The notes beneath the pieces were generated by a model. It ran no database searches, was not told the origin of the DNA, and saw only the letters and a list, made by a program, of their open reading frames with translations. A program made the translations under genes and the position numbers. A stretch of 63,158 nucleotides of DNA, the filler included. It is 4 parts of 4 records of this genome, joined end to end, with 100 filler letters (N's around TTAATTAATTAA, not from the genome) between each part and the next. Parts side by side here need not be neighbours in the genome. Positions count along the whole stretch, not along the records: positions 1 to 20,618 come from DRR378314_1787; 3 more parts are not named here. The stretch is one strand, 5' to 3'. How positions within the stretch are numbered: the first letter of the stretch is position 1; the number at the start of each line of letters is the position of its first letter. Below, piece after piece: positions 1-63,158 of this stretch.

Positions 1-98
1 AAGTTCTCTTTCCGCATGATCATCTCCCGAAAGAACATATATGACAGAATTTCCAATTAAACCGGGACGTGGACAAATGATAAACTTAGCGGTAACTG

Positions 99-113
99 AT
101 TATCATAAATAAT
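99..113. promoter_or_regulatory. Putative LysR-type T-N11-A dyad upstream of the LysR gene
   Basis: ATTATCATAAATAAT (ATTAT-N5-ATAAT) lies just upstream of the LysR start, in an AT-rich region shared with a probable divergent gene (minus-strand ATG at about 17-23 with GGGAGA RBS) that runs off the window. Confidence 0.35.
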
Positions 114-127
114 GAATTGGGGCCGCC

Positions 128-994
128 TTGTCGAATACCGACCACATGCCGCCGCTCAACTGGCTACGCAGCTTCGAGGCCTGCGCCCGGCTCGGATCCT
201 TCACAGCCGCCGCAGTGGAGTTGAATATTACCCAGCCTGCGGTGTCGCATCAGATCCGGCAACTGGAAGCTCATCTGAAACTTGCCCTGTTCCGTAGAGT
301 AGGCCGGACCAAGCAGCTGACAGACGAAGGTCGCAACTATCTGTTCTTCGTGCACGAGGCCTTCGAACTGCTGCGTGCCGGGTCACGGAAAGCAGTTGAT
401 CCTGATCGCGGAAAATCGCTGACGTTGCGTGCAAACATGGCTTTGACGCTCTTCTGGCTTATGCCACGATTGGACAGCTTGTATAGGCAATACCCTTGGA
501 TCCGGCTGAATATCCTGCCCCATATCTCGGACATCGAAGAGCGGGCTCCCAACTTCGAGATAGAGATCGTGAACCTGATCAGCGAAGCCCGAGCAGACCT
601 GAGACCACTGCGGGATGAGTATTTTTTCCCGGTTTGCTCACCCGAATTGGCGCAATCGGGCAGACTTGATCATGTTCCCCTGTTTGACACTTCCAGTATG
701 ACAGCCAGTTGGGATGAGTGGCACGGGTCCAAATACCGCGGCCCCCCGCCCAAGCCGGTGAATTTCGCCTCGACCGTGGTGTTGTCCATGACTGCGGCGA
801 TCAATGGCGTAGGATTGGCATTGGCGCATACCAGTCTGTTCGAGGCCGCCTCAAAGGCTGGGCAACTCGTTCGCCCATATGATAGTCAAATCAAGATGAA
901 GGAGCGTTATTTCATTAGCGAGGTACGCGCCAACGAACAAACTCCGGCCAGCCGTACCTTTATGGAATGGCTGGACGAACAGCTCGATTCCTAA
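128..994 (+). CDS. LysR-family transcriptional regulator (GcvA-like)
   Basis: N-terminal HTH PPLNWLRSFEACARLGSFTAAAVELNITQPAVSHQIRQLE; 288 aa; substrate-binding domain with AAINGVGLAL; TTG start. Confidence 0.93.
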   Translation: MSNTDHMPPLNWLRSFEACARLGSFTAAAVELNITQPAVSHQIRQLEAHLKLALFRRVGRTKQLTDEGRNYLFFVHEAFELLRAGSRKAVDPDRGKSLTLRANMALTLFWLMPRLDSLYRQYPWIRLNILPHISDIEERAPNFEIEIVNLISEARADLRPLRDEYFFPVCSPELAQSGRLDHVPLFDTSSMTASWDEWHGSKYRGPPPKPVNFASTVVLSMTAAINGVGLALAHTSLFEAASKAGQLVRPYDSQIKMKERYFISEVRANEQTPASRTFMEWLDEQLDS

Positions 995-1307
995 TGCGCT
1001 AGTCCGTCTGAAGCCCAACGGTTGTGCGCGCTCTGTGCATGAATCGTGCCCGGTGGACGTGCTCTGAGGCGGCGACCCTGGTTGATCGCCTCTGTTCCCG
1101 AGGTGCGGGCAGGCCTGCGTCAACCCCTTCCAGCCTCGGTGCAATGCCAACCTCCGGCCGCCAAACATTGAGATGGACCAAGTCAGCGGGAGAAATCCAG
1201 CGATCCCCATACATCAAACTGGGTAATGTGTTACTTTGAAATTTATAATTTGTCGAAAGGACTGATTGGCAAGAGATTAGACCCGAAACTTTTTTTGGGG
1301 TCAAACC

Positions 1308-2078
1308 ATGCCAACACACTCTCTTCGATCTGCTGAAACGGGTTCAAACATGGACCACTGGAAAGAACGTACCGAGCTTGCAGCTTCCTTTCGCTGGGTC
1401 GAGCGGCTGAACATGCACGAATCTGTCGGCAACCACCTGAGCCTGGCAGTGAATGAAGATGGCACGCAATTTTTGATGAACCCCAATTTGGTGCATTTCA
1501 GGCTGATCAAGGCTTCAGACCTGATCCTGATTGACGCCAACGACCCTGAAACTCTGAACCGCCCGGATGCACCGGATAAAGCGGCCTGGGGGCTGCACGG
1601 TGCTATCCATCGGCGCTGTCCACATCATCGCTGCCTGATGCATGTGCATTCGATCTATTCCACCGCTTTGGCCTGCCTTGAGGACAGCAGCCTGCCGCCA
1701 TTGGATCAGAACGCTGCCATGTTCTTCAACCGGACGATCATTGATGAACACTATGGTGGCCTAGCCTTCGATGACGAGGCGGAACGCTGCGCTGCGGCGC
1801 TAGGCGATCCGACGAAGAAAGTCATGATCATGGGCAATCATGGGGTGATGGTGATGGGCGATACCGTCGCTGAAACCTTCAACCGTCTTTACTACTTTGA
1901 ACGGGCGGCAGAGACGTACATCCAGGCACTTCAAACTGGTCGTCCCCTACGGATTCTGTCCGATGCCGTTGCCGAAAAAGTGGCGTACGAGAATGACAAC
2001 TACCACGGCTTTGCCGAGCGGCACTTGGAGAACCTGATGACCATTCTTGACAAGGAAGGCGCGGACTACGCGAGCTGA
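1308..2078 (+). CDS. Class II aldolase/adducin-family protein
   Basis: Motifs GNHLS, LHGAIHR, MHVHS (metal-binding His) and MGNHGV. The true start may be the Met at 1350. Confidence 0.9.
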   Translation: MPTHSLRSAETGSNMDHWKERTELAASFRWVERLNMHESVGNHLSLAVNEDGTQFLMNPNLVHFRLIKASDLILIDANDPETLNRPDAPDKAAWGLHGAIHRRCPHHRCLMHVHSIYSTALACLEDSSLPPLDQNAAMFFNRTIIDEHYGGLAFDDEAERCAAALGDPTKKVMIMGNHGVMVMGDTVAETFNRLYYFERAAETYIQALQTGRPLRILSDAVAEKVAYENDNYHGFAERHLENLMTILDKEGADYAS

Positions 2079-2087
2079 GGTGCAACT

Positions 2088-3116
2088 ATGCCTGATTATG
2101 TCCCTACCAATGCCGCGTCGTCGGGCGTGAAGCTGGACAAGAAAACACTCAAATCCATCGCCGCGCGGTCTGACCGGCCCGGGCTGATCTATCTTGCTCT
2201 CTGGCTGGGCTCGCTTTGCATGACAGGGGCGTTGGTCTATCTGACCCTTGGTACATTCTGGATGTGGCCCGCCATGTTTGTGCATGGCATTTTTCTGTGC
2301 GTTCCGACCTATTCCATGAGCCATGAAACCGCTCACGGTACCGCTTTTCGTACGAGATGGCTGAACGAAGCCGTGCTTTGGATGTCGTCCCTGATCTACA
2401 TGGAAGAGCCGCTGCACCGCCGCTATACCCATACCTCGCACCACACGTTTACCTGGTGGGCAGAAAAGGATGCCCAGTTCCCTTTTGATACGCCCATGGG
2501 GCTAAAAGGTTGGATCACAGAGATCACCGGGTTCGGGATACTTCGTTTTCATGTCCATGTTTTCTGGCAACTGGCGACGAAGCAATACACCGACATGATG
2601 CGCAGCTGCACGCCCGAGCCCGAGTTTCCCAGGATGACGCGCAACGCGCGGATTATGCTGGCTATCTATGCGGCCATCGCAGCAGCGCCGTTCTTCGGCA
2701 TCTGGTGGCCGGTTTGGCTGATCGTCGTGCCTCGCATTCTGGGGGCGCCAGTCATGCTGTTGTTCACATTGATCCAGCATGTGGAGTTGCAGGAAAATTC
2801 TCCCTCTATCCTGGAAAGCACTCGGTCGTTTCGCACCAACTGGCTGGCGAAGTTTCTCTACATGAACATGAACAACCACGTTGAGCATCACCTCTATCCC
2901 AATGTGCCGTTTCATGCGCTTCCCGATCTGGCCGAAGCGGTCAAGGATCAGGTGCCAGAACCCGACCCCGGCTTCTTTCGCAGCAACTGGGAGGTTCTGG
3001 TGGTCACAGCCCGCCGTTCGCTTGGCCTTTCGACCAAAGCCCCGTCGATCCGCCAGGCACCGCATATGATTACCGAGGGCGGCCCAATTCAGAAGTTCGC
3101 CGAGAGGAACATGTGA
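2088..3116 (+). CDS. Membrane di-iron oxygenase, fatty-acid-desaturase superfamily (MocD-like)
   Basis: Three His boxes (HETAH, HTSHH, HVEHH) with hydrophobic segments; a Rieske ferredoxin lies two genes downstream, as with mocD-mocE. Confidence 0.85.
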   Translation: MPDYVPTNAASSGVKLDKKTLKSIAARSDRPGLIYLALWLGSLCMTGALVYLTLGTFWMWPAMFVHGIFLCVPTYSMSHETAHGTAFRTRWLNEAVLWMSSLIYMEEPLHRRYTHTSHHTFTWWAEKDAQFPFDTPMGLKGWITEITGFGILRFHVHVFWQLATKQYTDMMRSCTPEPEFPRMTRNARIMLAIYAAIAAAPFFGIWWPVWLIVVPRILGAPVMLLFTLIQHVELQENSPSILESTRSFRTNWLAKFLYMNMNNHVEHHLYPNVPFHALPDLAEAVKDQVPEPDPGFFRSNWEVLVVTARRSLGLSTKAPSIRQAPHMITEGGPIQKFAERNM

Positions 3117-3119
3117 TCC

Positions 3120-3968
3120 ATGAAACGCATTTATGACTTTTCCCGCAAACCCGCAGCGCGCAACTATACCATCTCGGACCTGCAGGCCCTGAAAGGGACT
3201 GACCGCAAGCTGTCCATGGTCAATCCAGCAAACGATGACGAGGTGCGTGCCTGTGTCGAAGCGGGTATCGACCTCTTTGTCGCTGGCATGGACCAAATTG
3301 AGGGTATTCGTGCCATCGCGCCGACCCATTTCACTGGGCTTGGATCAACTTGGGCCCAGTTCGGATCGAACGAGGAAATCCTTGCTGATGCTTTCGAAGC
3401 TATGCGCCGGGGCGGCGACATGTACTACACGCTGCGGTCATTCGATGCGATGGAGATGATGTCGCTTGAGGGTATCCCGGTGCAGAGCCATATCGGGCTG
3501 ATCCCGACTTTCAGCCACTATTGTGGGGGCCTGCGTGGTTGGGGCCGCAAAGCCGGGGAGGCGATGAAGATTTATGAAACGCTGAAGCGGATGGAAGACG
3601 TAGGTGTTATTGCGGTTGAGGCCGAGTGCATTGCTGAAGAAGTGCTGGAAGCCGTTAACACCAAGACATCGATCGTAACCTTCTCGTTGGGGTCGGGCAT
3701 GGCTGGCGATGTAATCATGTCCTTTGTGGCTGATATCTGCGGCGAAGCCAGCGAAGAGGACAAGCCCCCCAAACACGCCCATGCGTTTGGCAATGTCGGG
3801 CGTCTGCATAAACAAATACATGATGAGCGTGTCGCTGCCCTTGGCGCGTTCCACAGCGAAGTGACTGCCGGCAATTTCCCGTATCCACAAACCAACATTT
3901 CAATGCACGAGGGTGAGAAGGATAAGTTCCTTGAAGCCTTGGATAAATGGAGCCCGACACACCAATGA
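3120..3968 (+). CDS. Divergent PanB-like (ketopantoate hydroxymethyltransferase family) protein
   Basis: GIPVQSHIGLIP, EAECI and SLGSG...GD resemble PanB. The canonical N-terminal AYD...VGDS segment is altered or shortened, so it is probably not a true PanB. Confidence 0.75.
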   Translation: MKRIYDFSRKPAARNYTISDLQALKGTDRKLSMVNPANDDEVRACVEAGIDLFVAGMDQIEGIRAIAPTHFTGLGSTWAQFGSNEEILADAFEAMRRGGDMYYTLRSFDAMEMMSLEGIPVQSHIGLIPTFSHYCGGLRGWGRKAGEAMKIYETLKRMEDVGVIAVEAECIAEEVLEAVNTKTSIVTFSLGSGMAGDVIMSFVADICGEASEEDKPPKHAHAFGNVGRLHKQIHDERVAALGAFHSEVTAGNFPYPQTNISMHEGEKDKFLEALDKWSPTHQ

Positions 3969-4276
3969 GTCAATGGATTGACGCCTGCGCGACCTCGGAT
4001 ATCGACGACGAAGACCTGATCGCGTGGGAACATGACGGTCACAGGATCGCGATCTACAACACCGAAAAGGGCTTCTTCGCAACGGACCTGATGTGCACCC
4101 ATGAAGAGGAGTCTATGGAGGAAGGACTTGTCATTGACTGTGTGATCGAATGCCCTCTGCACGGCGGTCGCTTTGACATCTGCACGGGCAAAGCTTTGTC
4201 CGCACCGGTATATGAGGACCTGAAAACCTATCCTGTGAAAGTCGAAAACAACCGGGTTTTCGTTCAGGTGTCATAA
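3965..4276 (+). CDS. Rieske [2Fe-2S] ferredoxin (MocE-like)
   Basis: CTH...CPLH Rieske motif; ATG at 3965 overlaps the upstream TGA (ATGA coupling). Confidence 0.92.
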   Translation: MSQWIDACATSDIDDEDLIAWEHDGHRIAIYNTEKGFFATDLMCTHEEESMEEGLVIDCVIECPLHGGRFDICTGKALSAPVYEDLKTYPVKVENNRVFVQVS

Positions 4277-4335
4277 CCGGCGCAGGTGTATCTGAGGCAC
4301 TCCGCTACCCGGATCTTCCCAAGAAGGATTAACAC

Positions 4336-5529
4336 ATGGGGAATTTTCAAGAAGCATCGGATTTGGAGAGCAATGTCTCCATCAGCGCGCGTCGTTTCGA
4401 AGAGTCGCCGTTTATTGAACGCACTGATTGCCCTGGGATGGTCCGTGGCGTCTATGCAGGGCGGTATTTCCCGATTTCTTTGGGTGAGGATCACATCGAA
4501 AAATACTGGCGCCTGCGGCAGAAGGCCCTGGTCTTTGACACGCCCGAGAAGCCGATTGAAATCTCAGGCCCGGACGCGGTGCCGTTTCTTGACCATGTGC
4601 TGGCGCGTCGTGTCGCCTCCATGACGGAAGGCCGCGGCTACTACGCCATCGCCTGTACTCCGCAGGGCGGTGTGTTCATGGATGGCGTGATATTCCGTTT
4701 GGAAGAAAACCGGTTTTGGTATGTGCAGGCTGATGGCCCCTTTGAAACCTGGTTGATGGCGCATTCTGGCGACTATGATGTGACGATTTCCGACCCGAAC
4801 AGCCGGGTGCTGCAGATCCAGGGGCCGACATCCCTGGAGATCATGAAAGCGGCCTCTGACGGGGCGGTGAATGAGACACTGAAGTATTTCCGCTCGGGCT
4901 ACTTCGACATAGGCGGACAGCAGTTTTACGTCTCCCGCACTGGTTTTACGAATGAGTTGGGATACGAGATTTACTGTAATGGAGCTAAGACTGATCATTT
5001 GGCGCTATGGGATCACCTCATGACCTGTGGGGCACCGCATGGGCTGGAGTTTTCATCCTGCCGGGCCATGACCCTGCGGCGGATCGAAGGCGGGATACTG
5101 GGTAATCTGACAGATATGACACCCGACATGACGCCCTTTGAGGCAGGCCTCGCCCCTTTCATTGACATGGACAAGGGTGATTTTATCGGACGTGACGCGC
5201 TGGTGGGTAAAGACACCCGTTCATGTCTTTTCGGCATAACCTGCGAGACTGAGACCCCTGCATCGGGTGCCGTCGTTCTGAATGGTGGGGTTGCTGTAGG
5301 TTTTGTCACGGCCGGTATTCCTTCGCCGACGCTAGGGCTTGGTGTCGGATATGTGCGTTTTGATGCGCCCGGTGATTGGGTCGGCCGGAGCCTAAAAATG
5401 CGCTTGCCGGATGGCAGCACACACGACACACAGATCGTGGATGTGCCTTTCTTCGACCGAGAAAAGGCAATCGTTCGAGGTGTGGATCGTTCCATTCCTG
5501 AGCGGCCAACAATCGGAACACAGGCATGA
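4336..5529 (+). CDS. THF-dependent aminomethyltransferase/demethylase, GcvT family (DmdA-like)
   Basis: IEISGPDA, QIQGP, VSRTGFTNELGYEIY, RIEGG and FIGRDAL; the N-terminal SARRFEESPF...VYAGRYFP resembles the DmdA N-terminus; AAGGA RBS. Confidence 0.88.
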   Translation: MGNFQEASDLESNVSISARRFEESPFIERTDCPGMVRGVYAGRYFPISLGEDHIEKYWRLRQKALVFDTPEKPIEISGPDAVPFLDHVLARRVASMTEGRGYYAIACTPQGGVFMDGVIFRLEENRFWYVQADGPFETWLMAHSGDYDVTISDPNSRVLQIQGPTSLEIMKAASDGAVNETLKYFRSGYFDIGGQQFYVSRTGFTNELGYEIYCNGAKTDHLALWDHLMTCGAPHGLEFSSCRAMTLRRIEGGILGNLTDMTPDMTPFEAGLAPFIDMDKGDFIGRDALVGKDTRSCLFGITCETETPASGAVVLNGGVAVGFVTAGIPSPTLGLGVGYVRFDAPGDWVGRSLKMRLPDGSTHDTQIVDVPFFDREKAIVRGVDRSIPERPTIGTQA

Positions 5530-6383
5530 CCAACCGAACACCACGCCCACGGCGCAGTTTCATTTTCACGCCGGGATTGCGGCCCGAGATGTTTCCCAAG
5601 GCGCTTGCCAGTGGCGCGGATATTGTTTGCGTCGAGCTGGAAGACGGCATCGCGCCCAAGGACAAAGCCGAAGCACGGCAAAAAGCTCTGGCTCTGTTCG
5701 AACAGCCACAGGCCGATGACGGGGTAGAGCGGATCGTGCGGATCAATTCGATGCGGGAACGGTCTGGGATCGAGGATGTGAATGCGGTGCTGGCCAGCAC
5801 AACGCCGCCCCCGGCACTGATGATGCCCAAGGTGCGCACACCCGATGAGGTGGTGATGCTGGATCAGCTTCTGACCGAGGCGGGCCATGCGACCCGCCTG
5901 CATGTCATCATCGAGACGAATGAGGGGCTGGAGGCGGCGTTCGAAATCGCGAGATGCTCACCTCGGATTGATGCGATGTTCTTTGGCGGCGTGGATATGG
6001 CCGCCGAGCTGCGGTGCCAGAATACGTTCGAGTCGATGATCTATGCGCGGTCCCGCGTGGTTCATGCGTCGGCGGCAGCGGGTTTGGACGTGATTGACGT
6101 ACCGTTCCTCGATCTCGACGATCCGGAGGGGATGCGGATCGAGGCCGAGAAAGTGCGCGACCTGGGATTTGCCGGCAAGGGCTCGGTCCATCCAAAACAG
6201 ATCGCCACGCTCAACGAAGTGTTCACGCCGTCTGCGGACAAGATCGCCCGGGCGCGCCGGATCATCGCTGAATTCGAGGCGGCGGATACGGGGCTGGTCG
6301 TTATCGATGGCAAACTCATTGAAAAACCGGTCCTGCGCGACATGTATCGCATCGTTGCCATTGCAGATCGGATGGGAGGATAA
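5526..6383 (+). CDS. HpcH/HpaI aldolase - citrate lyase beta (CitE/malyl-CoA lyase) family protein
   Basis: RRSFIFTPG, GADIVCVELEDG, VRIN, MMPKV, IIET, GFAGKGSVHPKQI and DGKLIE; ATGA overlap with the upstream gene. Confidence 0.92.
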   Translation: MTNRTPRPRRSFIFTPGLRPEMFPKALASGADIVCVELEDGIAPKDKAEARQKALALFEQPQADDGVERIVRINSMRERSGIEDVNAVLASTTPPPALMMPKVRTPDEVVMLDQLLTEAGHATRLHVIIETNEGLEAAFEIARCSPRIDAMFFGGVDMAAELRCQNTFESMIYARSRVVHASAAAGLDVIDVPFLDLDDPEGMRIEAEKVRDLGFAGKGSVHPKQIATLNEVFTPSADKIARARRIIAEFEAADTGLVVIDGKLIEKPVLRDMYRIVAIADRMGG

Positions 6384-6384
6384 A

Positions 6385-7737
6385 ATGTCAGACTGTTGTG
6401 GGCCGGGATACGCATCACCCCAGGCCGCGATCGAGGCGCCGCGAGAGAAGCTGCTTTACACAATCGCGATCTACACAGGTACGGGCATTCAGAAGCCCGA
6501 CTACCTGGCGACCGTGGATGTTGATCCTGACAGCCCGACTTACAGCCAGGTCATTCACCGACTCGAAATGCCGGGGATCGGGGATGAGCTGCATCATATG
6601 GGCTGGAATGCATGTTCGTCGTGTTTTGACGATGGCAGCATGTCCCGCAAATACCTGATCCTGCCGGGGGTGCGCTCGAACAACCTGCATATCGTCGACA
6701 CCGCCACCGACCCGCGCGCGCCGCGGCTGCACAAGGTGATCGACGGCGCCGAGATCAAGGCCAAGGCCAATCTCAGCGGTCCGCACACGGTGCATTGCCT
6801 GGGCAGTGAAATTATCATCTCGTTTCTGGGCGACGCCAAGGGAGAAGCCCCGGGCGGCTACCTGCATCTGAACAAGGATTTCGAGATTGTTGGCCGTTGG
6901 GAAAACTCAATGGGCGACATCAAGTTCGGCTATGACTTCTGGTACCAGCCGCGCCACAACGTGATGGTCAGTTCCGAATGGGCCGCCCCCAACACCTTCA
7001 TGCCGGGCTTCGATCTGGAGGAGGTTGGCCATCTCAAATACGGCCGTGAACTGCATTTTTGGGATTTCGAAAAGCGTGAGCCGATTGAAAGCTTCTATCT
7101 GGGCGAGGACGGGCTCATTCCGCTAGAGGTCAAGTTCCATCACAACCCCGACAGCACCCACGGGTTCTGCGGCGCGGCCCTTTCCACAAATGTCATTCAC
7201 TGGTGGAAGGACGATGCCGGCAAATGGCAGTGGGAAAAGATCATCGACGTCGAGAACGAGATGCACCCCGAATGGCCGATCCCGCTGCCCGGTGTGATGT
7301 CGGCGCTGCTGGTCTCGATGGATGACCGGTACCTCTACGTGAACAACTGGCTGCACGGCGACATGCGCCAGTACGACATCACCGACCCGCATAACCCGGT
7401 GCTGACGGGGCAGGTCTTCATGGGCGGGCTTCTGGGCAAGGCGCCGGTGGTGAACGGGATCGAGATGGCCGGCGGGCCGCAGATGTTCCAACTGAGCCTT
7501 GACGGGCGCAGGCTCTATGTGACGACCTCGCTCTTCTCCACCTGGGACAACCAGTTCTATCCGGAGATCCGCGAGAAAGGCGGGGTGCTGGTGATGATTG
7601 ATTGCGACCCGGAAAACGGCGGGATGAAGATCAACGAGGATTTTATCGTCAATTTCGGCCAGGAACCGGGCGGCCCTGCGCGGTGTCACGAAATGCGCTA
7701 TCCGGGCGGTGATTGCACAAGCGATATCTGGCTATGA
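6385..7737 (+). CDS. Selenium-binding protein SBP56/SELENBP1-like, putative cytoplasmic methanethiol oxidase
   Basis: Start re-called at ATG 6385 (MSDCCGPGYASP). Motifs DYLATVDVDP, DELHHMGWNACSSC, YDFWYQPRHNVMVSSEWAAP, GGPQMFQLSLDG and HEMRYPGGDCTSDIWL closely match animal SELENBP1. No signal peptide. Confidence 0.93.
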   Translation: MSDCCGPGYASPQAAIEAPREKLLYTIAIYTGTGIQKPDYLATVDVDPDSPTYSQVIHRLEMPGIGDELHHMGWNACSSCFDDGSMSRKYLILPGVRSNNLHIVDTATDPRAPRLHKVIDGAEIKAKANLSGPHTVHCLGSEIIISFLGDAKGEAPGGYLHLNKDFEIVGRWENSMGDIKFGYDFWYQPRHNVMVSSEWAAPNTFMPGFDLEEVGHLKYGRELHFWDFEKREPIESFYLGEDGLIPLEVKFHHNPDSTHGFCGAALSTNVIHWWKDDAGKWQWEKIIDVENEMHPEWPIPLPGVMSALLVSMDDRYLYVNNWLHGDMRQYDITDPHNPVLTGQVFMGGLLGKAPVVNGIEMAGGPQMFQLSLDGRRLYVTTSLFSTWDNQFYPEIREKGGVLVMIDCDPENGGMKINEDFIVNFGQEPGGPARCHEMRYPGGDCTSDIWL

Positions 7738-8099
7738 CCACCCATACGGTCACAATCGCTAACCGCGGTGGCGCAACCTACGAGGTTGATCCGCGCCGCC
7801 CGCTGCTGGATGCCCTGCGCGACCAGGGGGTCGATTTGCCTTATGGCTGCAAATACGGCGGCTGCATCACCTGCGCGGCCAAACTGACCGAAGGCACAGT
7901 GGACCAACGCCGCCAGGTCGCGCTCAATAACCGGCAAATCGCGAACGGGTATGTGATCCTCTGCGTAGCCCGCGCGACGTCCGATATCACGCTTGAAATC
8001 GGGGTCGAGAGCCACGGGCAACTTTATCGCAACCCGTTCCTCGACCCGCTCGAACCCCATGAACTCAAGGCGGATATCGCCACGCCGAAGGAGACGTAA
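7734..8099 (+). CDS. Plant-type [2Fe-2S] ferredoxin
   Basis: LPYGCKYGGCITC...VILC motif; ATG 7734 overlaps the SBP56 stop. Confidence 0.9.
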   Translation: MTTHTVTIANRGGATYEVDPRRPLLDALRDQGVDLPYGCKYGGCITCAAKLTEGTVDQRRQVALNNRQIANGYVILCVARATSDITLEIGVESHGQLYRNPFLDPLEPHELKADIATPKET

Positions 8100-8564
8100 A
8101 TGCCCGAAGCCGATATTGACCGCATCTACGACTACGACCCGAAATACCTGGCTGATATCCTGAAATCGGTCAAAACCATCGCCATGGTGGGCGCCAGCGC
8201 CGACAAGACGAAGTTCAGCTATGGCGTACTGCGACAGCTTAGCGAAATCGGCTATGACATCCTGCCTGTCAATCCCAACCCGGCTGTCACCGAAATCCGG
8301 GGTCTGAAAGTGTATCACTCGCTGGAAGAGATCGACAAACCGGTCGACATGGTCGATGTTTTCCGCCCCAAGGAAGAGTTCTATGGGTTGGCCGAGAAGG
8401 CCATCGCCATCGGGGCCAAGGTCCTCTGGGGTCAGATCGGCGTCTATGATGACAAAGCGGCTAAACTTGCCGAAGAGGCCGGGCTCAAGGTCGTGATGAA
8501 CCGCTGCCCAAAGATCGAGCTCTTCCGCCCCTTCTGGAAGCCCCGGCTTGATCTGAAGATATGA
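8100..8564 (+). CDS. CoA-binding protein (YccU-like)
   Basis: KTIAMVGAS, PVNP, VDMVDVFR, LWGQIG and VMNRCPKIE. Confidence 0.9.
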   Translation: MPEADIDRIYDYDPKYLADILKSVKTIAMVGASADKTKFSYGVLRQLSEIGYDILPVNPNPAVTEIRGLKVYHSLEEIDKPVDMVDVFRPKEEFYGLAEKAIAIGAKVLWGQIGVYDDKAAKLAEEAGLKVVMNRCPKIELFRPFWKPRLDLKI

Positions 8565-8674
8565 CCGAACGCCCGCTGCACGGCTGCTGTTGTGCCGGGG
8601 CAATGGCGATCGACTGGCCACTGGAGATGTTATTCGGAACGGTGCGCCGGTTACTGAAACGAGAGGATGAGACA

Positions 8675-9070
8675 ATGGGGCAAACCATTAAAACAAGCGC
8701 AAAAGACATCGTTAAGGCTGCAATGGCTGCCGTTCCTGCGATCAGCGTCGAAGAGGCGCTGCCACTGGTGACCAGCGGGATCCATGTCTTCGTCGACCTG
8801 CGCGACGGAACCGAACAGGCGACGACGGGTGTGATCCCCGGCGCCGTCGCTTCGTCCCGCGGCATGATGGAATTTCACATCGACCCGGAAAGCCCCGCCC
8901 ACAAGCCGGAATTCAACCAGGACAAGACCTATGTCTTCTACTGCGCTTCTGGCGGCCGCTCGGCGATGGCGGCACAGGTCGCGATGGATATGGGGCTCTC
9001 TCCGGTCGTCAACCTCACCGGTGGCATCGGCGCCTGGACAAAGGCCGGCGGTCCGCTGGACCAGGGCTGA
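8675..9070 (+). CDS. Single-domain rhodanese/sulfurtransferase
   Basis: VDLRD, GVIPGA, active-site loop YCASGGRS and LTGGIGAW; start re-called at ATG 8675 after a GAGAGGA RBS. Confidence 0.9.
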   Translation: MGQTIKTSAKDIVKAAMAAVPAISVEEALPLVTSGIHVFVDLRDGTEQATTGVIPGAVASSRGMMEFHIDPESPAHKPEFNQDKTYVFYCASGGRSAMAAQVAMDMGLSPVVNLTGGIGAWTKAGGPLDQG

Positions 9071-9094
9071 GCACGCAGGGCAAGGAGAGATCAG

Positions 9095-9979
9095 ATGGCC
9101 GAATACCCTGTCGACATGACAGTCACCCCCGAGGTCGAAGGCTTCTTCGACGAGGCCAGCAACACGATCTCTTATATTGTGAAGGACCCGGGGTCAGACG
9201 CCTGCGCGATCATCGACAGCGTGTTGGACATCGACTATGCCGCCGGGCGCATCTCTTATGACAGCGCAGACCGGCTGATCGACGCCATAACCAAGCGCGG
9301 CTTGCGCGTCGAGTGGATCATCGAAACCCATGTGCATGCCGATCACCTGTCTGCCGCACCCTATCTCCAGGAAAAGCTGGGTGGAAAGATCGGCGTGGGT
9401 ACCCGGATCATGGAAGTGCAGGAGGTCTTCGGCAAAGTGTTCAACGAGGGCACGGAATTCCAACGCGATGGCTCGCAATTCGATGCTCTGTTCGAGGACG
9501 GTCAGACCTACCAGATCGGCACGATGCAGGCCTTCGCCCTGGCTACGCCGGGGCATACGCCCGCCTGCATGGTACATGTAGTCGGCGATGCGGCTTTTGC
9601 GGGCGATACGCTCTTCATGCCCGATGGCGGCTCGGCCCGAGCCGATTTCCCGGGCGGTGATGCGGGCGAATTGTATGACAGCATCCAAAAAGTGTTGTCA
9701 CTTCCGGACGAGATGCGGCTCTTTATCTGTCACGATTACGGCCCCGGTGGCCGTGCCATCGCCTGGGAAACGACAATTGGTGAGCAACGGCAAAACAACA
9801 TCCATGTGGGCGACGGCAAAACCCGCGAAGACTTCATCAGGTTCCGCACCGAACGCGATGCTGAACTCGCCATGCCAAAGCTCATCATTCCGTCTTTGCA
9901 GGTGAATATGCGCGCCGGCGAAATTCCGCGGGACGAGGACGGCAATCCGATGCTCAAAGTGCCGCTGAGCGGATTGTAA
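9095..9979 (+). CDS. MBL-fold persulfide (sulfur) dioxygenase, ETHE1/Blh-like
   Basis: ETHVHADH, TPGHTPAC, GDTLFMPD.G.AR.DFPGG, CHDY and PSLQVNMRAG. Confidence 0.9.
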   Translation: MAEYPVDMTVTPEVEGFFDEASNTISYIVKDPGSDACAIIDSVLDIDYAAGRISYDSADRLIDAITKRGLRVEWIIETHVHADHLSAAPYLQEKLGGKIGVGTRIMEVQEVFGKVFNEGTEFQRDGSQFDALFEDGQTYQIGTMQAFALATPGHTPACMVHVVGDAAFAGDTLFMPDGGSARADFPGGDAGELYDSIQKVLSLPDEMRLFICHDYGPGGRAIAWETTIGEQRQNNIHVGDGKTREDFIRFRTERDAELAMPKLIIPSLQVNMRAGEIPRDEDGNPMLKVPLSGL

Positions 9980-9982
9980 CGC

Positions 9983-11368
9983 ATGACTATGACAAATACG
10001 AAGAATGCTTCGGCAATAGAAGCTCTGCGCAACCTGCTTGGTAATCGCCTGTCGACCGGGAGTTCGGTACTTGAACTTCACAGCCGCGATGAGGCCTACA
10101 CTCCTCCAGCATATCCAGAAGCGGTTGCTTTTCCTGAAACCACTGAACAAGTTTCTCAAATCCTTAGAATTTGTTCCGAACATGCATGCCCGGTAGTACC
10201 CTTTGGAGTTGGCACTTCACTCGAAGGCCATGTGATACCCATTCAAGGTGGCATCAGCGTTGATGTCAGCAGAATGAACCGTATCCTAGAAGTTCGGGAG
10301 AAAGATCTGCTTGCTGTCGTCCAGCCGGGTGTTACGCGGACGCAACTAAATGAAGAGTTGCGGGCAACTGGCCTTATGTTCACCGTTGATCCTGGTGCTG
10401 ACGCAACAATTGGCGGCATGGCGGCCACCCGTGCATCTGGTACCAATTCCGTTCGATATGGCACAATGCGAGAAAACGTGATGGCGCTCGAAGTGGTTTT
10501 GCCGAACGGGAACATCATCAAGACAGGAAGCCGTGCCCGAAAATCCGCGAGTGGTTATGATCTGACCCATCTCTTTGTCGGTTCGGAAGGCACGCTTGGC
10601 ATCATTACAAATCTCACTGTCCGATTATTTGGGCAACCAGAAACCATATTATCTGCTGCCTGCGCGTTTGAAACGCTTGAGGGAGCGGTCGATGCTGTCA
10701 TTCTGGCTATTCAATCGGGTATTCCATTCGCTCGGGTAGAATTGCTCGATGAGATGCAAATCAAGGGCATGAACATTCTTGATTCGGAAATTGGATTGCC
10801 CGAGAAACCGCATCTCTTTCTCGAATTCCATGGATCACAGGTTTCCACCGCAGAGCAAGTTGAAACATTCCAAGGTATCGTCGGCGATTTCGGGGGGAAG
10901 GAATTCAAATGGGCAAGCAAGACCGAAGACCGCAAAAAGCTTTGGAAAGCCCGGCACCAGGCGCTGTATGCTGCCAAAGCTCTGAGGCCTGGTTGCGTTG
11001 GAATGGTTACGGATTGTTGTATACCGATATCCAGCATGGCGGAGTGCATTTCCCGCACCAAAATTGAGATTGTCCGATCGGGACTCATCGCACCAATTGT
11101 TGGTCACGTCGGTGACGGGAACTTTCACCTAGTGATCCTTTGCGACCCAGAAAGTGAGCGAGAACTAGAGCAGGCATATGGGCTGGCCGAAACCGTCAGT
11201 CATTTGGCATTGGAAATGGGCGGGACCGTTAGCGGCGAACATGGTATCGGCATTGGAAAGAAGAAATACATGATCAAGGAACATGGTGCGGCATTTGAAC
11301 TGATGAAAGCTCTCAAACACATGGTCGATCCGTATGACATTATGAATCCCGGTAAGTTGATCAGTTGA
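9983..11368 (+). CDS. FAD-linked oxidase, D-lactate/2-hydroxyacid dehydrogenase (GlcD/DLD family)
   Basis: PFGVGTSLEGH, DPGADATIGGM, GYDLTHLFVGSEGTLG, GHVGDGNFH, GEHGIG and MNPGK; visibly more AT-rich than the upstream genes. Confidence 0.92.
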   Translation: MTMTNTKNASAIEALRNLLGNRLSTGSSVLELHSRDEAYTPPAYPEAVAFPETTEQVSQILRICSEHACPVVPFGVGTSLEGHVIPIQGGISVDVSRMNRILEVREKDLLAVVQPGVTRTQLNEELRATGLMFTVDPGADATIGGMAATRASGTNSVRYGTMRENVMALEVVLPNGNIIKTGSRARKSASGYDLTHLFVGSEGTLGIITNLTVRLFGQPETILSAACAFETLEGAVDAVILAIQSGIPFARVELLDEMQIKGMNILDSEIGLPEKPHLFLEFHGSQVSTAEQVETFQGIVGDFGGKEFKWASKTEDRKKLWKARHQALYAAKALRPGCVGMVTDCCIPISSMAECISRTKIEIVRSGLIAPIVGHVGDGNFHLVILCDPESERELEQAYGLAETVSHLALEMGGTVSGEHGIGIGKKKYMIKEHGAAFELMKALKHMVDPYDIMNPGKLIS

Positions 11369-11438
11369 TTCACATTCTCTGCTATTGATGTCGAAGCACT
11401 GTGTGCGTGAGGGTTAAGTCTCATACCCAAAACATGAC

Positions 11439-11628
11439 GACTGCAACGAAGCGCAATTCGTGTTCAAAACCTCCAAGCGCACGGCACGCATCACGCTTAA
11501 GCAACTCACCACGGCAGGTTTCCTCGTTTCGGCTTCGCCCAAGAGGCCCGTTCGCCTTGCCTTCCCGCTGGACTACCGGTAGCACCTGTTCCCCAATCTC
11601 GTTGCGAATGCAGAGCCGCCGGGGTGAA
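11439..11628 (+). pseudogene. Remnant of a Fic-family protein C-terminus
   Basis: My translation gives EAQFVFKTSKRTARITLKQLTTAGFLVSASPKRPVRLAFPLDYR*HLFPNL, resembling the C-terminal HTH and 'PVRLxFP...LFP' tail of proteobacterial Fic proteins; internal TAG stop and no 5' part. Confidence 0.5.
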
Positions 11629-12525
11629 CCGGATCGCCCGTGAATTGTTCACGCTGACCAGCAGCGCCGCGGATGAGCACCGGATACTCGCTCGGGGAAC
11701 GGGTGCCGACGGGTATGTACGCGCGAGCGACTATTACTATGTCTATCGCTCCAGAGCGGATTTCGAGAAAGAAGCCTTCGCCTGGGACATCCGGCGGAAG
11801 AACGGCATCGTCTTCGATGAAGTCGGCGAGCCTGAATTGCGCAGGCTGGAACCGGACCTTTCGAGTGCATTCTGCTTCGCTATCCGGTTGCCCGATCACG
11901 GATTCTCGATCGACCCTGGCCAGCTGGTAAAGGGACTGACAGCGCGTTTCCGGAAAAATGGCGGGCGGTTCCTCAGGGCGAAGGTCCGGTCGATCGAGAC
12001 CCTTGGCAATGTCGCCGCGGCCTTGATCACCGCTCCGGGCGCGTGGCGTATGACAGGGCGGTAATCGCGGCGGGGGCTTGGTCGCTAGACCTGCTCGCGC
12101 CGCTCGGCGTGCAGATCCCGCTGATCGGCGAACGCGGGTATCATATTGAGTTCCGCGACACCGGCATTCGCCACAATTTCCCGATGATGGTCACGTCGGG
12201 AAAATATGTCGCGACGCCGATGCGGGGCCGCCTGCGTCTCGCCGGGATAGTCGAGTTTCGGGCAATGTCGGATGCTCCGAACCCGAAGCTGTGAAAACGA
12301 TTGAGGCGGCATGCGGGAATCCTGTTTCCCGCAGCCGATCTCGCCAAGATGGAAACCTAGATGGGGCACCGACCGTCTTTGCCGGACAGCCTGCCAGTGA
12401 TCGGTGCGGTGCCGGGCTTTCCAAACGTCATTCTCGCCTTCGGTCGTCAGCATATCGGTCTGACCACAGGCCCCAAGACCGGCCGGCTGGTCGCGCAGCT
12501 TGCCGGCGGCGTCCCGGATATCTGA
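11624..12525 (+). pseudogene. Disrupted FAD-dependent D-amino acid dehydrogenase (DadA/DAO family)
   Basis: Pieces in different frames (AVIAAGAWS, ERGYH, LRLAGIVEF, *MGHRPSLPDSLPVIG...AFGRQHIGLTTGPKTG). The N-terminal GxGxxG is missing; there are frameshifts and a TAG in place of the conserved Trp. Confidence 0.85.
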
Positions 12526-12532
12526 ATCGATT

Positions 12533-12680
12533 GACCGAGTTGCACGAATAGCGGTTAGGCCGCAACTGCCCCTTTCTCCGTTCGATATGCGACAGTTTAA
12601 TGGTCGCACACCCGAGATAGTTCGTGCGGTTGAGAGCGTTGAACACGATCTTGGATTCGGCTATCTGGATCTCCAATTCG
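12533..12680 (-). mobile_element. IS5-family (IS903-like) right-end remnant
   Basis: Minus-strand EIQIAESKIVFNALNRTNYLG resembles the transposase C-terminus and is followed by AAAGGGGCAGTTGCGGCC...TCGTGCAACTCGGTC, an IR-like end. Confidence 0.55.
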
Positions 12681-12962
12681 CGGCTACATAGCACAAACCC
12701 GATTGAGCGCCTCTACAACGAAGTGAAACGCCGGGCCGATGTTGCGGATATCTTCCCAAACGAGGCCTCAATCATCCGCATCATCGGCGCGGTGCTCTTC
12801 GAGCAGATCGACGAATGGCAGACCATCAGCAGATACATGCAAGTTAAGGCCTTCAAACAGATCGATCAGGAGGAGGCAGACCCCCATTCTCAGCATCTCA
12901 ACTCAAGCCGCCCGACCATGACACCAGGCCATCCAATTTACACCATATTGGAGGACGTGGTC
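12678..12962 (+). mobile_element. IS256-family transposase 3' remnant with right end
   Basis: LHSTNPIERLYNEVKRRADVADIFPNEASIIRIIGAVLFEQIDEW is a typical IS256 C-terminus; terminal sequence AATTTACACCATATTGGAGGACGTGGTC. Confidence 0.85.
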
Positions 12963-13031
12963 GTTCAGGCCGGGCATATCTCGAACCCATTTTGGTAATT
13001 TCGAATGGGCTAATGGCCAAGAAGTTGCATT

Positions 13032-15449
13032 TTAGGCCAACATTTTCTGCCGTGTCGAATCATAAGGCACTTGAGCGAGCGGTGTGGCTTTGTATTTTTG
13101 GTTCGCGACCTCGATCTCAAAACTGCGTACCCGTGTTTCAGCATGCGTTTCTCCGGGTGCGATCGATACATTGGCAAAGCATAGACTTTTCCCCGTGCGC
13201 GGCCCTCTTGCGCCAGAACTTGTCAGGCCTGCGTAAGTGCCGTTTTCCCAAACCGGTTCATCATGCAACAGCAGCGCGTCGCCTTCGACCTCAAGCAAGA
13301 TCTGACGACGGGTTAAGCCAGCCTCTTTCTGGGCAATAAGCGCATCGCGCCCCAGGAAATCGCCTTTTTTCCAGTTCACAGCAAAACCGATTCCGGCCTC
13401 TAGGGGCGAAATGTTGGGGCCGAGGTCGTGGCCCCAATGCTTGAACCCTTTCTCGATCCGGCAACCGTCAAGGGCATAGATGCCCAAAAGATGCTGGGTG
13501 TGGGCACGTAGCGCGTCAAAAAGCGGGATGGCATCTGCCGTAGGCACCGCAATTTCCCAGCCAAGTTCGCCGACGAAGCTTAGGCGCGTAGCGGTGGCAG
13601 GCAGCCCGGCAACCGTCACGTTTTGGGCGGTGGAAAAGGCGAACGCGTCCCAATCATCCTCGGACAGCGCCTGCAGGATCTCGCGTGCCCGTGGCCCCAT
13701 CACACCGATCACCGCCTCGTCTTCGGTCACGTCTTTCAATTGTACGTCATACCCTTGTGCACGGGCCTGTTTTTTTAGCCAGTAGATGTCCTTACGCCGC
13801 GTGGCCGCGCCCGAGGTCACCCGAAAGGCCTGCTCCTCCACTCGTGTCACGGTTAAATCCGCCTCGATCCCACCCCGTTTGTTCAACCAGGTTGTATAAA
13901 CCGCGCGACCCGGTGCTACATCCAGATCGGATGAGCAGACCCATTGCATTAGCGGCAGCGCATCCGGCCCCGTCACATCAATTTTGGTGAACATCGACAA
14001 GTCGATCAGCGCTGCGCTGTCGGCCATGGCTTGGGCTTCACGATCCGCCACATATTGCCAGGTTTGTGGTCCGACTGAGTACGGTAGGCTGAGTTCCTCG
14101 TCGTTCTGGGCAAACCACAATGTTCGCTCCCATGCTCCACCCAAACCCCAAACTGCGCCCACCTGATCCAGCGCCCGATGTAGGGGTGACAAGCGCAAGT
14201 TGCGACCGGAAATCGGCTGTTTATGGGGCCAGTGCATCGCAAAAATGTTGCCCGCTGCCTCGCGCATTTTGTCTTCCATGAAGCTGGCATCGGATTGCAG
14301 TGGGTCACAGCGCAAAATGTCGATATCCCAAAGGTCACTTGGGGCCTCGCCCGCAATCATCCAATCGGCTAGCGCATCCCCCACCCCGGCGGATGACATG
14401 ATTCCGGCCGAGTTCATTCCGGTGGCCACATAGAGATCCCGCAGTTCGGGCGTTTCGCCCACCAGCGGACGACTATCGGCGGTAAAGCTTTCGGGCCCAT
14501 TAAGGAAATGCTGAATACCGGCGGATTCTAGCTCGGGGAACATGGTCAAGGCAGCGTCGATGAAAGGCTCGGCCTGCTCCCAATCATCTTCCATCTCAAG
14601 AAAAGGGCGGTTGCCCTCGGGTGCATGCGGATTCCAAGGTTTCGCATCCATTTCAATCCAGCCCACCAACAGCTTACCAGCATCGCCTTTCATGTAGACA
14701 TGGGATTCCATATCGCGGAAAATCGGGAAGGGTTTAGGCAAGCCATTAATTGGTTCAGTTACCACATACATGTGCTTTACCGAATGTTGCGGCAACACGA
14801 CACCTGCATAATCTGCGAGCTTTTTGGACCAAGCGCCAGCACAAAGGGCCACTTGCTCCGCCTCAATTTGGCTCCCATCGGACAGTTCCACACCGGTAAT
14901 TTTGCCACCGTTAGACACCAGGCGTGTAACCAACACCCCTTCACGAACTTCCACTCCCTTTGTACGCGCCGCCTTGAGATAGGCCATCGACAAATCCACC
15001 GGGTTGACCTGCCCGTCTTCCTTGAGAGTGAGCGCCCCGTGAATTCCCTGGGCGCTTATTCCAGGCACACGTGCTGCAACTTCCTCTCCCGATACCATCT
15101 CAGGTGTCATACCTGAGAATTCGGCCACTGCATGAAGGCGTTTTAACTCGTCCATGCGTTCGGGACAGCGCGCAATCCAATAGCCGGTAGTCTGCTGATA
15201 ACCGGTTGCGAGACCTGTTTCGCGCTCCAACTCTGGGAAAGTTTCCAGCGCCTTGGAAGCCAGTCGAGTAAAGTTCAGCGAAGGTCGCAGTGGCCCGACA
15301 ATCCCGGCCGCATGCCATGTAGTGCCAGATGTCAACTGGTTGCGCTCTAGCAGCAGGATGTCCTTCGCGCCTTTCTTGGAGAGATGATACGCGAGGCTCA
15401 ATCCGATCACTCCCCCACCAATGATGACGATATTACGTTTCGTATTCAT
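13032..15449 (-). CDS. FAD-dependent oxidoreductase with GcvT C-terminal domain (sarcosine/dimethylglycine dehydrogenase-like)
   Basis: IIGGGVIG, LTSGTTWHAAG, NGPESFT, GWER-like WERTLWF, SFVGELGWEI and RIEKG; 805 aa. Confidence 0.93.
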   Translation of the reverse strand: MNTKRNIVIIGGGVIGLSLAYHLSKKGAKDILLLERNQLTSGTTWHAAGIVGPLRPSLNFTRLASKALETFPELERETGLATGYQQTTGYWIARCPERMDELKRLHAVAEFSGMTPEMVSGEEVAARVPGISAQGIHGALTLKEDGQVNPVDLSMAYLKAARTKGVEVREGVLVTRLVSNGGKITGVELSDGSQIEAEQVALCAGAWSKKLADYAGVVLPQHSVKHMYVVTEPINGLPKPFPIFRDMESHVYMKGDAGKLLVGWIEMDAKPWNPHAPEGNRPFLEMEDDWEQAEPFIDAALTMFPELESAGIQHFLNGPESFTADSRPLVGETPELRDLYVATGMNSAGIMSSAGVGDALADWMIAGEAPSDLWDIDILRCDPLQSDASFMEDKMREAAGNIFAMHWPHKQPISGRNLRLSPLHRALDQVGAVWGLGGAWERTLWFAQNDEELSLPYSVGPQTWQYVADREAQAMADSAALIDLSMFTKIDVTGPDALPLMQWVCSSDLDVAPGRAVYTTWLNKRGGIEADLTVTRVEEQAFRVTSGAATRRKDIYWLKKQARAQGYDVQLKDVTEDEAVIGVMGPRAREILQALSEDDWDAFAFSTAQNVTVAGLPATATRLSFVGELGWEIAVPTADAIPLFDALRAHTQHLLGIYALDGCRIEKGFKHWGHDLGPNISPLEAGIGFAVNWKKGDFLGRDALIAQKEAGLTRRQILLEVEGDALLLHDEPVWENGTYAGLTSSGARGPRTGKSLCFANVSIAPGETHAETRVRSFEIEVANQKYKATPLAQVPYDSTRQKMLA

Positions 15450-15458
15450 GGGATACTG

Positions 15459-17870
15459 CTACCCTTTCAGTAAGGCATTTTCAGGGTCGTGGACCGACTT
15501 CGACAGAACTCGGACCTTGCGGTCTTGACCCAAAAGGCCAACCTCCAGGTCTCCAGCACCCATCCGGTCGCTGTCGACATAGGCAAAGGCCAAGCTTTTG
15601 CCGGACGTGTGCCCGTAGGCGCCTGATGTTGTCAGGCCGACAACCTTGCCATCTGCAAAGACCGCCTCGCTGCCTAGACAATCCGCATCTGAGGCATCGA
15701 CCTCAAGATAGGCGATCTGGCGGCTTGGCGTCTCGTCTCTGCAGGCTAGAAGTGCCTCACGGCCTAGAAACTCGTCCTTATGGAAATGGACAAGCCGGGA
15801 CAGGCCAGCCTCCTTCATGCGTACATCCGTGGTGTATTCATGACCCCAGGCGCCATAGCCTTTTTCCATCCGCAGGGAATTCACGGCATACAAACCAAAG
15901 TTGGCCAATCCGTGCTTGCTGCCAGCCTCCAGAATGGCAGTATAGGCGGTGTCGAGATCGGACATGGGCACATGCAACTCCCAGCCCAATTCGCCGACAA
16001 AAGACAGGCGCAGGGCACGGACGGGCACGCTTGCCACGGATATCTCGCGAGCGTCCAGCCACGGGAAGGCCTCATTGTCGAGGGAAGCATCTGTCAGCTC
16101 CGACAGGATATCGCGAGAGCGAGGGCCGGTCAGCACAAGACAACCATACTCCTGCGAAACGTTGCGCACATCCACATCCTCACCGGAGCGCCGCCAAAAG
16201 CGCAGCTTGTCGAAATCGCGGGTCTGGCTCACCGCTGGGCCGAGCAGGTAGAACAGATTCTCGCCAAAGCGGGTGATAGTCCATTCATTCTCAATAAACC
16301 CGTCTGCCGTTGTGCTGTAGGCCAGCATGGATTTGCCCTCGCGCTTGGGCGCGGTGCCGGTGACCAGACGATTGAGGTAGCCTTCCGCATTCGGGCCCGA
16401 GATTTCGAATTTGGAGAAGCTGGACAGGTCCAACACCCCCGCACGTTCGCGCACAGCGTGGCATTCATCGCCGATGATCTCGTGAATGTTGGTGCGGGCA
16501 AAGCTGTATTCTTCGTTCTCGCCATTCGGGGCGTACCATTTGGGTCGCTCCCAACCGAAGGATTCGCCAAAGACCGCGCCCTGTTCCGCTTGCCGTGCAT
16601 AGGCCGGAGTTTTGAATAGAGGGCGCCCAGTCTTGCGGTCCTCGCCGGGCTGGTGCAGCTGGAAATTTCTGTGATAAGCGTCGATGGCCTTGGCCCTGGT
16701 ATATTCGCCATAAGCGTAATCGCCCCAGCGGCGCGGGTCGAAATCGTTCATGCTGATCTCAGCCTGGCCATGCACCATCCATTGGGCCAGATATTTGCCT
16801 GATCCCGCGCCCTGGCAGATACCGACGCTTGATCCGCAGGCCAGCCAGGCGTTGCGCAGCCCCGGCGCCGGGCCCAGCAAAAAACCGCCATCCGGTGTAT
16901 AAGTGATCGCGCCAGCAATCGTGGTGCGCACCCCGACCGTGCCCGCAACCGGCATCCGCTCCATCGCCCGTTCCAGCCAGGGAGTCAGACGCTCCAGCTC
17001 ATTGGGGAACAGAAAGCGGTCGGTGTCCCAATCCGGCCCCTCTAGATAGCAGGGCTTGGCACCCGTGGTTTCATAGGGGCCCACGACCAGCCCTTTGCGT
17101 TCCTGCCGAAAATAAGTCGAGCTGTAGGGGTCGCGCACCAGCGGCAGCTCAAAATCCAGCGCTTCGATCTCGGGTATGGTTTCGGTCACCAGATAATGGT
17201 GGATCATGTCGACGATAGGCAGTTTGATCCCCATCATTTCGCCCAGACGGCGCGCGAACGAGCCGCCCGCGTTGACGATCTGCTCGGCGATCACCGTGCC
17301 GTTTTCGGTCTCGACCTCCCATTCGCCTGATGCGCGCTGCGCGAGCCCCGTCACTCGGTTGTTGGTGACAATCTTCACTCCCCGTGCCCGTGCGCCCTTA
17401 GCCATCGCCATAGTCACGCCGGTGGGATCCACATAGGCGTCATTTTCCATCCACACGGCGCCCTTGACGCCGAAGGTTTCGATAAAGGGATGGCGCTCTT
17501 TGGCTTCCTCGGTCGAGATGATCCGGCAGGCGATGCCATTGTGCTGTGCGATGCCTACGCCGCGTGCGAACCAGTTCAACTCCTCCTGCGTTTGCGCCAG
17601 CCGCATCCCGCCGCAGCGGTGATAGCCGGTGGCCTGACCGGTCTCGGCCTGAATCTCGTCATAAAGCTTCAGCCCGTGGTCATGGACATAGGACAGGCCC
17701 AGAGAACCGGCGAAGTTCGTGGTGTTGCCTGCCGCATGCCAAGTCGAACCCGAGGTGAGTTCCCCCTTTTCCACCAGCATCACATCGCTCCAGCCTTCGC
17801 GCGCCAGATGATAGGCCAAGCTGACGCCGTAAACGCCGCCGCCAATGATAAGTACACGTGTGTGTTCCAT
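15459..17870 (-). CDS. Dimethylglycine dehydrogenase-like FAD/GcvT oxidoreductase
   Basis: IIGGGVYG, LTSGSTWHAAG, ITYTPDG, GWERPKWY, SFVGELGWELH and SLRMEKGY; start re-called at MEHTRV (ATG 17870). Confidence 0.93.
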   Translation of the reverse strand: MEHTRVLIIGGGVYGVSLAYHLAREGWSDVMLVEKGELTSGSTWHAAGNTTNFAGSLGLSYVHDHGLKLYDEIQAETGQATGYHRCGGMRLAQTQEELNWFARGVGIAQHNGIACRIISTEEAKERHPFIETFGVKGAVWMENDAYVDPTGVTMAMAKGARARGVKIVTNNRVTGLAQRASGEWEVETENGTVIAEQIVNAGGSFARRLGEMMGIKLPIVDMIHHYLVTETIPEIEALDFELPLVRDPYSSTYFRQERKGLVVGPYETTGAKPCYLEGPDWDTDRFLFPNELERLTPWLERAMERMPVAGTVGVRTTIAGAITYTPDGGFLLGPAPGLRNAWLACGSSVGICQGAGSGKYLAQWMVHGQAEISMNDFDPRRWGDYAYGEYTRAKAIDAYHRNFQLHQPGEDRKTGRPLFKTPAYARQAEQGAVFGESFGWERPKWYAPNGENEEYSFARTNIHEIIGDECHAVRERAGVLDLSSFSKFEISGPNAEGYLNRLVTGTAPKREGKSMLAYSTTADGFIENEWTITRFGENLFYLLGPAVSQTRDFDKLRFWRRSGEDVDVRNVSQEYGCLVLTGPRSRDILSELTDASLDNEAFPWLDAREISVASVPVRALRLSFVGELGWELHVPMSDLDTAYTAILEAGSKHGLANFGLYAVNSLRMEKGYGAWGHEYTTDVRMKEAGLSRLVHFHKDEFLGREALLACRDETPSRQIAYLEVDASDADCLGSEAVFADGKVVGLTTSGAYGHTSGKSLAFAYVDSDRMGAGDLEVGLLGQDRKVRVLSKSVHDPENALLKG

Positions 17871-17917
17871 GGGGGTGCCTTTATTGACTGCTGCAACTAC
17901 ATTCATATAATTTTTAT

Positions 17918-18838
17918 ATGGATGATTTGCGTACTTTGCTCCCGATCATGAATGCCCTTGCTGCATTTGAAGCTGTCGCCAGCGTTCAGAGCGTCAGTGA
18001 AGCATCCAGGCGATTAAACATCTCCCAACCGTCATTGAGTCGGCACATTAAGGTACTGGAAGAAAATCTGAACACGCAATTATTTGATAGAGTCCATAGC
18101 AAAATTCGATTGACTACCGAAGGTGAACAGCTGTTCGACGCGGTGCAGGGCGGCCTGTCAGGCATCCGGCAGGTCTGCGCTGACCTGAAATCGCGGGCAG
18201 AGTTTCCCTCGGTATCGATCCATTGCGGCTATGGGCTGGCGCATTTCTGGTTTCTTAAGATTTACCCCGACCTGCAACAGGCTTTTCCGGATTTCGACAT
18301 CAAGCTCTCGGTGTCACAGACCGAAACCAGCGCCGACCATCTAGATGCGGACTTGTCCTTTGTTCTGGGCAAGCCGTCGAACCCGGATTACCGGTCAGAC
18401 CAGATCATTCAGGAACAGATCGTTCTAGCCTGTTCGCCGAGTTTTTTACAGCAGCACGGAGTGCAGGCCGATCAGTTGACGCCCGAGACGATCCGCCAAT
18501 TGCCCCTGCTGCATCAGGCGCGCGAGGAGTATGGCTGTATCTGGTTCGGAGACTGGTTTCGCGCCCATGGTGTGGATTTCGAATTGACCCCCGAGGTGCT
18601 GTTTTACCACAGCTACCCGCTGCTGATCGAAGCCGCCACCGAAGGCCGCGGCATCTGCATAGCATGGCCGCAACTGTCGGGTGATCTCTTTGCCACCGGG
18701 CTGTTAACCTCTTTGCCAGGTACCGAGATGGAATCCGAGAACGGCTATTTTCTGGTCTCGCGGGCGAAACAACATGCAACCGAGAGAATTTCCGCACTGC
18801 ACAACCTTGTTTTAGAGAAGGCACGAGCAATGTTTTAA
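17918..18838 (+). CDS. LysR-family transcriptional regulator, divergent from the dehydrogenase pair
   Basis: ALAAFEAVASVQSVSEASRRLNISQPSLSRHIKVLE HTH; only 47 bp separate the divergent starts. Confidence 0.92.
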   Translation: MDDLRTLLPIMNALAAFEAVASVQSVSEASRRLNISQPSLSRHIKVLEENLNTQLFDRVHSKIRLTTEGEQLFDAVQGGLSGIRQVCADLKSRAEFPSVSIHCGYGLAHFWFLKIYPDLQQAFPDFDIKLSVSQTETSADHLDADLSFVLGKPSNPDYRSDQIIQEQIVLACSPSFLQQHGVQADQLTPETIRQLPLLHQAREEYGCIWFGDWFRAHGVDFELTPEVLFYHSYPLLIEAATEGRGICIAWPQLSGDLFATGLLTSLPGTEMESENGYFLVSRAKQHATERISALHNLVLEKARAMF

Positions 18839-18930
18839 AGGCTTTCAAGAGTTTACAAATTTAAGATCCAGCTCCGCCGAAACTGGAATCCCTGAACTTC
18901 ACCAATCTCGCAAAGGCATCCTCTCCTGTT

Positions 18931-19252
18931 GTGAACAATGTGACTAACCGTGGCTCGGTAATCAACTATGCCGCCCGATACCACGCGGGACAGCGCATTG
19001 CTACATCACCTGCGGAAGCGAGCGTGAACGTTCTTGTGGCGAAAAGATTTGTGAAGAAGCAACAAATGCGGTGGTCGCGAACCGGTGCTCACTATCTGCT
19101 GAAGGTCCGGGCTGCGATGCTCAATGGAAACCTGTCGGAAAGGACAAGGTTTGACCCGCCACCAAACCGCGCTTCCGGCCGCCTGGCGAGCTTTTTGGAG
19201 TCGACCCTCCCGCTGCTGAAAGCAGCATGACCCCAGAGAATTGAACGGTCCC
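18931..19252 (+). mobile_element. ISKra4-family transposase 3' remnant
   Basis: INYAARYHAGQRIATSPAEASVNVLVAKRFVKKQQMRWSRTGAHYLLKVR, followed by an IR-like CCCCAGAGAATTGAACGGTCCC. Confidence 0.85.
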
Positions 19253-19315
19253 CATGTCAGTACCCTAACCGATGCCAAAGACCAGTCAAATTACCTCTTG
19301 CGTTTTGGGCGTCTA

Positions 19316-19550
19316 CACATGCCGCAAATTCCTTTGAGCATTGCGCATATGGAACCGGCGAGGCAGTTATCCTGCCAATTGGCCAAACTGCTGAAGCGGC
19401 GAGAGTCCGGGCCTGAATTGGCCTTTGCGGATCATGTTAGCCAACTCGATACCAGCGAGAGCGGATGCCGCTGAATCGAAAGGCCTGAACCCCGACATAG
19501 GCCTAATCCGACGTTTAAAGAACCGGTGGTCCTGTTCCACAATGTTGATA
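19316..19550 (-). mobile_element. IS6-family transposase 3' remnant
   Basis: NIVEQDHRFFKRRIRPMSGF...AGIELANMIRKGQF is the IS6 DDE C-terminus. Confidence 0.85.
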
Positions 19551-19589
19551 TCTGGCATGAATGGGCGAGCCGCTCCAATCGGAGATGTT

Positions 19590-19701
19590 GAAGGCCAGTT
19601 CACACCAGGACCCTGTCCCTTTCAACAATTCAGAGAGCTGCTCGCATAACAAACAGGCCGGATGTATTTCTCTGAACTGCAGTAAACTTCGCAACAGAAC
19701 C
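19590..19701 (+). mobile_element. Second IS6-family right-end remnant, opposite orientation
   Basis: GQFTPGPCPFQQFRELLA* followed by AAACTTCGCAACAGAACC, the reverse complement of the IS6-type IR GGTTCTGTTGC. Confidence 0.65.
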
Positions 19702-19834
19702 CCGATAACGGATACTCAGGCTGCGATACCGAGAGCTCAATTTGTTAACAGCAGTATCGGCTTTTTTGTACAGCTCTCATTTTTCATCCGTTTTGCGCAC
19801 AACAAATCTAGCGTTGCTACCTTCTTGTTATTCT

Positions 19835-19853
19835 TGATAAGTATCCCTTATCA
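19835..19853. promoter_or_regulatory. Inverted repeat upstream of the recombinase (candidate res/binding site)
   Basis: TGATAAG-TATCC-CTTATCA is a perfect 7-bp dyad about 45 bp upstream of the recombinase ATG; a related CCGATAAC half-site lies at about 19702. Confidence 0.5.
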
Positions 19854-19896
19854 TGTTTTATTGACTTCGCCGTGAAATCAGCGCTGAATAGCGGTC

Positions 19897-20618
19897 ATGA
19901 CCCCCCCTGCCCCCTATCTGCCCGGTCCCTCTCCTGCCCTTTCTGTCGAAGATCAGGAGGCGCTCACCGACCTCTATGTGCGCGGCACGCCAGCCAATAC
20001 GCTCAGGGCTTATGAGCGTGACCTGCTCTTCGTGACGGCATGGAAAATGGCACGCTTCGGTTCGGAGCTGGACTGGCCCGAAACGGAGGCCTCAGCGCTG
20101 GCCTTCATCCTCGATCACGCCCGCGATCTCAGCGACGCGCCCGCCGAAGACGTAGCCCGTCAAACGGCAGAGATGCTCATTGCACAAGGGCTGCGCAAAT
20201 CCCTCGCCTGCCCGGCGCCGTCCACGCTGGACCGGCGCATCGCCTCCTGGCTGGCGTTTCATCGGATGAAAAACCTCGCCAGCCCCTTTGGCACGCCGCA
20301 GGTGAAACAGGCCCGCGCCAAAGCGCGCCGGGCGGCAGCCCGCCCCCCTGCCCCAAAGTCGCAGCATCCGATTACCCGCGATATTCTGGAGCAGTTGCTG
20401 GCCACCTGCCGTGGTTCCCGCCGCGATTGCCGCGACCGTGCGATCCTGATGCTGGGCTGGGCCTCGGGAGGCCGACGCCGGTCCGAGATCACCGGGTTGA
20501 GACGCGAAGATGTCTCGCTGAAGGAATTCGAAGAGAAGGGCCGGGTTTGGATCTCGCTGCTGGAAACTAAGACCACCCAGAAGGGCGACACGCCACGGCT
20601 GGTCCTCAAGGGTCGCGC
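19897..20618 (+). CDS. Tyrosine recombinase/site-specific integrase (alphaproteobacterial plasmid type), truncated by the contig end
   Basis: ANTLRAYERD, PSTLDRRIASW, RDRAILMLGWASGGRRRSE (catalytic Arg) and ETKT; runs into the N linker. Confidence 0.9.
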
Positions 20619-20718
20619 NNNNNNNNNNNNNNNNNNNNNNNNNNNNNNNNNNNNNNNNNNNNTTAATTAATTAANNNNNNNNNNNNNNNNNNNNNNNNNN
20701 NNNNNNNNNNNNNNNNNN
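20619..20718. other. Artificial contig-joining linker
   Basis: N44-TTAATTAATTAA-N44 (stops in all six frames); identical structure at all three junctions. Confidence 0.98.
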
Positions 20719-20876
20719 CAAGAAACAAATATCATCCGCCCCAAAAGCAATCCTGGACCATCACGCACTGAAAATCTGCGCTGATGGAACGCCTTATCGC
20801 AGACAGTCCTGCTCCTATCTGCAGATTGCTTCTTTTGCACGGTAGCAAGTCTCCTTTTCCGCACGCCCGCTAATAT

Positions 20877-23030
20877 CTACGCGTACGAAGATCGAAGCTC
20901 AATAGAGACAACGAATAGAGTGAATAGCACGGAAAATGCTTGCAATACGAAGCCGTAGGTGATAGAAACGCCTTGTAGCCGCGCAGTTACTTTTCGCGTC
21001 TCTGTGAAGACGAGCAATTGCTCCTCTTCGTCTCTAGGGAACCGGGACGAGCGGTAGAGGAAATACCGCTTGACTGCATCAGCTGCCTCATTGGCCATAG
21101 ATGTGGTTACAGCGCCAATGGTGAGCAGGAGCGCGACCGAGGCGAAGCTGAAAAAGCTCACACATCCCCAGAAAATGCGGACCACGGTCTCGCCGCCTTC
21201 TTCGGCTAGTCGTCCGGAATCCAGCGACATCGTTCCGGCGGCAAATTGCGAGGTGATTATTGTGACAGCAAAGGTGGCCACGCAAAACAGTCCCACCGAT
21301 GTGGAAAAATGAAAGTTTGAGACGTCCAGGTGATCAACGGCTTCCGCGTAGATCCGCGTGAGCTCGCGCGCTCTGCTCACAGAGGAGACTTTGCGAATGA
21401 ACCGCTTAAACCGCAGCGAGTGTGCGCCGTACAGCGTCGCATGCAGCGCAGTGTAGATGAAAAGCGCAGCTTGTGAGACAGACAACCCGATAAAGAGCGC
21501 CACATTTGCCCAATCGGATAGGGCCGAGGCCCAGTAGACGAAGAGGCCTGCGTACACAGGTCCGAGCACTACGCACGCGACGGCGCAGAGGAGCCAATAT
21601 AGGCGGAATCGCTGAACTGCATCCTGCCGATAAACTCGCGGGAGTTTTTCTAACACACTCTGGGCCGCACAGCTATCGATTACATTGACTAGGGCATTGT
21701 GGAGCGCAAACATGGCGAGCGGGACGAGCGCGAGGCACGCCGGGAGGATGTGGTCCCCACCGGTGTCGGTGCTCCACGGCAGCAGCACAGCAGTGGCGAT
21801 GATGCACAGGCGAACGAAAGCGCGGCCGACTCGATTCCGCTTCACGCCCGGGCCCACAGTCGGCGGGCTCTGCACGAAGAGTAGCGTCAGGCACCATCGC
21901 ATGACAGGGACGGGCGTTCCTGCGATGCTCTGTAGATTGCCTCTATCTGCCAGCGGTCGCGAGCGCGCGGAGACTGGTCGCCTACGGGACGCGACGACCG
22001 AGTCGGACGAGGCGTGCTCACATCCCTGCGCACGCCCCGCATCCGCTGGTTCCCTAACATCGACCTCGCTCTCTTCGCTTACATAACGTCGAAGCACTGG
22101 GATTTCATCTGCATTGGATAGGGATTCGCTCTTCGCGTGCAGCATCCGGTGGTGCACACGCGTCTCCCCAGGCGACGATGCCGCCGATCCAGCGGCGTCA
22201 TCGAGAGCAGCGCGACCTGGATCCCCTGCGCTGTGCATGGGGGCACTCCCGGTCGCGCGCGCCTTGCTCTCCTCACTCTCATTATCCTGTTCACCAGACA
22301 GCGAGCGCACCGTGCGGCGCTTCCCGTGTTTGTGAGTCTTCCGAGCGGGCAGCTTGCCTGGCGGAAAGGGGCGGTCGTCAGCGCGAGAAGCGGAAGACGC
22401 TGCGTCGCTGGTGGAAGGCGCGCGCGCGCCGCGTTGCTGCCCGCGCACACGCTCGCCAGCCCGCTGGATAAAGTTCCGGACTGCAGTGGCGTCCACGGTC
22501 GCCTCGAGATTTGCAAGCAGATTGAGCGCCGAAGACTCGCGCTCCGCTGACGTAAGGGCCGTGGGGAATAAGGGAATCCCGGATGTATCGATGTCCTCCA
22601 GCGATTCAGCGTGCAACCGCTCGCGCGCCTGCCAATCGCGCACGTTCTGCCTCCCAGGCTGAAACATCGGCCCAGTAGAAGCCGATGGCGATCTCGGACT
22701 TGTTAGAGGAGTTAACTCGTTGCTATTTCTTGGCTCGTTCCATAGCGTCGTCTGCAGCCGCGCTGATAAGGCGAGCGCCTCGCGCATCGTGAGCGCTGAT
22801 ATGCGATCATCGGTGCGCAGAGCAGACAGAACGATGTTTCCCAGCGAAGAAAGAGCCGCCGTTGCAGCTGGTGCAGGCTGCCCGCTACCTCCACTGCGTT
22901 TTTGCGATTCCGGGCTGTTGGCGGCGGTAGCGCGCACCGAAACAAGCGCATCGATAATTGAAGAAGCCGCCTGAGAAGGGGCTGTATCGTTGGGATTCTC
23001 CAGCGCCACAGGGCGCCGAGGTTTGCGCAT
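20877..23030 (-). CDS. Eukaryotic 7-TM protein, gustatory-receptor-like (7TMIC/GRL superfamily candidate), paralog 1
   Basis: Long low-complexity N-terminus without signal peptide, then about 7 hydrophobic helices, a long helical loop between TM4 and TM5, and a terminal ARLQGVSITYGFVLQAFSVLFTLFVVSIEL segment resembling the split TM7 of GR/OR proteins. Confidence 0.65.
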   Translation of the reverse strand: MRKPRRPVALENPNDTAPSQAASSIIDALVSVRATAANSPESQKRSGGSGQPAPAATAALSSLGNIVLSALRTDDRISALTMREALALSARLQTTLWNEPRNSNELTPLTSPRSPSASTGPMFQPGRQNVRDWQARERLHAESLEDIDTSGIPLFPTALTSAERESSALNLLANLEATVDATAVRNFIQRAGERVRGQQRGARAPSTSDAASSASRADDRPFPPGKLPARKTHKHGKRRTVRSLSGEQDNESEESKARATGSAPMHSAGDPGRAALDDAAGSAASSPGETRVHHRMLHAKSESLSNADEIPVLRRYVSEESEVDVREPADAGRAQGCEHASSDSVVASRRRPVSARSRPLADRGNLQSIAGTPVPVMRWCLTLLFVQSPPTVGPGVKRNRVGRAFVRLCIIATAVLLPWSTDTGGDHILPACLALVPLAMFALHNALVNVIDSCAAQSVLEKLPRVYRQDAVQRFRLYWLLCAVACVVLGPVYAGLFVYWASALSDWANVALFIGLSVSQAALFIYTALHATLYGAHSLRFKRFIRKVSSVSRARELTRIYAEAVDHLDVSNFHFSTSVGLFCVATFAVTIITSQFAAGTMSLDSGRLAEEGGETVVRIFWGCVSFFSFASVALLLTIGAVTTSMANEAADAVKRYFLYRSSRFPRDEEEQLLVFTETRKVTARLQGVSITYGFVLQAFSVLFTLFVVSIELRSSYA

Positions 23031-25448
23031 GGTGCTTTGGTTGTCTGTTCTTGCTCACCCTCGTTCAGCAGAAGTCAACCATATAACCCCAAGAATGACA
23101 CGTCGCTTCAAAATGATGCCATACCACGGCACTTCCACGCGAATGTCTTCCTGAGTTCTCTTTCGCCAAAAACAGGTCCAGGATGCAGCGCTACGCGCGA
23201 TCCTGCAAGTGTACCCGGCCGTTCATTCGTTTCCATCACGACAAGCAGAGGCAGCGGACATGTACGGTAAGCCATTCCATCGATACTTTAGTAGCACACA
23301 AATCGCACAAGCGCGCTTTCTGAAATCGCGGAGCTTGCGAACTTGGCACTGCAACGACCACGCGCCAACCTGCCTGTGCAGAGCGCCTCTGGCTCTGTTG
23401 ACTCACGGCGGAAGGGCCGCGCGCACACTTGCTGGGCCTGAGCACCCAGCCACGCTGTGACCCGTGCCGTGTTCCTTGCAACGTTTCCCCACGCTAGAGG
23501 GAGGCCCAACCAGCCAAATGCGGGAAAGTTGGTAAAGAGAACGCGTGAGAGGTAGAGACGAACGAAATTTTCTCTAACGCGTGGGCAGACAAAGCGCAAC
23601 GACAACCGCAAGCAGAAAGGCCCTTTTCACGAGCACAGCTGCGTGCGCCAACGGTAGCAAACTCTTGTCAGCGACACGAATGCGAGCGGACAGCGTACGC
23701 CCCACTGATCCGCTGCGAATCACGAACAGTCGCACGCCAAGCATGCGTGATATTGGCGCATATTGGATACGAAGCGGTGCACTTCGCATTGGCATTCTAT
23801 TGCGCCACAGAAACGCAACATGAGCATTCCACTCTCTCCGCGCGGGAAGGAACACCGGGGGAAAAAAACTCAGACTTCGTGGGCGCCACAGGGACTCGCG
23901 CTTTAGGGTGACTATCATTGCCCCTCCTGGAAGCGTGCAGGCAAGCCGTGGCAGAGAGCGACGCCAGGCCTCGGCCCGCATGCGTAGCGCACGGCTCGCC
24001 TGTGCCGGGCGCGTGGCACACGCGAGCTCGTTTCCAGCTTCGCAACGTGGCGAACAGCGCAGGAAGATCCGCACATGCAACCTCCCGTTAACAATAATGC
24101 AGGTCAAATACATGTGAAATGAGCATTTTCCTGTCCTACGCAGGAGAAAGGGTTCGCTGGAGCATGACGCTACGCTGCGGAGCAAGGACACAAGCCCGCG
24201 GTGCTGGGCACGCTCGACCCACGGTGCACGCGTACGGCTGCTCACCCGCGCACAAAAGCAGAGCGCAACGACTGAGGGAGCCCAGGCGCGAAAGCAGCGC
24301 AGCGCGCCCGCTGCCCACGCGCCGACGGGGCCGCAGGCAACGAAGCGACACCGCATTTGCTTTGTACCGGAGCATGTGCTGCCATTCCAACGCATTACTG
24401 AAACAAACATCGTGCGTATTATAGGTGGGAAAATGAATGGCAGCTATTCTTTGGAAGACCACAGCTGTGCGGTGAAATCGCGGGAGTGGGCCCCGTGCGG
24501 GTGGTTTGGTGGCAAAGTCGCGCCTGCGCCGATCGCAGCGCCTGTTGCAAGCGGGTTGCGTTCGCCTGCAAAGAGCGTCAAAGTCCTTGGGATGCAGCCC
24601 TGCGAACTCCAACACGGCAGCCCGGCGCCGCACAAGACGAGACCTACAAACGCTTCCATGACTTCGCAGGCTACATAAAAATAAAATTCTTGCCTGAATC
24701 GTAACTGAGTACGAACAGTGCCGCGAAAATGACCGTTTCGCGCACAAAAGCCTGTGCCGTGCGCACAGCACGCGACAGTTGCTTCGCTCGCGCACGAGGC
24801 GCACCCTGGTGGATAGAGCTTCTCGGTTCAGAATCAGCAGCAGGACGTGCGACCGTGAATGTCAAGATTCTGTTGCGTGGGCGCAGCGTTGCTCCCGAGT
24901 CCGAGCCGCAGGCCTCGCGGCGGCAACTGGGGGAGTTCAGCGCTATCCCCTCGTTCGCGAACTAGGTTTAGATTCGCGCCCCACCATCTGTGCTGCCAAC
25001 TGAAAAAACTAACTGTATTTTCTATGCAGCCCCTAGGATTTTATGCAAATCGATATAAGCAGGCAGTCCGGATGACGCGGCTGCGGGGGGTGCAAAGCCC
25101 CCCCCGAGGCTTCTTCGCAGCGCGTGGTTGCCCAACGTGTGGACAAAGAAGCGCGCCGCGCGTTCGTGGCATGAACGTGCTGCACTGCCCGTACATTCCT
25201 CGTGCGTCGGCAATCTGTTTCCACCTAATACACCCTGAATACCCTTACATTGAAGCTTTATACGGATACTACTCCTATTATTGCAATAACCTATCGACAT
25301 TTTTTTTCTTCGGCAGTGCTTCTACCCGAACGGTTTTGTGTTGCCACCGGGGCGAGTGCCGCGCAGATCTGGGCAGGAGCCGAGATTCTGCCCGTCCTGT
25401 GGTTTAGGTCAATTTGACAACTCTTGAAAATTATCTTGGTAGGGCTTC

Positions 25449-27881
25449 ATGGGGCGCACGAATACTCGAGGGAGGCAGCCGGCCGACGTTGTGCGCACAG
25501 CTGCCGAGCTCGGCATCGCTGCGGCAGCGCAGCGACTTGCCAACACTCAGGATGGCGCCGCTGCCGCGCACTTGCCTCTCCCCGCTGTCCAAGAAGCGGT
25601 CGGATTTGCTTTTATGCATCTTTGTATGACGATTCCGGATGATGATACTACGGAGGAGCAACAGTCAGTGCGCGCGGCTTTGGCGAAACTGTGCCAACTG
25701 GCAGAGAACGAGCGCACTGCGGCTGCCGCGCCAGCGCAGTCCAGCGGCGCGCTCCGCAGCACAGACGCCGTTGCAGACATGCGCGCTCCCCTGTCGCTTG
25801 CTCTCCGCGACAGCGGCGACCCTTCCCACTTCGAAGACGAAGATCAAGATATGGAGCAGCTTCCACAGGAAGGAATCGAACTCATATCTTCGCGGTACCT
25901 GAGGACAGACTCCACACAGAGCCAGGACGTTGCACGTCAGAGGCGTGCGACAGCGGAACGACGTGGTCTGGTACGCACCATGGACAGCACTGTCGGCCGC
26001 GGAGGCCACTGGGGAAGTGCCGACATCCTTACCGACAAAGGCTACGACCAGCTTGCAAACATTCCGACTCTTCGCTTTGTTCTGTGGATATGCCAGATCG
26101 CCACATCGTGCGCGAAGGATGAAGAAGGGAATTCGGTAGCTCCCGTGCGGCGCCCTCTGTCGTGGGTGTTGTTCGCCACGTTGGCAACCGCGTCCGGCTT
26201 CCTCGCCTGGTTTGCGGAAGACCTGAACGACACGCTGCTTTCCTTTTCGTACTGCATGATGGGCCTGTCGATACTGGGAATGTACTACTCTATAACACAG
26301 CCGGTCTCTGGCCTGCAGTTGATGCGGATGCTCGGTACAATACCGCGCAGCCAGCATAGCTACGTTATTTCGTCGCTCGAGCGATTGTGGCGGATAGCAC
26401 TAGTCGCTGCGCCGCTCTGCGGAGCCTTTCTCGGCGTGTCCTTCACGACGTACCTATCGAAGCTGCCGAACTGGGCAAACATCGCTGCGTGCGTATCTGT
26501 ATCCATCAGTGCCACTATCGTGCAGTGGACCGTAATCTTATATCAGAGTATATATCTTTTGCACAATGTGCAATTCAAGGCGTTCGCACGGCATGTAGCC
26601 AGTCGCTACAGCGCAGCTCGGCTCTCTGCAGATTTCGCACGGCTGGCGGATTTGCTGCAGGTTACGAACCGCCACGCGTCGCTGCCGGTGTCGATGGTCT
26701 CCCTAATGTGGTCTGTGACAGGGACAGCGCTGTTCTTCAACTTTGCCTCAAATTCAAATCGGGCAGATGATTTCGAGAACACTCGGTATCTGTGGCTCGT
26801 GTACGCGCTCTTCTTTGTCGGCGTTGCCATTTCCTTGCTCGCCGCGCTTGCGCGAACTTCGCGCGTTACGCGCGAAGCACAGAACACGCTGCACCGGTAC
26901 TACGTATACCGAGTGCGCGAGTACGATACCGAAGCGGAGATCCGTGCACTTAAATACGTGTACTGGTATGTTACTTACATAATACCGAGCTCTTCATTTG
27001 GCATCCGGTCGTGCGATATCAGATCCTTAGCCGCAACATTCCCGTCCGATTCCGCGCGCGCTGGTCGCAATACGCTTAGAGCATTGCATGCAGATTCTCT
27101 CGAGACAACGCACAAATCTCCAGTAGATGCGCACCCTCCACCCGTGGCGCTAGATCTTGATCTTTGCGATACGGCACATTTGCTTTCGTGAGCGTGTTCT
27201 ACAGCAGTGCGAGTGGCCGGCGAAAGCTGCCGGTGGTCCACGGCTGGCATGCATGTGCGGCAACTGCCGTTGTGAGGTAGTGTGAGTCTTAATGTGTTTC
27301 TCTGATCGCATCGCTCGTAGTTGTTGTTTCGAAAGCAAAGCCTGATCGTATGAAACCCTATCTATTGTAAATTGCGCCTTATGGTACATTTGCTGCTGTT
27401 TTAGAGGCTGTAGCATGCAGCGCTGTGGCTTTCAGTGCGTGGCTGTCGCAGCCCTTGCGAAAGCACTACCTTCACGCGTGGAACGCTCTGAGCTTGCCGC
27501 CCACAGCTTTTCCGTACGGTTGCATGAGTAAGCTTGCTTGAATGTTTTGACCATTGTCGTACGGCATATGCCAAGCGTTCTGCTTTTGCATTGGATACTT
27601 ATTTCTTGGTTTGTCGCTCTTCATGTGCGCAACTGTGAGCTTTGCTAGGATGAGGGTTCGGCCTTTCCTTCTCGAGGTTGGTTTCGCCGAACTCGATTTC
27701 GCTCTCCTTGACGCAGGCTCACCAAAGCCATCTCTGTCCTTCTCCCCCGTGTCAAACATGCAGCCGTGATGTCTATGCGCATTTATACGCGATTCCAATC
27801 ACCTACGGTACTATTTTCAAGGTGCTATCCGTCATAGGAACGGTGGTCGTCGTGGTGCTCGAGCTCGAGTCTGATATGTAG
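25449..27881 (+). CDS. GRL/7TMIC candidate, paralog 2; two exons 25449-26965 and 27764-27881 (544 aa)
   Basis: Donor TG|GTATGT at 26966, polypyrimidine tract and CAG acceptor at 27761-27763, phase 2 on both sides. The spliced C-terminus ALKYVYCRDVYAHLYAIPITYGTIFKVLSVIGTVVVVVLEL aligns without gaps to paralog 1. Confidence 0.75.
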
Positions 27882-28848
27882 CACCCTAGTGCTCGTTGTG
27901 TGTTTAACGCTGGGCACTTCATTGGTATTGTTCTCCCTATGGTGCTTCAATCGCCGCTCGCAGTATTTGTTCTCGTGGTATATACGATGTTGTACAGAAA
28001 TGTAGCAATGGTCTTGGCCAAATACACGGTACATTCCTGCGTTTCGAGCTTAATAACTGTGCTGCGGATCGGGGATTCCTCTTGTCCCGCCCCTGGACCT
28101 GCAAGCATGCGACCTACTGCTGCATTTCGTGCGGCGTCCCTTTTCCAACCAAGACAACCGCCCCGTATTTCGCGGTTCAGATATCACCGCAAAAGAGAAA
28201 CCACGGATGAGGGCCGCAGAAGCAACGCGAGACTCCTCTCCCGTCCGGAATAGCGCACTGGCGCACCACTGGCTCCCGTGGCTCTCGGCGGGCTCCTCGC
28301 CAGCGCTGTGAGCGTTCATAGAGGCAGGAACAATGAACGATTCGTACATCAACATCTTTACTAATAAAAGAAATTTTACAACGCTGCTCGTCGCATGCCA
28401 CGAGAGGGAGCGTGGGTGTCCGCTGCGCAAGCGGTCGGCGCGCTTGCCAAGTTTTTCCATGACGGGTGTGTCATTCGTGGTGGGTGTTATGTGCTCGTGA
28501 TCGCGCGCCGCTGTCGGAACGCCGCGCCCGCCGCTGCGCGCGCTCGCGCCCGCCGACTCCACCGCGCCCGCGCACCACCGAGCTCCGCCGCAGCGCGCCC
28601 GTACTCCCCGCCCACGGCAGCGCAGGAAACGCAGAGCGCTTTCTCCTGTTACCTGGGCGTGTGCGTTCGTACATACTATTGCGAAGAGCGGTGTCGTGCG
28701 CTTTCTCGTGCGCTCACTCCTGCGCAGCACCCGCGAGTGTGCTCGCGCGCGCTGCTCCCGCGACCGCACCGCGCGGCGCCCGGAGCCGAATCGCCCCGCC
28801 TGCGCCCCTCGCAGCTCGCCGCCGCCTGATCAAGAGGTCTTGCACATC

Positions 28849-31800
28849 ATGCCGCGACGCATGGGAATTCGTGCGCCTTTTGTGCCGCTGCCAGATCCAG
28901 AGAATCTGCAGCCCCGCGAAAAGGTGCGCACGGAGAGCGGCGCGCGCGCGTCCCCGTTCCCGCGCGGCAGCAAGCGCGACGCCGCGCGCCCTCGCATGCA
29001 CAGACGATCCCCCGTGCTGCGAGCTAACTGCTTGCGCTTGCCGGCGAGGTGCATTGGCTTTTCGTACTTCTTCGCCGGTACTGTTTCCACATCCGTAATC
29101 GCGTACGTGCATACCGTGCGTGACTTCGCGTGTCTTTGTGCGCGCATTCTTGGCTTCCGCAGGTCCACCGCTGCGCGTTCACCGGCGAGGTGTTCCGCAG
29201 CAGGGACGAGCGCGACCGAGCGCTGCGCGAGTACGAGAAGAAGGAATGGGTCTGCTGCGCGACGGGGAAAAACGGCCTCACTTTTGAGGTACGAAAGGAA
29301 TGGATTGCGTTGCACCGGATAGCGTCGGGACGCTGATCGTGTACTTCTGCTCGTGTTTCTCGCCGCGGAGCGCGCTTGGCGCTGCTCGCGCGGCGCGGAC
29401 GGAGGCGACAGCGGCGCAGCTCGCGGAGCAAAGGGGGTACACACCACGTGCACCGGAGACACGCCGCTTGCAGCACCTACGACACGCAATGACCTATAGG
29501 CGTGGTACCTGCGACATGCATCATTGCGCAGCTATCTTCGCGCGGCTACATTTACGCGGGAATTCGTTCACTTTGTCACTTTCGCTCGGTGTGAGTAGTA
29601 GGTTTGGCGTCTCCCCGTGCGCCTCGCTCTCTCGCGCACGCTTTCCGTTTCGCTGGAACTCTCTTCCTTTGCACAACTCATCCCGGTGCTTCTCGTCGCT
29701 TTTCCTCCATGTCACGGGGCGTATTTGTCCTTCTCTCATCGACGCGCGCAGGAAGCACTTGCCAGTGAGAAGCGCATCGAAGAAACCGTGCTGAAGCCCA
29801 TGCCTGAGCTCTTGCGCGACTGCCTGCTCATCTTTACGCACAATTCCAAGGAGATGCCCGAAGGAGTACGTCTTCGCACGACCTCTTGCGTGTTGCGAAG
29901 CCTTTCCACTCTATTTAGCCATGCAGTGTTTCGATGCGGATTTGTTTGCTTTTGCTTTGCTTCGCTTTCTCTGCTGGTTCGCTCAGCAGTATCCCCACTC
30001 GTGATGTGAACGAGCTACTTTGCGCTCTTACCTTCAGCATAATTGTGACTTTGACTTGCTCGCCGCGCTGCCGAACAAACTTGCGTACATATTCTGTTCA
30101 CTGTAGGTCTTTCGACAGTACCGTGACGCGATGCGCGAGAAAATCCACCCAGGCGTGAAAGTGCAGATCAGCAAGGGCTCCGTTCCCGCACGGTTCCGCA
30201 AGCTCAGCCAGGACCCTTTTGTTGTCGAGAGCGTGAAGCTCAAGGACAACACGCGCGCCAAACGCGCGCAGACCTTCCTCAACGCCAAGCAAAAGGACTT
30301 GACGTTTGTCGTGCGCCCGGAATCTGGAACGGCAACGTTTGAGGTGCAAGGCGCGCGCGTGAAGATGTTCCCAGATTTCACGCCGCGATTCGACCGTGTG
30401 CCAATCGTCCAAGTCATTCGTCTCCTCTCGCTGTACTTGCCAAAGTCTCGAGTCCTCGTAGGAACAGACGCGCGAATGGAGGAATGTGGTACGTACCATG
30501 CCATCATAATATACGGAAGCAAACGCTCCAGCTATTGGTAACTATCACATATTCACGCAGGTGTCATAAGAATTGCGTTGTTGTCGCCGCTTCGGAACGA
30601 TACTGCGCGTTCCCTCCGTGCTGCCGATTACGAAATTGAGGAGTTATCTCGTACAGCCCTTAACGGCGATCAAGAAAAGAATTCTTCTCGTTTTGATTAT
30701 CCTTTGCTGCAAGTTGGAGAACGCAGATATGTGTGTCACGAGCAGCTTTTTTTTTTTTGTTTTCGGGGCCGTAGAAGATTTTTTTTGAACATTGCATTGT
30801 GCGATGTTGCGGAGTACCGCGAGGAGTATTTCTCGTGTTTCTTTCTTCGTGTAGCGATTGCGATTCTCTCCGCTTTGTCCTTGTGTTCCGTCTGGCGACT
30901 CGCGTGCGAACCAAACCGTCGTTTTGCTATCAGGAAAGATGCATGTGACTGCAGTTGTGCGCAAATAGAAAGCGTTGGTTTTTCTTCCCCACTCTTTTCC
31001 CCTTCTTCTCAGTGATCATCACCGCTCTGTGAGACTCTTCGCTCGTTCCCTCCGAGAAACTGAGTCTCTTGCGATGGAGCGTTCCTGCTCTGCGTCGACT
31101 CATCTTCTCTGTTCTTTCTTTCTTTACCTCTGCATTGTTGTGCAGGCCTGGCGCCGGACCTTCCCGCCGACGTGGCCGCTGAGCTGAGCGATCTCAAGGA
31201 GCGCGGGATGGAGGAAGCGCGCATGCGCGTCATGTCGTACGAAGATCGCGCTGTTCGCAAGCGCTCGCGCACGCGACAGACTCTCCAGGGACGTTACTCA
31301 CGCGTGAACGCGGCGTTTTTCTTCATCTTTGAAGAACTTCTAGCGACCGATATTGATCTTTCGCGGTCTCTGGTTCGCGCGAACGCGTCGCGGAAGCGAA
31401 AGCGCCGCAAAACGACCGATGGCGAGTCTGTTGCTGGTGATGGCGACGAACAGGGCAGCGCAGCCGCACACAAGAGCGGCGATGAAGGCGGATCAGACGG
31501 CGACGACGACGACTTGGCGATGAACGATGCTGAAGACAGCGCTTCCGATGCGGACAACGACAACGCCGACGCGAAGAGCACGACGAAGAGCGCGGACGCG
31601 GAGTCGGATCACAACGCCGCCAAGTACCAGGCGTTTCGGCGCAATGTGCTCCGTCGCTGGTCCGCGATGGGCGACGATGCGCGGAAAAAGTACATCGAAC
31701 TCGCAGAGAAACACGGTGAAAATGTCGACGTTCTCGCACTCTTTGGCAATCATGCACTTCGCGTACGTTTGAGCCGTGATAAAGTCGGAGGGAATGAGGT

Positions 31801-32432
31801 AGAGAAAAGTATTTACGCTCTCTTCTGTAGAAATCTTTTGACATCGATCTCTCCGTTCACTTGCTCGAGGTCGAACCATAAGGGATAAATGATGATTTTT
31901 TCTGGTGCTGTTTCTCTATGTACTCGGTTCGTCCGACCGTCTCGTTTCAGCCTCATGTCTCGTTTGTTTCTGGTTCTTTGTTTCGCTGCGCTTGTGCTTT
32001 GCGCTGGTTTCGCTGTGAGGTTTCATGTCGCCATTTTAGCGCCATTCTTCAAGCGGATCCTCGGCCACAAGTAGTCATAGCAGCGAGTGAACCGAACAAA
32101 AAAAATAGGACAAGCAACAGAGAAAGTTCCACGTCCTTCACTTGTTGACTGAGCTCTCTTCCTTCGCCTCTCGGTGGTCTTTGCTGGCTGTGGGTATACA
32201 GTGGGCATTTATTGTGTCCAGATTGGCGTATACGGCAGAGAAACGCGATGCAATGAAGGAGCAGCGCCGTCAAGCACGAATTGCGCGCGAACGCGGTCAG
32301 CAAGCGGCGCGCGAAGAGCGTGAGGCGGAACGCGAGAAGATCCGCGAAGAACGCAAAAGACTTCCGCTGGACGAGGCGGAAATGCAGTCAATGATGAAAG
32401 ATGCGCGAGCAAAGGTACACGGAGGGAAGTAG
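28849..32432 (+). CDS. WAC-domain chromatin protein (Acf1/BAZ1-like N-terminus) with HMG-box-like segment and coiled coil; exons 28849-28923, 29163-29288, 29752-29865, 30107-30488, 31146-31762 and 32202-32414/32432; probably 3'-incomplete
   Basis: All five introns are GT-AG with compatible phases. The spliced N-terminus MPRRMGIRAPFVPLPDPENLQPREKVHRCAFTGEVFRSRDE...WVCCATGKNGLTFEEALASE matches the WAC motif (T.EIF...W.C..TG...LTY.EA..SE). Confidence 0.75.
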
Positions 32433-32728
32433 AGACCGTAAAAGGGGGGAACGGGTTCCTCTTTATTTCTCTGTTCTCTCCTATTATTTAGATTCTCGTC
32501 GCCGTAAAAGCGAAGTAGCTGCGCGATGGGCTTTGTATTCTTTCGGCACTTCTCCTTTTGTGCCATTTTCGTCGATGTACTTCGTTGAGTCTCATCACTG
32601 TCGCATACGGACCGTTAGGAATGATGTTGCTGGTAGTATTGTTTTCGCTGCTGGAACGCCCCTGTTCTCGTCGAAGGTAGTAGTCTTTCTCCCACATCGT
32701 TTTGTTATCTGGTGCTCTTTCCTTTTGT

Positions 32729-32752
32729 TCTCTCTCTCTCTCTCTCTCTCTC
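32729..32752. repeat. (TC)12 microsatellite at the contig end
   Basis: Read directly from the sequence; likely cause of the assembly break. Confidence 0.9.
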
Positions 32753-32852
32753 NNNNNNNNNNNNNNNNNNNNNNNNNNNNNNNNNNNNNNNNNNNNTTAA
32801 TTAATTAANNNNNNNNNNNNNNNNNNNNNNNNNNNNNNNNNNNNNNNNNNNN
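32753..32852. other. Artificial contig-joining linker
   Basis: N44-TTAATTAATTAA-N44. Confidence 0.98.
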
Positions 32853-32956
32853 TCCCAGGTGTAGGTTTCGTTGGCGCTAGCAGTGGAAACAAAAGGCGCA
32901 GCAGCGACACCGGCGGCACCGAAGCCGGCGGTTTTTAGAAATTGGCGGCGTTGCAT
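32853..32956 (-). CDS. N-terminus of a Tat-exported TRAP substrate-binding protein (partial)
   Basis: MQRRQFLKTAGFGAAGVAAAPFVSTASANETYTW: twin-arginine signal followed by a TakP/DctP-like mature start; truncated by the linker and not in the ORF track. Confidence 0.7.
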
Positions 32957-33092
32957 GGCGGGCATAACTCCGAAATTATCTGATGTTTTTTTATTAATGC
33001 GCAGTGAGCGCAGTGTCCATCAGCCAGTATGCGCTAAGCAGGTTTTAATCGGCAAGTACTCGCCCACAGCTTTACGCTTACGTTAACACCGC

Positions 33093-35291
33093 TCAAAGTG
33101 GGGTGAGTTTGGCAAACCCTAGTACGAGCCATTTCACCCCTTCACCTTCAAAGCTGACCTGTACGCGGGCGCGGGCACCTTCGCCTTCCGCGTTTAAAAT
33201 GATGCCTTCGCCAAACACCGGATGCATTACCCGCTGGCCAACATGCAGGGCAGGTAGGTCGCCGTCGCTTTCAACCCGCTGTTGCGCAAAACTTGAGCGT
33301 GAGGCGGTAACGGGACGGGAAATATGACCGCGTAGGCGGACTTCTTCCAACAGATGGGGCGGAAGTTCGCGTAGAAAACGCGATGGCCTGGGGAATACTT
33401 CTTTGCCGTGCAAGCGGCGGGTTTCGGCATGGGTCAGGTAGAGTTTCTGCATCGCACGGGTAACGCCGACATAGCAAAGTCGTCTTTCCTCTTCGAGCCG
33501 CCCTGGCTCTTCGATCGACATTTTATGAGGAAATAGGCCCTCTTCAACGCCGGCAATAAACACCACGGGAAACTCCAAGCCCTTAGCAGAGTGCAGGGTC
33601 ATCAGCTGCACGCTGTCTTCAAATTCATCGGCTTCATGGTCGCCTGCATTAAGCGCCGCTTCGGAAAGAAACGCTTCCAGCGCCGCCATGCCTTCGCCTG
33701 CCTCTGGGGTTTCGAAGGCATCGCCATGGGTAAAGGCGCGCGCAGCGGTCACCAGTTCTTCCAAGTTTTCCACGCGCGCTTGGCCTTTTTCGCCGCGCTC
33801 GCTTTTGTGATGCTCGATCAGGCCAGTATGCGTGGTGATGTGGTCGATAATTTCATGCAGCGGCAGGCCAGATGCATCGTTGTCTAATTGCTCAATGAGG
33901 TTGGCAAATGTCTGCACCGCGTTGGCTGCACGGCCTTTTAGCGAGCCGTCTTGAATGGCATCGTGCAGCGCCTGCCACAGAGAAATGCTTTGTTCTCGGG
34001 CACGATGGCGCACAATTTCTACCGTACGGGTGCCTATCCCGCGGGTAGGTACGTTAATCACGCGCTCCAAAGAGGCATCGTCATCACGATTAAGCAGTAG
34101 GCGCAGATAAGCTAAGGCATTTTTGATCTCTAAGCGCTCATAGAAGCGGTGCCCGCCGTAAATACGGTAGGGCATGCCTTGGCGGATCAGCGTCTCTTCC
34201 AGTAAACGCGATTGAGCATTCGAGCGGTAAAGAATGGCAACATCGCGGCGATTAAACCCTTCATCGACCTTTTCTTTGATGGTATCGACGATATAGCGGG
34301 CTTCTTCTAAGTCGTTAAACCCGGCATAAACAGAAATGGGGTCGCCTTCGACACCGTCAGTCCATAGGTTTTTACCCAGCCGCTCGCTGTTATGACTGAT
34401 CAGCGTGTTAGCGGCCTCCAGAATCGCGCTTGTGGAGCGGTAGTTCTGCTCTAGGCGTACGGTGTGAGTGTTAGGAAACTCCTCCTCAAAGCGGCGAATA
34501 TTTTCCACTTTGGCGCCACGCCAACCGTAAATTGACTGGTCATCGTCACCGACGGCGGTCATCGGTGTTTGTAGCCCAGTGAGTAGTTTTAACCACGCGT
34601 ATTGCAGCGTATTGGTGTCCTGAAACTCATCGACTAATACATGACCAAAGCGCTCGCGGTAATGATTTAGCAAAGGCGGATTGTCACGCAACAGTTCTAG
34701 GCTGCGCAGTAGCAGTTCACCGAAGTCCACTAGGCCGCCGCGTTCGCAGATAAATTGGTAGCGCTCATAAAGCTCTACCATCTGGCCAAGATAACCATCG
34801 CCGTCCACGTTTACTTGGTGGGGGCGAAGTCCTTCCTCTTTACAGCCAGAGATAAAGCCTTGCACCTGGCGGGGCGGGAAGCGCTCATCATCGATGGAAT
34901 AATCTTTGAGCATCCGTTTTACCAGCCGTAACTGGTCATCGGAGTCGATGATTTGGAAGTGCTGTGGTAGCCGAGCATCCTGCCAGTGAGTGCGCAGTAG
35001 GCGATGGGCGATTGAGTGGAACGTACCGACCCACACGTGACGCATGGAGATGCTCAGCAGAGCTTCCAGACGAGTGCGCATTTCCCGCGCGGCCTTGTTG
35101 GTAAACGTGACCGCCAGCAGGGCATACGGCGAAAGCCCTTCGGCCTGCATTAGCCAAGCAATGCGATGAACCAGCACGCGGGTTTTACCGGACCCGGCAC
35201 CCGCCAGTACCAGTAAGTTACCCTGGGGTGCGCTTACTGCCTCGCGCTGGGCAGGGTTAAGCTGATCAAGTATCGCCGTGACGTCGTCCAT
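33093..35291 (-). CDS. uvrD: DNA helicase II
   Basis: LAGAGSGKTRVLVHRIAWL, VTFTNKAA, DEFQDTN, VGDDDQSIYGWRGA, LEQNYRS, MTLHSAKGLEF and EERRLCYVGVTRA. Confidence 0.97.
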   Translation of the reverse strand: MDDVTAILDQLNPAQREAVSAPQGNLLVLAGAGSGKTRVLVHRIAWLMQAEGLSPYALLAVTFTNKAAREMRTRLEALLSISMRHVWVGTFHSIAHRLLRTHWQDARLPQHFQIIDSDDQLRLVKRMLKDYSIDDERFPPRQVQGFISGCKEEGLRPHQVNVDGDGYLGQMVELYERYQFICERGGLVDFGELLLRSLELLRDNPPLLNHYRERFGHVLVDEFQDTNTLQYAWLKLLTGLQTPMTAVGDDDQSIYGWRGAKVENIRRFEEEFPNTHTVRLEQNYRSTSAILEAANTLISHNSERLGKNLWTDGVEGDPISVYAGFNDLEEARYIVDTIKEKVDEGFNRRDVAILYRSNAQSRLLEETLIRQGMPYRIYGGHRFYERLEIKNALAYLRLLLNRDDDASLERVINVPTRGIGTRTVEIVRHRAREQSISLWQALHDAIQDGSLKGRAANAVQTFANLIEQLDNDASGLPLHEIIDHITTHTGLIEHHKSERGEKGQARVENLEELVTAARAFTHGDAFETPEAGEGMAALEAFLSEAALNAGDHEADEFEDSVQLMTLHSAKGLEFPVVFIAGVEEGLFPHKMSIEEPGRLEEERRLCYVGVTRAMQKLYLTHAETRRLHGKEVFPRPSRFLRELPPHLLEEVRLRGHISRPVTASRSSFAQQRVESDGDLPALHVGQRVMHPVFGEGIILNAEGEGARARVQVSFEGEGVKWLVLGFAKLTPL

Positions 35292-35344
35292 ATAAGCCGC
35301 TGCCGGTTCGAAAAATGGGCGGTCAGTTTAGCACAGCCAGTGAA

Positions 35345-35360
35345 CTGGCTGTGCATACAG
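35345..35360 (-). promoter_or_regulatory. LexA (SOS) box upstream of uvrD
   Basis: CTGTATGCACAGCCAG on the minus strand fits the gammaproteobacterial CTG-N10-CAG consensus and lies about 54 bp upstream of the uvrD start; uvrD is a known SOS gene. Confidence 0.8.
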
Positions 35361-35372
35361 TCGAATGGACAG

Positions 35373-36227
35373 CTACGGCTCTTCAGGGTAACGCAGCGTA
35401 TTCAGGCTCTTTTTGACGGCTTTTAGCTGCTCAGCCAGCCTCGGGCCGCGCGTTTTGGCAACGCCAACGGCGAGGACGTCGATAAGCACCAAATGGGCGA
35501 TTCGTGAGCTAAGCGGCGTGTAGATTTCGGTATCTTCATGCACATCGATATACAACGGCAGACTCACTTCGCCAGCCAGCGGTGAGTCACTCGGACACAG
35601 GCCAATAACGGTAGCGCCTGCTTCGCGCGCTAAGCGAACGCTAGCGACCAGTGCTTTGGTGCGGCCTGTTTGTGAGATGGCGACCACCACATCACCCTCT
35701 TTAAGCGTGACCGCCGACATATTTTGCATATGCGGGTCAGCATAAGCGGAGGTCGATATCTGCAGGCGGAAGAACTTGTGCTGGGCATCGAAAGCCACGG
35801 CACCGGAGGCCCCAAAGCCATAGAACTCAACGCGGTTTGCCATGGCGAGAGCGTTGACCGCACGCCCGAGGGCATCATTATCAAGCCGGTCGCGCACCGA
35901 TAAAAGTGTGCCCACGGTGGAGTCGAAAATGCTGTGGGAAAATTCGGCAACCGAGTCGCTATCGTTCATAGAGAACTGGGCAAACTGACTACCACTGGCG
36001 AGCATTTGGGCAAGTTGGAGTTTAAAGTCCTGGAACCCATTACAGCCGAGTGCGCGACAGAAGCGCACGACGGTGGGCTCGCTAACTTTAGCCTCTGTTG
36101 CGAGGTCGACAATCCGCATATGGATGACCTCGTCTGGGTTGCGCAGTACGAACCGCGCAACCTTTTGCTCGGAGCGACGAAAGTGCTCCATGCGGCGTCT
36201 CATTTCATCGAACAGGGCGCGGCTCAC
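35373..36227 (-). CDS. hexR: RpiR/HexR-family transcriptional regulator (HTH + SIS)
   Basis: VSEPTVVRFCRALGCNGFQDFKL HTH; GFGASG and ISQTG SIS motifs. Its position beside uvrD suggests the RccR-type paralog. Confidence 0.85.
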   Translation of the reverse strand: MSRALFDEMRRRMEHFRRSEQKVARFVLRNPDEVIHMRIVDLATEAKVSEPTVVRFCRALGCNGFQDFKLQLAQMLASGSQFAQFSMNDSDSVAEFSHSIFDSTVGTLLSVRDRLDNDALGRAVNALAMANRVEFYGFGASGAVAFDAQHKFFRLQISTSAYADPHMQNMSAVTLKEGDVVVAISQTGRTKALVASVRLAREAGATVIGLCPSDSPLAGEVSLPLYIDVHEDTEIYTPLSSRIAHLVLIDVLAVGVAKTRGPRLAEQLKAVKKSLNTLRYPEEP

Positions 36228-36444
36228 ATTAAGCTCCTTAAATTCTCTTTAGTACTTATGCAGACACAGTATAAATGCGATTGACTCATGCGTTTAAACG
36301 CCGTTAGGGCATTTCAGCTGGATTCGTCATCATTTTGTCAAGTAGGTTATAGTAAGAAGTGAAGTGCCGCACTGCATCATTTAAATAAACAGTCGTCACG
36401 GATGCAGGTGGACGTAGGCATATTCACCTGGAGGAACGTCGATT

Positions 36445-36663
36445 ATGAGAAACGTCGAACGAATCACCTCGGTAAAAAGCGAGCTGCTCGACATCTTTAT
36501 GAGTATGGAAGTGGATGAGCATGTTGAGCGTCGGCGCAGTGCCGCCCAGCGCAGCCTAAGGGCGCGTAGGGGTATCGAGCTGCATCGGGAGTTTCAGAAA
36601 CTATCGCGAGATATCGCCCCCATGCCAGACGATGATGAGCAGCAAGAGAGCGAACTGCATTAA
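36445..36663 (+). CDS. Small conserved protein (PA3496-like)
   Basis: GGAGG RBS; RARRGIELHRE...L..DI pattern; divergent from the HexR-family gene. Confidence 0.6.
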   Translation: MRNVERITSVKSELLDIFMSMEVDEHVERRRSAAQRSLRARRGIELHREFQKLSRDIAPMPDDDEQQESELH

Positions 36664-36741
36664 AAAAGTGCACTAAAGAGTGCACTTAAAAAGGTAGGCT
36701 TAAAAAGTATACCTAAGGGATTGTAGAACGCTGAAGCAGAT

Positions 36742-36765
36742 CCGCCCCGCTCATGCACAGGGCGG
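36742..36765. terminator. GC-rich hairpin between convergent genes
   Basis: CCGCCC...GGGCGG stem between the stops at 36663 (+) and 36799 (-); no strong U tract. Confidence 0.4.
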
Positions 36766-36798
36766 TACTGCTCAATAGTGCTGATTGTCAGTGAGGGC

Positions 36799-38142
36799 TT
36801 AGAGTAGCCCTGTGACGAACACTGCAATAACGCCTGCGGGCGCTATAAAGCGCGCGATGACGTTCCATACGCTAACGCCTGTGGACGAAAGCCCCAGTTC
36901 AGCCTCTACACTGTCACGCTTCAAACACCACGCAACAAATATAATTGCCCCTAGCCCGGTTAATGGCAGCAAGATCTTGCTGGTAAACGTATCGAGTAGA
37001 TCGAAAATATTAAGGCCGAAGAAAAGCACTTCAGACCACACGTTAAACGACAACAATGCGGCGACACCGAGTACCCAGACGCCAATCCCACTTGTTAAGG
37101 TAGCGGTGACACGAGACATTGTAGTGCGCTCTTCAAGCATTTCTACCGTCGGTTCCAGCAGGGAAATTGCTGACGTTAAGGCAGCAAAGGTCAGCAGTAA
37201 GAAAAACATCAAGCCCAAAATTGTACCGCCAGCCATATTACCGAAAGCCAATGGCAACGTGACAAAGATCAAGCCTGGACCTTCTCCAGCACTGAGACCA
37301 TTAGCAAACACAATGGGGAAGATCGCCAGCCCCGCCAGCAGTGCAATCACCGTATCAAGAATGATCACCGTGCGGGCCGTGCTAATGAGATTAACATCTT
37401 CGCCTAGGTAGGAACCGTAGGCCATCATGATGCCCATACCCAGCGATAGGGTGAAGAACGCTTGTCCCATCGCGGCGAGTACAACACCGCCGTCGAGTGC
37501 ATCCCAATTCGGGCTGAACATAAAGGCTAGCGCTTCACCAAAATAGCCGCTGGTCATGCCGTAGCCCACCAGTATCAGCATTAATACCACCAGAGCAGGC
37601 ATCAGCAACCGTGCTGCGCTCTCAAGGCCCTTGGTTACGCCACGTGCGACGATACCAATGACGAGCACCATAAAGGCAGTATGCCAAAGCAGCAGGGTCG
37701 TCGGGCTAGCCAGCATGCCGCCAAAAAGGCCACTAATCGCATCAGCATCTTGGCCGTTAAACGTACCAATGACTGAACTGAGGGTGTAGTTCAGCGACCA
37801 GCCCCCAATGACACTGTAAAAAGACAGAATCAGGAACGCCGCTAATACGCCGCTCACCCCGATTAACGCCCACGCCTTGGATTTACCATGATCGGCTGCT
37901 AGGTCCGCCATAGTGTTGATTGGATTTTTCTGGCCACGACGACCAATCATCCATTCAGCCACCAATATGGGCAGGCCCACCAACGCTACGCAAGCAAGGT
38001 AGACAAGCACGAAAGCTGCCCCACCACTATCGCCCACCATGTAAGAAAAGCGCCAAATGTTGCCAAGGCCAACGGCTGAACCAGCGGCCGCTAGCACAAA
38101 CCCCATGCGCGATGACCACTGTGCATGTGCAAGTTTTGCCAT
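36799..38142 (-). CDS. Sodium-dependent transporter, NSS/SNF family
   Basis: WSSRMGFVLAAAGSAVGLGNIWRF, GQAFFTLSLG and GPGLIF. Confidence 0.95.
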   Translation of the reverse strand: MAKLAHAQWSSRMGFVLAAAGSAVGLGNIWRFSYMVGDSGGAAFVLVYLACVALVGLPILVAEWMIGRRGQKNPINTMADLAADHGKSKAWALIGVSGVLAAFLILSFYSVIGGWSLNYTLSSVIGTFNGQDADAISGLFGGMLASPTTLLLWHTAFMVLVIGIVARGVTKGLESAARLLMPALVVLMLILVGYGMTSGYFGEALAFMFSPNWDALDGGVVLAAMGQAFFTLSLGMGIMMAYGSYLGEDVNLISTARTVIILDTVIALLAGLAIFPIVFANGLSAGEGPGLIFVTLPLAFGNMAGGTILGLMFFLLLTFAALTSAISLLEPTVEMLEERTTMSRVTATLTSGIGVWVLGVAALLSFNVWSEVLFFGLNIFDLLDTFTSKILLPLTGLGAIIFVAWCLKRDSVEAELGLSSTGVSVWNVIARFIAPAGVIAVFVTGLL

Positions 38143-38295
38143 GAAATCACCTGTTTAGTTAATTGTAATAAGGCGTTATAAGCCTAATGTGCTGATTTTC
38201 GGAAAAGAGAAATGTTCTAACGTTATTTTCCGAAAGTACGCGCAATTTATCCGATCGTGGTGGGGGTTGCCAGTCAGTTAGCCTAAAAAGATCGG

Positions 38296-39150
38296 TCAAA
38301 ACAGTTGGCTCTGCTTCTCGTCGGCGAATGACGCAAGCGCTGGCAAAGTGATGCGTTGTTGAACTTCATGGTACAAACAGCGCGCCAGTTCTGGTGACGC
38401 TCGATTATCAGCAGTATGCACAAATAAGAAAGGGGTTTTCCCCTGACTTATCCACAGGATAAGCCTGTCTATCCACGGCGTGAAGTAGTCCCTATTAATT
38501 GTTTTGTCAATATGGCCAATAAAGCGAATGACTGGATAATTTGCTGTGGAAAGCACGTGTAGCGGGAGTTTCGGCTTTTCTTGCTGAGCATGCGCTAGGC
38601 CAGGATGGTCATTGGCGGGTGTTGAAAACAGCGGGCGAACATCAAGCATCACGCGGTTAGCTGAATAAGTTATTAACAAGCGGTTCAGGGCTTTTTCAGC
38701 GTCTCCTTTAAGGAAAAAAGCGGGGTGGCGTACCTCAACTGCGCAAGGCAAGTGGGTCGGCCATTGAGCAAGTAGTGCTTCTAGTTGTGGCAGCTCCGAA
38801 GGGCCAAAATCACGTGGTAGCTGAACCATGGTAGGACCAAGGCGATCATGCAGTGGCGTGAGTGCTTCGAGAAACGCCCAGGCATTTTCTGGCTGGGTTA
38901 AACGCTGGTCATGGGTGACTGTGGCAGGAAGTTTAAAGCAGAAACGAAAATGAGGCGGTGTTTGCCGCGCCCACGCGGCCACCGTTTCTGCCTTTGGTGC
39001 GCCGCTATAAAACGTTGTATTGCCCTCAACGCTTGAAAAGACCGCCGCATAATCGCTTAACAGGTCAGTTTTGGCATGCCTTGGATAGAGAGTGCCAAGC
39101 CAATCCTGATTGGCCCACATGGGCAGACCAAGGTAAAGCGGTAGCATCAT
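38296..39150 (-). CDS. DUF72 (YecE-like) protein
   Basis: YLGLPMW, SVEGNTTFY, FRFCFKLP, QLP, AVEVRH and FVHTADN. Confidence 0.9.
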   Translation of the reverse strand: MMLPLYLGLPMWANQDWLGTLYPRHAKTDLLSDYAAVFSSVEGNTTFYSGAPKAETVAAWARQTPPHFRFCFKLPATVTHDQRLTQPENAWAFLEALTPLHDRLGPTMVQLPRDFGPSELPQLEALLAQWPTHLPCAVEVRHPAFFLKGDAEKALNRLLITYSANRVMLDVRPLFSTPANDHPGLAHAQQEKPKLPLHVLSTANYPVIRFIGHIDKTINRDYFTPWIDRLILWISQGKTPFLFVHTADNRASPELARCLYHEVQQRITLPALASFADEKQSQLF

Positions 39151-39210
39151 GTTAAGGCCTTTCGTGGTTATCTTTATACTAGTGTAACTGTTTCATAGAA
39201 GCGTTCAGGT

Positions 39211-39271
39211 GCTTTTCTAGGTCATTGTTTCTAGGACATTGTTTCTAGGGCATTGTTTTTAGGAAATTGTT
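39211..39271. repeat. Four degenerate 14-bp tandem repeats (TTGTTTCTAGGNCA)
   Basis: gcttttctaggtca / ttgtttctaggaca / ttgtttctagggca / ttgtttttaggaaa in the DUF72-antA divergent intergenic region. Confidence 0.85.
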
Positions 39272-39446
39272 GCGACGATTAAATAGACAAGAACTACTTG
39301 GGTGAGCATTGGCGCCGATCGATCAGTACTGCTCTCGGAGAATGAGCAAAAAAGTGCATAGTGTTCCTCCAAGAACTGCATAGTGAAGGCTGGGGGAAGC
39401 CTCTAGGGTTAGACGTACCTCATAAGTAATAAAAAGGTAACGACCC

Positions 39447-40835
39447 ATGACTGCATATCGCTCCCCCTCCGACTGGCAGGCTTTCGTCGAGAGTTGTATC
39501 GACTTCCGTCCCGATGAAGGCGTTTTTAGGGTTTCTCGTGACATGTTCACCGATCGGGCGCTGTTCGATCTCGAAATGGAACTCATCTTCGAAAAGCAGT
39601 GGATCTTCGCCTGCCACGAAAGCCAAATTCCCAATAAGAACGACTTTATTACCATGCAGGCTGGCCGTCAGCCGATGATCATCACTCGTGATGGCAAGGG
39701 AGAGCTGCGCGCGCTGGCCAACACCTGCCAGCACCGTGGGGCCACCCTGACCCGGGTTGGCAAGGGCAACCAGTCCACCTTCACCTGCCCGTTCCACGCC
39801 TGGTGCTACAAGTCCGATGGCCGCCTGGTCAAGGTCAAAGCGCCGAGCGAATATCCCGAAGACTTCGATAAGGCCAGCCGTGGCCTGAGCCAGGCGCGCA
39901 TCGAAAGCTACCGTGGCTTCGTCTTTATTAGTCTGGACACAGAATCCACCGTCAGTCTCAAGGAGTTCCTCGGTGACACTACGCTGTTCTTCGACATGAT
40001 GGTCGAGCAGGCGAAGGATGGTGAGCTGGAAGTGCTGCCCGGTGAGTCCCGTTACACCTTTAACGCCAATTGGAAGCTGCAGAACGAGAACGGTCTGGAT
40101 GGCTATCACGTCAGCACTGTGCACTATAACTACGTTTCCACCGTACAGCACCGCCGTGAGCTGGAAGCCCAACAGAAGGGTAGCAGTGGTGACACCCTCG
40201 ATTACAGCAAGCTAGGTGCTGGCGACAAAGATACCGACGATGGTTGGTTCTCCTTCAATAACGGCCACAGCCTGTTGTTCAGCGACATGCCTAACCCCCA
40301 GGTACGCCCTGGTTACGCTGCGGTGATGCCGCGCCTACTAGAGCAGCTCCCCCAGGAGCGTGCTGAGTGGACCATGCATCGCCTGCGTAACCTGAACATC
40401 TACCCCAGCCTGTTTTTCATGGATCAGATCAGTTCCCAGCTGCGCATCGTGCGCCCGGTGGCTTGGAACAAGACGGAAGTGATCAGCCTCTGTTTGGGCG
40501 TGAAAGGCGAGTCCGATGCTGATCGCGAGAATCGTATCCGCCAGTTTGAGGACTTCTTCAATGTCTCTGGCATGGGGACCCCCGATGATCTGGTGGAGTT
40601 CCGTGAGCAACAGCGTGGCTTCGAAGCGCGGGCCACTGAGTGGAATGACATTTCCCGGGGCTACCAGTGCTGGGAGTACGGCGAGACCCACAACAGCCAG
40701 GTGCTCGGGATTAAACCGGTGATCACCGGAACCGAGTTCACCCATGAGGGACTCTACGTCAACCAGCACGGCAGCTGGCAGCAAATGCTGCTCGCGGGTC
40801 TCGAGAAGAAAGCACTCAAGCTCCAGGAGGTATAA
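39447..40835 (+). CDS. antA: Anthranilate 1,2-dioxygenase large subunit
   Basis: N-terminus WQAFVESCIDFRPDEGVFRVSRDMFT is AntA-like rather than BenA-like; Rieske CQH...CPFH; ENGLDGYH; QFEDFFN. Confidence 0.9.
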   Translation: MTAYRSPSDWQAFVESCIDFRPDEGVFRVSRDMFTDRALFDLEMELIFEKQWIFACHESQIPNKNDFITMQAGRQPMIITRDGKGELRALANTCQHRGATLTRVGKGNQSTFTCPFHAWCYKSDGRLVKVKAPSEYPEDFDKASRGLSQARIESYRGFVFISLDTESTVSLKEFLGDTTLFFDMMVEQAKDGELEVLPGESRYTFNANWKLQNENGLDGYHVSTVHYNYVSTVQHRRELEAQQKGSSGDTLDYSKLGAGDKDTDDGWFSFNNGHSLLFSDMPNPQVRPGYAAVMPRLLEQLPQERAEWTMHRLRNLNIYPSLFFMDQISSQLRIVRPVAWNKTEVISLCLGVKGESDADRENRIRQFEDFFNVSGMGTPDDLVEFREQQRGFEARATEWNDISRGYQCWEYGETHNSQVLGIKPVITGTEFTHEGLYVNQHGSWQQMLLAGLEKKALKLQEV

Positions 40836-40838
40836 GTC

Positions 40839-41324
40839 ATGAGCCAGCAGCAAGCCATCGAACAGTTTCTCTATCAGGTCGCCGAACTCTGTGACAGCCA
40901 GGATTGGGATGCTTATTTAGACCAGTTCGCCCCAGAGTGTGAGTTTCATATCCCTCAGTGGAAGGGCGACCACGAGATCACCCAGGACCCGAAGCGTGAG
41001 ATGTCGCTGATGTACTACGCGGACCGCACGGGCATTGAGGATCGCATCTTCCGCCTGCGTACTGGTAAGTCCGCTGCTTCCACGCCGATGCCCCGTACGC
41101 TGCATCTGATTAATAACGTGCGCTGGGCGCCACGTGATGATGGTCAGGTGCAGGCGAAGGTGAACTGGGTCACTCACTTCCACCGCTTCGGTGAGAGCGG
41201 CTACTTCTTCGGCACGGCCAGCTACACGCTGCGTGGTGATGGCGACGACTGGAAGATTACCCGTAAGCACACGGTACTGCTCAACGACAAGATCGATTCC
41301 GTCTTGGATTTCTACCACGTCTGA
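40839..41324 (+). CDS. antB: Anthranilate 1,2-dioxygenase small subunit
   Basis: QFLYQVAELCDSQDWD, HIPQW, EDRIFRLRTGKSAASTP and C-terminal DFYHV. Confidence 0.9.
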   Translation: MSQQQAIEQFLYQVAELCDSQDWDAYLDQFAPECEFHIPQWKGDHEITQDPKREMSLMYYADRTGIEDRIFRLRTGKSAASTPMPRTLHLINNVRWAPRDDGQVQAKVNWVTHFHRFGESGYFFGTASYTLRGDGDDWKITRKHTVLLNDKIDSVLDFYHV

Positions 41325-41343
41325 TGTTGCTGGAGGGCGAGTC

Positions 41344-42360
41344 ATGCATAACACAGCCGCCATTGTCTTTCGGGACGGCACCACCCGCTTCGTCAAGGTC
41401 GATAAGAATGAGCTGCTGATGGATGCCGCTCAGCGTCACGGAGTCAATCTGCCGGTGGATTGTCGAGAAGGGGTTTGTGGTACCTGCCGCTGCCTGCGCG
41501 AGTCCGGTGATGTCGACGTCGAGTATATCGATGAGGAAGCCTTGACCGAGGAGGAGGTCGCCGCAGGGCATGTATTGGCTTGCCAGACTCGCCTGCGCTC
41601 CAGTCAGGCTTCCTTCTACTTTGATATCGATTCCAACGTCTGCAGTGTGGCTACCGAGGTGCATAACGGCACTGTCAGCGCCGTGGAGCAGGTCTCCGAT
41701 GGTGCTGCCATCCTCGAGATCACCCTCGACGATCCCACTCAGGCATTGCCGTACCTGCCTGGTCAGTATGCTCGCATCGAGGTGCCGGGTAGCGATCAGT
41801 GGCGGGCTTACTCCTTTGCCACCGCGGCGGTACAGGAGGGAAAGCTGCGCTTTTTGATTCGCCTGTTGCCGAGCGGTGTGATGAGCGATTACCTGCGCGA
41901 CTGTGCCCAGGTGGGCGATGCCATCTCTCTGGAGGCGCCCTTGGGAGCCTTCTATCTCCGTGAGGTACAGCGCCCGTTACTGATGGTGGCCGGCGGCACA
42001 GGCCTTTCTGCCTTCCTCGGTATGCTTGAGGAACTGGCCGAAAAGGGCGAGTGCCAGCAGCCGATCCGTCTCGTCTATGGAGTAACCCAGGAGCAGGATC
42101 TCAGTGAGCTCGCGCGTCTAGAAGCTTTCACCGAGACGCTGCCCGACTTCGCCTTTGGCACCGTTGTAATGACGCCTTCCGAAGCGTGGCAAGGCAACAA
42201 AGGCGTCGTCTGTGACCTTTTTGATCTCGACTTCCTCGCCCAGCCCTTCGATGCCTACCTGTGTGGGCCGCCGCCGATGATTGAGGCTAGCAAGACTTGG
42301 TTTGAGGAGAATCCGGTGGGCGAATGCCGAGTGTTTTTTGAGAAATTTATCTCTAGTTGA
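41344..42360 (+). CDS. antC: Anthranilate dioxygenase reductase (2Fe-2S + FAD/NAD)
   Basis: DCREGVCGTC, RAYSF, AGGTGLS, YLCGPPPM and FFEKF; start at ATG 41344. Confidence 0.9.
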   Translation: MHNTAAIVFRDGTTRFVKVDKNELLMDAAQRHGVNLPVDCREGVCGTCRCLRESGDVDVEYIDEEALTEEEVAAGHVLACQTRLRSSQASFYFDIDSNVCSVATEVHNGTVSAVEQVSDGAAILEITLDDPTQALPYLPGQYARIEVPGSDQWRAYSFATAAVQEGKLRFLIRLLPSGVMSDYLRDCAQVGDAISLEAPLGAFYLREVQRPLLMVAGGTGLSAFLGMLEELAEKGECQQPIRLVYGVTQEQDLSELARLEAFTETLPDFAFGTVVMTPSEAWQGNKGVVCDLFDLDFLAQPFDAYLCGPPPMIEASKTWFEENPVGECRVFFEKFISS

Positions 42361-42367
42361 GGTTTCT

Positions 42368-43492
42368 ATGCGCGGCGTCTCTATTGAAGATATTCAAACA
42401 GTGCTGGTCGATTTACCAACCATCCGTCCACACAAGCTTTCCATGACCACTATGGCCTGCCAAACCATGGTCATTGTGCGCATGCGCCACTCGGATGGGG
42501 TTGAAGGGCTAGGCGAAGGCACCACCATTGGTGGCCTTGCCTACGGCCCAGAAAGCCCCGAGAGCATCAAGCGCAATATTGATACCTACCTAGCGCCGCT
42601 GCTGATCGGTCAACCATCCGGCAATATTCATCAGCTACGCGCCCGTCTTAACCGCCACATCCGCGGCAATATGATTGCCAAATCGGCGTTGGAAACCGCG
42701 CTGCTCGATGCTCAGGGAAAACGTTTGGGGCTAAGCGTGGCCGAGCTGCTCGGCGGCGCCCGCCAAACACATTTGCCGGTGCTTTGGACGCTGGCCAGTG
42801 GCGATACCGCCAAGGATATCGACGAAGCGCAGTTGCGCTTAGAGCAGCGTCGGCATTGTGACTTTAAGTTGAAGATCGGCGCACATCCGGTGGATCACGA
42901 TGTACGTCACGTGGCGGCCATCAAAGAGGCCTTGGGGGATCGCGCCAGCGTGCGCGTTGACGTCAACCAAGCGTGGGATGAGTCCACCGCGGTTCGCGGT
43001 ATTCAGGCACTGCAGGAGGCCGGTATTGAGCTGATCGAGCAGCCCATTCCTGCCCGTGAGCACGCCGGGCTGGTCCGACTGGCTAATCGTTTCAATGTGC
43101 CAATGCTCGCTGACGAGGCAGTACAAGACGCTCGCGACGGACTTGACCTTGTCTGCGGCGGTTTCAGTGGTGCCTTCGCGCTGAAGATTGCCAAAGCCGG
43201 TGGCATGTACGGCGTGCTGGAACTGGCCCATGTTGCCCAAGCTGCGGGGGTTGGCTTGTACGGTGGCACCTTGCTGGAGGGCACCATCGGCACTGCCGCG
43301 TCACTCCACGCCTGGGCAACGCTACCAGAAATGGCCTGGGGTACGGAGATGTTCGGCCCGCTGCTGCTCAAAGACGACATCGTCGTTAAACCGCTTAATT
43401 ACCATGACTTTGGCGTCGACTTACCGACAGGGCCGGGGCTGGGTATCACGCTAGATGAAGACAAGGTTACGCACTACTCACGTAAAGACTAG
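42368..43492 (+). CDS. catB: Muconate cycloisomerase
   Basis: DLPTIRPHKLS, GEGTTIGGLAYGPESPE, FKLKIG, RVDVNQAW, EQP and EMFGPLLL; start at ATG 42368. Confidence 0.95.
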   Translation: MRGVSIEDIQTVLVDLPTIRPHKLSMTTMACQTMVIVRMRHSDGVEGLGEGTTIGGLAYGPESPESIKRNIDTYLAPLLIGQPSGNIHQLRARLNRHIRGNMIAKSALETALLDAQGKRLGLSVAELLGGARQTHLPVLWTLASGDTAKDIDEAQLRLEQRRHCDFKLKIGAHPVDHDVRHVAAIKEALGDRASVRVDVNQAWDESTAVRGIQALQEAGIELIEQPIPAREHAGLVRLANRFNVPMLADEAVQDARDGLDLVCGGFSGAFALKIAKAGGMYGVLELAHVAQAAGVGLYGGTLLEGTIGTAASLHAWATLPEMAWGTEMFGPLLLKDDIVVKPLNYHDFGVDLPTGPGLGITLDEDKVTHYSRKD

Positions 43493-43519
43493 TCGCGTAA
43501 GAGCCAGGAGGAGAGCGCC

Positions 43520-43810
43520 ATGCTGTATCAGGTAGAAATGACCGTTAAATTGCCGACGGATATGCCCGCCGAGCAAGCGGCAGACATTAAGGCTGCTGAA
43601 AAGAGTTATTCCCAAGACCTGCAGCGCCAGGGCAAATGGCGCCACTTATGGCGGGTGGCAGGCAGCTACTCGAACGTCAGCATCTTTGACGTTGAAGATA
43701 ACGCTGAGCTGCAGGCATTGGTTAGCAACTTGCCACTGTTTCCCTATATGGAGATCAGCGTCAAACCGCTGTGTCGTCACCCCTCTTCAGTGCGTGACGA
43801 CGATAGCTGA
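43520..43810 (+). CDS. catC: Muconolactone delta-isomerase
   Basis: 96 aa; GKWRHLWRVAG, SIFDV and LPLFPYM...PLCRHPS. Confidence 0.95.
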   Translation: MLYQVEMTVKLPTDMPAEQAADIKAAEKSYSQDLQRQGKWRHLWRVAGSYSNVSIFDVEDNAELQALVSNLPLFPYMEISVKPLCRHPSSVRDDDS

Positions 43811-43875
43811 TATACCCAGGTGCAAGGTTAGTTCTTATTAATAACAACAGCTTATAACAAACAGAGGATTTCACC

Positions 43876-44850
43876 ATGACCGTGAAGATTTTTGACACTC
43901 CCGACGTGCAAGACTTCATCAAAACCGTTGCTGGCTGTGGCCAAACCGGTGGCAATGATCGCGCCAAACAAATTGTGCATCGCTTGGTATCTGATCTGTT
44001 CAAGCTAATCGATGACTTCGATGTGACCGAGGAAGAGTACTGGGCGGCGGTCAATCTGCTCAATTCGCTGGGTAGCCAAACTCAGTTTGGTTTGCTGTCT
44101 CCTGGACTTGGTTTTGATCACTACCTTGATATGCGCCAAGACGCTATCGATGCCGAAGCCAAACGCACCGGCGGCACCCCGCGTACTATTGAAGGCCCGC
44201 TGTATGTCGCTGGCGCCCCGGAAGCCGAAGGTTTTGCCCGCATGGACGATAGTCAGGATAACGACGGTGAGACCATGTGGCTGACCGGTCAGGTGCGTGA
44301 CGTGAACGGCACGCCGATTGCTGGCGCGAAGGTCGAGATTTGGCACGCCAACTCCCATGGAGGTTACTCCTTCTTTGATCCTTCGCAATCTGAGTACAAC
44401 CTGCGCCGTACGATTTATACCGACAGCGAAGGTCACTACACCGCGCGTAGCATTATCCCCTCTGGTTACGGCGTACCCGAAGGTGCGCCCACGGATGTAG
44501 TGCTGAAATCCCTGGGACGTCACGGGCAGCGTCCAGCGCATATTCATTACTTCGTCTCCGCTCCGGGCCACCAGCACTTGACCACTCAGATTAATCTGGC
44601 GGGTGATCCCTACACCTATGACGACTTTGCCTTTGCCACCCGTGAAGAGCTGGTCGTCACTGCCGAACGTATTGAAGACCCCGCCGAGATTGCCAAGCGT
44701 GAGCTAGACGGCCCGTTTTCTCATGTGGTGTTCAATGTGGCACTGGCCAACGTTGAGGCGCCCGAGCTACAGGTGCGTCATGCCCGGCCGCGGGCTAAAG
44801 AAGATGAGCAGGATCTCGCCAGTCAACTGGCCGGTACCGCGAAGGTTTGA
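43876..44850 (+). CDS. catA: Catechol 1,2-dioxygenase
   Basis: GTPRTIEGPLYVAGAP, WHAN, YS.FD, RPAHIHYF and LTTQIN intradiol dioxygenase motifs. Confidence 0.95.
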   Translation: MTVKIFDTPDVQDFIKTVAGCGQTGGNDRAKQIVHRLVSDLFKLIDDFDVTEEEYWAAVNLLNSLGSQTQFGLLSPGLGFDHYLDMRQDAIDAEAKRTGGTPRTIEGPLYVAGAPEAEGFARMDDSQDNDGETMWLTGQVRDVNGTPIAGAKVEIWHANSHGGYSFFDPSQSEYNLRRTIYTDSEGHYTARSIIPSGYGVPEGAPTDVVLKSLGRHGQRPAHIHYFVSAPGHQHLTTQINLAGDPYTYDDFAFATREELVVTAERIEDPAEIAKRELDGPFSHVVFNVALANVEAPELQVRHARPRAKEDEQDLASQLAGTAKV

Positions 44851-44892
44851 GTCTGTTTTAAAACCACATAAAAACTATATAAGAGACCCATT

Positions 44893-45876
44893 ATGACTCC
44901 TACAAAAGCCTTTCTGAGCACTGCTGTGGCGGCCTCTCTGCTCTTTAGTGCCGTTTCTGCCCAGGCTCGCGATTTCCGCCTGGGGGTGATTACACCTCCC
45001 CAGCACCTCTGGTCCACCGAAGCTGTGGCCTTTGCCGACACCCTTCATGAGCGTTCTGATGGCGAGCATAGCGTCAGCGTTTTCCCGGCCCAGCAGCTCG
45101 GTAACGAAGCGCAGATGGTTCAGCAATTACAGACTGGCGCGCTGGACATGGCCTTTCTGACCATCGCTGAAATTTCCAATCGGATTCCTGACTTCGGTGC
45201 CCTTTATGCGCCCTATCTGGTTGATGATGTGGATCATGCCGCGCGCTTACTGCGTTCCGACACTGCCGGTGAACTGCTCGACCTGATGCCCCAGGGCGTG
45301 GGTATGGTCGGCGTTGGCTATGGCATGGTAGGCATGCGGCAGGTGCTCTCTCGGGCGCCTATCGAGAACCAAGCCGATATGAGCGGGAAGCGCTTGCGTA
45401 TCACCCCCTTTGAGCCAATCCGTGACTTCTATACTGCCACTGGCGCGGCTCCAGCCCCGCTGCCACTGCTCGAAGTCTATGACGCTCTGGCTAATGGCCA
45501 GGTAGATGCCATCGACATGGACTTTGATTCAATCTTGATCCTCAAGTTTTATGAGCAGGCGCCTAACTTACTGATCTCCAACCATATGATGTTCCCTATG
45601 GTGGGTGTGGTCTCCGGTCGGGTTTGGCGCGAACTCTCAGTAGAGGATCGTGAGTTGATCGAGACCACCATGGCTGAGCACCTTGAGAATGTCCTGTCCG
45701 GCTTTCAGGCTAAGGATGCTGCCCAAGAAGCCGAGATCCGTGAGCTTGGTCTGAACATTGTCGAGGCCGATGCTGAGTTCTTCGGCGACGCCATTGCCGA
45801 GTGGGAAGCAATCTGGGGTGAGAAAGCTCCGAGACTGGAGATGCTTCGCCAGGAAGCCGACCGTCTACGTGAATGA
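44893..45876 (+). CDS. dctP: TRAP transporter substrate-binding protein
   Basis: Sec signal peptide; VFPAQQLGNE, GKRLRI, EVYDALANGQVDA and SNHM. Confidence 0.9.
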   Translation: MTPTKAFLSTAVAASLLFSAVSAQARDFRLGVITPPQHLWSTEAVAFADTLHERSDGEHSVSVFPAQQLGNEAQMVQQLQTGALDMAFLTIAEISNRIPDFGALYAPYLVDDVDHAARLLRSDTAGELLDLMPQGVGMVGVGYGMVGMRQVLSRAPIENQADMSGKRLRITPFEPIRDFYTATGAAPAPLPLLEVYDALANGQVDAIDMDFDSILILKFYEQAPNLLISNHMMFPMVGVVSGRVWRELSVEDRELIETTMAEHLENVLSGFQAKDAAQEAEIRELGLNIVEADAEFFGDAIAEWEAIWGEKAPRLEMLRQEADRLRE

Positions 45877-45886
45877 GGGCGACGTG

Positions 45887-46453
45887 ATGTTGTCACGACT
45901 TTCTGACCGACTTGCCAAAGGAGAGGAGATCACTGCCGCTGTCCTAGCGGCGGCAGTGACCCTGCTGATCCTTGTCAATGTGGCTTTTCGTGCCGCCGGC
46001 TACCCGATCTACTGGATCAGCGAGCTGGCTATCTACGCCATGATCTGGATGACTCTGCTGATCTCCAGTGCGGTTTTTAAACGGCGCCAAGGGATTGCTG
46101 TGACGCTGTTCACTGATCTCTTGCCGACCTCTTGTCAGCGCCTAGTAGGTTTGTTCGTCGACCTCATGGTGGCGCTCTTCGCGCTGATTCTGCTGTGGCT
46201 TTGTTGGCGCTGGTATCAGCCGCTGCTGCTGTGGCAGACCGGCTTCGATATTCAGGCTTTTCAAGGCGAGACCTTCAATTTCATCTATGCCGAGAATACC
46301 TCAACGCTGGGTATCAAGAAGTTCTGGGTGTGGCTGATTCTTCCTTGGTTCGCCGCTTCCTTGCTATTCCACAGTCTGATCAATTTATGCCAATCGCTGT
46401 GCAATCTTGGTCGTCCGGCATCCCACACCACTCAAGAGGAGGTGGCCCGATGA
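45887..46453 (+). CDS. dctQ: TRAP transporter small permease
   Basis: 4 TM helices; NVAFR...W.SELA motif; start at ATG 45887. Confidence 0.88.
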   Translation: MLSRLSDRLAKGEEITAAVLAAAVTLLILVNVAFRAAGYPIYWISELAIYAMIWMTLLISSAVFKRRQGIAVTLFTDLLPTSCQRLVGLFVDLMVALFALILLWLCWRWYQPLLLWQTGFDIQAFQGETFNFIYAENTSTLGIKKFWVWLILPWFAASLLFHSLINLCQSLCNLGRPASHTTQEEVAR

Positions 46454-47709
46454 CTGTCGCTGTCTTTGCTTTGCTACTGCTGGGGGCGGTGCCCATTGCC
46501 CTGGTGCTGGCACTTACCGCCCTGTTCTATATCCTGGTATCGGGTAATACCGTGCTCTTTGAGTCCTATCCTCAGCAGTTATTCGCGGCCATCGAGAGCT
46601 ATGGGTTGCTAGCCATTCCACTCTTTATGCTGGCCGGAGAGTTGATGAACGAAGGTGGGGTAACTCGCCGGTTGATCGACCTGGCACGGCTGCTGGTGGG
46701 TGGTTTTCGCGGTGGCTTGGCTTACATCAATCTGGTTGCCAACATGATGATGGCGGCGATTATCGGTTCTGCCGCCTCGCAGATCGCCATCATGTCTCGG
46801 GCTATGGTGCCAGCCATGGAGCGGGAGGGCTATGACAAGCCCTATAGTGCGGCCATTACCGCTGCTGGCGGCTTGCTGTCACCCATCATCCCGCCCTCGA
46901 TGCTGTTCGTGCTGTTCGGCGTGATGGCCCAGGTGCCCATTGCGGATATGTTTATCGCCGGTATCTTGCCGGGCCTACTGCTAGGGGGCACCTTCTTTCT
47001 GACTATCGCCATCATGGGGTTGGTACAGCAATACCCCAAGGGAGAGTGGCTGAGTCGACAAGAAGCAATAAAAGCGCTGAAGATGGGCCTGCCGGCCATG
47101 TCGATACCGCTGATTATCATCGGCGGTATTCTGCTGGGCTTAGCGACTCCCACCGAATCGGCGGCGCTCGCCTCGCTGGCGGCGTTGCTATTAGGGCGCT
47201 ATCTCTATCGTGATTTGAAAGTCGCCATGCTGCCCGAGATACTCAAACGCACCGCTATCAATGCCGGTCTGGTGATCATGTTGATCGCTGCTGCTGGAGT
47301 CTTCGGCTGGGTGGTCGTCTACGAGCAACTGCCGCAAATGGCTGCCGCCTGGATCGCTGCTTTGACCACCGACCCCTTTATTTTTCTGCTGCTGCTGGTG
47401 GGGGTGTTGCTACTGGTGGGAATGATCATCGATGGTATCGCTGCGCTCATCCTGGTAGTCCCCATCCTGCTGCCGATTGCCACCCAGCAGTTTGATATTA
47501 CTCCCTACCAGTTTGGTGTGGTGGTCTGTCTGACGTTAGTGCTGGGACTTCTGACGCCGCCAGTGGGTGCAGGACTGTTTATTGCCTCTTCCATGACGGG
47601 GGTGCCGCCTATGCGTATCTTCCTGGCATTGTTGCCATTCCTGCTGGCGAGTCTTGTGACCTTGGTGTTGTTAGCTTGGCAACCCTGGCTGACGTTGGCA
47701 CTTCTCTAG
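46450..47709 (+). CDS. dctM: TRAP transporter large permease
   Basis: LLAIPLFMLAGELMNEGG, IIPPS, TPTE and LTPPVG; ATGA overlap with dctQ. Confidence 0.93.
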   Translation: MTVAVFALLLLGAVPIALVLALTALFYILVSGNTVLFESYPQQLFAAIESYGLLAIPLFMLAGELMNEGGVTRRLIDLARLLVGGFRGGLAYINLVANMMMAAIIGSAASQIAIMSRAMVPAMEREGYDKPYSAAITAAGGLLSPIIPPSMLFVLFGVMAQVPIADMFIAGILPGLLLGGTFFLTIAIMGLVQQYPKGEWLSRQEAIKALKMGLPAMSIPLIIIGGILLGLATPTESAALASLAALLLGRYLYRDLKVAMLPEILKRTAINAGLVIMLIAAAGVFGWVVVYEQLPQMAAAWIAALTTDPFIFLLLLVGVLLLVGMIIDGIAALILVVPILLPIATQQFDITPYQFGVVVCLTLVLGLLTPPVGAGLFIASSMTGVPPMRIFLALLPFLLASLVTLVLLAWQPWLTLALL

Positions 47710-47739
47710 AAAACGGATGTACAGCATATAATTAGCAGA

Positions 47740-47768
47740 GCCCCCTCAAGGTGTGACCTTAAGGGGGC
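47740..47768 (+). terminator. Hairpin downstream of dctM
   Basis: GCCCCCTCAAGG-TGTGA-CCTTAAGGGGGC: 12-bp stem with one mismatch; no U tract. Confidence 0.5.
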
Positions 47769-47815
47769 CGCCCACCTTCAAACTATTCATGGCTACCTGA
47801 CTGGCAATATCATGG

Positions 47816-47915
47816 NNNNNNNNNNNNNNNNNNNNNNNNNNNNNNNNNNNNNNNNNNNNTTAATTAATTAANNNNNNNNNNNNNNNNNNNNNNNNNNNNN
47901 NNNNNNNNNNNNNNN
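47816..47915. other. Artificial contig-joining linker
   Basis: N44-TTAATTAATTAA-N44. Confidence 0.98.
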
Positions 47916-48817
47916 GTTTCTGCACACGTAGACAAGTGTCATTCGCGGATACAGCAGCTTGCAAAGCGACGCGATGTTCTCCTTCAGTATTGGCGACTCG
48001 TCCGACAAATTCGCTCCAGGAAGGTCAAAGACGTCTCCGCAGTGTTGCAAGAACGGACTTGGATACGAAATTGTGACAAATCCAGACGCCCACGCGTCGA
48101 AATCCGCTTCTTGCAAATTTGTCGGCCTCCTCAGCACTTCTGAGAGAATTTCAGTTATTCTCGTCCTGGGTAAAAGTTTTCCTGTCTGCTCGTCACATAG
48201 GGATACGACGTGGCTCGCAGAAGGGTTTTCCGACAGTGCTACTTCGACATTCTGGTACACACGCACTTGCGCTTTCCCTTCCTCTGCGTACATCATGCGA
48301 CAGCTGCGCGCTGTAACCCGCCCAGATCCAGCAGGAAGCGATATACCTACCAAGGCGTTCACCAGCGTTGTTTTACCGGAGCTATTTACTCCAAACATTA
48401 CGAGAGATGGGCGGCGGCCTGGCACGGCGCTCTTCCTGATCATTTTCGCGCTTTCCTCGGAGAAAAAAGAAGGTGACGAGTCTGCGTCAGTGTGTGCATC
48501 AGGGCGAACACCGGCACGATCCTCCTCCGCAACCTGGGCAAAAATGTCATCGCTGAAAAACTTTTCGATGTTATTTTGCAGACGTTCCGCGCACTGCAAG
48601 AGTACCGTGTTCGCATTTTCGAGGCGGTTGAGCTCTTGGATTTCTTTGCACTCGTCGAGCAGCCCCGCGAGCTTCCTCATTGTTCTAAAAGATGAAGCAT
48701 ATCGAGCGGAGCGCATTGATGCATTGTTCCACAAAATGTCAGCCGAAAGTACCTTGCTATTCCCATTTCTTATTAGAGAAAGGATGAGTGCGCGCGCGCG
48801 TATAGCGTTCGGACAGC
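47916..48817 (-). CDS. Dynamin-like/mitofusin-type GTPase exon (eukaryotic, partial)
   Basis: G1 GVNSSGKTTLVNAL, G2 region LPAGSGRVT, and YPSPFL...FDLPG (G3). The frame stays open upstream to a CAG acceptor at 48818-48820, preceded by a GCTAAC branch-point-like motif. Truncated by the linker. Confidence 0.75.
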
Positions 48818-51800
48818 CTGATGAGTATTCATCAGTTAGCTGTCCTGCTTTCGTTCGAGTTGGACATTCTCTATCTCAGAATACCCAGTTGGAACATGGG
48901 ACGAGTCAGCAAGTAGCGGGCGCGAAGCACTCGCCAGAAAAAAGAAACTGTGATAGGCGTACAGTTAACGATAATATTACGTATGCATAATATTTTTTTA
49001 AATAAATAGGCTTCCTTAGGAGGAGAGCATAGAGTATCACTGCGCCGTGGGGAAAAGCAGAGTAGACACGCGACCAAAGCAACTGAAGCGGCAAGTTCGT
49101 CTTCACGAGCAGAAGAGTCCACGAGCTGAAGAAACGATTAGCTTGCAAATTTCATAGAGGCGAATGCTACATGCGGTTACTCAACGATTTTGTAAAGAAT
49201 AGAAAGTGCAACAATACTATGCGCAGGGAGAAGTCATGCGGCGAAACCTGTTGTACTTACAAGACACTGCGATGGTCCGAAGCTGCTGCACGAGGAAACC
49301 CATCTGGCGATGCGAATCCACTCGCTTGCACGAAGCCAGTCGGCACAAGACAGACGTGCGCTCTCCTTCTCGATAACGGTTCCTTTCGCAGGCAAGATGT
49401 TGCCGCACGCTTCACAGTACTTATCTACCATACAATGGGTGGATTCAACATGCACGTATAATGTAATATTCTACTCGCGGGGCGTGTATGCTAAGCGATC
49501 TGCTTCAGCGCTACCTGCTGGAGTGAAGCAGCAAGGCACGTGCTTCGGACAGTGGGTCGCAGGCTCGGGCAGCCGTGACGAGGACAAACAGAAACTACGC
49601 CACGGACGTGCACCTCATTACCCCCACCCACGTCCCACCCGAGCGGCAGCGAAAGAGGGCAACCCGAGCGTTCTCAAGGTATACTGTGATACACAGTGCC
49701 TTTCCCTCTCCATCCGGAACGTTGTTGCCGTGAATGATCGCTCAGAATTGCTTCATTTTTCGCACATCGCGGGCAGAAGTGGATAGAAGTGGCTACGACG
49801 CGCTTCTGCGCGAAGCTATTCCAACACTGGGACCCCCGAGTACAGCACTGCCACCAGCCGTTGCGCGTGCGGCAGCTCGCTGTATAACCCGTGGGTAAAC
49901 ATTGCGTGCAAACTGAACAACAGAAACCGCTCGCCCAACCAATGATTGCGCTTTCTATCCGCAGAATACAAACACTGGAGAATATCTCCAGGCCATTCAC
50001 CTCTTGGCAATTCCAAAGGGCCGGGGAAGGGCCAGAATGGTGGGCAACAAGGACCAAAGCTTGCACCGCCCTGCCGCGGTGCGTCCAGTAAACGCGGGCC
50101 CCCCAGCGCCACCACCGCGGGTACTTTGCAGTATTTCGTGGCTTGCTTTGTTGCTGCACAGTTTATCACCGGTTTTAGCATGGGTAGAATGAACGCCGGC
50201 ACAAACGCACTACCATCCCAGGAGCAGCGAGAGGCGAAGATGCAGACAGTAAAAAGCGAAGGATGCGCAGCGTAGAAACGAACCAATTGGCGCCGAAAAC
50301 CTCTGCTCCTTTGCGCAGTACTTCCAGGCCAACGGGCGGGTTCGCTTACAACTGCTTCAGCGGCCACAGGATCGTTGGTTGCACCGGGTACCAGGTAGCA
50401 GCAGCGGCACTACCTGAGCGTTCCTACGACGCGGCGCAGCAGCGTCACGTCCTCCCTTTCTGCATACTGGACCGGGTTGTGTTGGTAGGGCTAGTAGTTA
50501 TGATTGCCCCGATCTGCGATAGGGGACTGTGCACCATCCACCATATTCCATCCTAGTGGGAAAGAGAGTTTCGATGCGTGGCAGACCTGCTCTGCAACAT
50601 CTTGGGAGACTCTTGCTCTCCGCCCTTGAGAAAAGTGGACGCACGAGCCTAACGCTGCACAGTGCATGCCGTCTCCATGGCATCAGCCAAAGCTCTCCGA
50701 AGGGCGCTTCTTCACTACCTATTTTGAATACCCAAATGTATACGAATATAGAATTCTTTCCAAAAGACTTGTGCGTAAGGGCATGCTAGCAAAACCTTGC
50801 AGTTTCAACTGCAAGCTGCGCAAGGCGAGGTGTTCCCCGCAAAGCGAAACAGTGCAATCACCTGTGTAGGAGAGTGCCACACTATAGCACACCAGGCTGG
50901 TTCCAACACCCAACAGATCATGCGTTGCCCCCAAAAAGTATCTTAGTGAACCAGATAATGCGCCTGTCATTACACAACAGGGAAATTTCGCGAAGTGGGA
51001 CTCGGCATTCGCGGCAGCTTTGCAGATACGCTGGCTGCCTGTGCGGACATCAACCCCATATCGGCTACGTGCTGGTTGGCGCACATATCTGCGCTAGGAG
51101 CGCTTTCTTGCATGACATCGCTGAAGAACGGGGGATCGCCTTACCACGCATTGCAACTAAGAAAACACATACTGTATATTCTACGCATTAACCTAGAGTA
51201 GAATGTGAAACTCGATATAGTACCAAGGTCTTCGAGCTCGGGTCGCAACCCTCTGCCGCAACGCAAAGCGGAGCCAAGGTACGTACGGAGCAACCCTGAG
51301 CGGCGATTGCTTCACACGTGCCACACCCGTGGAAATAGAGCAGATGACCCGTATATGAGATGGTCCTCCAGCATCACCTGCTGTATGATGTACACGCAGT
51401 GCGATCGTAAACAAATCAAGTCTTCGAGAAACGGAAGGAAGTGTGCAGCTGCCCCCACAACGGCTGCAAGCAGCAAGTTCTCCGGCATATGGTACGACAA
51501 CAGGAATTCCGGGTTGGCGTCCAGACGGTGCGGTTGGCCTGAATTCCGGACATGCTCAATCTAATGAAGGAGATAAGAAAGGGATCGGTACGTAAGCCAA
51601 AGACTGGGTCGGTCCGAGTTGAGTACCAGTGGTACACAGGTGAGCAGTATGCTCGCTTCGGCATACGGGTATCTGTATTTCCCGCAGATCTACAGCAACA
51701 GCCGTTTCACAAGGCAGGAAACGCCTAAAAAATACTGGTAGATGAACTCTGCCAACGCTGCTGCACTGCAGGCGCGCGGGAAAAGGGATCTTCACTGTGA

Positions 51801-52092
51801 CTATCGCCAGAAACGCACGGCTCCAAATGAAAGCGAACGATTCCCTGTAGCTCTTCCCCCTCGTTAGTGTGGAGCAACTATTGTTGCACTTCCTCATGTG
51901 TCACACAAACGCTTCCAAAAAAACACCTAGCACACTTACAACTCGCATCGCACAATTTTCACGAACGCTCCCTGGCTGCCACGCAAATTTCCATTCCTCC
52001 ATCTACAACTCTGCAAGACGTGAGAGCGACGTCGGCTGGCACAAGTTGCAAGCAGATGTATTGTGACACACGAGCGATCGAGCAACATTGCG

Positions 52093-55000
52093 CTACCGCG
52101 ATGCGCGTGCAAGCGCTCGAAGATAGGCAAACGGGTCCGCGCAAGAGCACCGCTTGAGCTCCTCCAACGAGGCCGTTTCGTCTTCCTGATAAGTCGCCGG
52201 AGACTCAGGCGCCAAAGGGAGCTTCGCAGCGCATGCGTCGCGCAGCCACTGCCGAAACGTGGCTGGAGAGACCCAGCGAAAGCCGTATTTTGAACTTTTT
52301 GTTTTCCAGTGCGTATTTCGAAGTTCTCCATCTGCACTTTCGTGAAGCTGTATAGTCATGTCGCTCCGAGCAGTGTCCAGCTGTGCGAAGCGACAAGTCG
52401 AGGTGCGCAGTCCAGAATGCAAAAGGAGCCCTTCCACCGTCCACCTGCTACCGTGTTTTCCAACGCGCACTTCGAGCTGCATCACAGGAGAATACGAAGA
52501 AAAGGGCGTGCAAGTAATGTCTAGAAGTTAAAAACGAAAAACAAGTATGACATTTGCGCAGATAATCGGCTGCTGCCCCGCCGCCTCCTCCCAAGTTGAA
52601 GCTGCAATGGAGCGTCACCGCGTTAACGTCTTCCTGAACCGCACCGTGCACTTGCAACACCATTAGAGTAGCACGCAAGGCTCTCAAGTTACACCCCATT
52701 TTCTTGCACTTTCATCTGACATGTACACCATTTGCATCACGACGACCCGGCACACACTTCCACACCGAACGCACAAGGCCTAGAACAGGGCAACCTCTCG
52801 TTGTCACGCACTTGTCTCTATGCTTGTCACAACAGGTGCACAACCGCACATTTACCATCCGTTTGGTCGAAAATTTAATCACCACGTACAGGCCTGTGCG
52901 AATTTCAATGGCATGCCGCCCAACGCAGGGGCCGCATCTTTACTATGCACGATAAAACGTACCCGAGTGGGGCATTTGGTGCCGAAATTGCCCTGATCGA
53001 TTGCATCAACTACCCCGATGGCAAGTTCAGTTGTGCAATGCCTCTCGTTCGTAGCAGCTCCTGTGGCTTCTCGGGTCAGGGCGTACATCGCCATGTGGAC
53101 GAGTGTATCAGCAATTTTCGCAACTGCTGCACATCGCGGAACCTCGTCATCGCAAAGTTCATGAAGCTTTCGAAGAGGCTCTGCATACCGCGCTGCGCAC
53201 AACCACGCAATGGTATCGACCGATTCAATGGCAGTCTTCATCTGAAGCCCGAGTTGTTGCGGCGCAGCATTCACGTCGACGCCAATCTTGCGAACGAGAG
53301 CCAGAGCTCTTTCTCGCTGCTGCCTGCGTAGCCGCTTCAGTGCAACGGCAGTAACGACGCCCGTAACAATATTGGCTAGCCCGCCCGTCATTGCATCAAG
53401 CGCTCCAGAAGCAAACTTGAGGCTCGCCATCATAGCAGAGTGTCCGGTCCGCGCTCCGCTCAAAAGCGACTCGGCGCGACGAATCCGAATGCCAAGTCGA
53501 AGCGAAATTTCATGATACAGTTGCACAACAGAACTGCCTTGGTTGCGCAGCCATCTGATGACGAAGGTTCACGCACAACCGCGACAGGCAGACGGTACCC
53601 AGATGAAAAACCGTCCAGGAAAGCGCATGCGAGTGTCCACCGCCACGAATCCAGGGAAACAGAGTCCACGACGCCGCATGCTCGCTAAGCTCAAGTGCAT
53701 CCCACGCCATATCGTAGCAACAAAATGCATTCAATGTACGGGACCAAACCCACAGAGCGCAACATGTTGAACCGCTGCGGTGTTGGCACTTCCCATCGCG
53801 TAGTGCTGAGAGCTACAGGAGCACAAAGCGGCGACACACAAGTTGCACCAACGAAAGCGAAGAGACGGGGCACAGCTGTCCTGCAAGGGTGGCCGAGTGC
53901 CCGCCTCCACACCCAGGCCAAGGCCGACGGCGTATTCTTACACGACTCTTTGAACACAGATCACTGCTGGACTTTATGCTTCAACCATGTACATGTGCTG
54001 TTTGCATGCCGCACGGAACTCGCTTGAACCGTCGCACCAGTGAATACCTAGCAAACCACAAGGAGTACACGGCGCGCGCCATACTGCCTTGCATGCAGCG
54101 CTCGTGGCATTCCATCAGCTCACAATCCTACCTCGAATTCTACCATTTGGTACGACCGTGCTTCTGCAACTCTAATTTTTGACACATCCACGTTTCTTAT
54201 TCGTACCGTATGCGATAGGACCGCTCCTCTGATACGCAGTAGGCATGCGCGTCGTCGAGAGGCACGCGCGATACGACGGTGCGAATGCGGTCCGCCTCGT
54301 CTCCCGCGATCTGCAGTCCCTTGAGAAGCGCGTCGAGACTCGCGCGACTCATTTCGTGCGCAGATGCCAGCATCGCAGTCTTGTCCAAAAGCGCGTTCTG
54401 CGTTTCCAAAATCTCGTCTGCCTTGTCGACGCTTACTCTCTGCAGCTCCAGGCACTGCGCCGAGTTCCGTAGGCCCTGCTGTGCCAGCGCCGACAGCTCG
54501 TCGACGCGCGCGAGGAGCTCGGACACCAGACGCTGCCCGCTGTCCGGTCCGCCAGCAGACGACGTGCTTTCCAGCTGTTCCGCGGCCTGCGCTGGCGAGC
54601 GCGCATCGGCACACAAAACGGCGCAAGTGCGTCGAAACTCATCGATCGATCCGGAGGCAAGATAGCTGGTGACTATACTTCGCAGCGTCAGAAAGTCTTT
54701 TCCTGAGCACCTTCCAAACTCGGCGATTTCGCGAAGTTTCTCGAGCGTGGGCACGGCAAAGCTGCAGCGCACATCGTCAAGCCCTGAAGGTTCTTCGTCC
54801 TCCGTGTACATGGCTAGGCTGGACAGTGTCTGCACAACAAATACAGTTCGTTCGTGCCGAGTGGTCTCATCAATATCCATTGGTGAATCCAGTGCTTGCC
54901 GCACTGCGCGGCTGATGACATCGGCATGAATCGGGCACAGCAGCTGAAACATGCGCTGCGCGGCGCGATGCGAAGATGCAGGCGTAGCGCAAACGATGAC

Positions 55001-58000
55001 AAAGGCACACTGACTCTGCCATTCAACCGCCCCGCACACGCCAGTGCAATCGATAAGCAGCTGATTTCCGTCCAACACCGCCCCGTGCTTCCATGCCATG
55101 ACAGTAGTCGTTCCAAGATTTTCGTCTAAGCTCGGAAGCACAGGACGGACACGCAACCACAGCCCGCGCTGTAGCTCCTCGACTGTCTCGGGAAATTCCG
55201 CGCTGGTCGGAGCGATGCGAGCAATCAGAACCTGCGAATCCTTTGCTTGCAAGGCGTCTGCAAATGACTTCCACACACACGTGTCACGAGGAAGATGTGC
55301 GGGTACCCACAGACCAGGAATAGGAAGAAACAAGGGCGGTACAGAACGAGGCGCGGCGACACCCTGACGTTCCAGCGCGGCCTTTGCCTCGTGGAGCGGT
55401 ATCCACTCGCGCGCGTGCTTCCCGGCATCAACGAGAGACGCAACACTTTCCATCTCCCACGCAGGCTTCATCCATAGCAAGCGGCGCCAATACAGCTGCA
55501 GCTTCTCTTCTATGCAGAGTTCTTGGATAAATCCTTGAACAACAGGTTGGGAAGGCAGTAACCACAAAGCAGCGTCGTCTTCTGGTAGACCGACGATGCT
55601 CCACAGAGCGGCGACTAGCAAGTTTGCATCGCGAAGGGGACCGCAACAAGCCACAACCAAATACCGCTCATCATCGCTCAGCTCAATCCGCACATACGAG
55701 TGTGATAAGAGATCTAATGCGTCATCGCTGTACTTCTGCAATGGAACGCAGAGCCTGGCATTCGCAACCACACCGCGCTGCCATACCAGCGGCTGCTCGA
55801 GTCCCTCCTCCGGACGCTGGGACCACGCGCGGAGAATTTCCGCAATGAGCCGCTGCGTGAACCCGGGCGGTATCTCGCACTCGCTGAAGTATTGCGTGTG
55901 GCACTCCAGCGCCACCCCTGCGACAGTGTAGTCACTTTGCAACACTCTGGTGATCCAAAACTCCTGAAATCGATTGTCTCGTATTTCGGTAGGTTTCCCG
56001 TAGGGAACGGCAGCGGGAAATATAAACATGCAGTGAGGAGCGCGCTCCGCGTCTGCCCTCCACGTGGAAGGCGTTGCCTCGATGCACAATCCAACATCGC
56101 GCAGTGCACACAGAACAAAGAGCGCGGCGCGCAGTCTGCAATCGGCGACAAAACGTCCAGCACCGTACGGACTTTCTGCACCCGTCTCGTTCGCTAGGGT
56201 GGGGCTGGTAGCGGAAATGCCCGGCGGAGCACTGCTGAAGAGTTGTGAGACTTCAGCGGCGCGGTATATACCGTGCAAGCCAGCGGACGGCGTGGATCCG
56301 CCATGGGCATCGTGCAGACGTTCGGAGAGCTTGCACAGAACCCAATCGCGCCATTCGTACTCGTTTCTTCCAAGAGCACGATTGTAAGGGGCGTGAATAA
56401 ACACCACCGACCAGTCAAAGAGCCACTGTGGTGCCAGGCAGACACGGTGCGCAGAGCGGGCAAGCTTTCTCTGCAGCAGCACAATGTCGAGCGAGCTGCT
56501 CAGTCTCTCAAGCACCGGCTCTGCGCTCGATGCTCGCGAGATACCAGGCCTACTTGCCGCTGTGTCCGTATTGTGCAGCGACATGGCTTTGTGAAGGTAC
56601 TGCAAGACCTTCGACGCCGGCACTATAAACTGCTCGATAGAATGACAGTCGACCAAAAAGCTCGGCGCACTCGACGTATCCACAACGGGCTCGTCACGGT
56701 GGTTAACACCAACGATTTGCTGCAATATCCCTTCGTCTGCTCGTAGACGCTCACGCCAGCGCCTCAGCTCGCCGCGCGCGCGAGCGACCGGAGCCGACAC
56801 AAAGAGAATCGACTGTGCTACCCAGCGTTCTAGAGCGGGGCGCAGGTCAGCTCGCCGGACATTGCGGCGGGAGAGGTCGACGATCGCGCAGTCCACGTAC
56901 CAGCAGCTGCCCGCAGTCTCCGCGGCAGCGCCGCGCGCTCGCAGTCCACGAATCACTCGATTCTGTATTTCCAGGCGCTCCATGGAAGAAAGGCGTTGCG
57001 TTGTATCTGTAATATTCACAAGGCAGAGAACGGGAGGAAGTGGTTGTGCAGACATGTGAAATCGCATCAGGGCAAGGCGAAGGATGTAGAGCGCCTTGCG
57101 GACGATGAGGCTTGTCATCGACTCGACCACGCCGACCTCGAGCGTGCGCGGATCGTCCCAAAAGTCTTCTGTGATCCGCGCGACGGAGATGTGCAAGACG
57201 TCGGGCTCTCCATAACGCTCGCGTTTCAGATGGCGATATTCTTCTTGCCCTCCGAACTCGTAAAACGATACAGAGCGCCCATACGCACAAAAGGGCTTCA
57301 GGTCAAATGCACGTGTTGCGTTGAAGAGTCCGCGGGAACGACCGCGCCGAGCCAGGCGCCGCCGCTGGAAGCGCCGCTCGTGCAGCCGCTGCACAAACGT
57401 TGATTTCCCCGCCTCTGCATCGCCAAGCAGAAACGCTCGTCGTTCGTTATCATCTTCTGCCAGGCGAACAAGTTCCACGATTCTCTCCGGTGAATTCGCC
57501 CCGAAGAGAAAAGGGGGTAGGTCACGAACAAGAGGTCGTAAAGCACTGCTGTCCACGCTTGCTTGCAGCAGGGAGAGTACCGAGCATTTCTTCAGGACGA
57601 TATCAGGTGCCGGATTTCCTTCAAGATGGAGGTGAGCCAGCGCAGAACCGGTGACGTTCTCGAGCATATCGAGAATGCGCGACGCGCCTTGCTCACCGAT
57701 ACTATTGTGCCGAAGCGAGAGACGGCGCACGCTGCATCCATCTCTCAACGCAGTCTCGACAATGCGAGCTCCAATGCGGTCGCAGATTTGGCAGCGCTCA
57801 AGAAAAAGGTCTGCAAGCGTACCGGTAACCTGCAGTGCGGGGTGAATGCCCTCCATACCGCGAGTCGCACTGTCCTCGTTGTTCGCTCCAATGACTGCGA
57901 CGGTGCGGCGGCCGCTCCTAATTCGCTCGCTAGCTTCGTCCATGTTTCGTACAATTGTTTGCGTAGCATGCGCGATAAAGTGCTGAAAGTCATCAATACA

Positions 58001-58648
58001 TTCAAACGACCAGCCGCTAGGCGCTGGATAATTAGTCATGCGAACATTTTGAAGCATTTCGCGCGGAAGCAGCGCAATCAGCTTGCGCGAAACGCTCGCA
58101 GTCGCTTCGCGCGTGTGCTGGACCAGCGCCAAAACTAGCGCTTTTCCTTCGAATGATACGGCAGAGTTCATGCTTATGTCGAGGTGTGCAACAGTAGTGT
58201 TTGAAAGTAGATTGGTGGCGAGAGATTCCGCGCCATGATCACCAAAAGAATTGTTCCACAGGCCCAACCAGGTCATCGTGCGGTTTTCCGGAAACGCCTC
58301 GGCGAGTGCTTTCACGCCCGCGTCTCCAATATTATTGTTGAACAGATTTAACAATTGAATTCCTTTGTTTACTTTCAGTGCCTCGCCCAACGCCATCGCA
58401 CCGCGATCACCGATGTTGTTCCCACCAAGTCGGAGCCAGGATAGCGAGCAATTTGTTTTAAGGGCATCTGCTATCGCTGCAGCCCCTTTGGCTCCGATAT
58501 TGTTCCCCGCCAGGTTCATGCGCACAACACAAGGATGCAGCTGCAGCGCATACGCAATCTGGCAAGCGCCCGCTGCATCAATGTCTTTCTTCCACAAGTT
58601 CAAAACTTCAGCACCTCCCTGGATGTCCACAACTGCAGATGCAGCCAT
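52093..58648 (-). CDS. ROCO-family protein: RI-like LRRs + Roc GTPase + COR + coiled coil + spliced C-terminal extension; exons 58648-54207, 53554-52963 and 52476-52093 (about 1805 aa)
   Basis: 28-aa LRRs (LxLxxNNIGDxGAxALAEAL); P-loop GDAEAGKST; EFGGQEEY; COR motifs LAPQWL, IFPA and PPGFTQRL...WQRG. Introns CG|GTACGA...CAG|A (phase 2) and CGG|GTACGT...CAG|CTC (phase 0) are frame-compatible. The start and last exon boundary are uncertain. Confidence 0.8.
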
Positions 58649-61600
58649 TTCTCTCGCGCGCGGGGGAGGAATTTTTCCCCTCGGACCTACTTGCCCACAA
58701 TAGACGCAAATATTACGGCTGAAGCAGTCAATGCGACATGCACGCAACGACAAAGTGCTGCGTCTTGTGCGTTGCAGGAGCAAAATACTGGAGACGCAAA
58801 GGCAGAGTCAGTTCCATTCGGAATCGCCACCGAGCAGAGACACGCGAAATTTTTAACATATGAAGCTACTCTTTGTACGTATTTTTCCCTGTGAGATGCA
58901 TTATGGGAGGACGAATTGTGACGGCCACTTCAATGACGAGGGGTAAAAGTAGCGCTTCGCGACCAAGATTTCGTGGTGTGGCGTCACTTAGCTCTCGTGT
59001 GATTCCCAAATCTCTCGGTAACAGCGAGAAGCGGCCCGCCCGCGGCCAGAGAGACCTCGTAATGCGCGCGTGTCACCGTTTGCCTTCTGAGCATCTCAAC
59101 AACAGGATTTCTCTATTCCCTTCGACATGGTATTACAATATAAGCTGCGCTAGAAAGATCGCATCGAAAATCATTCGCTAATGCAACGTTTACAACAGCT
59201 GCGCTCACTTGTGTGTGGCGGCAAGCACTTGTGAAAGGTGCCCTTGATTGCGATTATGAGCGTTGCCCGAGCGCAAGCTTCGGAGCGTGAAATGGTAAAG
59301 GAAAAGCAGATTAATTGAGTGACGAACAGCCGCTTAGGAGACTGTTCCCTACCAATCTCACCATACGCGACAATAGAATGTGGACGAGTAGCAGCGGAGC
59401 GCGAAGAGCTGCGTGCTCAACACTGGGCCAGCCCTTGCCGACGTGCGCGAGAAGCACGGCAAGTACCATTGGTCCCATACGCACACTGTCGCGCAGCGCG
59501 ACCAACTGTGCATCATCTTGACAAGGGAGACACTTTGTTGATCACAGCTTTATCGATATGTTACGACTGATTTCGCTGCGTTACAAATTTCCGCCTACGG
59601 ATTGACAGAAGCGAAATGCCGCGCTCCAAGATAATCATCATTCCCGTTGGGGAAAACCGGCGGAACATCCACTGCAGCACCGCAGTGATTCCGTGCTTCG
59701 TAAAAAAGCATCAGATTGTTGGCTGCGGTATGATCAACGCCTTGCGCTGTAGCAGACTATCCCAAGAAACCTTCGAAAGTGATATGTTGGCAAGGAAACG
59801 CACGGTGACGCTCGTGCGCGCGCTGCTCGAACTACAAATCCTTGCCCCGCCTGTAAGGCTAGTGTGCCGATCAACGCAAAAAAGGCAGATGCTCCACCGA
59901 GGCGTAAAAGAGGAGAGTGGCAACCCCATACAATATCAAAAGCAACAATTGCAACGTGTCCCTACAAGAAAGGACTTTCTTTTTCAAATACGCAACAGGT
60001 GAGAGACAGACAGAGGCTGTGATCTGCAATGATTGGCAGAGTGGGAGCTCTTGGTAGCGACGCAAGCGCCGCCAGTGCCTCGAGCAGTCACGCGTGCGGA
60101 GAGCGTCAAGGTGGTGCTGGTCGCCAACCCTCTGGGATCTCAGAAACTCGTGTGGACACCAAACGCTACTCCGCTGCATCGTTCTGCAGTCCTGCCCATG
60201 AACACAGTGGAAACACCACTGCTCTGCAGAAATTCAAATCGTGTAAGAGAAAATGCAGTATATCGGACAATGCAGTCTTCTTTATGCCGCATTTGTGGCT
60301 ATCCGCCCTTTCGTGTCCAGAAGGCAGCCGGAACGCGCACTGCCCAAATCGTCCCGTGCGGCACGGTACGTTTACAACGCTGTGTCGCCGGGACACCAAA
60401 AGAACCAGCCCTTGAGCTTTACTGCGTGCTGATCCACCAATCGCCCAATGCCTATGCGGCTTTGGCGTCGCAGTTGCTTACCCATCAGGTATGCATTAGA
60501 ATCTCTACACCCAAGCATTCTACATTTTGTAGTGATCGATTTTCGCAGGCACTGCCAGCGCTACTCCTGCGTTTTTCAAGTGGTGACAGGGCAAGCGAAA
60601 GAGCAATGTCCGGCTGTTCCACTGGTGGGCGAAAGCGCACTCACAAGTGCACAACGCCGCTTGCGTGAACGCAATGGCGCCCAAGGAGCGTTTCCGCACA
60701 GCAGTTGCTCTCATGAGAACAGTTTGTCTCTGACACACGCCCAGCTTGGTCGCTGTACGCAATGCCTGCCGGCCCGTGTCACAAGCGTAGCCAATCGAAA
60801 CACGCAACTGAAACTGAGAATTTTAACGGAAAAGCATACTTGTGCATCTTTACATGCCACGCTGAAGAGCCGCCCACGAATGCCAAGAAAGCAGAATGGC
60901 CGAGAGGACAGCGAAAAGTTGCGCGAGTCGGCCGTGAGAGCTGGTGACGGTTTGCAAAAAGCGAGCGGAGAAGCCGCACTGGTGGCGTCCCCGCCCTGAG
61001 TGGAAAAGGGAAGCGTTGGCGCGGCGCGCGCCCCTGCTGAAAAGAGGGTAGACAAACGAACCTGAAGGGCAGATAATCCGAGACGCGCCAGTATGCAAAT
61101 TGCAATGTGGTGCCCGCAAAGTCGCTTTGTGCTGTAAAGAACGCTGGCAGACGCGAGTATACACCGCTGGATTTTGTGTGTCGCCGCTGTGGCAAGAAAT
61201 AACGGCACAGTAGCACGGGAGTCGCCAAGCTTCTGGCCTCGAGCGGCTAGCGGAAGGAGCAGCCAGCGATGGGCAGAGCGTGTATTGTCGAAATGATCCA
61301 TGTACAATACCATCTCAATAGGGCTAAAATGAACGGATCCCCAGCCATTGTAGCAAGAAATGCATGGGAGATGAGCGCCTGGTGCGGTGCCACACAGTTT
61401 GGTACGCCCAGAGATGCCCACATTCCGCGCACGCAAGGCATGAAATATGAAATTGATCAATAATTTTGGCATGATTGTACAGGATCCGTGATCGTGAAAC
61501 GGGAGAAACGGCGCTCAGGAGCTATGCCACCTACGGCCAAGCTACCGTGCAGATACGGTTGCTCCAGGCGCAAGAGAAACACGGGTCAACTGCTATTTAC

Positions 61601-63158
61601 CCCCCCCCCAAAAAAATAATACTGGAGACCATGCACCCTCTCTGGACAGCCGGACGCGGGATATCTCCACCTGCAATCACATGCGACGTCAAGCTGTTTG
61701 AGTGCTGGGGAAATCGATTTGTAAGGTCGGGCACGGGTGCGCGCGTCGGAAAAGGAGCGACGGTGGCTCGACGCACAACCACCGAAGTGCCCGAACAGAG
61801 CACGACTGCCTCTCCGCACCTCGGTCAACAGGGCAAAACATATGGCAAGAATATGGCGAGCCCTTTGATGATGACCGTTCCGTTTTGCGAAAAACACTCG
61901 TAGTCCAAAAGGTGATGCGTACTAGCTCGGTGACGGCAATGCCTTCCGCGCACTGCATCACAGTCTTCCGTTGGCGCTCCGCAGTCGCAAAGCTGGGAAT
62001 GTGGCAGCATCCAGCTGTTACGCCTGGCGCAGTTGCTCGCCTCGTGGCCCTCGGCAAGCAGCACACCAGGCCTTCTTCTACACAAGGCTGGCCGCGAGAA
62101 ACGAATGTGCCACGTGTAATGTAATCGATGCTCGTTTATGCACTGATACGGTCCACGCCCGCGCTTGCAGCTGATGTTACGCGCCCTTGGACCTTGGCTT
62201 CGCACACCTTTGCCTCGCCTTCACTCCAGCTCGCTTGTGCGCGCACGGATTGGCTCGCCGTCCTGCACCTCTCCCACTTGCCTGCCGCGGCGCTAACATA
62301 CCGAGCGCGCTCGTCGACGCGCGACGCGGTGCTATCGGCACTACACGAGCCCCAAGCTCGAATAGAGCCCGTTCCAAGATATGAAAGCCACATTGTAACA
62401 ATCATCTATCCTCCGTATAGGGTAACGAAATCCTTTGACAAGCGAGCCTGCAAGAAAAGCGCGGGCCGCTTGCCGCATTCAGTGCTCCACGTCGACTTGC
62501 TGCGTCGCGCAGCCCTCAATGTCCCTGTGTGCTCCGGTCACCGTGACGGACCTCGCGGAAGCTTTTGCTGCTGCCAGGGGCGACAGGTTCGCATGTGCGC
62601 TGCTGCCCGTTCGGCACGACTCACCCTTTTCGCAACACAAGCCCTCGTTTCCTGTTCCCAATGGAAGAAACGAACTTTCCCGCGTCCAGACTTCCAACGG
62701 GCCGCACGATGAACGTGGGGCAGCAAGTGCGCTGAGGTGTGCCGAGTTGCGCTGATGCGTGTTTCAGCGCCAAAGCGCAGAGGGCGGCGTCATTCTGGAC
62801 AGGGACATCTCTTGCGCATTCAAAAACGACGCAACATATTACAGGGGCCCCTCTATTCAGCTGCAGTGGCGCTACAGATTCTAATAGGGTTGCAGGAGAG
62901 GTCAAAGCGAGCCGCAGCGCGCGTCCCGTGAAGTGGCACAGCCAAAGTTTTACTCACTTCCAGCGTTCGCTTGCGCCAGCGCACCGCGCCTCGCCCGTGG
63001 CACTCCAAGCAAAAGCAGCCGACCAAGGCCTCCTACTACAGAAGAAGACAGTGACCTTTTGACAACACTTGACGCAAGAATCGTAGAAATTTTCGAAAAA
63101 CCGATGGATCCAGCAGACCCGGAACACGACTATCCAGCCGAGTACCTGCGCTTCTATG

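Follow-up and report, generated by a model that had tools for sequence, protein, structure and literature searches.

A LysR-family regulator gene at one end of the window (the whole 63,158-nucleotide stretch of DNA analysed) is followed by 12 further genes, and the locus raises the question of whether these encode a single pathway. The initial annotation read them in this way, as one route for degrading a methylated organosulfur compound. The array is instead a young, lineage-specific mosaic in a marine bacterium, assembled from four cassettes (modules A to D, Table 1) that are passed on separately in other genomes. The explanation that we favour, with slightly better than even confidence, is that separate cassettes were recently fused, 4336-9979 being a methylated-sulfur cassette and 1308-4276 an autonomous operon for hydroxylation and cleavage.

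Anatomy and assembly of the array

A Pfam profile search placed all 13 ORFs at 128-11368 above the gathering cut-offs. The 12 genes behind the LysR gene share its orientation, and the three ATGA overlaps first described (3965, 5526 and 7734) are borne out by the gap table, which adds a fourth at 8561. Three array members had gone unnamed in the initial annotation, namely the PanB-like gene, the plant-type ferredoxin and the CoA-binding protein. From the LysR gene onward, the successive gaps are 313, 9, 3, -4, 59, -4, 1, -4, 0, -4, 24 and 3 bp; those among the 12 genes thus run from -4 to 59 bp, and the largest coincides with an evolutionary seam. Judging from this tight spacing, the array is almost certainly transcribed as one message. 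Terminator-like sites were not enriched (10 found, 11.2 expected from shuffles), and none fell between genes. Only the gap behind the LysR gene has room for a promoter or operator, and no strong sigma-70-like site there exceeded the shuffle background. The best NCBIfam matches of the regulator were GcvA and a choline-sulfate regulator, both below cut-off. Its gene is co-oriented with the array in L159-L162 and L182 (84-87% identity) and divergent in more distant relatives of module A (38-71%).

Table 1. Features of the array and its 3' edge
Feature	Positions	Strand	Basis or content
LysR-family regulator	128..994	+	Pfam HTH_1 + LysR_substrate
Intergenic region, 313 bp	995..1307		Gap table
Module A	1308-4276	+	Aldolase-II, membrane di-iron hydroxylase, PanB-like protein, Rieske ferredoxin
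Class II aldolase/adducin-fold protein (aldolase or decarboxylase)	1308..2078	+	Pfam Aldolase_II, 145.5 bits
Membrane di-iron hydroxylase/desaturase-family protein, MocD-like	2088..3116	+	Pfam FA_desaturase
PanB-like TIM-barrel protein	3120..3968	+	Pfam Pantoate_transf, residues 108-254
Small Rieske [2Fe-2S] ferredoxin, MocE-like	3965..4276	+	Pfam Rieske; ATGA-coupled to PanB-like gene
Seam between modules A and B, 59 bp	4277..4335		Rearrangement hot spot in close relatives
Module B	4336-6383	+	DmdA-sister folate methyltransferase, CitE-like lyase
Stand-alone GcvT-family folate-dependent methyltransferase, DmdA-sister clade	4336..5529	+	Pfam GCV_T + GCV_T_C
CitE-like (RipC / malyl-CoA-lyase-like) acyl-CoA lyase, module B/C	5526..6383	+	Pfam HpcH_HpaI; ATGA-coupled to GcvT
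Module C	6385-9979	+	Cluster 1 methanethiol oxidase, ferredoxin, CoA-binding protein, rhodanese, persulfide dioxygenase
Cytoplasmic copper methanethiol oxidase (SBP56, cluster 1, RdMTO / SELENBP1 type)	6385..7737	+	Pfam SBP56, 682.6 bits
Plant-type [2Fe-2S] ferredoxin	7734..8099	+	Pfam Fer2
Small CoA_binding_2 protein	8100..8564	+	Pfam CoA_binding_2, 127.6 bits
Single-domain rhodanese (sulfurtransferase)	8561..9070	+	Pfam Rhodanese
Persulfide dioxygenase (metallo-beta-lactamase fold)	9095..9979	+	Pfam Lactamase_B
Module D: GlcD-like FAD-linked D-2-hydroxyacid or glycolate oxidase/dehydrogenase	9983..11368	+	Pfam FAD_binding_4 + FAD-oxidase_C
Rearrangement scars, 3' edge	11624..12998	+	DAO-oxidoreductase fragment, Mutator-family transposase fragment

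An assembly artefact was rejected as the source of the array because its seams are bridged by contigs from other studies, which span 3195-6707 (X3 record 11), 3598-4539 and 5319-7674 (X2 records), 3872-4560 (X9), 9319-13200 (X3) and 9506-11489 (X7). The fusion exists in nature, and its full form recurs in only one further contig, L159, from a close relative with proteins 84-97% identical. At the seam, other loci of the GcvT clade become similar to the window no earlier than the ribosome-binding site and start codon. Behind the Rieske gene, close relatives carry an IS (L164, L214), other genes (L161) or GcvT-CitE (L159, L163, L216), and relatives of 93-95% identity have an IS, unrelated genes, or GcvT-CitE without the oxidase. 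This varied cargo argues for recent assembly, as do stepwise changes in GC3 along the array (0.63-0.70, then 0.61, then 0.71-0.78, then an atypical 0.49 in the GlcD-like gene) and a transposase scar at the 3' edge, where the Transposase_mut match (12624-12998) is limited to the last 48 profile positions and the neighbouring DAO match (11624-12064) to positions 58-205.

The methanethiol oxidase module and the methyltransferase before it

The proposal that the SBP56 protein oxidises methanethiol has held up well. It carries the motifs GWNACS73, HTVHC134 and GGDCT441, and H70, H71, H134, H137, D184, E248, C77, C138 and C444 are invariant among 29 sequences. Because motifs and copper ligands are conserved, and because methanethiol oxidation in vitro is reported for the cluster 1 members RdMTO and RlMTO in PMC10936201 and PMC13603461, the protein can be assigned as a cluster 1 methanethiol oxidase. 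The periplasmic MtoX type was rejected (154.5 bits vs 650), as was a start at the first TTG of the ORF (6094); the ATG at 6385 lies one base past the CitE-like stop and is preceded by GGAGG.

A ferredoxin gene comes after the oxidase in all 80 oxidase loci, and the CoA_binding_2 gene is next in 79, the contig of the 80th stopping there. The ferredoxin has invariant C39, C44, C47 and C77 and an invariant C-terminal tail. A model of its complex with the oxidase scored 0.88 (runs 0.88, 0.90 and 0.87) against 0.00 for the best of three controls, with contact agreement of at least 97% and partner pLDDT of at least 91; solved complexes attain the mark used in 51 of 78 cases, mismatched pairs in 2 of 108. 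The modelled interface sets the cluster loops and tail against oxidase residues 65-68, beside the copper ligands H70/H71, and the ferredoxin is predicted to be the private partner of the oxidase. Its candidacy as a member of the MocD/E-like pair was rejected, since it belongs to the oxidase. The rhodanese (active-site loop CASGGR128) and persulfide dioxygenase (motif HVHADH79) named in the initial annotation both follow the oxidase module. A rhodanese gene lies directly 3' of the oxidase trio in 16 of the 80 loci and a persulfide dioxygenase gene is present at three (L001, L002, L029); the dioxygenase matches the corresponding portion of Blh, at 369.2 bits vs 625 for the two-domain model. GlcD-like relatives (52-53%) follow the trio in L030, L032 and L044 (3/80), and the window's copy scored 347.6 bits against GlcD (cut-off 567.9).

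The methyltransferase, which the initial annotation set beside DmdA-type GcvT proteins, belongs to a sister clade of DmdA and is not DmdA itself (156.8 bits vs a cut-off of 410). Its relatives of 58-78% identity lie in a BetI/OpuAC-ABC/BisC-type reductase/GcvT/Fe-ADH/ALDH/CitE cassette. Conserved around the clade are a BetI regulator, a betaine-type importer (OpuAC-type ABC), a molybdenum S/N-oxide reductase (BisC family) and Fe-ADH plus ALDH or a BetA-like oxidase; importer, Mo reductase and ADH/ALDH are absent from the window. Pfam and NCBIfam profiles found no DmdB, DmdC or DmdD in the array, nor any known enzyme forming methanethiol from a methylthio acid. The CitE-like lyase fell below cut-off for both RipC (255.9 bits, cut-off 375) and CitE (166.8, cut-off 443.4), and among solved structures it is closest to 3qll and the malyl-CoA lyases 5ugr and 4l9y. 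Of the 80 oxidase loci, 13 have such a gene 5' of the oxidase; of the 11 GcvT-clade loci, 5 have one alongside. GcvT relatives of 70-78% neighbour CitE and oxidase in L020, L028, L030 and L148.

Module A and the case for a single pathway

The front four genes comprise families suited to hydroxylation and cleavage. The aldolase-fold protein matches PRK07490 (394.8 bits, cut-off 260), with the decarboxylase NovR and with TqaM among its closest solved relatives. The membrane protein has His boxes HETAH79, HRRYTH110 and HVEHH264 and two hydrophobic regions, and full-length matches of at least 67% occur in 8 of 401 family genomes. Its suggested pairing as MocD/MocE stands at the level of the FA_desaturase and Rieske families; the Rieske protein (C44-x-H46 ... 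C63-x-x-H66) falls short of the MocE family TIGR02377 (111 bits vs 136.15). In the PanB-like protein, similarity to ketopantoate hydroxymethyltransferase is confined to the C-terminal half (PanB structures at E 4e-11 and weaker).

If all 12 genes took part in breaking down one methylated organosulfur compound, the GcvT would demethylate a sulfonium, the MocD/E-like hydroxylase would hydroxylate the carbon adjoining the sulfur, and the hemithioacetal would collapse, releasing methanethiol together with an aldehyde or oxo-acid; dismantling the skeleton would fall to the aldolase-II, PanB-like, CitE-like and GlcD-like enzymes, and oxidase, rhodanese and dioxygenase would remove the methanethiol. 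We regard such a dedicated pathway as rather doubtful. It would account for the close packing behind one LysR gene and for the retention of the fusion in L159 and in contigs from at least three other studies. Furthermore, PMC7221440 reports that DMSA and gonyol are sources of bacterial methanethiol, by a pathway whose genes it gives as not known. The distribution of module A argues the other way. Its genes occur at none of the 80 oxidase loci, and all 10 genome loci holding it lack back-half genes, save for one distant GcvT. Module A and the oxidase share a genome in 2 of 8 cases vs 49 of 393 others (p = 0.27), not above background, and the cargo behind the Rieske gene in 93-95% relatives also speaks against the single pathway. 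The initial annotation had named failure of the front and sulfur halves to co-occur elsewhere as what would refute it, and this is largely what is found for 1308-4276, with L159 as the exception. The methylated-sulfur reading is supported for 4336-9979 by the cluster 1 oxidase, the rhodanese and persulfide dioxygenase behind it, the L001 DmdA and co-occurrence (see below); for module A it lacks such support.

The partners of module A bear on both sides. A DmdA-like GcvT (355 bits), non-orthologous to that of the window, has joined it independently in L120 and L188, and DddP/creatinase-like M24 proteins, 51% identical to each other, in two lineages (L127 and L173/L174), as the single pathway would lead one to expect. 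However, the M24 proteins and a TPP-enzyme neighbour (5-guanidino-2-oxopentanoate decarboxylase subfamily, 581 bits vs a cut-off of 500) suggest guanidino or N-methyl compounds just as readily, and 74-79% relatives of the PanB-like gene also serve sugar-acid-type clusters. A GbcA-like oxygenase is joined to module A in L126. Different onium-processing genes have been gained in different lineages, and the substrate is therefore probably a methylated zwitterion. By gene content and distribution, module A appears to be an autonomous, LysR-controlled oxygenase operon, independent of the back half.

Chance juxtaposition and the proposed mechanism

Accidental juxtaposition seems to us unlikely. IS-mediated rearrangement would have set an unrelated module A before DMSP-linked B and C, with a stray D behind, giving read-through transcription and no metabolic link; the GcvT would act on an N-methyl betaine, or load formaldehyde from the oxidase onto tetrahydrofolate, much as the C-terminal domain of TMAO demethylase. 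Mobile-element genes or scars at the seams, both in relatives and in the window, and the composition steps agree with this, and that domain of Tdm is indeed the best NCBIfam match of the GcvT (192 bits, cut-off 1100). GFA-family formaldehyde-activating genes adjoin the oxidase in L028 and L030. An N-methyl substrate fits equally well with the BetI, BetA-like (choline-dehydrogenase-like) and BADH-like neighbours and with two dimethylglycine-dehydrogenase-like genes just downstream of the array (13032-17906). Yet the oxidase trio adjoins the GcvT clade in only 1 of 11 loci, the other 10 having no adjacent oxidase, and in L158 the MTHFR gene lies directly upstream, so that a methyl-THF-forming transferase fits better than a formaldehyde trap. 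At the genome level, the oxidase is found in 9 of the 11 genomes that carry the clade vs 42 of 390 without (one-sided p = 2e-7, a test that treats genomes as unrelated and ignores phylogeny); a search of two small class-level genomes that have clade members (64% and 50% identity) turned up the oxidase in neither. In L001, the closest genome locus, the order is DmdA-CitE-oxidase-ferredoxin-CoA-binding protein-rhodanese-dioxygenase, with a bona fide DmdA (477.5 bits vs 410) standing just where the window has its GcvT; this locus may be decaying, because two in-frame TGA codons interrupt its copy of the oxidase gene. Behind the same oxidase-to-dioxygenase module, L002 has genes for an enoyl-CoA hydratase and an acyl-CoA ligase as well as a DmdA-like gene. 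Finally, two independent GcvT recruitments behind module A (the window lineage; L120/L188) are unlikely by chance, on a rough, informal estimate from about 15-25 first-look GcvT-family candidates per genome.

Under the favoured fusion of separate cassettes, 4336-9979 very likely removes a methyl group from a sulfur osmolyte and oxidises the resulting methanethiol, the substrate class and the origin of the methanethiol being the presumptive parts. Counting against this reading are the importer, Mo reductase and ADH/ALDH missing from the window, the usual separation of GcvT clade and oxidase, the two class-level genomes with no oxidase match, and the neighbours that would suit an N-methyl substrate. 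The folate-dependent GcvT would take the methyl from an onium other than DMSP, probably a sulfonium, and the resulting methylthio acid would presumably yield methanethiol. The copper oxidase, with its own [2Fe-2S] ferredoxin and the CoA-binding protein, would convert this to formaldehyde and sulfide or sulfane sulfur, which rhodanese and persulfide dioxygenase would carry to sulfite or thiosulfate. A small carbon skeleton at the glyoxylate or 2-hydroxyacid level may fall to the CitE-like lyase and GlcD-like oxidase. In module A, the di-iron hydroxylase and Rieske ferredoxin would hydroxylate a substrate that two lyase- or decarboxylase-type enzymes then cleave. The roles given to the CitE-like, GlcD-like and CoA-binding proteins are presumed ones, as would be any flux between front and back. 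Given how closely the genes are packed, and that the fusion persists across several samples, modules A and B/C could serve one pathway.

Structure and occurrence of the array

The initial annotation described a LysR gene followed by 12 tightly packed, co-oriented genes, and this description is confirmed; the ATGA overlaps that it placed at 3965, 5526 and 7734 are right, and a fourth lies at 8561. After a 313-bp gap behind LysR, the genes encode, in order, a class II aldolase, a FA_desaturase-family membrane di-iron protein (the hydroxylase), a PanB-like protein and a small Rieske ferredoxin (module A); a GcvT-family methyltransferase and a CitE-like HpcH_HpaI protein (module B); an SBP56 oxidase, a plant-type Fer2 ferredoxin, a CoA_binding_2 protein, a rhodanese and a metallo-beta-lactamase-fold persulfide dioxygenase (module C); and a GlcD-like FAD oxidase (module D). 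Successive gaps among the 12 genes are 9, 3, -4, 59, -4, 1, -4, 0, -4, 24 and 3 bp, and each of the 13 products exceeds its Pfam gathering cut-off. The SBP56 gene starts at ATG 6385, which is preceded by GGAGG, and not at the first TTG of its ORF. It is the gene spacing that suggests co-transcription. Within the array, 10 terminator-like sites were found against 11.2 expected from shuffled sequence, all of them inside genes, and a promoter scan gave nothing above the shuffle background.

The array is present in nature. Near-identical words of 1308-11300 occur in 19 DNA runs from 8 studies, one of which runs may be the source sample, and the seams were checked by aligning to the window contigs from four runs of four studies (X-numbers in the table below). 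The X7 and X9 contigs have 38 other letters between 8086 and 8089, at the junction of the ferredoxin and CoA-binding-protein genes, a replacement that represents variation of this intergenic joint within the population. One X2 contig agrees with the window as far as 5521, beyond which its sequence is unlike, so that a variant exists with something other than CitE behind the GcvT gene.

Positions of the array, of bridging contigs from other sequencing runs, and of surrounding features
Feature	Position	Content
LysR gene	128-994	
Module A	1308-4276	
Module B	4336-6383	
Module C	6385-9979	
Module D	9983-11368	
X3 record 11	3195-6707	8 differing letters; bridges Rieske/GcvT, GcvT/CitE, CitE/SBP56
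X2 record	3598-4539	bridges Rieske/GcvT
X2 record	5319-7674	bridges GcvT/CitE, CitE/SBP56
X9 record 28	3872-4560	bridges Rieske/GcvT
X3 record 15	9319-13200	bridges dioxygenase/GlcD
X7 record 23	9506-11489	bridges dioxygenase/GlcD
Gene fragments	11624-12998	DAO fragment and Mutator transposase fragment
Putative N-methyl locus	13032-18838	two adjacent minus-strand DAO-FAO_M-GcvT fusion genes (dimethylglycine-/sarcosine-dehydrogenase-like)
Divergent LysR	17918-18838	
ORF run	19897-31888	ORFs without Pfam family
Oxygenase-type cluster	39447-47709	Rieske oxygenase alpha subunit, Fer2-FAD-NAD reductase, enolase-superfamily protein, catechol-type intradiol dioxygenase, TRAP DctP/DctM
ORF run	47868-62712	ORFs without Pfam family
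Dynamin-family protein	47868-48734	
Leucine-rich-repeat protein	54197-58783	1528 aa

Predicted methanethiol oxidase, methyltransferase and their neighbourhoods

When NCBIfam equivalog cut-offs were applied to the array proteins, the aldolase alone passed (PRK07490, 394.8 against 260). The SBP56 protein carries GWNACS (residue 73), HTVHC (134) and GGDCT (441), and so falls with the RdMTO/SELENBP1 type; the same motifs serve to define the Rhodobacteraceae methanethiol oxidases of 'cluster 1', two of which, RdMTO and RlMTO, have been assayed (Cao et al. 2024, PMC10936201). A 29-sequence SBP56 alignment shows the copper ligands named for RdMTO and SELENBP1 (PMC13603461) to be invariant; H70, H71, H134, H137, D184 and E248 are unchanged throughout. 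RdMTO, RlMTO and human SELENBP1 are leaderless SBP56 proteins of ~450 residues that have the motifs and the proposed copper ligands in common with the window protein, and members of the cluster-1 family oxidise methanethiol in vitro (PMC10936201, PMC13603461). By analogy with the activity established for RdMTO, RlMTO and SELENBP1, the window protein is a predicted methanethiol oxidase. The MtoX proteins of Hyphomicrobium VS and Ruegeria pomeroyi (locus SPOA0268-0272) belong to the same SBP56 family and share its substrate class, and the R. pomeroyi system is induced by DMSP, MMPA and methanethiol (PMC5739008). Against the periplasmic MtoX model the window protein reaches 154.5 bits (cut-off 650), and its N-terminus, MSDCCGPGY, has no signal peptide. 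The periplasmic mtoX layout comprises IclR, SCO1/SenC and MauG (PMC5739008), none of which a Pfam scan of the array found beside the window oxidase.

Oxidase neighbourhoods were scored with the 13 window proteins in the best 80 of at least 600 matched stretches, whose oxidases are 87-96% identical to that of the window and which come from Rhodobacterales, SAR116/Puniceispirillales, Rhizobiaceae, Hyphomicrobiales, Geminicoccaceae and Granulosicoccaceae. The near-constant presence of the ferredoxin and the CoA-binding protein identifies the invariant unit as oxidase-ferredoxin-CoA-binding protein.

Window genes in the best 80 oxidase loci (L-numbers are fetched relative loci)
Gene	Loci	Remark
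Ferredoxin	80/80	
CoA-binding protein	79/80	contig L045 stops within the ferredoxin gene
CitE-like, upstream of oxidase	13/80	
Rhodanese, directly downstream	16/80	21/80 anywhere in locus
Dioxygenase	3/80	L001, L002, L029
GlcD-like, downstream	3/80	52-53% identical; L030, L032, L044
GcvT relatives of at least 70%	3/80	L020, L028, L030
Other GcvT-family genes, 25-40%	23/80	
Aldolase-II, FA_desaturase, Rieske	0/80	
PanB-like	0/80	true PanB in L001, 27% identical

The ferredoxin residues C39, C44, C47 and C77 and the C-terminal tail are invariant. A model of the oxidase-ferredoxin complex scores 0.88 (0.88, 0.90 and 0.87), with contacts agreeing to at least 97% and partner pLDDT of at least 91, and the best of three controls scores 0.00; 51 of 78 solved complexes attain the complex-model mark, as do 2 of 108 mismatched pairs. 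The confident model thus supports binding of the two proteins rather than demonstrating it. In the model the ferredoxin's cluster loops and tail would lie on oxidase residues 65-68, 97-99, 131, 202-218, 296-301 and 385-396, adjoining H70/H71. The modelled interface suggests that natural partners were left out of the published assays, whose results conflict over H2O2 and over H2S as opposed to sulfane sulfur. The window oxidase is locked to the ferredoxin and the CoA-binding protein, whereas the published cluster-1 assays used the oxidase alone. The words 'operon' and 'ferredoxin' do not occur in the texts of PMC10936201 and PMC13603461, and no description of the trio was met in the literature searched, part of which was available as titles and abstracts. 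An NAC11-7 transcript table does place CoA-binding and selenium-binding genes two gene numbers apart, with expression that shifts jointly (PMC10203303).

The oxidase copy of the closest genome, at L001:10001-11350, contains two in-frame TGA codons, at Cys77 of the CSSC motif and at Trp273. Selenocysteine is the less likely explanation, as the second TGA replaces a tryptophan; a broken gene or a long-read sequencing error is likelier. The same genome has a second oxidase copy, matched over residues 4-450 (L005).

The dioxygenase has the metallo-beta-lactamase fold and the HxHxDH motif (HVHADH79), and its residues 8-292 align to Blh positions 138-421 with 369.2 bits; the two-domain cut-off of 625 is missed because the rhodanese is a separate gene in the window. 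As in Blh, CstB and ETHE1, an HxHxDH dioxygenase is paired with a rhodanese having an active-site cysteine loop. Unlike those pairs, the window has two separate genes and no fusion, and the partner is a predicted methanethiol oxidase instead of sulfide:quinone oxidoreductase.

The methyltransferase belongs to the GcvT superfamily (GCV_T 149.2 and GCV_T_C 34.5 bits, above Pfam gathering scores), with GcvT, Tdm and Pelagibacter DmdA (3tfh) as its relatives of solved structure. It reaches 156.8 bits against the DmdA model (NF009133, equivalog cut-off 410) and 192 against the Tdm model (cut-off 1100). Neighbours elsewhere score 477.5 (L001), 378.7 (L002) and 355.1 bits (L120) with the DmdA model. 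The CitE-like protein can be assigned to its superfamily only (HpcH_HpaI, 141.9 bits), as it falls below the cut-offs for RipC (255.9 against 375), CitE (166.8 against 443.4) and malyl-CoA lyase (61.1 against 500). In L001 the oxidase, CitE, ferredoxin and CoA-binding protein are 96, 97, 98 and 99% identical to those of the window, and directly upstream of CitE, where the window has its GcvT gene, stands a true DmdA, above the 410-bit cut-off and 34% identical to the window protein; behind the dioxygenase come a BisC-family reductase and an IS. In L002 the module is followed by the DmdA-like gene, an enoyl-CoA hydratase and an acyl-CoA ligase. The window thus resembles the DMSP pathway (dmdA-dmdB-dmdC-dmdD) in having a putative GcvT-family folate-dependent demethylase upstream of methanethiol disposal, but its GcvT protein is not DmdA, and the array has no DmdB, DmdC or DmdD homologue. 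A DmdA-like protein of R. pomeroyi is reported as inactive on DMSP (2026, PMC12992908).

Relatives of the methyltransferase with 58-77% identity occur in 11 of 401 family genomes. All 11 regions were fetched, and the ORFs of nine (all but L150 and L152) were scanned with Pfam. In the recurrent layout a divergent TetR regulator of BetI type comes first, then an OpuAC binding protein, an ABC ATPase and a fused ~700-aa permease. Behind these lie a BisC-family reductase for Mo S/N-oxide chemistry, scoring ~911-951 bits (subfamily cut-off 1017.55), the GcvT gene, Fe-ADH, a 184-aa protein, ALDH and CitE. The reductase stands beside the GcvT clade in L148, L149, L153, L156, L157 and L020, and as a C-terminal fragment at the contig end of L151; it adjoins the methyltransferase together with the importer in L020, L148, L149, L153 and L156, whereas L157 has the reductase without the importer and L028 the importer without the reductase, plus a GFA-family gene. 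In the SAR116 locus L030, the place of ADH/ALDH is taken by BetI and a choline dehydrogenase resembling BetA (726 bits; subfamily cut-off 605), and the locus ends with GlcD-like and GFA genes. In L158, whose GcvT is 58% identical, MTHFR lies directly upstream, an arrangement typical of methyl-THF-forming demethylases. Five of the 11 regions have CitE next to the clade gene, in one case on the opposite strand, and one (L148) has the oxidase trio there. The conserved protein of ~184-187 aa between Fe-ADH and ALDH (L149:10399-10953, L028:6637-7200) has no Pfam or NCBIfam match, and could provide this pathway's missing step.

The methyltransferase of this onium importer/reductase cassette and the window GcvT share 58-78% identity, and the CitE-like gene is the cassette's frequent last member. 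However, the window keeps only these two genes, inserted behind module A and ahead of the oxidase module: the array has no importer, BetI regulator, reductase, Fe-ADH or ALDH, and neither an OpuAC-type importer nor a BisC-family reductase occurs within 1-13200. The nearest published analogue of the cassette is TmoXWV-Tdm, and a literature search on DMSOP reduction or demethylation gave nothing bearing on the cassette or on module A.

The GcvT clade and the oxidase are linked at the genome level. The oxidase (E <=1e-150) is present in 51 of 401 family genomes, namely in 9 of the 11 with the GcvT clade versus 42 of the 390 others (one-sided Fisher p = 2e-7, uncorrected for phylogeny). The remaining two clade genomes are G021, with a 70% oxidase copy split by stops, and G035, with only a 43% SBP56. 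In a class-wide sample the clade was found in 2 of 391 genomes (64% and 50% identity, both ~1.4 Mb); neither has an oxidase match, a number too small for statistics, and the link is therefore not universal.

The front module

The hydroxylase has the expected histidine motifs (HETAH79, HRRYTH110, HVEHH264), hydrophobic regions at ~31-72 and ~187-230, and a Pfam score of 106.6 bits; a protein-atlas look-up returned only generic 'fatty acid desaturase' clusters. The Rieske protein has the Cys/His ligands and scores 111 bits against the MocE family TIGR02377 (cut-off 136.15). An FA-desaturase-fold di-iron protein and a small Rieske ferredoxin are also found together in the MocD/MocE(/MocF) system, which has a proposed role in O-demethylation during rhizopine catabolism. 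The window differs in lacking a MocF-type reductase and inositol genes and in having a class II aldolase and a PanB-like protein as partners, and a literature search on MocD/MocE yielded nothing bearing on module A.

The PanB-like protein matches TIGR00222 with its C-terminal half only (58.9 bits against 207.55). Relatives of 74-79% identity lie in SDR/enolase-superfamily/amidohydrolase_2/FAA-hydrolase clusters (L218, L202 and, by ORF layout, L200), and these sugar-acid-type contexts argue that the reaction is probably a generic oxo-acid one, which we infer to be a 4-hydroxy-2-oxoacid-type cleavage. The same contexts weaken the idea of a folate-dependent hydroxymethyl handler. Transport genes also lie near these relatives, BPD_transp_2 permeases in L218 and L202 and TctC/TctB in L218.

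Full-length hydroxylase matches of at least 67% occur in 8 of 401 family genomes, in addition to a 105-aa contig-end fragment and one 53% relative, and ten regions were fetched. The complete set of four genes with a divergent LysR (38-44% identical) is found in L120, L122 and L124; the aldolase is absent from L123 and the PanB-like gene from L121, L119 has three genes, and in L126 a GbcA-like oxygenase and a FA_hydroxylase are inserted. Flanking genes vary, and none of the ten regions contains a match to CitE, SBP56, Fer2, CoA-binding protein, rhodanese, dioxygenase or GlcD. The oxidase occurs in 2 of the 8 hydroxylase genomes versus 49 of 393 others (p = 0.27), a background level. G021 alone has both hydroxylase and GcvT clade, and the two lie on separate contigs.

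Scanning metagenomes with the PanB-like protein yielded 61 loci, 26 of them with another module-A gene. One 7-kb locus (L159) repeats the window order exactly, from a co-oriented LysR to SBP56 at the contig end, with identities of 84% (LysR), 95% (aldolase), 95% (hydroxylase), 94% (PanB-like), 97% (Rieske), 94% (GcvT), 94% (CitE) and 94% (SBP56). In L163 and L216, module A, GcvT and CitE are followed by an opposite-strand TRAP transporter or primase/D5, with no oxidase; in L161, L164 and L214 module A is followed by other genes, an rve-type IS or IS110; and the distant loci L169-L179, L187 and L211 are without modules B and C. A DmdA-like GcvT gene (the L120 protein) lies directly behind Rieske in L120 and L188, which represent one organism (100% identical). 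M24 proteins whose best NCBIfam match is DddP (331 bits against 600) occur in L127 and, 51% identical and inside the module, in L173/L174; L127 also has a TPP enzyme of the 5-guanidino-2-oxopentanoate decarboxylase subfamily. This repeated gain of onium-type genes points to methylated or guanidino zwitterions, and not specifically to sulfur, as substrates of module A.

Assembly of the array and its significance

The back half of the array is best read as a methyl-sulfur cassette and the front half as an autonomous oxygenase operon. Several features, the DAO and transposase fragments at 11624-12998 among them, are signs that the array was put together recently. Module A has a GC3 of 0.63-0.70 and the GcvT gene one of 0.61; the genes between CitE and the dioxygenase, both included, lie at 0.71-0.78, and the GlcD-like gene at 0.49. 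Other GcvT loci become similar only from the ribosome-binding site of the window GcvT gene onwards, and no remnant of a reductase gene is visible in the 59-bp seam before it. The fusion is young yet kept in a population. Right behind the array, past fragments that include a transposase, is a putative N-methyl catabolic locus; farther along, the cluster at 39447-47709 looks like an aromatic or betaine-type oxygenase cluster, and the two runs of ORFs without Pfam family may be foreign-DNA islands.

The initial annotation assigned all 12 genes to one pathway for a methylated organosulfur compound. This idea is partly supported. Its view of the back half is backed by the DmdA in the corresponding slot of L001 and the co-occurrence in 9 of 11 genomes, but its view of the front half is not supported: the module-A genes are absent from all 80 oxidase loci, and no gene of the series from CitE to GlcD was matched in the 10 module-A regions. 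That the 12 genes serve one pathway is possible but rather unlikely. Somewhat less probable again is a reading in which they form a full pathway, under LysR control, for an algal sulfonium other than DMSP, of the dimethylsulfonioacetate, gonyol, DMSHB or sulfocholine type. In such a route the DmdA-sister enzyme would move one methyl group to tetrahydrofolate, and the MocD/E-like membrane hydroxylase would free methanethiol oxygenolytically via a hemithioacetal. The lyases and the GlcD-like oxidase would channel the skeleton to glyoxylate- or pyruvate-level units, and the three-part ferredoxin-coupled oxidase would oxidise methanethiol and pass sulfane sulfur to CoA for the dioxygenase. To our knowledge, no bacterial demethylation or demethiolation genes are known for sulfoniums of these types. 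Gebser et al. 2020 (PMC7221440) documented that bacteria release methanethiol from both dimethylsulfonioacetate (DMSA) and gonyol, and ascribed this to an 'unrecognized demethylation/demethiolation pathway'. The searched passages of a 2026 review (PMC13360808) name no genes for DMSA- or gonyol-type routes, and the word 'gonyol' is absent from its text. No description of the array's gene set was found in the main texts searched; supplements may show neighbouring genes.

For annotators, the array is a caution that tight, operon-like packing does not equal an evolutionarily coherent pathway, and it yields a short list of genes for testing. Much of the organic sulfur in the sea is carried by methanethiol and DMSP-type sulfoniums. 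In the window an orphan methyltransferase of the DmdA-sister type is physically joined to a cytoplasmic methanethiol oxidase module, and this coupling and the genome-level co-occurrence jointly give the strongest hint to date that the substrate of the importer/Mo-reductase/methyltransferase cassette is sulfur-based.
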